From: Octopus vulgaris | Taxonomy: Eukaryota | DNA length: 64,000 nt | NCBI GenBank assembly: GCA_951406725.2 | Contig: OX597841.1 | Coordinates: 8,618,001-8,682,000, forward strand | Direction of reading: 5' to 3' | Shown here: positions 1 to 64,000 of the stretch, one piece after another | Layout of the letters: every line of letters begins with the position of its first letter | Position numbering within the stretch: position 1 is the stretch's first letter | Made by a program: the position numbers and the translations under genes | The notes under the pieces: generated by a model | What the model was told of the DNA's origin: nothing | The model's database searches: none | Seen by the model: only the letters and a program-made list of their open reading frames with translations

Positions 1-720
1 GTATAAGATGACCAATTAATTCAAAGAACTAGATTAAACGCTCAACAGCTCTGATTTACAACACACTAGGTCCCCAGACGACCCTGTTGATTTATTGACA
101 CCCAAAACTTCTACAACTAAATTTTATCAATCTCCTGACCACTACGTTTGGTCCGTAACCTCTATACATCCCTTATCTTTATATTTTTTTACATTTTTAT
201 CATGTGTATTCCTATTTTTATTTTTTTACTTTTTACTTTTTATTTCTATCTCTATTTTTACTTTATAACCTTATGCCTTTACATTCATTTATATTTCTTT
301 ATATTTCTTTATATCCCCTTTACATCTCCTTATATCCCTTTATATCTTTATACTCTACATTTTTATATTTTTCTATACTTACACTTTTTATATATTTTTT
401 ATCCCTCGTCCTGAATTCTCGCCCCTCCATCTTCACGTGTATATATGTATTTATTTATTTACATTACTTCAACATCCAAATTTCCTCATTCTACATTGAG
501 AGAAGAAAGAGATGGACGCTTCAATTCTATGCTGTTGCCGCATTATGTCGTACGCGAATGAGAGGATTTGCATCCCCAACCAAGAATTTTTGATGTAACA
601 CATGTCCTTGTGGAAGCTGTTGTGCGCGGCTGAAGAAGGCCACAGACATACATTATGCATTGTTATAAATCTGTCTAATAAAGGCCCGAAACATATGTAC
701 CGCTGAATCCTTGGCATCAT

Positions 721-723
<3 letters not shown>
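1..723 (+). mobile_element. 3' part (pseudo-LTR) of a Penelope-like element carrying a hammerhead ribozyme, ending in (TA)n
   Basis: AT-rich non-coding tract, then a type I hammerhead at 626-703, then (TA)n at ~724-785. This matches the layout of the Penelope-like element at 24803-28275. No ORF is visible here. Confidence 0.55.
626..703 (+). ncRNA. Type I hammerhead ribozyme (minimal, palindromic stem III)
   Basis: Stem I GCGG(626-629)/CCGC(700-703); CTGAAGA(630-636); stem II GGCC/GGCC with inner ACAGA/TCTGT; GAAAC(688-692); stem III palindrome ACATATGT; GTA cleavage triplet 697-699. Confidence 0.85.
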
Positions 724-786
<63 letters not shown>

Positions 787-904
787 GTATGTATGTGAAG
801 CAAAATTGAGGGGCACAATTGTGTACGAATACCCCATAGATATTTGATGCAGAGTATATATGCGTGTTCCCAAAAAACAGTTTGTGTGAGATTTGGCACC
901 TTAC

Positions 905-1130
905 GAGGGGAGAAATGCCTGTCTTTCCTCTCAGCCAGGTTTCTCTAACTACTACCACATCCAAATTATGGGATCTGAGTCATTGAGGAAAATCCCTTGT
1001 TTCCAATTCGACGTCAGGCTGCGAACTTTTAAACACCCTACGTTGAGTGTATATATGAAGAAATAATTTGGTCTACCTTAGGTTAGAGATGGGCGTTAAC
1101 CCCTAACGTTCCATTTATTTCGGAGCTTGT
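905..1130 (-). mobile_element. Decayed LINE (L1/Tx1-like) 5' endonuclease fragment
   Basis: Similar to 10670-10880, which is contiguous with the APE-like ORF 10117-10512, and to the inverted copy at ~12850-13090. Confidence 0.45.
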
Positions 1131-1136
1131 GAAGTC

Positions 1137-1177
<41 letters not shown>

Positions 1178-2413
1178 GTGTAAGTGTGTGTGTTCCCGTT
1201 TATGTGTGTGCTTACCCTACGATCGCAGCCGAACACGGTGTTGCTTTGTTTATGTCTCTGTAAAGCAACGTTGAGCGATACAGGACGGAAGAATAAGGAC
1301 AGTGTACAAATAAATAAACAGGTCTAGTTAATCCGTCAGAAACACTTGAAGGCAGTGCTCCAGCATGGCCACAATCCAATGGATAAAAGAAATCCAAGGT
1401 AAAGAGCAAACTGCTAAAACCTTCGATGTAAGGATGTTCAATAGATCTTATTACTGCATAACTCCAACCTCCCATGCTTTACACTCTCCCTCCCTCTCCC
1501 TCTCACACCCTCCCCACACACACACACACACACAACCCCGTACACAAACAGACACAGGCAAAGAATTACAGGTACACACAGAATAAAAGCACACACGCAG
1601 AAATATACTCTAATATTAACAGGCATATTTTACGTCAATTAAATGACCTGTAATTGTGAGTTACCTCCCTTAACATTATTCCGTTAATTTTTGTTACGTG
1701 CTTTATATTTAAAGTTCTTTTTACGGCCTATCGTTTCCATTTTTTAAACATCGGAACGCGGCCATGCTGGAGCACTGCATTGAAGTGTTTAGTCAACCAC
1801 ACAGCGGGAAGTGCTTCTCTTTATTCAGATTGCTGCTTATTTGTTTGTTCTGTCTTCATATAACAGCTACGTTACATGGATGTAAACAAAAACAGCGGAT
1901 GTCAAGTGGTGAAGATTGGACAAACAGAAACATACATGGCTATATATGTATAAGTGTGTGTGTGTGTGTGTGTGTGTGAATGTGTGTGAATGTGTGTGTG
2001 TGCGTGTGTGTGTCTGTGTATGTATATATATATATATATGTGTGTATATATATATATTTATATATATATAGGCGTATATGGCGCAGATTTAGCTCGCCCC
2101 TCTCCCTTTTTTGTGAAATACGTACAAAAATTTGGAGATAATGATTCTGAAAAAAGTCATTGTTTGTAAAATTCCATTTATTCAAAAGAAAAATAAATAA
2201 ATCTCACCTCCTGATTCTACGGTTTTCAACCAGGCTATCTACATGCTAGAAATAACAGCCATACCTCGAGCGAACTTTTTTGGGCACATAATTACAGTCT
2301 CTGTATCGAATGCTTTGCATTTTACCCCATGGGGCTACCGAGTCACTTCGTTACCATCATCTATCTCTTGTAGTTCCTACTATTCGTTTTCACTTTCTCT
2401 CTCCTTCCGCTTT

Positions 2414-2770
2414 GTGAAAGTACGTGACTCAATGGTAAGATCGCCAGGCTTACAATCAGGAGATAGTGAGATCGATTCATGGAACGGGCTGTGCGTTGAA
2501 GTTCTTGAGCAAGACACTTTATTTCACGTTACTCCAGTTCACTGAGTTGTTGAAATGAGTTTTGACATCACTGCGCCGAAGCTGTATCAGTCTTTGAATT
2601 GCCATTGGATAACATTGTTGTCATGGATAGGGTATGCAGTTATGCATGGGTGACTGCCGGTCATCCTTAAACAAATTTGCCCGGATACGTACCTTGGTGG
2701 GGAACTTTCTAGGTACAATCTCCTGGTCATTCATTACCAAAGAGGATCAAACATATGCACTTCCCTACCT
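2414..2770 (+). mobile_element. tRNA-derived SINE (decayed)
   Basis: A/B-box-like head (GACTCAATGGTAAG...GATCGATTC) followed by the core TTGAGCAAGACACTTTATTTCACGTT..CCAGT.CACT shared with the SINE at 30227. Confidence 0.7.
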
Positions 2771-3538
2771 CATTCTCTTATCCACTAGCTTGAAGCTGAC
2801 CCCCCACCCCACCCAAAAGGTTTTGTAGTTCTGCAACTTGAATCGCAACGAATAGTCGGGTTGTATGATAAAAAGCACTGAACCCATGCTGTAAATTGGT
2901 TGATGTTTGGAAGGGCATCTAACCAGAAATAGCAGACCAAAGCAGACATATATATATAATATATACATTTATATGTACGTATGTGTGTGTGTGTGTGTGT
3001 GTGTGATTGTATGTGTGTATGTGTGTGTATGTATGTTTGTGTGTCTGCGTTTGACCCTCGATTTTGCCTCCTTTAACTGAAAGAAGGGTTCATATTTTTA
3101 GTAAAATTTTTGACATATTGTGTACATGCTGATTATATTGGAATTCTTTTAGAAAAAGTTTTTCCTAGAGGGGGGGGGAGAATTTCAAAAAATTCCAATA
3201 TCGGCATTTTTTGGACGAAGACAGCTTTGATGAAATAATGAAAGAAATATGCAATCAATCTACTAATCAACTACCACACCCACCCATCCACACACATGCA
3301 TATATACTCTTTACTCTGTACTGTTTTACTTGTTTTAGGTCATTTGATTGTGGCCATGCTGGAGCACCGCCTTTAGACAGGCAAATGGACCCAGGGCTTA
3401 TTTTTTTGTAAACCTATTACTTATTCAATCACCTCATTTTCCCGAACCGCTAAGTTACGGCGTCGTAAAGACACCAGCATCGTTTGTCAAGCGATGTTGT
3501 GGGAACAAACAGAGATACACAAACATATACACACACAC

Positions 3539-3699
3539 ATGTATGTATGTATGTGTGTATGTATGTGTGTATGTATGTATGTATGTATGTATGTATGTAT
3601 GTATGTATGTATGTATGTGTGTATGTATGTATGTATGTGTGTATGTATGTATGTTTGTGTATGTTTGTATGTGTGTATGTATGTATGTATGTATGTATG

Positions 3700-3731
<32 letters not shown>

Positions 3732-5567
3732 TGTATGTATGTATGTATGTATGTATGTATGTATGTATGTATGTATGTATGTATGTATGTATGTATGTAT
3801 GTATGTATGTATGTATGTATGTATGTATGTATGTATGTGTGTATGTATGTATGTATGTATGTATGTATGTGTGTGTGTATGTATGTATGTATGTATGTAT
3901 GTATGTATGTATGTATGTATGTATGTGTGTATGTATGTATGTATGTACGTGTATGTATGTATGTATGTATGTATGTATGTATGTATGTGTGTATGTATGT
4001 ATGTATGTATGTATGTATGTATGTATGTATGTATATGTGTGTATGTGTGTATGTATGTATGTATGTATGTATGTATGTATGTATGTATGTATGTATGTAT
4101 GTATGTATGTATATGTGTGTATGTATGTATGTATGTATGTATGTATGTATGTATGTATGTATGTATGTGTGTATGTGTGTATGTATGTATGTATGTATGT
4201 ATGTATGTATGTATGTATGTATGTATGTATGTATGTATGTATGTATGTATGTATGTATGTATGTATGTATGTATGTATGTATGTATGTATGTATGTATGT
4301 ATGTATGTATGTATGTATGTATGTATGTATGTATGTATGTATGTGTGTATGTATGTATGTATGTATGTATGTATGTATGTATGTATGTATGTGTGTATGT
4401 ATGTATGTGTGTATGTATGTATGTATGTATGTATGTATGTATGTATGTATGTATGTATGTATGTATGTATGTATGTATGTGTGTATGTATGTATGTGTGT
4501 ATGTATGTATCAGTGTATGTATGTATGTATGTATGTATGTATGTATGTATCAATGTATGTATGTATGTATGTATGTATGTATGTATGTAGACATGTATGT
4601 ATGTATGTATGTATGTATGTATGTATGTATGTATGTATGTATGTATGTATGTATGTATGTATGTATGTATGTATGTATGTATGTATGTATGTATATGTGT
4701 ATGTTACGTATGTATGTTATGTATGTATGTATATATGTATGTATGTATGTATGCATGTTTGTATGTATGTATGTATGTATGTATGTATGTTTGTATGTAT
4801 GTATGTATGTGTGTATGTGTGTATGTATGTATGTATGTATGTATGTATGTATGTATGTATGTATGTATGTATGTATGTATGTATGTATGTATGTATGTAT
4901 GTATGTATGTATGTATGTATGTATGTATGTATGTATGTATGTATGTGTGTATGTATGTATGTATGTGTGTATGTATGTATGTGTGTATGTGTGTAAGTAT
5001 GTATGTATGTATGTATGTATGTATGTATGTATGTATGTATGTATGTATGTATGTATGTGTGTATGTATGTATGTATGTATGTATGTATGTATGTATGTAT
5101 GTATGTATGTATGTATGTATGTATGTGTGTATGTATGTATGTGTGTATGTATGTATGTATGTATGTATGTATGTATGTATGTATGTATGTATGTATGTAT
5201 GTATGTATGTATGTATGTATGTATGTATGTATGTATGTATGTATGTATGTATGTATGTATGTATGTATGTATGTATGTATGTATGTATGTATGTATGTAT
5301 GTGTGTATGTATGTATGTATGTATGTATGTATGTATGTATGTATGTATGTATGTATGTGTGTATGTATGTATGTATGTATGTATGTATGTGTGTATGTTT
5401 GTATGTATGTATGTATGTATGTTTGTATGTATGAATGTATGTATGTATGTATGTATGTATGTATGTATGTATGTATGTATGTGTGTATGTATGTATGTTT
5501 GTATGTATGTGTGTATGTATGTATGTATGTATGTATGTATGTATGTATGTATGTATGTATGTATGTA
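3539..5567. repeat. ~2-kb (TATG)n microsatellite
   Basis: Direct reading; sporadic TGTG variants. Confidence 0.98.
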
Positions 5568-8500
5568 GGAAGGAGGAACTCTTGAGAGTCAACGGCCATC
5601 CAATAAATTTTTTATGCTTTTTTTCTTCTTTTCTTTTTCTTTTTGTTAATGCTTAAGGCTGTAACATGGGCGGGGACATAGAAATAACCGGACTGAATAC
5701 CCGATCGCGCGGTTAAACCATTGGGAGTGAAGGACTCCTAGCCTTTGTTAGGGCATCCTTCTAGAAGGTAACTCAGGTAACTGGGATAACTGCGACATAA
5801 AACCTGCGGCTCAGTGGTTACCGATGATGTTGACCGATGATGTCTTTTCGGATTATGGCTTCTGTTGCTTAGTGTGTGGGATTGACTCAGTGCACAGTCT
5901 TTCCTCACTTTGAAAATATCTTCGTGCACAGGCATTGCACGAAAACAACATTGGATTGATTAAAGTGAGTAACTAATTCATGATTGTTGATAGTTCTGTG
6001 AGTCTCAACTGAATGGCTGGCTGTAGCCTTAAAAAGCAAAAATCAATGATGTACCAAAACAGTATAAAAATAAATGGCAGTAAGGACTCTGGAACCACAT
6101 CAGCTGAAAGAGTCTGGCCCGGCAGGGGCTCCAGAGCATCACAGTCTGAACCCGGCCGTCATCATGCTACTGTGATAGAACCAAAGAAAATAATGAATAT
6201 TTGCTGTTGGAATATACGGACACTGCTTGACCTTAAGTCCTCTGAATGTCCTGAAAGAAGGACTGCGCTTGTGGCGAAGGAGCTTCAACGCTATGATCTT
6301 GACATCGTTGCTTTATCTGAGACGAGATTACCTGGAGATGGTCATCTTACAGAATCTTGTGGAAAATATACATTCTTTTGGAAAGGGAGAGATGAAGAGT
6401 TTAGAGGAGAAGCTGGAGTGGCATTTGCTGTTAAGACTACTCTTGTGGACAAGTTGGAAGAATTCCCAATCGAAACTAACGATCGTCTTATGTCCATGAG
6501 AATTCCTTTGGCTAAAGGAAATTATATGACCTTGGTGAGTGTGTAAGCTCCAACTATGTGCTATACTGATGACGAAAAACTTTCTTTCTACCATGCTTTG
6601 AAGGGCATTATAAGAAATATCCCTCGGGCAGACAAAGTCATCGTACTGGGTGACTTTAATGCTAGAGTGGGTAGGGATTTTAACACATGGACTGTAATTG
6701 GAAAGCATGGGGTGGGGAAGTGTAATAGTAATGGCATTCTTTTGCTGCACATGTGTGAAGAGCTGAGTCTGTGTGTTACCAATACCATGTTTCAACCAAA
6801 GAATAAGCTTAGGAATAAAGAATGGCATATTCTGGATTACATCCTAGTTAGGGTGCGTGACAGACAGGATGTGCAGTGTGATCGTGTTCTTCGTGGAGCT
6901 GAGTGTTGGACTGACCACCGCCTAGTACGACGTGCAACAGTGAAATTAGTCACAAAACATAAAATCCGAGCTGCAGGGATTTCCCTGCCTAAAAGACTGG
7001 ATGTTGATCGTCTTAGGTGTAATAGTGTGAAGAGAACTTTGCGAGAGGAAATGAATGCTGTAGATATTGGGGAGGATTGGCCAACCCTTAAAAAGTCAGT
7101 TTATGATATAGGCAGGAAAGTTCTGGGATTGATACAAAGAAAGCATCAAGATTGGTTCAAAGAAAATGATGAACATATAGATGATTTATTGGCTGATAAA
7201 AGGCGTACTTTGTCACGCTATTTGTCAGCAAAGTCACAGGAAAGGGAAGTGTTGCATAGGGAACTCAAGGACGTAAAATCACGTGTGAGGCAAAGGCTCT
7301 CTCAGATGAGGGATACGTGGTGGAGTAAGAAGGCTGACGAGATACAGGCGGCATGAGATTCCAATAACACAAAGTTGCTGTATGGTCTCTTGCGAGAAGT
7401 TTATGGACCGACGTCTTCCCTGATGACACCAATTCGAAACAGGGATGGTAAAGAAGTTCTTCATGATTCACAAGGAATTCTGCGAAGGTGGCAAGAACAC
7501 TTTGATGAACTTTTGAATCAACAGTTTGTAGTTATTGAGGATGTTCTCAATCTCATCCCTGGATTGCCTGTGAAGGCAGCACTCGCAGAACCACGAAAGT
7601 TGGAAGACATTTCAATGGCCGTCTCAAGGTTGAATAATGGGAAGTCTCCGGGTATGGATGGCATACATGCGGAGTTGTTACAGCATGGTGGTGAGAAAAT
7701 TCTGCAGAAACTTCAATCTTTGTTTGGTAAGGTATGGACTAGTGAATTTGTACCTGAGGACCAGAGAAATGCAGTGATGGTGGTCCTGTATAAGTGAAAG
7801 GGCAACAGGAATGATTGTGGTAATTATAGGGGAGTATCATTGCTGTCTGCCGTAGGAAAGATTTTATGGAGGATACTTCTGGATCGTCTGCTGAAATACA
7901 TTGCAGATTGTGTTCTTCCAGAAAGTCAATCTGGCTTTTGTGTGGGACGTGGCACTGCTGGTATGATATTTTCAGCTAGACAGCTTCAGGAAAAGTGTGT
8001 GGAACAGGGTCTTGATTTGTATCAGCTTTTTGTCGATCTGACAAAAGCCTTTGATACCGTCAATAGAAAAGCATTGTGGAAAGTCCTCCAGAAATTGGGG
8101 GTCCTGAAAAGTTCCTTGCTTAGGTTAGGTCTTTTCATGAAGATATGAATGGTAGGGTGAATACTAGAGGGAAGATGTCGGAGCTCATTTCAATACAAAA
8201 TGGACTGAAACTGGGGCATATTCTGGCATTGACCCTATTTTCCATATATTTCGCGATGGTGTTCTGTATTGCATTCAGAAACTGCAGAAACGGTGTTTAC
8301 GTCCATTATCGAACCTCTGGCAACATATTTAATATCAGGGGCTTTGCTGCAAAAACAAAGATATTTACCTCTATCATAAAAAAACATTTTGTATGCTGAT
8401 GATTTTGAGCTAGTAGCACACACAGAGATTGATATGCAACACATTTTGAATGCATTCTCTGATGCTTGCACTGCCTTAGGATTGACAGTCAATCTCAAGA

Positions 8501-9372
8501 AAACTGTTGTCATGCATCAACCTGCCCTTGGTAAGCAGTATAGTGTACCAAATATCTATGTGAATGGTAAACGACTTGATGTAGTCGATCACTTTGTCTA
8601 CCTGGGAAGCACTATTAATAGATATGGCAATGTGGATGATGAAATTCCATATAGAATGTGGATGATGAAATTCCATATAGAATTAGGAAAGCAAGTGTTG
8701 CTTTCGGAAGGCTAGAAAAGCGCCCATGGAGTCCGCGATACATATGCAGAAAGACAAAGATAAAGGTGTACAAGGCATGTGTGTTCCCTTCTCTTCTCTC
8801 TGCCTGCAAGACGTGGGTCATATATGGATACCACCTTAAACAACTGCAATGTTTCCATCAGATGTGCCTCAGACGGATCTATGGCATTAAGTGGAAGGAC
8901 CGCATCGGTGATCTTGAAATACTCGAAGGCCCTCGGTGTGAAAGTGTAGAAGCTCTTGTGTTAAAGCAAAGGCTCAGATGGAGTGGTCATCTGGTCAGAA
9001 TTAAGGATTCAAGGATGCCAAAACAACTCTTTTATGGAGAGTTAGCTAAAGGAGAACGACCTACACATAAACCAAAAAAGAGGTATAAGGACTTGCTGAA
9101 GGCTTCCTTAAGAGATGCTTGCATCTCTCCTGACACATAGGAAGGTATAGCTATTGATCGTAGCAGGTGGAGAAGGATTGTGCATGAGGGGACAGCTACA
9201 TTTCAGAAATCTCGAGTTGCACATGAGAAAGTAAGGAGGGATGTCAGGAAGGGCATCGCTGGTACACTTCCAGAAGGGAAGGGTCTTCCTTTGATTCTGA
9301 CATGCGATGTCTGTGCAAGACCCTGCCTCAGTAAAGCTGGATTCATGAGTCATCTTCGTAGTCATAAAACGA
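5568..9372 (+). mobile_element. RTE-clade LINE, near full length, pseudogenised (APE-RT-C2H2), 3' end missing
   Basis: APE motifs CWNIRTL, IVALSETR, VLGDFNARVG, WTDHRLV; RT motifs GKSPGMDGI, LPESQSGF, FVDLTKAFD, YADD; RTE C-terminus LRWSGHLVR..PKQLFYGEL. Many stops and frameshifts. Confidence 0.93.
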
Positions 9373-9416
9373 TGCATGTATGTATATATACGTATATATG
9401 TATGTATGTATGTATT

Positions 9417-9449
<33 letters not shown>

Positions 9450-9880
9450 GTATGTATGTATATATATATATGTGATTGCATATATGTATGTATATATGTA
9501 TGTCTGTATGTATGCATCTATGTATATGCATGTGCGACTGTATGTATGCATGTATGTAGGTATGTTTGCATGCATGTATGTATATGCATGCGTGTATGTA
9601 TGTATGTGTGTATGCATGCATGTATGTATGTATGTATGTATGCATGCATGTGCGACTGTATGTATGTATGTATGTATGTATGTATGTATGTATGTATGTA
9701 TGTATGTATGCAAGCATGCATGTATGTATGTATATATGTATATATATGTGTGTATGTATATATGTATAAATGTATGTATGAATATACGCAGGCATGGATG
9801 AATGCAAGTGCATTCATATCTGAATGCGTCTATGTATTAAGGGTGGGTGTATGTATGTGTGTGTGTGTGTGTGTGCATGC
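9373..9880. repeat. Mixed TATG/TA/TG microsatellite
   Basis: Direct reading. Confidence 0.9.
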
Positions 9881-10116
9881 GTCCCTGAGATATTTTGTGT
9901 GTTTGCTTGTCCTCTGATCGCAACCTGACATGTTGTTACTTTGTTTATGTCACTATAAAGCAACGTTTAGCGTTACAGGTCGGAAGCATAAGAACAGATT
10001 ACAAGTAAATAAATAAATATATAGGTCCAGTTAAAACGACGAAAATTCTTCAAGGCGGAGCCCCAGCATGGCCACAATCCAATGAATGAAAGAAATCCAA
10101 GGTAACTAAGGAGATT

Positions 10117-10880
10117 CTAGTCGCCGGGACCTTGCCTATGTAACCTATCGAGTTCAAACTTTCTGGTCACAGGCTTCTGATCACTGTAGTTAACATAGTG
10201 AAATTGTGCACGCACAAATACATCTTTATCTATACATCTAAGAAATAGCCTGTCCATATAAGATCTAGAAGACCCATCGCTATTCATCCATGCCCACAGT
10301 GGAGCGTCTGGGTGTTCCAGTATATACAGATTTGCCAGCAAAAAACGCTTAAGCAGATCGAAGAGATACGTGTTTCTCCTCCTATCTGTATTCGAGCAAA
10401 CACAATCCACTAAGGAGTGTGACGTACCTAGAAAATTGTCTAGCCTAGAAAATTGTCTAACTGTCCGGTCGTCGGAGTTCAAAAACAACCCCCAGCCTGA
10501 AAGACTTATCAATGATGAGGTTTACATCAAATACGACCAGTCTACTCCCACCCTCGGATCAATAAAGATTACTCTTGATGCTAAATCCAGTTTTTCTTGA
10601 GCAGAATTACGACCGCCCCTCTTCACATTCTGGGTGACCAGGAGAAATAAATTTCTCGTTGCAGTTTAGGCGGGGAGAAATGCTTGTCAGTCCACTCAGC
10701 CAGGTTTCTCTAACTACTAACACATCCAAATTAAGCGACACGAGGTCATTGAGGAAAAGCCCTTATTTCCAATTCGATGACAGGATGTAAACATTTAAAC
10801 TCCCTACATCGAGTGTAAACATGAAGAAAAAACTTAGTTTGGAGATGGGCGTTAAAACATACAGTTCTATTTATTTAGGA
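10117..10880 (-). mobile_element. Decayed LINE AP-endonuclease fragment (L1/Tx1-like)
   Basis: ORF 10117-10512 contains WAWMNSDGSSRSYMDRLF and YSDQK, degenerate versions of the APE 'SRIDY' and 'SDH' motifs. Confidence 0.6.
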
Positions 10881-11505
10881 GCTTGTGAAGTCTCTAGGTG
10901 TGTGTGTGTTCATGTTTATGCGTGTCCTTATCCTACGATTGCAGCCTGACACGGTGTTGCTTTGTTTATGTCTCTATAAAGCAACGTTCAGCAATAAAGG
11001 ACGGAAGAATAAGGAGAAATTACAAATAAATAAATAAATAAATAGGTCCAGTTAACCCGTCAGAAATCTTGAAGGCGGTGCTCCAGCATGGCCACAATCC
11101 AATGAATGAAGGGAATCCAGGGTGAAGAGCAAACTGTTAAAAGATTCGATGTAAGGATGTTCTATAGAGCTTATTACTGCATTACTCCAACCTCCCATGC
11201 TTTCCTCTCTCCCTCCCACTCCTTCTCTCGCAAACAACACACACACACACACACATACACACACAGAAACCCGCATATACAAACAGATTCAAGGATAGAA
11301 GCGTTTGAACACACCGAACAAAGAACACACGCAAAAAAATACGCTAACATAACCTAAAATATTTTATCTCAAGGGAAGATACTCTCAATTATATTTTAAT
11401 ATATTTGAGAGTTACCTCCTTAAAACTATTTTATAATTCATTTAAGTGCCTTAAGTATAAATTAATTTTTACGGCCTATCGTTTGCATTACTTAAACGTT
11501 GGTAG

Positions 11506-11612
<107 letters not shown>

Positions 11613-11724
11613 CATCTGTGTGTGTGTATGTGTGTGTGTGTTCATGTTTATGTATGTCCTTATCCTACGATTGCAGCCTGACATGGAGTTGGTTTGTTTA
11701 TGTCTCTATAAAGCAAATTTTAGT

Positions 11725-12150
11725 AATGAACTGCATGCTATTCTTGTCAGCCCCCTTGTATATTTTGTCCAGCTCACATTGCAGGTGCATAGTGTCTTCA
11801 GGGTTCTGTGTTACCTGTGAAACTTTTGTATCATCTGCATAACTTGTGATCGTGGCGTTCTGAGGGCATTCTGAGAGGGACAATATGAGCAGAAGTGCTC
11901 CCAAAACAGAGCCTTGCGGGACACCGGTCCTTATTTGCGTATCATTGGAGGTAGCCCCATTGGCTACTACCACCTGACTTCTATCCTTCAGAAAGTCATG
12001 AAGCCATTCTCACAATTTTCCAACTATGCCAAGATCACAAAGTTTGTGACATATCGTTCCATGATAAAACTTTATCAACATTTATCGGCGTTTGCAACGT
12101 CGAGGTATAACACTTCCACATTTCAGCAACCAGTCACAGTATATTGTAAG
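11725..12150 (-). mobile_element. CR1-like LINE RT fragment, same family as 32895-36667
   Basis: VVANGATS..GVPQGSVLG..SYADDTKV; colinear with ~33785-34220. Confidence 0.9.
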
Positions 12151-12151
12151 A

Positions 12152-12192
<41 letters not shown>

Positions 12193-12528
12193 TAAAAATC
12201 ATTCTACTTCTCTTCTCACTCTCGGAAACCTGGAGTAATGCAGTAATAAGCTCCATAGTACATCCTTACATCGAAGGTTTTAGTAAATTGCTCTTTTCCT
12301 CGTATTTCTTTCATTCATTGGATTGTGGCCATGCTGGGGCACCGCCTTGAAGCGTCTCCGTCGGGTTAGCTTTACCTGTTTATTTATGTATTTGTAATCT
12401 GTCCTTATTCTTCCGTCCTCTATCGCTGAACTTTGCTTTATAGAGACATAAACAAAGCAACACCGTGCTAGGCTGCGATCATAGGATAAGGACACACATA
12501 AACATGAACACATACACACACGCACACA

Positions 12529-12578
<50 letters not shown>

Positions 12579-13495
12579 GACTTGGCAATGCTTGGGCAAT
12601 GCTTGTGCACCGCCTTGAAGCGTTTTCGGCGGATTAACTGGATCTGATTATTTATTTTTTTGTAATCTGTCCTTATTCTTCCGTCCTCTATCAATGAAAG
12701 TTGCTTTCTGGAGACATAAACAAAGGCAACACCGTGTCAGGCTGCGATCGTAGGATAAGGACACACCTAAACATGAAGACTCACACACACACACACGCAC
12801 GCACATACACACACACATATGAAGACTTCACTAGCTCCTCAATAAATGAAACGTGAGTGGTTAACGCCCATCTCTAACCTAAGGTAGACCAAACTTTTTC
12901 TTCATGCTTACACTCAACGTAAGGTCTTTAAATGTTTGCAGCCAGGCGACGAATTGGAAACAACGGATTTTCCTCAAAGACCTCAAGTCGCAAAACTTGG
13001 ATGTGGTAGTAGTGAGAGAAACCTGGCTGGGTGCAATTTGAAGCATTTCTCCCCTCCTTAAACTGCTACGAGAATTTTTTTCTCCTGGTCACCTTGGTGG
13101 TAAGGTGAGGTACACATTGTGGAGACGTAACCAACCCCTAACACGTCTTTGTATTTTTTACGGAGAACCATGTTTTCGGTTATGGAGATACCGATTCAAA
13201 ATTTCAATTGCACCCTCCATTCTTCATTTTTCGCTTTCCAAAATTTTTTGGGGCAAAATAGGTGATAAAAAAAAACGAGATCATGATTCTGGAAATTTTC
13301 CAAAATAAGATAAAAAAATCTGCATCAACCCTCTCACCTCCCGATTCTATGGGCTTCAAACAGGATATCCACATGGTAGAAAAAGCAGCAAATCGCACAC
13401 AAACTGTTTTTGGAACATACGTATATACTCTGTATCGAACGCCTATGGGATATTCCTACACAATTGTACCCTTCAATTTTGCTTCACACACATGC

Positions 13496-13551
<56 letters not shown>

Positions 13552-13797
13552 GTTCTTTACTGTTTTGTTCTTTACCGCATTTGGACAGGCCACCCGGCCG
13601 TAGGAGATATTTTTTGAAAGCCTTTTATTTATTTAATCTCTCTCATTTTAACGAAACGCTAAGAGACGGGGTCGTAATAACACAAGCATCGGTAATCAAG
13701 CGATGTTGCGGGGACACACACAGACACACAAACATAAATACACACATACACACACACAAACACACACAAACCAACACACACACACAAACATACACAC

Positions 13798-13840
<43 letters not shown>

Positions 13841-13991
13841 TACGATGGGTTTTTTCAGTTATCGTCTACCAAATCCACTCACAAGGACTTGGTCGTCCTG
13901 AGGCTATAGTAGAAGTCACATGCCCAAGGTAGCACGCAGTGGGACTGAACCAGGAACCATGTCGTTCGTTAGCAAGCTAATTAACACACAC

Positions 13992-13992
<1 letters not shown>
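13841..13992 (-). mobile_element. tRNA-derived SINE (octopus OR-like), decayed
   Basis: The reverse strand has the GGTTCAGTCCCACTGCGTG B-box region and CTTCTACTATAGCC; same family as 21312, 21509 and 62793. Confidence 0.75.
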
Positions 13993-14046
<54 letters not shown>

Positions 14047-14663
14047 ACATCAATAATCATTTACAAAACAATTCTAAATTGCTTATAATCATGTTCATCA
14101 TTTCCTTGATTGTCATCATTAACAAAGTAAATAACATCATCATTGTCATCATCATCTAACATCCCTGTTATTTTCTGGCATGGGCTGGACAGGAACCAAA
14201 GACTGCACTGTGCACAGATCCGTTCCATGAATCGATCTCACTATCTCGAGAGTGTGAGCCTGACGATCTCACCACTGAGCCATGCACTTCCACAGAACGG
14301 AAGGAGAAAGAAAGAGAAAATGAAAAGAAGGAACTACAAGAGATAGATGATAGTAACGAAGTGACTCCGTTGCCCCATGGGGTAAAATGCAAAGCATTCG
14401 ATACAGAGGCTGTAATTATGTGCCAAATAAAGTTTGCGTGAGATATGGCTGTTATTTCTAGCATGTATATAGCCTGGTTGAAAACCGTAGAATCGGGAGG
14501 TGAGGTTTATTTTTTTCTTTTGAATAAATGTCATTTTACAAACAATGACTTTTTTCAGAATCACTATCTCCAATCTTTTCTACGTATTTCACAAAAAAGT
14601 AGGAAGGGTGAGTTAAATCTGCGCCATACACGCCTATACATACACACATACATACATACATAC

Positions 14664-14794
<131 letters not shown>

Positions 14795-14811
14795 TTATAT
14801 ATATTTATATA

Positions 14812-14857
<46 letters not shown>

Positions 14858-15028
14858 TGGTAAAGTAAAAAAATTCACTTTACCACACACCGAACTTTTC
14901 AGAAATAGCAGCCAAAAACATGGCTATTTCCTCAACTGCAAATAAAAGTCTCCAGACAATGCATACTCAGAAAATAACTCACATAGGTATAAGGGAAAAA
15001 CAATGAAAGATCACATCCATATACGATA

Positions 15029-15090
15029 CCCGAGGACAGTCTGTTTCTGGATTTGTGGGTAAAACGCCACTTTTCCTTCATCAGCTCAGA
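15029..15090 (-). ncRNA. Type I hammerhead ribozyme, array copy 1
   Basis: Minus strand reads TCTGAG-CTGATGA-(A)GGA..GTGG/CCAC..TCC(A)-GAAAC-AGACT-GTC-CTCGGG. Stem I is GAG/CTC extended by G-U and C-G pairs; cleavage triplet GUC. Confidence 0.88.
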
Positions 15091-15590
15091 GATTTCTTCT
15101 GATTTAGATTTGAAAATACTAAGAATCAAACATACCCGTCCGATATCTGTAACATCGGACAAACCATGCCAGACACCCAGTACTAGCGAATCCAAAAATA
15201 CGAATGAGATCTATTATTCTCCCTGTCCACCCACGTGAGTCATAGAGCATTACATTTCTACAGAGGCAAACACTGTAGTTCAAATTCTTGGAGAGAAAAG
15301 CATTATATTGTCATCAAAAAAGGGGGTAGAATTAATTAATTGTTAATAAATTCGACCAAGCAGTATTCGGTATGTAAAGACCATTTACGGTGTATTTGAA
15401 GTATTAATTTATAAAAATATGGTAAAGTAAAAAAATTCACTTTACCACACACCGAACTTTTCAGAAATAGCAGCCAAAAACATGGCTATTTCCTCAACTG
15501 CAAATAAAAGTCTCCAGACAATGCATACTCAGAAAATAACTCACATAGGTATAAGGGAAAAACAATGAAAGATCACATCCATATACGATA

Positions 15591-15652
15591 CCCGAGGACA
15601 GTCTGTTTCTGGATTTGTGGGTAAAACGCCACTTTTCCTTCATCAGCTCAGA
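15591..15652 (-). ncRNA. Type I hammerhead ribozyme, array copy 2
   Basis: Identical to copy 1, offset +562. Confidence 0.88.
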
Positions 15653-16152
15653 GATTTCTTCTGATTTAGATTTGAAAATACTAAGAATCAAACATACCCG
15701 TCCGATATCTGTAACATCGGACAAACCATGCCAGACACCCAGTACTAGCGAATCCAAAAATACGAATGAGATCTATTATTCTCCCTGTCCACCCACGTGA
15801 GTCATAGAGCATTACATTTCTACAGAGGCAAAAACTGTAGTTCAAATTCTTGGAGAGAAAAGCATTATATTGTCATCAAAAAAGGGGGTAGAATTAATTA
15901 ATTGTTAATAAATTCGACCAAGCAGTATTCGGTATGTAAAGACCATTTACGGTGTATTTGAAGTATTAATTTATAAAAATATGGTAAAGTAAAAAAATTC
16001 ACTTTACCACACACCGAACTTTTCAGAAATAGCAGCCAAAAACATGGCTATTTCCTCAACTACAAATAAAAGTCTCCAGACAATGCATACTCAGAAAATA
16101 ACTCACATAGGTATAAGGGAAAAACAATGAAAGATCACATCCATATACGATA

Positions 16153-16214
16153 CCCGAGGACAGTCTGTTTCTGGATTTGTGGGTAAAACGCCACTTTTCC
16201 TTCATCAGCTCAGA
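16153..16214 (-). ncRNA. Type I hammerhead ribozyme, array copy 3
   Basis: Identical to copy 1, offset +1124. Confidence 0.88.
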
Positions 16215-16714
16215 GATTTCTTCTGATTTAGATTTGAAAATACTAAGAATCAAACATACCCGTCCGATATCTGTAACATCGGACAAACCATGCCAGACAC
16301 CCAGTACTAGCGAATCCAAAAATACGAATGAGATCTATTATTCTCCCTGTCCACCCACGTGAGTCATAGAGCATTACATTTCTACAGAGGCAAAAACTGT
16401 AGTTCAAATTCTTGGAGAGAAAAGCATTATATTGTCATCAAAAAAGGGGGTAGAATTAATTAATTGTTAATAAATTCGACCAAGCAGTATTCGGTATGTA
16501 AAGACCATTTACGGTGTATTTGAAGTATTAATTTATAAAAATATGGTAAAGTAAAAAAATTCACTTTACCACACACCGAACTTTTCAGAAATAGCAGCCA
16601 AAAACATGGCTATTTCCTCAACTGCAAATAAAAGTCTCCAGACAATGCATACTCAGAAAATAACTCACATAGGTATAAGGGAAAAACAATGAAAGATCAC
16701 ATCCATATACGATA

Positions 16715-16772
16715 CCCGAGGACAGTCTGTTTCTGGATTTGTGGGTAAAACGCCACTTTTCCTTCATCAGCT
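16715..16772 (-). ncRNA. Type I hammerhead ribozyme, array copy 4 (5' strand of stem I clipped by the inversion)
   Basis: Core is intact. Only AG of the 5' stem I strand remains before the inversion junction. Confidence 0.7.
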
Positions 16773-16850
16773 TTATTGTTTTTCCCTTATACCTATGTGA
16801 GTTATTTTCTGAGTATGCATTGTCTGGAGACTTTTATATATATATATATT

Positions 16851-16882
<32 letters not shown>

Positions 16883-17499
16883 CACACACACACTTATACA
16901 TTTATAGCCTTGATTGTCATCATCAACAGAGTAAATAACATCATCATCATTGTCGCCATCACCTAACATCCATGTTCCTTTCTGGCTTGGACTGGACAGG
17001 ATCCAAGGACTGCACTGCGCTCAAACGTCTGCTTTGGTCTCCTATTTCTGGTTAGATGCCTTTCCTAACATCAACCAACTCACAGCATGGGCTCGGTGCT
17101 TTTATCATACTACCCGACTATTGAAGTTGCCATCTCAATCTGCTTCAACCTCCACCCCTCCCGATTCTACGGGCTTCAAACAGGATATCTACATGCTACA
17201 AAAAGCAGCCAAATCTCACACAAACTATTTTTGGCTCATACGTACACAATCTGTATCGAATGCCTATGGGTTATTTCTACACAAATATGACCCTCGATTT
17301 TGCCTCCTTTTAACTGGAAGAAAGGTTCATATTTTTAGTAAAATTTTTGACATATTGTGTACATGCTGATTATATTGGAATTCTTTTAGAAAAAGTTTTA
17401 TCCTAGAGGTGGGGAGAATTTCAAAAAATTCCAATATCGGCATTTTTTGGACTAAGAAAGCTTTGATGAAATAATGAAAGAAATATGCAATCAATCTAC

Positions 17500-20400
17500 T
17501 AAGTCCTCTGAATGTCCTGAAAGAAGGACTGCGCTTTGTTGCGAAGGAGCTTCAACGCTATGATCTTGACATTGTTGCTTTATCTGAGACAAAAACTTTC
17601 TTTCTACCATGCTTTGAAGGGCATTATAAGAAATATCCCTCGGGCAGACAAAGTCATCGTACTGGGTGACTTTAATGCTAGAGTGGGTAGGGATCTTAAC
17701 ACATGGACTGTAATTGGAAAGCATGGGGTGGGGAAGTGTAATAGTAATGACATGCTTTTGCTGCACATGTGTGAAGAGCTGAGTCTGTGTGTTACCAATA
17801 CCATGTTTCAACCAAAGAATAAGCTTAGGAATAAAGAATGGCATATTCTGGATTACATCCTAGTTAGGGTGCGTGACAGACAGGATGTGCAGTGTGATCG
17901 TGTTCTTCGTGGAGCTGAGTGTTGGACTGACCACCGCCTAGTACGACGTGCAACAGTGAAATTAGTCACAAAACATAAAATCCGAGCTGCAGGGATGATC
18001 CTGCCTAAAAGACTGAATGTTGGTATAATAGTGTGAAGAGAACTTTACGAGAGGAAATGAATGCTGCAGATATTGGGGAAGATTGGCCGAACCTCAAAAA
18101 GTCAGTTTATGATATAGGCAGGAAATTTCTGGGATTGATACAAAGAAAGCATCAAGATTGTTTCAAAGAAAATGATGAACATATAGATGATTTATTGGAT
18201 GATGAAAGGCGTACATTGTCACGCTATTTGTCAGCAAAGTCACAGGAAAGGGAAGTGTTGCATAGGGAACTCAAGGACGTAAAATCACGTGTGAGGCAAA
18301 GGCTCTCTCAGATGAGGGATACGTGGTGGAGTAAGAAGGCTGACGAGATACAGGCGGCATGAGATTCCAATAACACAAAGTTGCTGTATGGTCTCTTGCG
18401 AGAAGTTTATGGACCGACGTCTTCCCTGATGACACCAATTCGAAGCAGGGATGGTGAAGAACTTCTTCATGATTCACAAGGAATTCTGCGAAGGTGGCAA
18501 GAACACTTTGATGAACTTTTGAATCAACAGTCTGTAGTTAGTGAGGATGTTCTCAATCTCATCCCTGGATTGCCTGTGAAGGCAGCACTCGCAGAACCAC
18601 GAAAGTTGGAAGACGTTGCAATGGCTGTCTCAAGGTTGAATAATGGGAAGTCTCCGGGTATGGATGGCATACATGCGGAGTTGTTACAGTATGGTGGTGA
18701 GAAACTTCTGCAGAAACTTCACTCTTTGTTTGGTAAGATATGGACAAGTGAATCTGTACGAGGACTGGAGAGATACAGTAATGGTGGAAGGGAAAGGGCA
18801 GCAAGAATGATTGTGGTAATTATAGGAGAGTATCATTGCTGTCTGTTGTAGGAAAGGTTTTATGCATGGTACTTCTGGATCGTCTGCTGAAATCCGTTGC
18901 AGACTGTGTTCTTCAAGAAAGTCAATCTGGCTTTCGTGTGGCATGTGGCACTGCTGATATAATCTTTTCAGCTAGACAGCTTCAGGAGAAGTGTGGAACA
19001 GGGTCTGGATTTGTATCAGGTTTTTGTAGATCTGACAAAAGCCTTTGATACCGTCAATAGAAAAGCATTGTGGAAAGTCCTCCAGAAACGTGGGTGTCCT
19101 GAAAAGTTCCTTGCTTTGGTTAGGTCTTTTCATGAAGACATGAATGGTAGGGTGAATGTTAGAGGGAAAATGTCGGAGCCCATTGCAATACAAAATGGAA
19201 ATAGGGGGATATCCTGGCACCGACCCTATTTGCCATATATCTTGCGATGGCGTTCTGTATTGCATTCAGAAACTGCAGATACGGTGTTTACATCCATTAT
19301 CGAACCTCTGGCAGCATATTTAATATCAGGCACTTTGCTGCGAAAACAAATGCATTTACCTCTATCATGAGAGACCTTTTGTATGCAGATGATTGTGATC
19401 TAGTAGCACACACAGAGATTGGTATGCAACACATTTTTAATGCATTCTCTGATGCTTGCACTGCCTTAGGATTGACAGTGAATCTCAAGAAAACTGTTGT
19501 CATGCATCAATCTGCCCCTGGTAAGCAGTATAGTGTACCAAATATCTATGTGTATCTTAAACGACTTGATGTAGTTGATCAGTTTGTCTACCTGGGAAGC
19601 ACTATTAATAGATATAGCAATTTGGATGATGAAATTCCACATAGAATTAGGAAAGCAAGTGTTGCTTTCGGAAGGGTAGAAAAGCGCCTCTGGAGTCGGC
19701 GAGACATATACAGAAAGACAAAGATAAAGGTGTACAAGGCATGTGTGCTCCCTTCTCTTCTCTATGCCTGCGAGACGTGAGTCACATATCGATACCACTT
19801 TAAACAACTGGAACGTTTCCATCAGATGTGTCTTAGACGGATCTATGGCATTAGGTGGAAGGACCGCATCAGTGATCTTGAAATATTGGAAGGCTCTCGG
19901 TGTGAAAGTGTAGAAGAGCTCTTGTGTTAAAGCGAAGTCTTAGATGGAGTGGTCATCTGGTCAGGATGAAGGATTCAAGGATGCCAAAACAACTCTTTCA
20001 TGGAGAGTTAGCTAAAGGAGAACAACCTCCACATAAACCAAAAGAGAGGTATAAGGACTTGCTGAAGGCTTCCTTAAAAGATGCTTGCATCTCTCCTGAC
20101 ACATGGGAAGGCATAGTTATTGATCGTAGCTGGGGGAGAAGGATTGTGTACGAGGGGACAGCCACTTTTGAGAAATCTCGAGTGGCACATAAGAAAGTAA
20201 GGAGGGATGTCAGGAAGCGCATCGCTGATACACTTCCAGATGGGAAGGGTCTTCCTATGATGCTGACATGCAGTGTCTGTGCAAGACCCTGCCTCAGAAA
20301 AGCTGGACTCAAGAGTCATCTTCGTAGTCATAAAGCGAGAAAGATGAGTGACAACCTGGCCACTGGTGGTGGTGTAACACACCATACAAATAATATCTGC

Positions 20401-20575
20401 CGGGCATGCAAAAGAGAGTGTAATTCGGCAGGAGGACTTAAAAAACATGCACAGGTACATGAAGCCCAGTTACAACTACAGCCGGCTATTACCGGTAAAG
20501 GTTTTAGTTGCCAATTCTGTACAAGACTGGGCTAAAAAGTCACATTCGATCACACCGCCAGTAACAGTTAAGCTT
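17500..20575 (+). mobile_element. RTE-clade LINE copy 2, 5'-deleted, pseudogenised, with C-terminal C2H2 fingers
   Basis: Colinear with 6234-9372; YADDCDL; fingers CSVC..HLRSH, CRAC..HAQVH and a broken CQFC. Confidence 0.93.
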
Positions 20576-20815
20576 GAAATATGTTACAAAAGGAAAATAC
20601 AAAATACACGTGAAAATTTAAGGGGAGAATAAAAAAAAATCAACGAAAATGCACATTGTAAATAAAAAAAGAAAAAGCTTTTTATGAAAGGTAACGACAG
20701 ATATATACTTTTAGATGGGATGAGGTAGTAATAAGAGTCATTATTACGAGATGATTAAAAAGTCAGAAAGCAAAGCATACCATGGTTTCGTCATAAGCTA
20801 TTCGTTCCCCCGCCC

Positions 20816-21090
<275 letters not shown>

Positions 21091-21311
21091 TGCAGTCAGA
21101 TCTAGTCAAGTAATTTGCCTCATTTGTTTGTTAAATCTAGTTGGAACCGATAGATAAGAGAAAATCATTTGGTCATTATATTTGGTTGACTGTAGTTGTT
21201 GATTTTTTCGTAGAAGCTATTGGCTTGAAGCAGGGTTAGGTGTTTATGTAGTTTTCTGATGGTAGTAGGGACAAACAGAGGCACACAATCGTACACATAT
21301 ATACACTTCTG

Positions 21312-21450
21312 TACGACGGGCTTTTTTCAGTTTCCGATACGAAATCGAATCATAAGGATTTAGTCGACCCGGGACGATAGAAGAAAACACTTGTCTAAGC
21401 TGCCACGCGGTGGGACTGCACCAGGAACCGTGTGGTTGGTAAGCAGGCAA
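21312..21450 (-). mobile_element. OR-like SINE, decayed
   Basis: TACGACGGGCTTTTTTCAGTTTCCG...GTGGGACTGCACCAGGAACC; same family as 13841. Confidence 0.7.
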
Positions 21451-21470
21451 CCCCCCACTGAGATATATTT

Positions 21471-21506
<36 letters not shown>

Positions 21507-21508
21507 TG

Positions 21509-21716
21509 ATAGGCGTAGGAATGGCTGTGTGATAAGTAGCTTCCCTACGAAACGCAGTGTTCTTTGTTCAGTCCCACTGCATGGTATCTTGGGCTAGTGT
21601 CTTCTACTATAGACTCGTGCCACCAAACCTTGTGAGTGGAATTGATAGGCGGAGCATACACACACACACACACACTCACACAAACATATATATACATATA
21701 TGTGTGTGGGGGGGGC

Positions 21717-21769
<53 letters not shown>

Positions 21770-21949
21770 GTTTGTATGTCTGTTTATCCCTCCAACACCG
21801 CTTGACAACCGGTGCTGGTGTGTTCATGTCCCCGTAACTTAGCGTTTCGTCATAAGAGAAAATAGATTAATTACTAGGCCTACAAAAAATAAGTATTGGG
21901 TTCGAATTTCGCGAATAAAGGCGCTGCTGCGGCATGGAATATATATATG

Positions 21950-21999
<50 letters not shown>

Positions 22000-22190
22000 T
22001 AATGTCTGTTTATTTCTCGAACATCGTTGGACAACGGGTGCTGGTGTGTACAATTCCCCGAACTTAGCGGTTCGGGAAAAGGGACCGATAGTTTAAATAC
22101 TAGGCCTACAAAGTATAAGTCCTGGGGTCGATTTGCACGAATAAAGGCATTGCTCCACCATGGCCGCAGTCAAATAATTGAAAAATTAAG
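21509..22190 (+). mobile_element. OR-like SINE with microsatellite interior and duplicated 3' part ending in a CR1-like tail
   Basis: Head AGGCGTAGGAATGGCTGTGTGATAAG...GTTCAGTCCCACTGC; two copies of the ACAACCGGTGCTGGTGTG...GCTCC.CATGG tail. Confidence 0.65.
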
Positions 22191-22577
22191 TGTGTAAAAT
22201 AGAAAATAACCAGAAAAGTTTATATCCTCTTAACTACATCAGTAAGGGAGATAACTGAAAATCAACTTTTAGAGTTACTTCCCTTGAAGTATTGATAAAA
22301 GGCATGACAGTTTAAGATGTAAGCGCGTTTGTTTTTGATGCGAAGGTCACACTTGCATTCGCGCAGGAAGATACAAACATACGCATGCAAATTTTCTGCT
22401 GTTCACTTTAACAAATAAACATTATAATTTACATTTAATTACACCCGAGAACTATGTAAAGTACTCACCATATCTAGTACTACCCTTTGGACATGATCGG
22501 GTTTTCTTTTGTTTTAGATAGTATATATGCGTATGTGGGTATATACACGTGTATATGTATGAATGTATGTATTTCTG

Positions 22578-22632
<55 letters not shown>

Positions 22633-22687
22633 TTATATATATATTCATAAATTTATAATTTTATATATATATATGTAGGTATATACC

Positions 22688-22728
<41 letters not shown>

Positions 22729-24802
22729 TCAAAAATGGAAGATAAAATTCCTGGAGGACTGGATCGATGCCCATCCAAACCACATCCCTTTCTTCGTCCT
22801 CACTGAAGCCCATCTTAGTGACCTCCACTTGGAAGCCGAGGTGAAAGTTAAAAATTTCAAAGCCATTCGTGCTGATCGTGCTGGCAGAAGAAAGGGTGGG
22901 ACTGCCATTTATGTTCATGATTCATTCTCAACAGAAGCTATGAACATATTTTCCAATGGATACTGCGAAGCAGTCGCTATATTCAGTCAAACCAACAACT
23001 TAACAGTAGTTGGGCTCTACAGACCACCCCAAACGCCCCTACCATGCTTCAAGGAATGCCTCAACAACATAAAGTGTTTCATTCAGCAGTGTCAACCTGA
23101 CAACCTTTTAATGACGGGAGACTTCAACCTTCCCGGGGTTGACTGGTCTACAAACAGTCTGCCGCCAGGTTCTTCTCTCTCAACCCCTGACAGGGAGGCA
23201 GTGGAATCGCTTCTTGACTTCATGGATGATTTCTTCCTGTCCCAACTGGTGCTCGAACCAACGAGATGTCACAAAAACGTCTTAGACTTAATTTTCAGCA
23301 ATCACACTGATACTATCCACAATATTGCAGTGGGGAAAACTCTACTCTCCGACCATGACATGGTTCTCTGTGATCTGAGATTTCACCGGCCAAAATGCAA
23401 AACAAATGTCATCCCTCCTGTTCATCCATTTGACACTATGGATTTCCACAATGCAAACTGGGAAGCGATCAATAATGATCTTGCACAAGTCGATTGGTCC
23501 TTCACGCACACATACACACCCACTAACATCAAAAAGTCCTGGCAGTCATTTGTAGACACCATTACGAACATATGTGCAAACCACACCCCATTAAGATCTG
23601 CAAACAAATCTAAGTGTCGAATCCCTAGAAATAGAAAATCTCTCATCAGGAAAATTAAAAGAATTAACAAAAAAAATCAACGAGCTGAAATACTGTCAAC
23701 AGCAACACACCAACCTGACTGCCATCTCGTCGCTAGAGATTAAAAAACATAAACTCCAAAACAACATGATGTCTATCATCAATAGTCAGAGAAGAGCTGA
23801 AGAGGCCTGGGCCATTGAGAAGATCAAACTCAATCACAAAGTGTTCTTTTCATTTGCAAAAATACACAGAGTCACTGGTTCTACTGTTGGCCTTCTGATT
23901 GATGAAAATGGTACTCTTCAAGACAATGCCAAAACCATGGGAGAGATATTGCAGAAACAATACTCCTCTGTTTTCAGCAACCCTGATATGACTGATCTGG
24001 GCTGTATCAGTGATGTTACTCCCCAATACACTTTATCGGACATAACCTTTGGCGCTCCTGATGTCTTAGCAGCAATAAAGGAAATGAAGCATAATTCAGC
24101 AGTAGGTCCCGATAGGTTCCCTGCTTGTGTCTTGAAGATGTGTCAACACCAACTTGCACCCACTCGAGCCAATCTGTGGTGGAACTCACTGGATGCTGGA
24201 TATATACCAGAAGACCTATCCCAGTTTGTATTCCCAGTTTTCAAAAAAGGAAATAAATCGCTTGCCGTGAATTACCGTCCAATCTCACTCACCTCTCATA
24301 TCATTATGGTATTTGAGAGAGTGCTGAGATCGCGTATGACTCACTTCCTTGAGAGTCATGATACGCTGAACTCCAACCAGCATGGATTCCGTAATGGAAG
24401 GGATTGCCTGACGCAGCTACTGCATCATTTTGATGACATTTTGAGAGCCTTGGGAGAGGGTTCCAACACTGATGTCATCTACCTTGATTTCAGCAAGGCC
24501 TTTGACAGGTTTGATCATAAGATCCTTTTGAGAAAGCTGTCCAATATTGGTGTCACTAGAAAGCTGCTACAGTGGATCAAGTGCTTCCTGTCTAACAGAA
24601 CCCAACATGTTGTAGTCGAAGGAGTCAAATCCAGCCCAGCCAAAGTCAGCAGTGGTGTCCCACAAGGCACTGTGTTGGGCCCACTTCTCTTCATCATCTA
24701 CATAAATGATATTACTGACACCATCAAACACAGTAACATCAGAACCTTCGCTGATGATTCCAAGCTCCAGAAGGTCATCAATGGCGTGGATGACCGAATA
24801 AG
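22729..24802 (+). mobile_element. CR1-like LINE ORF2 (APE + RT through FADD), truncated at both ends
   Basis: GLYRPP, MTGDFNLP, LDLIF, LSDH; frameshift in the A-run near 23670; NYRPISLTS, NQHGFR, YLDFSKAFD, GVPQGTVLGP, FADDSK. Confidence 0.92.
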
Positions 24803-25634
24803 CCGAATAAGCAATCCTAATTCGGATAAGGATACACTCTGGCTGATTATCCCATATGCAATGCAGATCAAAACGGACATAGTTAGAGCTTTGCATAATG
24901 TAATATTTAGGCATTTTGTTAAGGATATGAATAAATTTAGTCATTTAATTAATAATGGTACTGTTAGAGTAGGATATAGCATTACTCATAATATAGCCAC
25001 CATTATCTCCTCTTTTAATAACAGGAAACTGGATTACTTCTATAAAGATAGAAAGTTGAATTTAGATAATAGAAATTTGCCCCCCTTTAATAATAGGAAC
25101 AGTAACACTTCTGGAACCAACGGGAACAACCCTCTTAACAATTGTAATCCTTCTAATGTGAATGGTGGTACAGGATTGGGGACCAATCTTAGATTACCCC
25201 AATCTGTCAATAACTGCAATTGCAGAAGTAGAAATAAATGTGTGTTTGATAATCAATGCCTCAGGAAGGAGGTAGTTTATCAATGCACTGTGGTTACACA
25301 ATTTAGTAGTAGGGTGTACATCGGAGCAACCATGAATAGTATGAAACAGAGACTTAATTATCACAGATATACTTTTAGAAATATAAATAGGATGTACTCC
25401 ACGGGGTTAAGTGCATACATTTGGGAACTAAAAAGTAAGAACTTAGATTTTAGATTAAATTGGAAAATATTAACTTCGGCACCTGTGTATAATGGAAAAA
25501 ATAAAAAATGCTCTCTATGTATTAATGAAATTTTTTTCATTATTAAAGCGGGCAGGCATATTATTAACAACATAAATGAAAAAAACTTTTTTTGCATTCA
25601 TAGACTACCGTTCACCTTTTCTAGATTCAAATAG
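23766..25634 (+). CDS. Chimeric 622-aa ORF: CR1-type RT (N-terminal part) in frame with a Penelope-type linker and GIY-YIG endonuclease
   Basis: Continuous ORF in the track. RT motifs end near 24800; the C-terminal part has CNCx5C, VVY..VYIG, RLNYH and CSLC..E..CIHR. Confidence 0.75.
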   Translation: MMSIINSQRRAEEAWAIEKIKLNHKVFFSFAKIHRVTGSTVGLLIDENGTLQDNAKTMGEILQKQYSSVFSNPDMTDLGCISDVTPQYTLSDITFGAPDVLAAIKEMKHNSAVGPDRFPACVLKMCQHQLAPTRANLWWNSLDAGYIPEDLSQFVFPVFKKGNKSLAVNYRPISLTSHIIMVFERVLRSRMTHFLESHDTLNSNQHGFRNGRDCLTQLLHHFDDILRALGEGSNTDVIYLDFSKAFDRFDHKILLRKLSNIGVTRKLLQWIKCFLSNRTQHVVVEGVKSSPAKVSSGVPQGTVLGPLLFIIYINDITDTIKHSNIRTFADDSKLQKVINGVDDRISRISNPNSDKDTLWLIIPYAMQIKTDIVRALHNVIFRHFVKDMNKFSHLINNGTVRVGYSITHNIATIISSFNNRKLDYFYKDRKLNLDNRNLPPFNNRNSNTSGTNGNNPLNNCNPSNVNGGTGLGTNLRLPQSVNNCNCRSRNKCVFDNQCLRKEVVYQCTVVTQFSSRVYIGATMNSMKQRLNYHRYTFRNINRMYSTGLSAYIWELKSKNLDFRLNWKILTSAPVYNGKNKKCSLCINEIFFIIKAGRHIINNINEKNFFCIHRLPFTFSRFK

Positions 25635-38563: not shown

Positions 38564-41500
38564 TGATTGATTGATTGATTGATTGATTCTAGTTTCAGCT
38601 TATGAGCTGTGGCCATGCTGGGGCACCGCCATTTGGTGTTGCTACTTGGTTTTACTTCACGAAAGCTTTTTAGCAACTGCCATTTGGTGCATGAGAGAGT
38701 TCGATGCAGCTGCCCTCATCTGCACCTCCTGCCGTGAAGTTGGTTCATCTGGGACACCTGACAGGAAGAGATCCAGTTTCATTTTAAAGACATCTGCATC
38801 CACCCCATGCAGGTCTCTCAGGTTCTTCGGGAGGATATTGAAGAGCTGTGGGCCTCGGAAGCCCAGGCTATCACAGAATCTTGTCCTACATCTTGATGGC
38901 GAGTTTGGAGTCCTAGGCACCACGCAGTGGCGCCCAGTTCTGGCATTTGCGTAACTCTCGATGCCAAAGTTTAGGACACGTCCCTCCAGGATCTTCCAGA
39001 TGTATATTATGGCATATCTTTCCCGCCTACGCTCCAGGGAATACAGTTTTAATCTCTTCAGTCTTTCCCAGTAGCTTACATTCTGCATAGAGGCTATCTT
39101 CTTCGTGTAGCTACGTTGGATCGCCTCGAGCTCTGTGATCAACTTGACACTGGATGGTGACCATAACTGAGAGCAGTAGTCAAAGTGGCTTAGGACAAGT
39201 GTCCTCCAGAGGACCATCATGGTTTCTTGTTCTCTTGTTCTAAAGGTTCTGAGGATCCATCCGGCCAGTCTTCTACATTTCATTGCCAATTTAGCAACAT
39301 GTACACGAAAGGTCGCGTCATCACTCATGTAAATACCTAGGTCACGCACTGATTGTGCCTCTGGGATTGCTATTCCTCCGGGTCCGGTGTATTCATTGGG
39401 TATTGCATTTAGTTTTGCATGCTGATAGTATAGAGCTTGAAACTTTTCAGCATTGAACTGCATGCTATTCTTTTCAGCCCACTTGTATATTTTGTCCAGC
39501 TCACATTGCAGGTGCTTAGTGTCCTCAGGGTTCTGTATTGCCTGTGAAACTTTTGTATCATCTGCATAACTTGTGATCGTGGCTCTCTGCGTGGCTGAGG
39601 GCATGTCTGAGAGGGCCATTATGAACAGTAGTGGTCCCAGAACAGTGCCCTGCGGGACACCGCTCACTATTTGCGTGTTAATGGAAGTGGCCCCATTGGC
39701 TACTACCACCTGACTTCTATCTTTCAGAAAGTCATGGAGCCATTCTCCCAGTTTTCCAACTATGTTGAGATCACGCAGTTTGTGACATATCATTCCATGA
39801 TCGACTTTATCAAAGGCCTTTGCAAAGTCGAGATATATCACTTCCACATTTGAGTGGTTGAGCAGCCGTTTCAGCACCCAGTCATAGTGTTGTAGGAGCT
39901 GAGTCAAACAGCTTCTCCCTGGTCGGAAACCATGTTGGGTGTCGGGCAGCAAGTCATTCTCTTCAAGGAAGGTGATCATCTTCCTTCTGACTATTCGTTC
40001 CATGACCTTGCTGATGTGTGAGGTCAGAGAGATAGGTCTGTAGTTCTTGGCTTCCGCTCTGCTACCTCCTTTATGAATGGGGCATATTTTACCTTCCTTC
40101 AGTTTTCTTGGAAGTTTGCCAGCTGCAAGGAAGCTCTGAAAGAGGAACTGCAGTGGTCTTGCTAGGACTCTCTTACATGTTTTTAGGAGGATTGCCGGGA
40201 ATCCATCGGGGCCAGTAGCTGAGTCTGTTTTCATTTCATCTATAGCCTTGATTACATCGTCTTCCTTTATATCGATGTAATCTATCGTCGCCGCCTCTGA
40301 TTTTATATCTGCAGTGGTAAAAAAAGTCAGTTGGATTGGTGATTTGGAGATGCCCAAGGGGTGGAGTGAAAACACTCTTGAATTGCTCATTCAGTATTTC
40401 ACTTACCCTCATTGGTTTTCCTGTAAGTGTGCCATCCTTTTCGAGGAGTGGCCCTATTCTACAGTGCACCGTAGCTGTTTCTTTGGCATACATGTAGAAA
40501 GCTCTGGGGTTAGATTTTATGTTGTCTATAGCCCAGGCTTCTTTGTCTGCTCTTTCCTTTTCATGAGAGAGTTGCAGACATTTTTCGATTTCCAACAGTT
40601 TTATTTTTAGGCGGGACTTTTCACTGCTTTCAATCTGTTTGCTTAGGCGATTTGAAAATTTTGTACGCCGTCTCATTAAAATTTTCCTCTCTCTGGGGAT
40701 TTTGTTCTTGTGTACAGTGGCCTTTCTCTCTGGGACACATTTGTAGCATATGGCTTGCATTACAGACATGAATTGTTGAAGTTTCACGTCGATGTCTGGC
40801 GAGGAGAGACATTTAGGCCAGTTTTGTTTGAGGATCTCTTTCTCAATTTGTTTCCAGTTTGCCTTATGGTAGTTCAAGCTGGAAAGATTCTGAGGGTTTC
40901 TTGTAGGCTGCATGTCCGTGCTCTCTTTTGGCCCGTACTCTTTTGGTCAGCTCTATCATGTTGTGATCCGAGAGTAGTGTCGGTGTCACTTTCACATTAT
41001 GGATGAGATCCATGTCATTTGTGAAGCAGAGATCCAGTGTGTTACCTGCCCTGGTTGGTTGGAGTATTACCTGCTCCATGTACAGGGTGTTGATGAGGTT
41101 CAGGAGGGACCTCGCCTGTCCTCGTTCACATCTTGTCATTCCTGGGAGAGAAAGGCCCTCGGGCCATCTGACACTGGGCAGATTGAAGTCTCCCATAAGA
41201 AGTACACTTATGTGTTGTTCTAATGTGGTTAGAACTTCTTCTATTTTTATAAGGCAGTCTTCAAACTTGCCCACATGGCTTGGGGCATCTGGAGGGCGAT
41301 ATGTAGCACACACAACTACATCAAGTTGCCTAATATGTACAATTAGTGTGTCACACACCGAGTTTGAGTATGACAAGAGGACCTGGGGTGTGAGGTCCTC
41401 ACGGATGTACATAGCAACACCTCCATGACTCCTTTCTTTTCTGTCGGTCCGTAGTACAGCATACTGTGGTATGTGTAACTCCGCATCTGCTATGTCCGGT

Positions 41501-42337
41501 TTCAGGTGCGTTTCCGTAAGTGCTATGCATAAGGCTTGATTGCATGCAACAAAGTCTCTCAGGAACGGGATTTTTGTCCTGTTACTGAGGGTTTGCAGCC
41601 CTCTGATGTTCAGTAGGAGCATCGAGGTGAGGTGTACGTTGTTGCCGGCGGTGTCCATCCTGGGTCTGTTTGCTGTGGTGGTCTTGTATATAGTGGGTAG
41701 TCCCACCTGCGGGCTTGGGTTTGATGAAGCCAGGTCAGCTGCTGTACAATCTTTTGTGCCATGCACAAAAAAGATTGTTGCTCAGCAGCTGCCCTTTCGA
41801 CAACATCATGTTGGCGGTTTGTGGCATGCACAACATCTGCGTACCTCCGCTTTGGGGCAGGTGGTGCGTGGTCCATCCTTTTTCCTTGTGTTGATGGTTT
41901 GTCCATCTGCTTCGTGTCTCTGTGGCAGGGTCCCCGATGTGCAAAGCGGCAGCCTGCACCTTGCTTTCCATGCAAGCAGGAACCTCTCAGGTAGAACCTA
42001 CACACCCGTGTGCGCTGTTTGTTTCCATCTTTTGCGGTTCCACTTCTATTCCTGGTTGTTTCACCCTTTGGTCCTGCTTGAGCTTTTCCTTTAGCTCTTC
42101 CAGTCCTTCTTTTAGTTCTTCCTCCTCCCTCTACCTCTTCACCGGGTTCTCCGTCTCCATGGCCCTTGCTGCCGTTGGAGAACTTGCACCTGGGATCACT
42201 TCCCGGGCAGGTTTCTCACTCAAAACCTCCTCCCGGGAATCCACCAGGTGGGGGTGACTTCTTTCATCGTCTCCATTCTTGCCATCTTTGCCCCGCTCGT
42301 TCTCAAAGATGGCATCAAGTGCGCCAATGTGCGACCG
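38564..42337 (-). mobile_element. CR1-like LINE copy B (duplicate of copy A with the same ends)
   Basis: Same 5' truncation point and flanks as copy A; ORFs 40864-41766 (APE) and 38657-40390 (RT). Confidence 0.93.
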
Positions 42338-43871
42338 GTAACGGTTAAAAACATGGATGACACAGGCGCCCTATGACTTTAACACAAAAAGAGAGACACA
42401 AAAACAATATCAGCAAGCGTGGAAAAATAATTACCTTTTCGGTGTTAAGACACATGTTGAACAAGTGGCCGATGGAAAGAGAATGGCTGAGGCAGCAAGT
42501 CGCAAGAGGGTAAGAGAGAGGAGGTGCTAAGAGAGAGAGGGGACCAAGGAGGGTAGAAGGCGAGGACAGAAGCAGTGACCGAGAGAGAGAGAGGGAGAGA
42601 AGGAATCAGAGAAGAAGCAGTGATCAAGAGAGAGCGGGAGAGAAGGAATCAGAGAGGCTGGGAGAAAAAGGCGCCAAAACAATTTGGCAACGAAGCAATG
42701 GCGAAGGAAAGAAAATAGTTTAAAGACATCGTGCAGGGGTTTTGATATGATAAACATAAAGAAGTTATTATGCACGTACGCTGCGAAATATATAATAAAC
42801 CTTTACATAAATAACTAACGTGAAATACACGAAGGGACGAACAAAAAGACAAACGGGTCATTCAAAGCCTTCATCCTCAGTCAGAAACTGATCCCTCATC
42901 GCAGATTTCGGCTGTTTAATTCTGAGATCCGCTCCGAATCAGCCAGCCACAGAAGGAAAGAATGCAACGCAACAGAGACGAACATGAAACACACACACAC
43001 ATATATATACATACACACACACACATATATATACATACACACATACATATATATATATATGTATATAATAAACCTTTACATAAATAAATAATAATATATA
43101 TATATATATATATACATACACACACACATATATATACATACACACATACATATATATATATATGTATATAATAACTTTTAGATAAATAAATAATAACACA
43201 TATATATATATATATACACATACACACACACATATATATACATGCACACACAAACATATATACATACACACACACACACATATATACATACACACATACA
43301 TATATATATATATGTATATAATAACTTTTAGATAAATAAATAATAACACATATATATATATATATACACATACACACACACATATATATACATACACACA
43401 TACATATATATATATATGTATATAATAAACCTTTAGATAAATAAATAATAACATATATATATATATATACACACACACACATATATATATATATGTATAT
43501 AATAAGCCTTTAGATAAATAAATAATAACATATATATATATATATACATACACACACGCATATATACACATACACACACACATATATATACATGCACACA
43601 CACACATATATATACATACACACACACATATATACATACACACACACAAACACACATATATATACTTACACACACACACACACATATATATATACATACA
43701 CACACACAAACACACATATATACATACACACACATATATATACATACACACACACATACATATATACATACACACACACATATATACATACACACACACA
43801 CATATATATATATACATACACACACACATATATATATACATACACACATATATATATATACACATATATAT

Positions 43872-43902
<31 letters not shown>

Positions 43903-44173
43903 CATACATACACATATATATATATATATATATATAATATATATATATATATATAATAAACATTTACATAAATAAATAACGTGAAATACACGAAGGGACG
44001 AACAAAAAGACAAACGGGTCATTCAAAGCCTTCATTCTTCAGTCAGAAACTGATCCCTCATCGCAGATTTCGGCCGTTCAATTCTGAGATCCGCTCCGAA
44101 TCAGCCAGCCACAGAAGGAAAGAATGCAACGCAACAGAGACGAACATGAAACGAAAAATCTCTTTTGGAGACA

Positions 44174-44485
44174 TGATTGATTGATTGATTGATTGATTCT
44201 AGTTTCAGCTTATGAGCTGTGGCCATGCTGGGGCACCGCCATTTGGTGTTGCTACTTGGTTTTACTTAACGAAAGCTTTTTTGCAACTGCCATTTGGTGC
44301 ATGAGAGAGTTCGATGCAGCTGCCCTCATCTGCACCTCCTGCCGTGACGTTGGTTCATCTGGGACACCTGACAGGAAGAGATCCAGTTTCATTTTAAAGA
44401 CATGTGCATCCACCCCATGCAGGTCTCTAAGGTTCTTCGGGAGGATATTGAAGAGCTGTGGGCCTCGGAAGCCGAGGCTATCACA
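44174..44485 (-). mobile_element. CR1-like LINE copy C, 3' end only, cut off by LTR-element sequence
   Basis: Matches 38564-38875, then switches at CAC to protease-region sequence. Confidence 0.9.
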
Positions 44486-46608
44486 CTGCTTCCTCCACTC
44501 CACGCGGAGTGGAGGAAGCAGTGTTAGGGCAGTCGACGGAAGGGAAGTGCACGTGGAGTGGAGTAAGCAGTGTTAGGGCAGTCGACGGAAGAGAAGTGCA
44601 CTGCGAAGTGGTTACCGATGCGCAGATTGTGGTGCAGGGACTACAGCTGATGTTGCGAGAAATTGTGGTTGGTCACTTGGTGGACGAGATTGACGTGGTG
44701 ATGGGGATGGATGCAATCACCCGCTTTGGAGCTGTCACCGTCAACGAGGCTGGCGTCACGTTTGGGTTAGCGGGGAAACCGTGTAGGGCGAGACCACGCA
44801 CCGACGACAAGCGTGAGGTAAAGGATGCGGCGCACACCATTGAAGACCAGGATTTTCGGGCTGTCTTTGATGGCAAGAGGTGGACAGTGGAGTGGCACTG
44901 GAAGGGAGAGCCCCCGATGTTAAAGAATAAAGTGGGCTGCTATCAGCATACTCTAAAAGGAGATGCCAGAAGTGAGTTCGAGGGGGAAGTGGAGCGGTGG
45001 ATTAAGGAGGGCATACTGATCCCTTGGGAAAAAGAAGAGAGCGGAGTCCTGCCACTGATGGCGGTGATACAGCCCACAAAGCATAAGGTCAGGCCAGTGC
45101 TTGACTTCCGAGAGCTGAATCACCACGTGTTGTGTCATACAGGCGGCGAGGCCACGTATGTCTGCGGAGACACCTTGCGAGAGTGGAGGCAGACGACGGG
45201 GGCCTCCACGATTGTCGATTTGAAGTCGGCATACCTACAGGTGCATGTGGCTGAGAAATTATGGAAGTACAAGCTCGTCCACCAAGTGACCAACCACAAT
45301 TTCTCGCAACATCAGCTGTAGTCCCTGCACCACAATCTGCGCATCGGTAACCCCTTCGCAGTGCACTTCTCTTCCGTCAACTGCCCTAACACTGCTTCCT
45401 CCACTCCACGTCTCTGCCACTTCTGTGGTCATCAGAGTCGTCGTACAGCCCGCGTCCACCAGGGCTCGCGACATCTTCCCCTTCACCAGAATGTCGACCA
45501 CAGGTAACGATGATAAACGCGCCGCTACTAATCCAAAGGGATAACTACCGGTGCAGTAGTCTCCCGCGGTCCGTTTCCCCGCAGACACTCGCTGGCTACA
45601 TGCCCTGGCTCTCGACACCGGTAGCAAACCACCTCTCGCTTGGGCGACGCGCAGTCGCGGACCATGTGTGGGCCTTGGCACCGGAAACACTGTCCTTTGA
45701 ACGATCGCACGCGTTCTTTCCTCAGCCCCTCTCCGTTGCTCCTAGCTGGGCCACTTTTCGACGTTACAGTCGCTGCTACCGACGTCAACCTGCTGCACGA
45801 AACCAGTACACGTGCCCGCGATATGATATCGGCCATCGGCATCGAACGCACGTTCGGGAGCTTCTGTAGCTCGACCGACATGATGTCGGGAAAGCCGGTC
45901 ACGAACGCTAACCTAACCGTCCGTTCTAGCGACTCTCCCTCATATCCCGCCAGTTTAGCCAACCTTCTAATCTCACCGGCGAACACGTCCACCTGTTGTC
46001 CGGTCCATCTCATTCTACCCAGCCGAGCGTACGCTTCAAATATTCCTTCCGCGAAGGGCTCCATAAGTCAGATCTCCACTTTATCTTCGCTGAGTTGGTC
46101 CGTCTCCTCCATCTCTAAATATAACGCCAAGGCCGGGCCATCCAAATACAACGGCATAAAACTAGCCAGGTCAGCTATACTGTGGAGCTTCGCCACCAAC
46201 TTTACCCTCTTCAACCAAGCGACCACATCGGTGTCGCCGCAAAACGGTGTTATAGGCTCGCGTGAAACCATAGCACTCTGCATAATTTTCTACTTTTTAT
46301 TTTTTACGAAACCGAATGATTATTTGCCGAAATAGCTTGTAGTATGAAAAGAGTACAACAGAACAAGGAAAGGAATGGAAATGTAATTGGGTCTTACCTG
46401 GCCGGAGATGAACTCGGATCGCCTTTAGCCAACTCGCTCGCGTCGTGTCTTCTCGGTGTCTTCGTCGTGTCTGGCGCAACTGGTCAATGCCGCACGTGCG
46501 TTCTGTCTGTCACTTCCGCTTCCGCTCGCGCATGCGCCCTGCAAGACCTGCAAGCCCCATTTCCGCTCCCCCCCCCATTCCGTCACACTCCTTCACCATC
46601 ACACCACA
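44483..46608 (-). mobile_element. Rearranged LTR retrotransposon (family 2): 5' LTR, gag and protease on minus strand; inverted protease-RT block 44506-45279 on plus strand
   Basis: LTR 46338-46608 (TG..CA); gag with two zinc knuckles (45528-46283, one frameshift); ALVDAGC; plus-strand VRPVLDFRELN and VDLKSAYLQ. Confidence 0.88.
46326..46337 (-). promoter_or_regulatory. Primer-binding site complementary to tRNA-Phe nt 1-12
   Basis: Plus strand reads GCCGAAATAGCT, abutting the LTR end (TGTAGT at 46338). Confidence 0.75.
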
Positions 46609-46650
46609 TATACAAGCATATACATACGTGCTTACATAATACATATATGC

Positions 46651-46870
46651 ATTTCTTTACTACCCACAAGGGGCTAAACACAGAGGGGACAAACAAGGAC
46701 AGACAAACGGATTAAGTCGATTATATCGCCCCCAGTGCGTAACTGGTACTTAATTTATCGACTCCGAAAGGATGAAAGGCAAAGTCGACCTCGGTGGAAT
46801 TTAAACTCAGAACGTAACGGCAGACGAAATACGGATATGCATTTCGCCCGGCCTGCTAACGTTTCTGCCA
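46651..46870 (-). mobile_element. tRNA-derived SINE (same family as 60231 and 62893)
   Basis: ATTTCTTTACTACCCACAAGGGGCTAAAC...AAAGTCGACCTCGG.GGAATTT.AACTCAG. Confidence 0.85.
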
Positions 46871-46942
46871 CGCATATCATCTTGGTAGTCTACACACATG
46901 CACAGAAGCAGACGCAACAAAACGCGCCTGCGAGCGCGCATG

Positions 46943-48885
46943 CACTGACACACACAGCAATCAAACACACACTGACACACACAGCAATCAAACACACACT
47001 GACACACACAGCAATCAAACACACACTGACACACACAGCAATCAAACACACACTGACACACACAGCAATCAAACACACACTGACACACACAGCAATCAAA
47101 CACACACTGACACACACAGCAATCAAACACACACTGACACACACAGCAATCAAACACACACTGACACACACAGCAATCAAACACACACTGACACACACAG
47201 CAATCAAACACACACTGACACACACAGCAATCAAACACACACTGACACACACAGCAATCAAACACACACTGACACACACAGCAATCAAACACACACTGAC
47301 ACACACAGCAATCAAACACACACTGACACACACAGCAATCAAACACACACTGACACACACAGCAATCAAACACACACTGACACACACAGCAATCAAACAC
47401 ACACTGACACACACAGCAATCAAACACACACTGACACACACAGCAATCAAACACACACTGACACACACAGCAATCAAACACACACTGACACACACAGCAA
47501 TCAAACACACACTGACACACACAGCAATCAAACACACACTGACACACACAGCAATCAAACACACACTGACACACACAGCAATCAAACACACACTGACACA
47601 CACAGCAATCAAACACACACTGACACACACAGCAATCAAACACACACTGACACACACAGCAATCAAACACACACTGACACACACAGCAATCAAACACACA
47701 CTGACACACACAGCAATCAAACACACACAGCAATCAAACACACACTGACACACACAGCAATCAAACACACACTGACACACACAGCAATCAAACACACACT
47801 GACACACACAGCAATCAAACACACACTGACACACACAGCAATCAAACACACACTGACACACACAGCAATCAAACACACACTGACACACACAGCAATCAAA
47901 CACACACTGACACACACAGCAATCAAACACACACTGACACACACAGCAATCAAACACACACTGACACACACAGCAATCAAACACACACTGACACACACAG
48001 CAATCAAACACACACTGACACACACAGCAATCAAACACACACTGACACACACAGCAATCAAACACACACTGACACACACAGCAATCAAACACACACTGAC
48101 ACACACAGCAATCAAACACACACTGACACACACAGCAATCAAACACACACTGACCACACAACAATGACACACTCACACATCAGCAATCAAACACACACTG
48201 ACACACACAGCAATCAAACACACACTGACACACACAGCAATCAAACACACAAACACACACTGACACACACAGCAATCAAACACACACTGACACACACAGC
48301 AATCAAACACACACTGACACACACAGCAATCAAACACACACTGACACACACAGCAATCAAACACACACTGACACACACAGCAATCAAACACACACTGACA
48401 CACACAGCAATCAAACACACACTGACACACACAGCAATCAAACACACACTGACACACACAGCAATCAAACACACACTGACACACACAGCAATCAAACACA
48501 CACTGACACACACAGCAATCAAACACACACTGACACACACAGCAATCAAACACACACTGACACACACAGCAATCAAACACACACTGACACACACAGCAAT
48601 CAAACACACACAGCAATCAAACACACACTGACACACACAGCAATCAAACACACACTGACACACACAGCAATCAAACACACACTGACACACACAGCAATCA
48701 AACACACACTGACACACACAGCAATCAAACACACACTGACACACACAGCAATCAAACACACACTGACACACACAGCAATCAAACACACACTGACACACAC
48801 AGCAATCAAACACACACTGACTCACACACAATCAAACACACACAGCAATCAAACACACACTGACACACACAGCAATCAAACACAC
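46943..48885. repeat. 27-bp minisatellite (ACTGACACACACAGCAATCAAACACAC), ~70 copies
   Basis: Direct reading; the 9-aa periodicity HTLTHTAIK confirms the 27-bp unit. Confidence 0.97.
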
Positions 48886-49242
48886 GTTAGTAGATTGACT
48901 CAAAATGCGTGTCTGGCGGGATGATGAAGACAGAGAGATAGAGAATGACTGAAGGAGACCAATAGATACTCACATCTACACACACACAAGCACAAACACA
49001 CACGCACACATACACACTCACAACAAACATACACGTACTCACGCACACATACACACACTTACAACAGACATACACACTCACGCACACACATCAAACACAA
49101 ACACACACGCACGCATACACACTCACAAGAAACACACACACACACACATACACACTCACACACACACACGCACACACACATTTGCAACCGATGTTTTATG
49201 TGTTCTTATGATTGCAACAATAGTGGTAAGTATAAGCGGAAT

Positions 49243-49329
49243 AGTGGAGGCACATAACCTAGTGGTTAGAACAGCGGACTCGCGGTCGAGAATTCGCGGG
49301 TTCGAATCTCAGACCGGGGGATGTGTGTG
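49243..49329 (+). mobile_element. 5' head of a tRNA-derived SINE split by the LTR insertion (3' part at 57396-57625)
   Basis: A box TAACCTAGTGG, B box GTTCGAATCTC; the putative SINE body resumes after 57390; GTGTG is duplicated at 49325-49329 and 57391-57395. Confidence 0.75.
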
Positions 49330-52300
49330 TGTAGTGTGAACGGTGAAAAGAGTACAACAGAAAAAGGGAGAATGGAAATGTAATTGGGTCTTACCTCGTC
49401 GGAGATGAACTTGGATCGCTTTTAGCCAACTCGCTCGTCTGGTCCCTTCGTCCTGTCTTCCGCAACTCCTCAATGCTGCACGTGCGTTCTGCCTGTCACT
49501 TCCGCTTCCTCCGGCGCATGCGCCCTGCAAACCCTGCAAGCCCCACTTCCGCTCTCCCCCATCCGCCACACTCCTTCACCACACACCACACGCCCCCCTG
49601 ATCTACAGATCACTGAACCGGCTTCCTCACTCACTCCCGCACCTGAAACTGGTTTCATAATCAGCCAACCAGGGAGGAGGGTGCCGCTCCCTCTGTGGTC
49701 GCAGTGCGACCCTAGGACTTGTACCTGGCGTGTTGCTGCCGACCTCGTCATCCTGTCTGTTGTTTTCGTCTTGCCCACTGCTGCTGGCCCCATCCTCTGG
49801 GGCATGGACAATCCTCCGTATGTCCAAAACGTGGCGTGGTATACCATCAACCGAGATGTTATTCTTTGAATTTACGGAGGTTATTGTCCCCTTTCCCCAT
49901 TGCGATGTACACCGTGCGTTTGGGGGTTTTATCCAGACTTCCTCCCCGACCTGCACGAAGGCGTGCTCTTCCTCTGCCCCGGGTCGCTTTGATGTAGTAC
50001 ACGGATGCCTCCACTCGTACCTGAATATTGCCCTGTGTGGCACCGACTCCTCAGCCTGTCCTGATCTGGGCGGCATATTGTACCAAAACACGGCCTCGAC
50101 TGGTGAAATGTGACCCCTCTCTGCCATGGCCTTGATGGTACGATGATGCCTTTCCACCACCCCGTTTCCACTTGGCCGGTATGCCGCCCTGAAGAAGCGG
50201 TTGACCTTCCACACATCAAGCATTTCTCTCAGCACATCCGAGCGAAATGCAGTGCCGTTGTCCAGAAGCAGTTCATCCACGGGGCCTCGTTCCAGGAATA
50301 TCTCATTCAACACTTTCACAATTTCTTCTGCGGTCCCCGACTTCATCTCCCTTCACCCGCCCCGGTCTGCAGTCAATCATTGAGAGGTATGTCCCCTGCC
50401 GGTAGTGTGTTATGTCCACCGCCAGTCGTCTCCAGTCCTGGTCCACTGGAATACTTCCCGCTTCATGCACGACCGGAGCAGGGTCGATGGACTGGCACCT
50501 GTCACAACTGCTAACCACTCTCTGCACGCTCTGTCTTGTCACGTCGGAGTCAACTTTTCTGGCTAGGAACAATGTCCTGTCCACACCCATGTGATGCATG
50601 GTGTGTAGTCTCCGTAACTCCGAGTCGCTCAGACGGCATACTGCAGCTACATCCTGCTTCGCATTCCTCTGGCACCTTCAACCAGGCTCGCTTTACCCTG
50701 GTCAGGACGTCTGCCCTGTTCTTCTCAGAAGGCACAAAGATCACGCTCAGCTTCAGATTGAACTCAGTGGTTAGTTCACGCAGTATTCCTAATCGACGCT
50801 TTACCAGGATCTCTGCAGCCCCTTTGGTCCGCACCCTCCTCTCATCGGTGATGACTGCTGTCGCCCAACCAAGTACAGTGGCCGAATCAGTCCTGATTTC
50901 TATGGTGTGCAACCCCCACTTCAAGGCTAGGTTCACCCCCTTCAGCACGGCATCCAACTCCGCCACGTTGATGTGATTGCAGTCATCCATCTTCCTGAGC
51001 CAGGCCGCATCTTCCACCGTGACACCTCCCACTTCCAAGACGACCTATTGCGATGCTACTGGCGTCACACCATACGATCCCGCTCTTTGATTTGGGAACA
51101 TACCAGCTGCCCCTCACCGGGTCCTCTGCTCCTACTCTGACCAAGACTTCCTGCATCATGTCGATTGTCCTCTCCCCCACTTTATCATTCCACTTCACTC
51201 CTTCGGCTCGTCTCTTGATGAAGCTACATGCTGTCTGGAGCCAGCCTGCAATCGGGTAGTGTCCCACCAGCTTCCCACACACAGAGAACAGTTCCCGTCT
51301 ACTCATGCTGGCGCCCAGTTCAGGGACCTCATTCCCTCGCCGGAACACCAAGGCGCCGGCCTTGTCTCTCCATAGCTTGAGGCCCAGTGCAACACCTCCC
51401 TCCATTGCCACAATTGCTCGCAACGTCAGCTGTAGTCCCTGCACCACAATCTGCGCATCCGTAACCCCTTCGCAGTGCACTTCTCTTCCGTCGACTGCCC
51501 TAACACTGCTTCCTCCACTCCACGTGGAGTGGAGGAAGCAGTGTTAGGGCAGTCGACGGAAGAGAAGTGCACTGCGAAGGGGTTGGAGTGGAGGAAGCAG
51601 TGTTAGGGCAGTCGACGGAAGAGAAGTGCACTGCGAAGGGGTTACGGATGCGCAGATTGTGGTGCAGGGACTACAGCTGACGTTGCGAGCAATTGTGGTT
51701 GGTCACTTGGTGGACGAGATTGACGTGGTGATGGGGATGGATGCAATCACCCGCTTTGGAGCTGTCACCGTCAACGAGGCTGGCGTAACGTTTGGGTTAG
51801 CGGGGAAACCGTGTAGGGCGAGACCACGCACCGACGACAACCGTGAGGAAAAGGATGCGGCGCACACCATTGAAGACCAGGATTTTCGGGTTGTCTTTGA
51901 TGGCAAGAGGTGGACAGTGGAGTGGCACTGGAAGGGAGAGCCCCCGATGTTAAAGAATAAAGTGGGCTGCTAGCAGCATACTCTAAAAGGAGATGCCAGA
52001 AGTGAGTTCGAGGGGGAAGTGGAGCGGTGGATTAAGGAGGGCATACTGATCCCTTGGGAAAAAGAAGAGAGCGGAGTCCTGCCACTGATGGCGGTGATAC
52101 AGCCCACAAAGCATAAGGTCAGGCCAGTGCTTGACTTCCGAGAGCTGAATGACCACGTGTCGTGTCATACAGGCGGCGAGGCCACAGATGTCTGCGGAGA
52201 CACCTTGCGAGAGTGGAGGCAGACGACGGGGGCCTCCACGATTGTCGATTTAAAGTCGGCATACCTACAGGTGCATGTGGTTGAGAAATTATGGAAGTAC

Positions 52301-53333
52301 CAGCTCGTCAGGTATAGGGGCCGGACGTACTGTCTGACCAGGTTGGGATTCGGGCTGAATTCAGCGACGAAGATTATGGCAACAATTCTCAAGGCCATCC
52401 TGGGGAAGGTGGACAGAGTAAAAGGGCCACCAATTCATACATCGACGACATTCTGGTGGATGCCACTTCCGTAGTCATCAGGGTCGTTGTACAGCCCGTG
52501 TCCACCAGGGCTCGCGACATCTTCCCCTTCACCAGAATGTCGACCACAGGTAGCGATGATAAACGCGCCGCTACTAATCCAAAGGGACGACTACCGGCGC
52601 AGTAGTCTCCCGCGGGCCGTTTCCCTGCAGACACTCGCTGGCTACATGCCCTGGCTCTCGACACCGGTAGCAAATCACCTCAGGCTTGGGCGACGCGCAG
52701 TCACGGACCATGTGTGGACCTTGGCACCGGAAACACTGTCCTATGAACAGTCGCACACGTTCTTTCCTCAGCCCCTCTCCGCTGCTCCTAGCTGGGCCAC
52801 TTTTCGACGTTACAGTCGCTGCTACCGACGTCAACCTGCTGCACGAAACCAGTACACGTGCCCGCGACATGATATCGGCCATCGGCATCGAACGCACGTT
52901 CGGGAGCTTCTGTAGCTTGACCGACATGATGTCGGGAAAGCCGGTCACGAACGCTAACCTAATCGTCCGTTCTAGCGACTCTCCTGTGGGATGACGTCAG
53001 CAGCAGGACGTCAGCCAGCGGGGTGCGTTGACCGGAAGCTGGGGCAAGCGGAAGGGGTCAGCCGTCAAGCGCGCGGAAGGGGCGGAAGTTGACCTTTCCA
53101 ACGTGGGTTGACAAGACGTGCGAGGTGACAAGACGTGCGAGGTGACAAGACGTGCGAGGTGACAAGACGTGACAAGACGTGCGAGGAAGTCGCTAAAGGG
53201 TTTGGGGCTAGCAGCTGCTATCGTTAGTGTTCGGGTAGGGGCTGTGAGGAAGGACCAGCCATCTCGGGAGGATCTCCGTCACCACGAAGAGAAGGTAGGT
53301 GCCTCTATATTCAAATCGCACACACTCACTACA

Positions 53334-53345
53334 AGCTATTTCGGC
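53334..53345 (+). promoter_or_regulatory. Primer-binding site complementary to tRNA-Phe nt 1-12
   Basis: AGCTATTTCGGC immediately after the 5' LTR; it is the reverse complement of GCCGAAAUAGCU. Confidence 0.78.
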
Positions 53346-53377
53346 AGTTCGTAAACATTCACATTTTTTTCAACACG

Positions 53378-54142
53378 ATGTCTGCAAAAATTAGGATCGC
53401 CAGTGACGTCGTCAGACCTTTTAACGGCGAAGGCGATGTAGTGGCCTGGATTCAGAAAATCAGGCTGGTGGCGAGACTGCAGGGCATAAGCGACGTGGCG
53501 AGTCTTATGGCGCTGTATTTGGAAGGGAGTGCGTTGTCACTTTACCTAGAGATGGATGTCGAAGAACGGCTCTGCGATGAGAATATAGAGCGGCGCTTGT
53601 GTGACGCATACACGGAATGCGAGTACACAGCTTTCGCTAAGCTAGGTGCAATCAGGTGGACGGGAGGCCAAGTGGACGACTTTGCATCAGAAGCTAGAAG
53701 GCTAGCGACTCTGGCCGGGTTTGCCGGAGAAGAACTGGAGAGAGCAGCCCGACTGGCGTTCGTGAATGGGTTCCCCGACGATGTAGGGATTCACCTACAA
53801 CGACTGCCCGGGGTCAAAAAGATGCCATTGAGCGAACTTGTAACTCATGCTCGCGCGTTGACGAGACACTCTGGGCGGAAGGCGATAGCGATGGCGGTGA
53901 CGGAGGCGCGTAAAGACGGACGACGTCCCGAGAAAGAGGTACAGAAGCCCACCGTGCAACGAGAGCGGCCGTTCTCAGGACGGTGTTTTAGATGCCAGGG
54001 ACCGCACATGGCGCGGGACTGTACGCAGCCGGGGCCCGTTTGCTATCGATGCAGGCAGACAGGGCACATTGCCCGTGATTGCGGCCGGGGAAACGACCGC
54101 GGGGAAGTTGCTGCCTCTCGAACTTTCCCCTCAAACGAGTAG
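53378..54142 (+). CDS. gag: Gag (254 aa) with two zinc knuckles
   Basis: CFRCQGPHMARDC and CYRCRQTGHIARDC; ATG 45 nt after the LTR. Confidence 0.93.
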   Translation: MSAKIRIASDVVRPFNGEGDVVAWIQKIRLVARLQGISDVASLMALYLEGSALSLYLEMDVEERLCDENIERRLCDAYTECEYTAFAKLGAIRWTGGQVDDFASEARRLATLAGFAGEELERAARLAFVNGFPDDVGIHLQRLPGVKKMPLSELVTHARALTRHSGRKAIAMAVTEARKDGRRPEKEVQKPTVQRERPFSGRCFRCQGPHMARDCTQPGPVCYRCRQTGHIARDCGRGNDRGEVAASRTFPSNE

Positions 54143-56958
54143 AGGCGCTATTGGAGACGCTGCCATTGATTGACGTGGAGGCCGAGGGGGAGACGTTCAA
54201 GGCCCTTGTGGATACGGGCTGTACGACCACCCTGGTGACTTCGAGGGTGACGAAGGAATGGAACGGGGTGTGTAGTGTCCGGGCGGTCGACGGCAGCGAA
54301 ATCCGTTGCAGAGGCAGCAGCAAGGTAGAGATAGTGGTGCGCGGCGCGACGCTAAGGCTACAGGCAATTGTGGCCGAACGCGTGATAAATGGAGTTGATG
54401 TGGTGATGGGGATGGACGCCATCAACTGCCTCGGTGGCGTCAGTGTTGTGGGAAATGAGGTCACGTTCGGAAGCGTGGGGGCGTCGTGCACTGCGAGTCA
54501 GGATCGCCAGAGGGAGCAGAGCCCCACGAGGGACTGCGCCGCTTACACCATCGAGGACAAAGACTTCCAGACGGCGTTCGATGGTCAGCGGTGGACGATA
54601 GAGTGGAAATGGAAGGACGAGCCCCCGACACTGGAGAACAGGGTGAGCTGTTACCAGCATACCCTGAAAGGCCACGCCAGGGTTGGGTTTGAAGACGAGG
54701 TGGAGAGGTGGATCGAGGAAGGGGTCCTTGTCCCTTGGAAGGAGGAGGTAGCGGGCGGAGTGCTACCCCTGATGGCGGTGGTGCAGCCTACGAAGGGAAA
54801 AGTCAGACCGGTGCTGGACTTCAGGGAGCTAAACCAGCACATATCGTGTCACACGGGAGGTGAGGCGACAGACGTTTGTGGTGAGGCATTACGTAAGTGG
54901 AGACAGTCGATTGAGGCAGCGACGATTGTCGACTTGAGATCGGCATACTTGCAGCTCCATGTGAGCGACAAACTATGGCGATATCAGCTGGTGCGGTACA
55001 AGGGCCGGACGTACTGTCTAACCAGGCTGGGTTTCGGGCTGAATTCCGCTCCGAAGATCATGGCGGCAGTGCTTAGGTCCGTCCTAGGGAAAGACGGCAA
55101 GATTAGGAAGGCCACCAGCTCCTACATTGACGACATTTTGGTGGACGAAACTGTAGTGCCAGCCGACGAGGTAGTGAGACATCTGGAGAAGTTCGGACTG
55201 GTTGCTAAGCCACCGGAGTCGATTGAAGGGGGAGCCGCGCTGGGGCTGAAGCTGCGAAGAGATAGATCAGGTGAATTGGTGTTCCGGAGAGGAAATGAAA
55301 TCCCAGAGCTGAGTTCCAGCGTCAGCAGGAGAGAGCTGTTCTCGGTGTGTGGGAAGTTGGTCGGTCACTACCCGATCGCTGGATGGCTGCGCACGGCGTG
55401 TAGTTACACCAAGAGACGAGCAGAAGGAGAGAGGTGGGGCGACAAGGTGGGAGAAGGGACGGTGGCGATGATGCAGGAGATCCTAGAGAGGACAAGAGCG
55501 GAAGACCCGGTCAGGGGGAACTGGTACGTGCCCAAGACGAAATGCGGGACCGTCTGGTGTGATGCTAGCAGTATAGCGATAGGGGTGGTGTTGGCAATCG
55601 AAGGCACTGCGGTGGAGGACGCCGCCTGGCTTCGGAAAGCAGACGATTTCAACCACATCAATGTCGCCGAATTAGACGCGCTGCTGAAAGGGGTGAACTT
55701 GGCCTTGAAATGGGGGCTGCGCACGATTGAAATGCGGACGGATTCGGCCACTGTGCTTGGCTGGGTAGGATCGGTGATCACCGGTGACAGGAGAGTGCGG
55801 ACGAAAGGTGCTGCGGAGATGTTAGTGAAGCGCCGTCTAGGAGTTCTAGGTGAATTGATCGCCGAATTCGGACTGAAGCTGAACGTGGTCTTCGTGCCTT
55901 CGGAGAAAAACAAGGCGGACGTACTGACCAGGATGAAAAGGGCGTGGTTGGAAGAACCGGAGGAGGCCCGGAAAGGGATAGCTGCGGCGTGTCGGTTGGA
56001 TGACTCTGAACTGAAGAAACTGCACGCTATGCATCACCTGGGTGTGGACAGGACCCTGTATCTGGCGAAGAAAATTGATGCTGACGTCACTAGGAGAAGC
56101 GTCCGGAAGGTGGTCGGGAGCTGCGACAGGTGTCAGTCCATCGACCCTGCTCCGTGTGGGCATGAACAGGGAAGCCTTTCCGTGGAGCAGAACTGGAAAA
56201 GACTAGCTGTGGATGTGACACACTACCGTCAGCGAATGTACCTCTCCATGGTCGACTGTGGGCCGGGCCGGCTGGCCATTTGGAGGGAGTTGAGATCGGG
56301 CATTGCTGACGAGATCGTGCAGATCCTGAACGGGATATTTTTAGAGAGAGGTCCCGTGGAAGAACTACTGATGGACAACGGGGCGGCGTTTCGTTCGGAA
56401 TCATTGAGGGTTATGCTTGATCGGTGGAACGTGCGACGCTTGTTCAGAGCAGCGTATAGGCCGGGCGGTAACGGGATCGTGGAGAGGTACCATCGGACAG
56501 TCAAGGCCATAGCGGAAAGAGGGCACATTTCGCCGCTTGAAGCAGTTTTTTGGTACAACTTGTCTCCCCGATCCGGACAGGCTGAGGAATCTGTGCCGCA
56601 GAGAGCTGTGTTCAAATATGAATGGAGGCACCCGAGCAAAGCGCCAGAGGGTCACGAGGAAGAGAAGGGACCCGTTCGCGTGAAAATAGGGGAGGAAGTC
56701 TGGGTCAAGCCACCAAAGGCGCGCTGTACGTCTCAATGGAGCAGAGGAACGGTGACGGCGATCAATTCCAGAAGCAACGTATCCGTAGATGGCACACCAC
56801 GACATGTCTTGGACCTTCGCAGGATTGTTGCTTCGACGGACGATGATTCGGGAGAGGGGGAGAGTGAGGAGCCCAGCTTGAGAAGATCTCGACGAGCAAG
56901 TCGTTCTCCCGGTTGGATGGTAGACTACAACATGGAGCGGAGAGATTGTGATCTTTAA
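54079..56958 (+). CDS. pol: Pol (protease-RT-RNase H-integrase), -1 frame relative to gag
   Basis: ALVDTGC; PVLDFRELN, VDLRSAY, LGFGLNSAP, YIDD; WCDAS/HINVAEL/RTDS/NKAD; HHCC, VDV..MDNG..VERYH. Confidence 0.95.
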   Translation: MRPGKRPRGSCCLSNFPLKRVEALLETLPLIDVEAEGETFKALVDTGCTTTLVTSRVTKEWNGVCSVRAVDGSEIRCRGSSKVEIVVRGATLRLQAIVAERVINGVDVVMGMDAINCLGGVSVVGNEVTFGSVGASCTASQDRQREQSPTRDCAAYTIEDKDFQTAFDGQRWTIEWKWKDEPPTLENRVSCYQHTLKGHARVGFEDEVERWIEEGVLVPWKEEVAGGVLPLMAVVQPTKGKVRPVLDFRELNQHISCHTGGEATDVCGEALRKWRQSIEAATIVDLRSAYLQLHVSDKLWRYQLVRYKGRTYCLTRLGFGLNSAPKIMAAVLRSVLGKDGKIRKATSSYIDDILVDETVVPADEVVRHLEKFGLVAKPPESIEGGAALGLKLRRDRSGELVFRRGNEIPELSSSVSRRELFSVCGKLVGHYPIAGWLRTACSYTKRRAEGERWGDKVGEGTVAMMQEILERTRAEDPVRGNWYVPKTKCGTVWCDASSIAIGVVLAIEGTAVEDAAWLRKADDFNHINVAELDALLKGVNLALKWGLRTIEMRTDSATVLGWVGSVITGDRRVRTKGAAEMLVKRRLGVLGELIAEFGLKLNVVFVPSEKNKADVLTRMKRAWLEEPEEARKGIAAACRLDDSELKKLHAMHHLGVDRTLYLAKKIDADVTRRSVRKVVGSCDRCQSIDPAPCGHEQGSLSVEQNWKRLAVDVTHYRQRMYLSMVDCGPGRLAIWRELRSGIADEIVQILNGIFLERGPVEELLMDNGAAFRSESLRVMLDRWNVRRLFRAAYRPGGNGIVERYHRTVKAIAERGHISPLEAVFWYNLSPRSGQAEESVPQRAVFKYEWRHPSKAPEGHEEEKGPVRVKIGEEVWVKPPKARCTSQWSRGTVTAINSRSNVSVDGTPRHVLDLRRIVASTDDDSGEGESEEPSLRRSRRASRSPGWMVDYNMERRDCDL
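54088..54146 (+). promoter_or_regulatory. -1 ribosomal frameshift signal: G GGA AAC plus H-type pseudoknot
   Basis: Heptamer 54088-54094 in the correct gag phase; 6-nt spacer; stem 1 GGGGAAGTT/AAC(T)TTCCCC; loop GCCTCT pairs with AGAGGC 54141-54146. Confidence 0.85.
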
Positions 56959-57395
56959 GATCAGGGTGGCGTGTGGGATGACGTCAGCAGCAGGACGTCA
57001 GCCAGCGGGGTGCGGCAAGCGGAAGGGGTTAGCCGTCAAGCGCGCGCAGGGGGCGGAAGTTGACCTTTCCAACGTGGGTTGTGCTGGTGACAAGACGTGC
57101 GATGAAGTCGCTAAAGGGTTTGGGGCTAGCAGCTGCTATCGTTAGTGTTCGGGTAGGGGCTGTGAGGAAGGACCAGCCATCTCGGGAGGATCTCCGTCAC
57201 CACGAAGAGAAGGTAGGTGCCTCTATATTCAAATCGCACACACTCACTACACTCCCTCATAACCCGCCAATTTAGCCAGTCTTCTAAGCTCATTGGCAAA
57301 CACGTCCACCTGTTGCCCAGTCCATCTCATTCTCCCCAAGCCCCACTTCCGCTCTCCCCCATCCGTCACACTCCTTCACCACACACCACAGTGTG

Positions 57396-57625
57396 TTTAT
57401 GGTTTATGAGCAAAACACATAAGCACCACGTGGCTCCGGCAGAAGGTAATGAAATAGTTAACTTTCGCTGATTCTTTCGCCACAACTTCCTCTCACACTT
57501 TCCTCCTGCATCTAGCAGCTCACATGCGAGAGACCGGTATCCTGTCCAGGTAGGGAACCTATACGCCAATGAAAGAGGGAAACCGACCCTCATGAGCCAG
57601 GCATGACTCGAGAAGGAACAAAAAA
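57396..57625 (+). mobile_element. 3' body of the SINE split at 49329
   Basis: Continues after the TSD; ends GACTCGAGAAGGAACAAAAAA. Confidence 0.65.
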
Positions 57626-58411
57626 TAGTGTTTAAGCAGAATATCGAACATCTAATGAAGAATTTATTTTGCTTTACTATAAAAAAAAATCTCTTAAAAA
57701 GATCTTCAAACAGTTTAATAGCAACAGACAATATTTTTTATATTCATTTAAATACTTACCATGTTTATAAGTATATTTTCTTGACACACGAATGATTATA
57801 ACTTGAGGAAGCAGTATTTCGTTTCCATCATCTTTATTATTTAACGTCACATTCTTTACTTTCTCACTATTTATAATAAAATATATTATTGAATGTATTG
57901 CGAGTGAGGTATATGTTTCTGGTTGGAACCCCCAGGTTTTCTCTCCTGAAATGGCCTGGTTAACAGTTCATCCGGGTACAGGAATGCTACCGGAAACCTT
58001 GTCACTATGTTATGCTACCAACCAGCATGTTAGATTGGGTGCTTAAGAACTCAAAGGTGCATAAAACAACCTCACAAACATCAAAAACAAGCTGAAGATG
58101 TCTGTTACTTCACCCTAGTCTTCAGATGTCTGGGTATGCCCCCTGGCGCACACATTCCCTAGCTTCTAATCACCGAGAAAGGTTGAAAGAGACTGAAGAG
58201 TTTTCAAACCAAATCTCACGAAAAAAAAAAAAAAACGTCAACGATATTGTGACGTCATAAACACAATATGGAAACAATTATATTACTTTGGATTAGAAAG
58301 TAGATGCTTCAATCTCATTCTCTGTCTGTCTTTCTGTCGCGCGCGCGCGCACACACTCACGAACACACACGCAAACACACACACACACACATACACAAAT
58401 TTATTCAATAC

Positions 58412-59698
58412 AGCCATAATGAGCCAATGAGGGAAACCTCTCTATATTAGGGTAGACCTGGCAGAAAAGCAGCCAAACGTTGTATGTATGTATGTATGTA
58501 TGTATGTATGTATGTATGGGTGTGTATGCATGTATGTATGTATGTATGCATGTATGTATGTATGTATGCATGTATGTATGTATGTATGTATGTATGTATG
58601 TATGATCATATCTGTCGGGCATGTGGAAGAGAGTGTAATTCGGCAGGTGGACTTAAACGACATGCAAAGGTACATGAAGCCCAGTTTACGATATGCATGT
58701 ATGGGTATGTATGCATGTATGTATGGGTGTGTTTGCATGTATGTATGGGTGTGTATGCATGTATGTATGTAGGTATGGGTGTGTATGCATGTATGTATGT
58801 ATGTGTGTGTATATACATGTATGTATGTATCTATGTGTGTATACATATATAAATATATAATACATGCATGCACACAAACATACATACAGGAATAGACTTC
58901 GTAGTCATAAAACGAGAGAGATGAGTGAGAACCTGGCCACTGGGGGTGGTGTAACACACCATACTAATCATATCTGTCGGGCATGTGGAAGAGAGTGTAA
59001 TTCGGCAGGTGGACTTAAACGACATGCAAAGGTACATGAAGCCCAGTTACAACTACAGCCGGCTATTACCGGTAAAGGTTTTAGCTGCCAATTCTGTACA
59101 AGACATTGTAGATCTTTAGCTGGGCTAAAAAGTCACATTCGATCACAGCACCAATAACAGTTAAGCTTCGTGCAATGGCCATATTCGATAACGAGGGGGC
59201 AGCCATAATGAGCCAATGAGGGAAACCTCTCTATATTAGGGTAGACCTGGCAGAAAAAGCAGCCAAACGTCCCTCCAAATCATACTCACTGACTTATGTG
59301 TGTATATATGCATGTATGAACAAATGTGAGAAACATCTATATGTAAGACAGATCTGACAGAAATAGCAGCCAAAACTCCCTCAAATCGCCCCCTACTGTC
59401 TTTCGTATGTATGTATGTATGTATGCATGAGCCAATGTGGTGTAACACACCATACTAATAATATCTGTCGGGCATGTGGAAGAGAGTGTGATTCGGCAGG
59501 AGGACTTAAACGACATGCAAAGGTACATGAAGCCCAGTTACAACTACAGCCGGCTATTACCGGTAAAGGTTTTAGCTGCCAATTCTGTACAAGACATTGT
59601 AGATCTTTAGCTGGGCTAAAAAGTCACATTCGATCACAGCACCAATAACAGTTAAGCTTCGTGCAATGGCCATACTCGATAACGAGGGGGCAGCCATA

Positions 59699-59700
<2 letters not shown>
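58412..59700 (+). mobile_element. Three partial RTE 3' ends (C2H2 fingers and tail) interleaved with TATG repeats
   Basis: Fragments ~58605-58686, 58897-59209 and 59437-59700 match 20320-20575; the latter two end in GGCAGCCATAAT. Confidence 0.88.
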
Positions 59701-59731
<31 letters not shown>

Positions 59732-60230
59732 TGTATGTATGTATGTATGTATGTATGCATGCATGCATGTATGTATGTATGTATATATGTATGTATGTAT
59801 GTATGCATGCATGCATGTATGTATGTATGTTTGTGTGTGTGTGTGCGTATATGAGTATGTCTATAGCATAATAATATATGCATACATATGCATATGTATT
59901 ATATATTTATATATATATACACACATACACACACACACATACATACATACATACGTACGTACGTACGTACGTAAGTACGTACATAGAACATACCTAAACA
60001 CACACACACACACATTTGTATACGTGCAATTATGTGAGGCGAGAATCCTGTTGTTAACCCAGAATCAGTGCAATCCGCTGCATGTTTTGTCGCCGACAAC
60101 TGAACTTGTGATTCTACCAGTTTAGTTGTCGGTGAGGGGGTGATTTTCGACAACCGGCAAGACCATCCCCCACAGAGTCCCCTCCTCAAGAACTATGAAC
60201 GGACCAATAGAATCATGGTAATCCGATAAT

Positions 60231-60647
60231 TATTTCTTTACTACCCACAAGGGGCTAAACACAGAGAGGACAAACAAGGACAGACAAACTGATTAAGTCG
60301 ATTATATCGACCCCAGTGCGTAACTGGTACTTATTTAATTGACCCCGAAAGGATGAAAGGCAAAGTCGACCTCGGCGGAATTTGAACTCAGAACGTAGCG
60401 GCGGATGAAATACCTATTTCTTTACTACACCCAAGGGGCTAAACACAGAGGGGACAAACAAGGATAGACAAACGGATTAAGTCGATTATAACGACCCCAG
60501 TGCGTAACTGGTACTTAGTTTATCGACCCCGAAAGAATGAAAGGCAAAGTCGACCCCGGCGGAATTTGAACTCAGAACGCAGCGGCGGACGAAATACCGC
60601 AAGGCATTTTGGCCGGCGTGCTAACGTTCCTGCCAGCTCGCCGCCTT
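60231..60647 (-). mobile_element. SINE with tandemly duplicated body, 16-bp TSD
   Basis: Two head-to-tail copies; ATGGTAATCC(G/A)ATAAT at 60215-60230 and 60648-60663. Confidence 0.88.
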
Positions 60648-60765
60648 ATGGTAATCCAATAATACTGGGGTACTACGCATATGGGGGTCGGCAAAATATT
60701 GCCAGTTGTGCGGTTTCAGATGCATGGCTTGAGTGGTAGGCAGAGGAAGAGTTGCTGTTCTCAAT

Positions 60766-60768
<3 letters not shown>

Positions 60769-60801
<33 letters not shown>

Positions 60802-61075
60802 TGTGTACAGTGCTCAGGTGCACTACAACTCATCTAAAGTGTATGTATAATCAGGTGTAGTTTCGACGGATTTCGGGAAGCATGAGGACCTTAAAGGATG
60901 CAGTGTCATGGCAGTCAACAACTGATGCAGGCCGTTTATTCCACGCTTCAGCAACCCTGAGCGTGAAAAAATGTTTCCGAAAGTCATGGGAGCTGTGCTG
61001 TTTTCTGACTTTGTAGGCATGTGCACGTGTGTTATTGAACGAGAATGGTTAATTTGGAGAGCTTTTGCTGTTGTG
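60769..61075 (-). mobile_element. CR1 LINE 3' fragment with (TTA)n tail
   Basis: Minus strand encodes TRAHAYKVRKQHSSHDFRKHFFTLRVAEAWN, a CR1 ORF2 C-terminus, followed by a trinucleotide tail. Confidence 0.8.
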
Positions 61076-61170
61076 TTCCTTCGTTTCATCCACTCATCTT
61101 TATCTTCTCATCTCTTTTTGTTTTAAACAGCTGCTCGCTCATCATTAAATTTGATCAAATAAACACACTA

Positions 61171-61212
<42 letters not shown>

Positions 61213-61495
61213 ATTATTTTTCTGTGACTGCGTTTGTATCAGTGATTTTGTGTCTGAGAGCGTATGTATTTAAGTCTGTGGATTGTGCGTGTATGTGTAT
61301 GCGTGTGCATGTTTGTATGTGTATGTTTGTGTGTGTGTGTGTGTGTGTATGTATGTGTGTGTTTGTGTGTGTATGTTTGTGTGTGTGTGTGTATGTTTGT
61401 GTTTGTGTGTATGTTTGTGTTTGTGCGTGTATGTTTGTGCGTGTGTGTATGTTTGTGTGTGTGTGCGTGTGTGTATGTTTGTGTGTGTGTGTGTA

Positions 61496-61544
<49 letters not shown>

Positions 61545-62718
61545 TAGCTTGCAGATTCATCTTCATGGCAAGTGTTCCGTCAAATATTGCAAGACCTTCC
61601 CAGGTGGTAACACTTAGCAGTTGCGGTCGTGCTGTGTGTCATCGCTTCAGATTTGCAACAAGGGAAATAGATACGCTCTCAAGAAAAGTGTAATGTCCCT
61701 TGATTATAATATATTCTATTTTATTCTCGGCTTAAGATTTATTATCAAAGATGTACCTAATGTGAATATATCGCTTTCTAGGGCTACACTGAAAAGCAAT
61801 GCTCGTGTTTTCGATATTCTGCGTTTATTGTATCATCTGTAGCATTAGCATTTCCTTAGGCTGCTGAAATTTTTAAAATTTCGTTTTATTTTATTTTTTA
61901 AGCGATTTGTTGAACCTTGCTTAGATTTTTTTTTCTGAGTTGTTGCTTATTTTGTAATAATTATTTTTCACTGGAGTATTTGACACACACACACACACAC
62001 ACACGCGCGCGCACACACAGAAAGTTGGCAGAAGAAAAATGAAGGCGACAGCAAAATCTTACATCCTTTCAGGTAAAAAAAAGAACTGGCTGTAACTGAC
62101 AAGAAGTGCATCTATACTGACTCTAAGTTCTAACGGAGAGAGAGAGAGAAGGAGAGAGAGAGCGGGAAAGAGAGGTTCACACTGTTGGAGAACATCATTA
62201 TTAATAGCTGCTTCCATTACCTCAGAGATGTTAGAAGGGTTAACAATAGAACGGTAGTTGGCTGGGTAGAAGGAACTACCAGGGGAGACTATCTACCTTG
62301 AATTAATAAACAACAGTTATTTCCCTTGGAAAAAAATTTCCAACTGGATTCTATTCTGGAATGAACATAGACTACAACATAAGATTACACGTACTGATGT
62401 TAGATGTGGAGTTGTTGCAACGGAGTCATATCGACAGAGTATATTACTGGTACTTTTAATTTTTGTTCCAGGTTGGATCTGAATTCAGTATCTAAAGAGA
62501 AGTCACTTAATACAGCATGACACTTTATGCCCCATGGGCCACCGTCATTTTCATTTCAAACATAGCTACAATAACAAAACTTTGAGATATGAATAGTAAA
62601 TCGACCCGCGCGTAGTTCTTGAATATCCTAATTTTTTAGAACCTGGAAAGAACCATTAAAGGCGATATTTTCTTAAACAAAATTTGATATACTCTAATAA
62701 AGCTAATTTATTTTTATA

Positions 62719-62778
62719 TAGTAGTTTGGATTCATGGCTCTCACCCAGGCGGTACGGGTTCGATTCCCGGCATGGGAA
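62719..62778 (+). pseudogene. 5'-truncated tRNA-Glu(CTC) pseudogene
   Basis: GGATT..TGGCTCTCACCCAGG (CTC anticodon), T arm CGGGTTCGATTCCCG, acceptor 3' strand ATGGGAA, T-run 62782-62789; the 5' acceptor strand is absent. Confidence 0.7.
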
Positions 62779-62792
62779 CACTTTTTTTTATT

Positions 62793-63195
62793 GGTGCAGG
62801 AGTGGCTGTGTGGTAAGTAGCTTGCTTACCAGCCACATGGTTCCGGGTTCAGTCCCACTGCGTGGCACTTTAGGCAAGTGTCTTCTACTATATATTTCTT
62901 TACAAGGGGCTAAACACAGAGGGGACAAACAAGGACAGACAAACGGATTAAGTCGATTACATCGACCCCAGTGCGAAACTGGTACTTTATTTATCGTACC
63001 CGAAAGGATGGAAGGCAAAGTCGACCTCGGCGGAATTTGAACTCAGAACGTAACGACAGACGAAATACCGATAAGCATTTTGCCCGGCGCGCTAACGTTT
63101 CTGCCAGCTCGCCGCCTTAAGTGTCTTCTACTATAGCCTCGAGTCAACCAAAGCCTTGTGAGTGGAGTGGTAGACGGAAAGCAAGAGACACGAAA
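62793..63195 (+). mobile_element. OR-like SINE interrupted by a second SINE (62893-63118, minus) with a 17-bp TSD
   Basis: AAGTGTCTTCTACTATA at 62876-62892 and 63119-63135. Confidence 0.9.
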
Positions 63196-63630
63196 GCTCT
63201 TATAACAGAAAAAGGAAGTGAAAGTTTCCAAAGGTTATGCTTTTCTAATTTGTTTGCACACAATATATGCCAGAGGTCTCCAACTATTGTACCAAGTTAT
63301 CAACACACACTGCAGGCATATCACTCACGCGTTCGGAAGTTCGCTGAAGGAGCAGCATATTCAACAAAATTTCAAAAATTGCTCTCTTCATCCTAAAGGT
63401 ACATTAGAGACCTCATCTATATCCATGCTCCCTACCCGCCCCTTATTGAAATTTAAGTCGGAGGATGTGTAATAAACAAGCGAAGGAAGGGCACGGACGA
63501 CTCCAAGCGTTGTAGAGACAAGCATTGGCCTAAAGAATCAAATTTATAAATTAGCTACGAATTAAAAAAATAAAATAAAAATATTCTTATTGTCTTCTTG
63601 CTTCAATATATCAACACTTGTTAAAAAGTA

Positions 63631-63795
63631 CCGTAAATCCTCGAGTATAATCCGCATTTCTCCCCCCAAAAAATTTAAAGGTCAAAAGAGAAGTGGTGCG
63701 TATTATACACAAGGTTTAGGGTTTTCAGATGTATAGGCCCCTAAAAATCCCCTGCGTATTATACTCAAGGGCGGACTATACTTGAGGATTTACGG
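63631..63795. mobile_element. MITE (Tc1/mariner-pogo-like TIRs)
   Basis: TIRs CCGTAAATCCTCGAGTATAATCCGC / GCGGACTATACTTGAGGATTTACGG; TA on the left flank and CA on the right. Confidence 0.8.
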
Positions 63796-64000
63796 CAATA
63801 GTTCACAGAAAATACGAAGATAAAACATTGAATATACTTTGAAAAACTTTAAGCAGATTTTGTGACGTATTTGTAAAATGATGAATATGCCTTTCCTAAA
63901 TCATACATATATACATAGATACATAGGTTAACAACTCACATGTTAATTCTACGTTCTTGCTGAAATTAAGTGGACTCTCACTTGCCGGGATCTAAGAACC

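Follow-up and report, generated by a model that had tools for sequence, protein, structure and literature searches.

The window (the whole 64,000-nt stretch of Octopus vulgaris DNA analyzed here) carries 3.4 head-to-tail 562-bp units inside a (TA)n microsatellite, and this array probably arose as one recent retrozyme insertion, in which a Penelope-type enzyme would have copied a 562-nt RNA ring ~3.4 times round. Classed by the sequence-level definition, the element is an animal non-LTR retrozyme and behaves as a non-autonomous Penelope-like element. Animal retrozymes have already been tied to Penelope elements (bioRxiv 10.64898/2026.07.22.740005, available part), and the same retrozyme/Penelope ring cycle has been proposed earlier (available parts of PMC4209133 and PMC7229834). 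New here are a closed-cycle contig, an editing-like signal, a length law and a variant of the hammerhead core.

Architecture of the array

Comparing the array with itself, we found 1356 of 1359 bases identical at a lag of 562, relative to ~400 at lags of 555–569, and the units differ by substitution only at 15271 and 16062. Hence, with two differences in 1.9 kb, the array is very young. On the minus strand, the order is (TA)n, an inverted 66-bp piece (monomer 28–93), monomer 511–562, three full monomers, a tail of positions 1–187 and (TA)n again. The features are as follows.

14648–14851, no strand: target microsatellite (TA)n on the element's 3' side; 14848–14850 are common to element and target
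14848–15034, minus: 3' tail, monomer positions 1–187, stopping at the family's commonest end point
15029–15090, minus: complete type I hammerhead motif, predicted cut 15035/15034
15035–15596, minus: full cut-to-cut monomer, 562 nt, private substitution at 15271
15591–15652, minus: complete type I hammerhead motif, predicted cut 15597/15596
15597–16158, minus: full cut-to-cut monomer, 562 nt, private substitution at 16062
16153–16214, minus: complete type I hammerhead motif, predicted cut 16159/16158
16159–16720, minus: full cut-to-cut monomer, 562 nt
16715–16772, minus: hammerhead motif without most of the stem I 5' arm, cut site 16721/16720
16721–16772, minus: partial unit, 5'-truncated, monomer 511–562
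16772–16837, plus: inverted arm, monomer positions 28–93, 66 bp
16835–16882, no strand: target microsatellite (TA)n on the element's 5' side

The preliminary description had recognized the near-identical head-to-tail 562-bp units, the (TA)n on both flanks, the lack of a meaningful open reading frame, and the minus-strand type I hammerhead cores (CUGAUGA..GAAA..GUC, beginning at 16770, 16208, 15646 and 15084) with the four cuts where we place them; our analysis agrees on each. Its tandem spanning 14851–16837 holds for the units, but 16772–16837 is an inverted copy. It also had three 562-nt monomers released, for which the spacing is exact, although the fourth hammerhead is incomplete. Since the inversion takes most of the stem I 5' arm of the hammerhead at 16770, cutting by single hammerheads would free only two monomers; three would be released only if neighboring hammerheads cut as pairs, the cut at 16721/16720 needing a partner hammerhead. 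We infer that reverse transcription started at the end of the 3' tail, at monomer 187, and that the inverted arm was primed separately, from the opposite strand of the target.

The array overlaps no open reading frame of ≥150 aa, a dimer translated in six frames has no stop-free run near 150 aa, and monomer GC is ~35%. A different repeat of the window shares, at 59251–59267 and 59358–59375, a 17–18-base motif with the unit (monomer ~118–135), where it forms one side of a conserved hairpin.

With units this nearly identical, a one-unit insertion might be misassembled as a tandem. This is scarcely credible here, since two of the units can be told apart by private substitutions, diagnostic variants of their own mark six other arrays, and the array spans <2 kb in an assembly of 227 contigs (2.8 Gb).

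A dispersed family with Penelope-type insertion scars

A monomer search of the assembly gave 157 matches from 40 scored of 1559 candidates, the best outside the window being 98% identical. An exact 21-mer spanning the cut occurs 178 times in the genome, and a degenerate hammerhead pattern (the wider motif) matches 664 times; both controls gave 0. Related families have units of ~555–590 bp, 68–90% alike and of the same design.

We then characterized 85 distinct loci, namely the best hits and the listed 21-mer sites, which are part of the family. (TA)n lies at the 3' end in 79/85 and at the 5' end in 68/85, and an inverted piece is present in 45/85. None of the 85 loci continues into an open reading frame, and upstream continuation into a Penelope open reading frame was found in 0/85 family loci and 0/30 wider-motif loci. 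For Penelope-like elements, the available text of PMC8557442 describes partial tandems, an inverted truncated arm, a tail and microsatellite targets, and we found all of these Penelope-insertion features here (partial tandem, inverted 5' arm, tail and (TA)n target). The insertion scars across the 85 loci support the Penelope-type origin put forward in the preliminary description.

End points were compared for 41 single-armed and 43 two-armed loci, with 1/85 in neither class. Among single-armed insertions, 29 end at 186–208 and 11 at 245–296 (40/41 in both classes together), and the end sites are AU-rich. This clustering is consistent with internal reverse-transcription starts downstream of the hammerhead. 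Both arms fall in the same site class in only 2 of the 43 two-armed insertions relative to 11.2 expected, and 0/20000 shuffles were as low. Such avoidance suggests two primers on one unit, with each site offered once.

The same element and enzyme might instead have used an uncut linear multimeric transcript of a parent array, with the hammerhead slow or dispensable, which we hold to be less likely but a real rival. The available part of PMC11167929 speaks for this template: in vitro, reverse transcription by a Penelope-type protein begins at an internal RNA site downstream of the hammerhead; the main template of the anole Penelope is unprocessed RNA, with no reads ending at the cut; and hammerhead mutants insert equally well. 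Clean junctions, (TA)n targets and inversions would be explained equally, and the hammerhead core is atypical. However, start sites would be repeated along such a template, yet the arms avoid the same site (a one-unit protein complex also explains this), and among the best hits there is no longer, near-identical parent, the nearest other locus being 98% identical with 11 differences.

Penelope-like elements with an endonuclease, as described in the accessible sections of PMC4209133, PMC8557442 and PMC11167929, are alike in partial tandems, an inverted 5'-truncated arm and (TA)n preference, in an internal start downstream of the hammerhead with two start sites defining the tail, and in the unpaired base after A9 and the palindromic stem III. 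In comparison, autonomous members carry a reverse transcriptase/GIY-YIG open reading frame and the element here has none, the main start regions are ~100 nt apart here and 30–40 in Penelope-like elements, and an extra A stands ahead of GAAA here. At its ends, the element here has microhomology (TA) to the target; the start site used by the anole enzyme had no homology (PMC11167929, available part).

Copied lengths and variants among units

Measured upstream from the last junction, copied length follows a single exponential (KS p ~0.15; 84 arms, 66 loci listed for contigs C1–C11), with a mean of 334 within the first unit and 322 beyond. Arms beyond one unit number 13 relative to 16.2 expected, and those beyond two number 3 relative to 3.0. 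A template that is endless or long would give such an exponential across unit boundaries, and the lack of a cap or step at these boundaries counts against the uncut multimer. Arrays outside the fitted sample (the window array, 1738 nt; L110, ~1840; L109, ~2700) are in slight excess over the exponential.

Units of one array differ at 0–6 positions (16 pairs) and units of different loci at a median of 20 (887 pairs), segments of <90% identity or <40 nt being left out. The window array has ≤2 differences inside, and its nearest sampled relative is 11 away (98%), as fits the earlier claim of a retrozyme-like non-coding unit inserted once into (TA)n. Counting against ring copying, the units of 4/7 arrays are hardly closer to one another than to the nearest outside locus. 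Twenty locus-private variants occupy all covering units of their array. With an uncut multimer as template, variants common to all units would imply passage through a single-monomer stage at some point. A>G or T>C changes make up 11/20 array-fixed variants relative to 25/108 single-unit variants (Fisher p 0.006). As a candidate source of variants, RNA edits written back into the genome were rejected, since A>G changes are not enriched on the sense strand among 187 private variants (23 A>G relative to 28 T>C; binomial p 0.78).

Insertion of one unit plus tail, later expanded in DNA by unequal crossing-over as in a satellite, has been suggested for retrozymes (bioRxiv 10.64898/2026.07.22.740005, available part); it also produces homogeneous arrays and would suit the slight excess of very long ones. 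We consider it improbable since the frequency of multi-unit arrays is that predicted from truncation within the unit, the array-fixed variant spectrum differs from the single-unit one, and the array is so young. Rolling reverse transcription of a circle, as claimed in the preliminary description, is favored by indirect evidence, but an uncut multimeric transcript would yield similar arrays.

A non-standard hammerhead core in a conserved fold

At E≤1, none of 13 Rfam matches is a hammerhead, and shuffled versions fold as well as the isolated motif (z 0.2–0.6), so comparison across relatives was needed. In 12 rows from related families, stems I, II and III are kept, with 90.7% of cells paired relative to 81.9% when shuffled and 25–45% when slid. 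Double changes occur in 8/17 hammerhead stem pairs, covariation scores being inflated by kinship among the 12 rows. Every family seen has a short, near-palindromic stem III, which the available text of PMC4209133 gives as the mark of hammerheads cutting as pairs.

The position after A9, where stem II begins, varies (A, C, G or U); opposite it stands an invariant A before GAAA, and the two are unpaired in 11/12 rows. The canonical stem-II base pattern gave 0 matches, and no copy with another base in place of that A was found beside this stem III. According to the same available text, G10.1–C11.1 is highly conserved in minimal hammerheads; here, this pair is absent directly before G12, with the invariant A lying between the pair and GAAA. 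In the published sense, the motif is not the minimal hammerhead of the preliminary description: the unpaired base after A9 and the palindromic 15.2–16.2 region are both present, but G10.1–C11.1 does not stand before G12.

Computed folding gave −29.3 kcal/mol for the paired hammerhead relative to −9.1 for the single active form, each above its own minimum; for the active monomer fold, the gap to the minimum is 4 kcal/mol (p 3e-4), and for the paired-hammerhead fold it is 2.6 relative to the dimer minimum. Natural hammerheads with a U–U mismatch at 10.1–11.1 are known (PMC3088659), and axolotl HHR_Amex2 shows weak cutting on its own, which improves in the dimer (PMC7229834), as the available parts of both papers report. 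The hammerhead here resembles these in its unpaired stem II base and in being natural and repeated. In contrast to them, it has an invariant A as the 3' partner of a variable 5' base (A, C, G, U), and beyond it lie 3 bp, then a 3x3 loop that is A-rich and conserved, then a distal stem. In view of the known 10.1–11.1 mismatches and the weak lone cutting in axolotl, some ribozyme activity is plausible; by analogy, self-cleavage of the family hammerhead would probably be low. In the available part of bioRxiv 10.64898/2026.07.22.740005, 8/9 frog retrozyme dimers stay uncut in vitro. Conservation of the non-standard core in at least 664 copies suggests that motif searches may undercount such ribozymes.

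The circular monomer folds at −167.4 kcal/mol relative to −120.0 ± 5.6 for 60 shuffles (z −8.5), with 65% of bases paired, and this fold is kept across families, with double changes in 24/136 consensus pairs (8 relatives). Strong self-pairing has been reported for retrozyme circles (PMC7229834, available part). An intron reading of the unit (GTGAGT at monomer 53) was rejected, since no spliced joint occurs in 8 runs and the motif lies within a conserved stem.

Metazoan non-LTR retrozymes, as far as the available parts of PMC7229834 and bioRxiv 10.64898/2026.07.22.740005 describe them, are likewise non-coding tandem units with one type I hammerhead each, GC <50%, strong self-pairing, dispersal as monomers to multimers and a genome that also has autonomous Penelope elements. 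Here, the hammerhead recurs in at least two consecutive tandem units (three complete motifs, one partial). The 562-bp unit is longer than the 150–450 bp of the former source and inside the 51–972 bp of the latter. The element here differs further in the N–A at the stem II base and in its clear Penelope insertion scars, has no matching Penelope terminal repeat among the sampled families, and is known from sequence alone.

A closed contig and editing-like clusters in probable RNA runs

We used eight sequencing runs in the form of contigs, six probably RNA and two DNA-like; RNA status was guessed, and contigs convey no transcript ends, strand or level. One run (X10, probably RNA) has a single unedited 597-base contig of depth 77 that consists of a 567-base unit and a 30-base end overlap. 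This closed cycle of a 567-base sister unit occurs in 1/6 probable RNA runs, and contigs cannot prove a covalent ring. At 17/17 listed sites, with one further site unresolved, the contig agrees with L026, a locus distinct from the window array and containing a single cut-to-cut unit. In the DNA-like runs, the family is broken into 717 and 201 records. A ring would give such a closed contig, as could a pruned linear transcript longer than one unit.

Plus-strand T>C changes, which are A>G on the hammerhead strand, are clustered in four probable RNA runs (19/28, 17/26, 10/18 and 7/11 listed differences) and are low in the two other runs (2/12, 1/17) and in the two DNA-like runs (2/9, 3/17). Among 21 T>C sites, 14 occur in none of 61–83 genomic loci and 5 in one or two. 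Read from sequence, these clusters look like A-to-I editing of family transcripts, with allelic differences as another possible source. Some plus-strand A>G clusters form an editing-like pattern on the other strand too.

Proposed cycle and its implications

In the proposed cycle, a locus with two hammerheads would be transcribed from its minus strand, the hammerheads would cut, probably paired via the near-palindromic stem III and probably slowly or assisted by protein, and a host ligase would circularize the monomer. A Penelope protein would then bind the ring and nick both (TA)n strands. One 3' end would prime at an AU-rich site near monomer 187–198 and be extended back across the ligated junction, termination being equally likely at each step (mean ~330 nt past the junction). 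The other end would prime elsewhere (usually 251–295; here 93) to give the inverted arm, and the two cDNAs would be joined.

Taken as a whole, a cephalopod retrozyme group with an active CUGANGA-N...A-GAAA hammerhead, an RNA ring from particular loci and twin priming by a Penelope enzyme on one ring is a tentative proposal, on which we lean toward doubt. If it is true, genomic copies directly record rolling-circle reverse transcription, and standard hammerhead descriptors miss the CUGANGA-N...A-GAAA variant. Ring copying by Penelope enzymes was proposed in 2014, and the lone in vitro study points to uncut RNA (PMC11167929, available part); the family offers a clean test system, since its copies are young, its start sites are defined, one locus is a candidate source and the genome encodes intact candidate enzymes. 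A literature search, with subscription papers mostly outside its reach, found nothing on such elements in cephalopods, on the hammerhead core variant (Lunse et al. 2017 may list it) or on retrozyme editing.

Candidate partner enzymes

Among the Penelope loci sampled (12 + 2 of one family and 30 + 9 GIY-YIG loci), none showed sequence kinship with the unit. Three motifs of the unit were not found in the supplement of Craig et al., which is a weak test since its lines wrap. The genome has two intact Penelope families, one with a 955-aa frame and one young, with 479- and 781-aa frames, lying in (TA)n. We label the first Hydra-like and the second Neptune-like by domain order and the available text of PMC8557442 rather than by a tree; Pfam returned nothing for the 955-aa protein. 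The search for a partner yielded no kin of the unit: the abundant Penelope family of the window has a different hammerhead of its own and no similarity to the unit, and the intact two-frame GIY-YIG family in (TA)n likewise has no similarity to it.

Penelope fragments flank 4/30 and 5/115 loci, with (TA)n between in 4/5 examined. At one locus (L227; G000:C12:66975500-66985000, minus), a 5'-truncated Hydra-like Penelope open reading frame directly adjoins a piece of a related retrozyme; a few bases are shared at the joint, and no (TA)n intervenes. This may be a template-switch chimera that would name the enzyme, as a single ambiguous lead.

The L227 joint, and the likeness of frog retrozymes to Penelope terminal repeats (bioRxiv 10.64898/2026.07.22.740005, available part), would also suit linear cut monomers copied by repeated template jumps, or a unit that is the terminal repeat of a truncated autonomous Penelope. 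Both are very improbable: the cut junctions examined neither gain nor lose letters, and the 85 family and 30 wider-motif loci have no Penelope open reading frame upstream. Copying of a ring remains the reading we prefer.

Several further observations were made on repeats of the genome. In the young two-frame family (L187–L192 and L163), a hammerhead-like 3' stretch read by eye has an apparent U3–A8 core swap. A standard minimal hammerhead lies at L108:2696, followed by a full-length 955-aa Penelope frame at 2914–5781, and L107 has a tandem period of ~5.57 kb. In the 5' flanks of L077 and L078, related copies adjoin what we take to be restriction-like-endonuclease retrotransposon coding sequences.

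Within the window, a 679-aa frame at 23595–25634 (plus) has a LINE-type reverse transcriptase (Pfam RVT_1) fused in frame to a GIY-YIG part, which is the C-terminal piece of the abundant Penelope family (22186 candidates). A 98% copy of its junction region lies at G000:C31:2195871; the frame is probably a nested insertion that was later duplicated. An uninterrupted 959-aa gypsy-type pol frame occupies 54079–56958 (plus), with a gag-like frame upstream and broken relatives at 44452–52474, and a 27-bp minisatellite of ~70 copies lies at 46943–48885.

Follow-up and report, generated by a model that had tools for sequence, protein, structure and literature searches.

An LTR retrotransposon lineage found in Octopus vulgaris likely primes its minus-strand DNA from a short 5' fragment of the host tRNA-Phe, to judge from a 12-nt site that lies flush with its 5' LTR. 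The finding itself is real, lineage-wide and specific, and the pairing of this site with the 5' end of tRNA-Phe is strongly supported by comparisons among copies of the element, the tRNAs of the host and relatives of the element in other species.

The site and the elements that carry it

Within the window, by which we mean the whole stretch of 64,000 nt that was analysed, the 12-mer AGCTATTTCGGC occurs at 53334-53345 on the plus strand and at 46326-46337 on the minus strand, each time directly flush with a 5' LTR. When up to one mismatch is allowed, the window holds three matches as against 0.09 expected, the third of them (27896-27907, one mismatch) having no gag adjoining it. The plus-strand element spans 52985-57251 and encodes gag followed by protease, RT and RNase H, with integrase last (PR-RT-RH-IN); its features, together with those of the second family on the opposite strand, are as follows.

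52981-52984, plus strand: left target-site duplication (TSD) CTCC, 4 bp here, the family norm being 5 bp
52985-53333, plus strand: 5' LTR, TG..CA, with a tandem expansion (self-BLAST)
53334-53345, plus strand: predicted primer-binding site directly abutting the LTR, complementary at every position to tRNA-Phe(GAA) nt 1-12
53378-54142, plus strand: gag, with two zinc knuckles, CX2CX3HX4C and CX2CX4HX4C
54079-56958, plus strand: pol, 959 aa without stops, with protease, RT (YIDD), DUF7047, RNase H and DDE integrase; it overlaps gag and presumably involves a frameshift
56950-56971, plus strand: GATC..GATC motif and a G-rich run that resembles a polypurine tract and directly abuts the 3' LTR
56972-57251, plus strand: 3' LTR, TG..CA (self-BLAST)
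57252-57255, plus strand: right TSD, CTCC
46338-46608, minus strand: 5' LTR of a truncated second-family copy that reaches to about 44551, located by mapping a family-2 copy (L186) on the window
46326-46337, minus strand: identical predicted primer-binding site, flush with the family-2 LTR
49330-57390, minus strand: deleted family-2 copy, with the plus-strand element nested in its gag and its own primer site within the deleted part

The LTR pair defined by self-BLAST terminates in CA at 53333 and 57251, which leaves the motif flush with the 5' LTR; 272 of 280 columns are identical between the two LTRs, the remaining difference being the tandem expansion in the 5' copy. A sequence-only reading of this DNA had placed a 13-mer directly after the 5' LTR. 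Its position at the 53333/53334 border stands, whereas the unit itself has to be shortened to 12 conserved nt, since base 13 after the LTR varies (A 18, G 5, C 5 and T 2 among 30 genomic matches). The same reading had noted the motif beside the dissimilar LTR of a second, divergent family. The dissimilarity holds, BLASTN between the two window LTR families giving no match; yet the two families are not very independent, since their Pol proteins are about 69-72% identical and chimeric copies (L017, L024, L025, L189 and L193) combine a family-2 LTR with a family-1 gag. The strong evidence is that from other species.

The window contains several further features that belong to its own history. The insertion at 52981-57255 was seen with identical flanks at four fetched genomic places (L168-L171), three of them on the contig of the window, implying that this insertion was multiplied by segmental duplication. 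Family-2 copies contain an inverted duplication (51408-51698 and 45270-45411), and LINE copies with endonuclease and RT occupy 22679-25634 and 31556-44485, including a unit of about 5.7 kb in tandem repeat. Small repeat families, one of them at 27896-27907 of the window and others at L461, L462 and L470, have GCCGAAAYAGCTG 3' of ATGA words, an arrangement that we take to resemble hammerhead ribozyme cores.

Copies of the site in the host genome

Genome-wide, CA followed by the 12-mer occurs at 287 sites, as against 14 for a reversed-pattern control, and downstream of the first 30 of these 287 there is a gag in 27 and a gag or pol in 28. To avoid circularity, copies were also chosen by protein rather than by the motif. 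Among 30 close copies picked by their gag, the site is exact in 25 and has one mismatch in five; among 20 older copies taken from lower ranks of the gag search, 19 stay within three mismatches of 14 letters and one does not. An LTR pair was found in 47 of 125 protein-picked loci, yielding 30 distinct insertions with TSD-fixed ends, 24 of which have an exact 5-bp TSD. With LTR ends set by the TSD alone, the site stands at +1 exactly in 22 of the 30 and with one or two mismatches in three more; the automatic ends were mis-set in five insertions, which are counted as misses (a one-base error in L167 and L178, a four-base error in L149, a circular assembly overlap in L078 and a truncated alignment in L188). 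Control LTR loci of the same genome gave an LTR pair in 18 of 20, all gypsy, and all 18 have TGG 0-2 nt from the LTR; the primer motif is absent from every one of them.

What, then, would this site pair with? The claim of the sequence-only reading that tRNA-Phe(GAA) begins with the exact complement of the first 12 nt is borne out by the host genome, where the tRNA-Phe 5' pattern is found at 77 places; in all 8 of the 8 loci that were checked, the tRNA-Phe(GAA) called by ARAGORN begins precisely where the match begins. All 12 positions of the site are complementary to nt 1-12 of the host tRNA, with U12 adjoining the terminal A of the LTR, and nt 13-14 cannot pair. When the whole tRNA is set against the whole element, nt 1-12 are the sole complement of at least 10 nt, and the duplex that they would form with the site has a predicted energy of -18.7 kcal/mol. 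Some 40 of the genomic tRNA-Phe 5' matches lie in a tandem array with a spacing of 200 bp (G000:C18:30148722-30157146).

Relatives in other species and variants of the site

Relatives of Pol number 661 at E 1e-20 among 8000 scored. Those with a name belong to crustaceans, to a sea spider, a leafhopper and a cephalopod, and to Hydra; the genera and species include Hydra vulgaris, Macrosteles, Petrolisthes, Oratosquilla, Argonauta and Nymphon. A metagenome scan with the Pol alignment returned 75 loci; the start of gag is included in 36 of them, and the site can be read in 35. Upstream of gag, CAAGCTAT is the top de novo 8-mer, present in 33 of these 36 loci, and the implied RNA GCCG-NN-AUAGCU fits 30 of the 35 readable sites, with changes only at tRNA positions 5-6 (NN is AA in 12, CG in 11, UG in 4 and GG in 3). 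Five relatives deviate (L104, L116, L117, L119 and L130); the site of L130 implies GCCCGGAUAGCU, which we take to be the start of tRNA-Lys(UUU). Positions +9 to +12, which are free of the anchor, read CGGC in 31 of the 35 sites. Across 34 distinct regions, +1 to +6 and +9 to +12 are conserved at 94-100% and +7 and +8 vary, in a comparison whose anchor included part of the motif. Conservation then drops from 0.94 at +12 to 0.59 or less from +13 on, i.e. where a tRNA ends. The sequence-only reading had named non-conservation in relatives as its own refutation, and the motif persists in relatives whose Pol identity is as low as about 38-54%.

Do the variants at positions 5-6 correspond to actual tRNAs? 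When prokaryotic bins and viral contigs were scanned for starts that resemble those of tRNAs, 86 matches were obtained, among which tRNA-Phe(GAA) accounts for 10 of 14 AA starts, 9 of 9 CG starts and 46 of 47 UG starts. Starts belonging to other isotypes (CA, CC, GC and GT) never occur in any element site, and no GG-type tRNA-Phe start was found in these bins and contigs with the pattern used. Three of the four site variants are thus real tRNA-Phe starts elsewhere; the tRNAs that match the CG and UG variants do not come from the hosts of the elements, those with UG being mostly from Thermoplasmata archaea and seven of the nine with CG lying on one contig. The viral contigs hold no Pol relative, and 120 motif loci in them have no gag or pol match.

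Pairs of elements from the same source and with less than 70% Pol identity share the same variant in 19 of 22 cases; among the other pairs, 124 of 501 do so (0 of 20000 permutations). Each source is a mixed community, the datasets having been grouped by the prefix of their names, so that the source is only a proxy for the host. All three discordant same-source pairs stem from one metagenome, in which UG and CG sites occur together. A Pol tree of 43 rows, from which L136 and L139 were excluded for low coverage, requires 10 or more changes of the variant; a single clade is rejected for AA, for CG and for UG, and is not rejected for the GG elements (p 0.43). The variant therefore follows the source dataset rather than the element tree, as predicted for a site that adapts to a host RNA, with the source standing in for the host.

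Two observations in these metagenome loci concern other parts of the element. Just ahead of the G-rich tract that adjoins the 3' LTR, a GATC motif, mostly doubled as a hairpin-like GATC..GATC, is present in 23 of 55 loci as compared with 3.1 expected from shuffles; the loci with it include L070, L077, L079, L083, L091, L096 and L105, besides 56950-56971 of the window. GATC is also present in the anticodon arm of tRNA-Phe, and a putative second contact with the tRNA is possible. One locus carries, at the end of its primer site, an insert that resembles a tRNA, has a poly-T tail and lies between the copies of a GCGGCC duplication (L105:1848-1945); it looks like a SINE insertion, and ARAGORN calls no gene in it.

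A proposed mechanism for priming and its alternatives

In the mechanism that we propose, the element RNA would invade the acceptor and D stems of tRNA-Phe and pair with its nt 1-12, whereupon a cut would be made in the tRNA at the 12/13 bond or immediately before it, the most plausible cutter being the RNase H of the element acting on an RNA duplex, as in Tf1. RT would extend the new 3'-OH straight into U5, and plus-strand synthesis would later run off the 5' end of the primer, remaking exactly 12 nt and holding the site matched to the host tRNA. For the DNA to end flush with the LTR, a 3'-OH is needed near nt 12 of the tRNA, so that the tRNA is probably cut; the abrupt limit at 12 nt would be accounted for if a primer with its end at nt 1 is copied by run-off. 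The primer could also end at nt 10-11, provided that integrase trims a dinucleotide; the sequence by itself is compatible with either end point. The catalytic residues of RT and RNase H, including the acidic residues of RNase H, are conserved in 16 diverse members, which permits the predicted primer-cutting activity. As for precedents, Tf1 uses an 11-nt primer that is released by an RNase H cut (PMC7175516, in excerpt), Ty5 and copia are primed from an internally cut tRNA (PMC5371799, PMC10886601, both in excerpt), and the cut in the Ty5 case has been reported to be made by a host nuclease (PMC5371799). Here, we consider the RNase H of the element and a host nuclease to be about equally probable cutters. 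Four contig-only runs over 53190-54300, uninformative on this point, show no joint at the border of the LTR and the site, and a search with narrow patterns found no LTR-LTR junction fossils.

Could the tRNA take part without being cut? An intact tRNA-Phe might pair with the site and prime from an internal 2'-OH, a kind of priming that exists in retrons, or it might serve only in packaging or RT loading, with something else, such as a protein hydroxyl, acting as the primer. All of the sequence evidence bears on pairing of the tRNA 5' end and not on cleavage, which suits this view; the pairing nevertheless ends exactly at the LTR boundary, as the 3' end of a primer would, and copies with tRNA nt 13-16 between the LTR and the site were not found in one narrow search, weak either way. 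On balance we consider an uncut tRNA rather improbable. It is also conceivable that the motif has nothing to do with priming and is a signal recognised by proteins, for instance an integrase end, a Gag packaging signal, a splice acceptor or a translation signal, a view that finds some support in the location of the site 0-22 nt upstream of the first ATG in most relatives. Such a signal would follow the element tree, yet the variant follows the source; the 12/12 match to the start of a host tRNA also speaks against it, and no second primer site is found at the canonical position beside the 12-mer. We therefore regard a protein signal as very unlikely.

The two remaining alternatives keep an RNA primer but change its origin. 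If a different RNA ending in GCCGAAAUAGCU-3' were the primer, the tRNA match would be incidental, and the 12-mer does turn up elsewhere, in small repeat families (of 6, 3 and 3 loci). No family in excess is seen, however, for the 12-mer with a T-run after it (26 matches as against 14 in the control), and the 56 loci examined in other genomic contexts (from 26 and 63 matches) include no large family ending at the 12-mer. No multicopy sequence with that end stood out among them, which also meets the worry, voiced in the sequence-only reading, that the 3' end of another RNA might match better. Moreover, the variants alter acceptor-stem positions 5-6 of the tRNA and match tRNA-Phe starts, and another source for the primer appears highly improbable. 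Self-priming as in Tf1, from the 5' end of the element itself or from a splice junction within the LTR, draws on the GT-type donor-like words in both window LTRs and on the AG with which the site begins. Over 35 regions, either LTRs or upstream sequence, the best complement covers on average 7.5 of 12 positions against 7.6 in shuffled sequence (maximum 9), and for a spliced primer the best GT..AG junction averages 7.3 against 7.5 (maximum 10); the earlier statement that the LTRs lack a complement of the site thus holds for contiguous and spliced forms alike. As self-priming moreover does not predict a fixed site across unrelated LTRs, we consider it exceedingly improbable. Priming from a cut 5' fragment of tRNA-Phe is the reading carried forward below.

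Novelty and implications

According to excerpts of reviews, LTR reverse transcription starts from a tRNA 3' end, from a tRNA cut in the anticodon loop or by self-priming. In the full-text literature covered, which lies outside Repbase, subscription journals and most supplements and includes excerpts of PMC10886601, PMC7472051, PMC12859917, PMC3587641 and PMC8220671, we found no description of an LTR element that takes its primer from the 5' end of a tRNA, and the primer motif turned up solely in papers that are unrelated, by their titles and the starts of their abstracts. A prior description in Repbase, subscription journals or supplements is unlikely, though a real chance of one has to be reckoned with.

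If the proposed reading is correct, a lineage-wide 12-nt site for the tRNA-Phe 5' end would add another priming route and assign a definite role to a very short 5' piece of a tRNA. The family would, furthermore, offer a clean substrate for studying how an internal 3'-OH arises on a tRNA, and a link between tRNA priming and the self-priming of Tf1. On the practical side, the absence of TGG sites and of gypsy and BEL domains means that annotation tools seeking them would miss or misfile an abundant family, for which a 14-letter diagnostic is now supplied. A bolder proposition, which we put forward tentatively and with somewhat less than even confidence, is that an undescribed lineage of LTR retroelements of superfamily rank, marked by DUF7047 and spread over arthropods, molluscs and cnidarians, follows a fourth priming route, in which its RT/RNase H would unwind the host tRNA-Phe from the 5' end, cut after nucleotide 12 and extend the fragment, thereby bridging tRNA priming and Tf1 self-priming and evading silencing by 3' tRNA fragments.

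Comparison with known systems

Direct TG..CA terminal repeats, a TSD, gag, the PR-RT-RH-IN order and a polypurine tract make the family an LTR retrotransposon. By the features compared it belongs to none of the groups tested, and it would operate as tRNA-primed LTR elements do, with a geometry like that of Tf1 but in trans; apparently it is unclassified. The PR-RT-RH-IN order is common to it and Ty3/Gypsy (Metaviridae), whereas a gypsy-type RNase H (Pfam RT_RNaseH PF17917/PF17919) gives a hit at E 0.01 in 0 of 34 Pol proteins. Compared with four gypsy RTs from the host genome, its RT shows 23-31% identity and stands apart on a long branch, a result that carries a long-branch warning and comes from a reference set too thin for placement. 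Of the BEL/Pao (Belpaoviridae) signature domains, Peptidase_A17 and DUF5641 occur in 0 of 34 Pol proteins, and the element measures only 4.2-4.3 kb. Ty1/Copia (Pseudoviridae) is rejected because the integrase of the family is C-terminal and not upstream of RT. The HINxxEL motif of its RNase H is one that we take to be DIRS-like; a DIRS-like identity is rejected by the DDE integrase (rve) in 34 of 34 Pol proteins, where a tyrosine recombinase would be expected. The RT word RPVLD of the family is found in a DIRS RT as well (Kuafu supplement). A PDB search gave only weak matches, to retroviral integrase, RT and protease, and the ESM Atlas only generic RT clusters. A sister group (P0448, P0451, P0455, P0459 and P0464) has protease, RT, DUF7047 and RNase H in common with the family (35% identity) and a different integrase, which suggests integrase exchange.

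The Troyka elements and Kuafuorterviruses resemble the family as a deep, mostly aquatic-animal lineage outside Gypsy, BEL and Copia with the order PR-RT-RH-IN (PMC12440569, PMC11673190, both in excerpt). Identity with Troyka/Kuafuorterviridae is rejected on several counts: the family has TG..CA ends and a 5-bp TSD (24/30) as against CG..CG and 3 bp (PMC12440569), and YxDD in 16 of 16 aligned RTs and CX2CX3-4HX4C knuckles as against IADD, VADD or LADD and CX2CX8-10HX4C (PMC12440569, PMC11673190). The excerpted text of PMC12440569 on Troyka mentions no primer, primer-binding site or tRNA, and the supplement of PMC11673190 contains no match to the family words RLGFGL and HINVAE or to the primer motif.

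With respect to priming, canonical elements have their primer site at the same position as the family, and IAP shares the tRNA-Phe isotype with it (PMC7472051, in excerpt). Canonical priming by a tRNA 3' end, including that of IAP and of BEL elements primed by tRNA-Phe, differs in that a TGG site pairs with the CCA end. In copia, Ty5 and the fungal Helenus elements, an internally cut tRNA provides the 3'-OH (PMC5371799, PMC10886601, both in excerpt); these are Copia-type elements whose site is complementary to the anticodon stem-loop of a tRNA (iMet, Tyr, Ile or Asp), whereas the family, with its PR-RT-RH-IN order, would pair with nt 1-12 of tRNA-Phe. From the self-priming Tf1 and Tf2 (Tf1/sushi, Ty3/gypsy), the family differs in that its Pol lacks gypsy RNase H signatures and in that the complement of its site lies in a host tRNA and not in the element.
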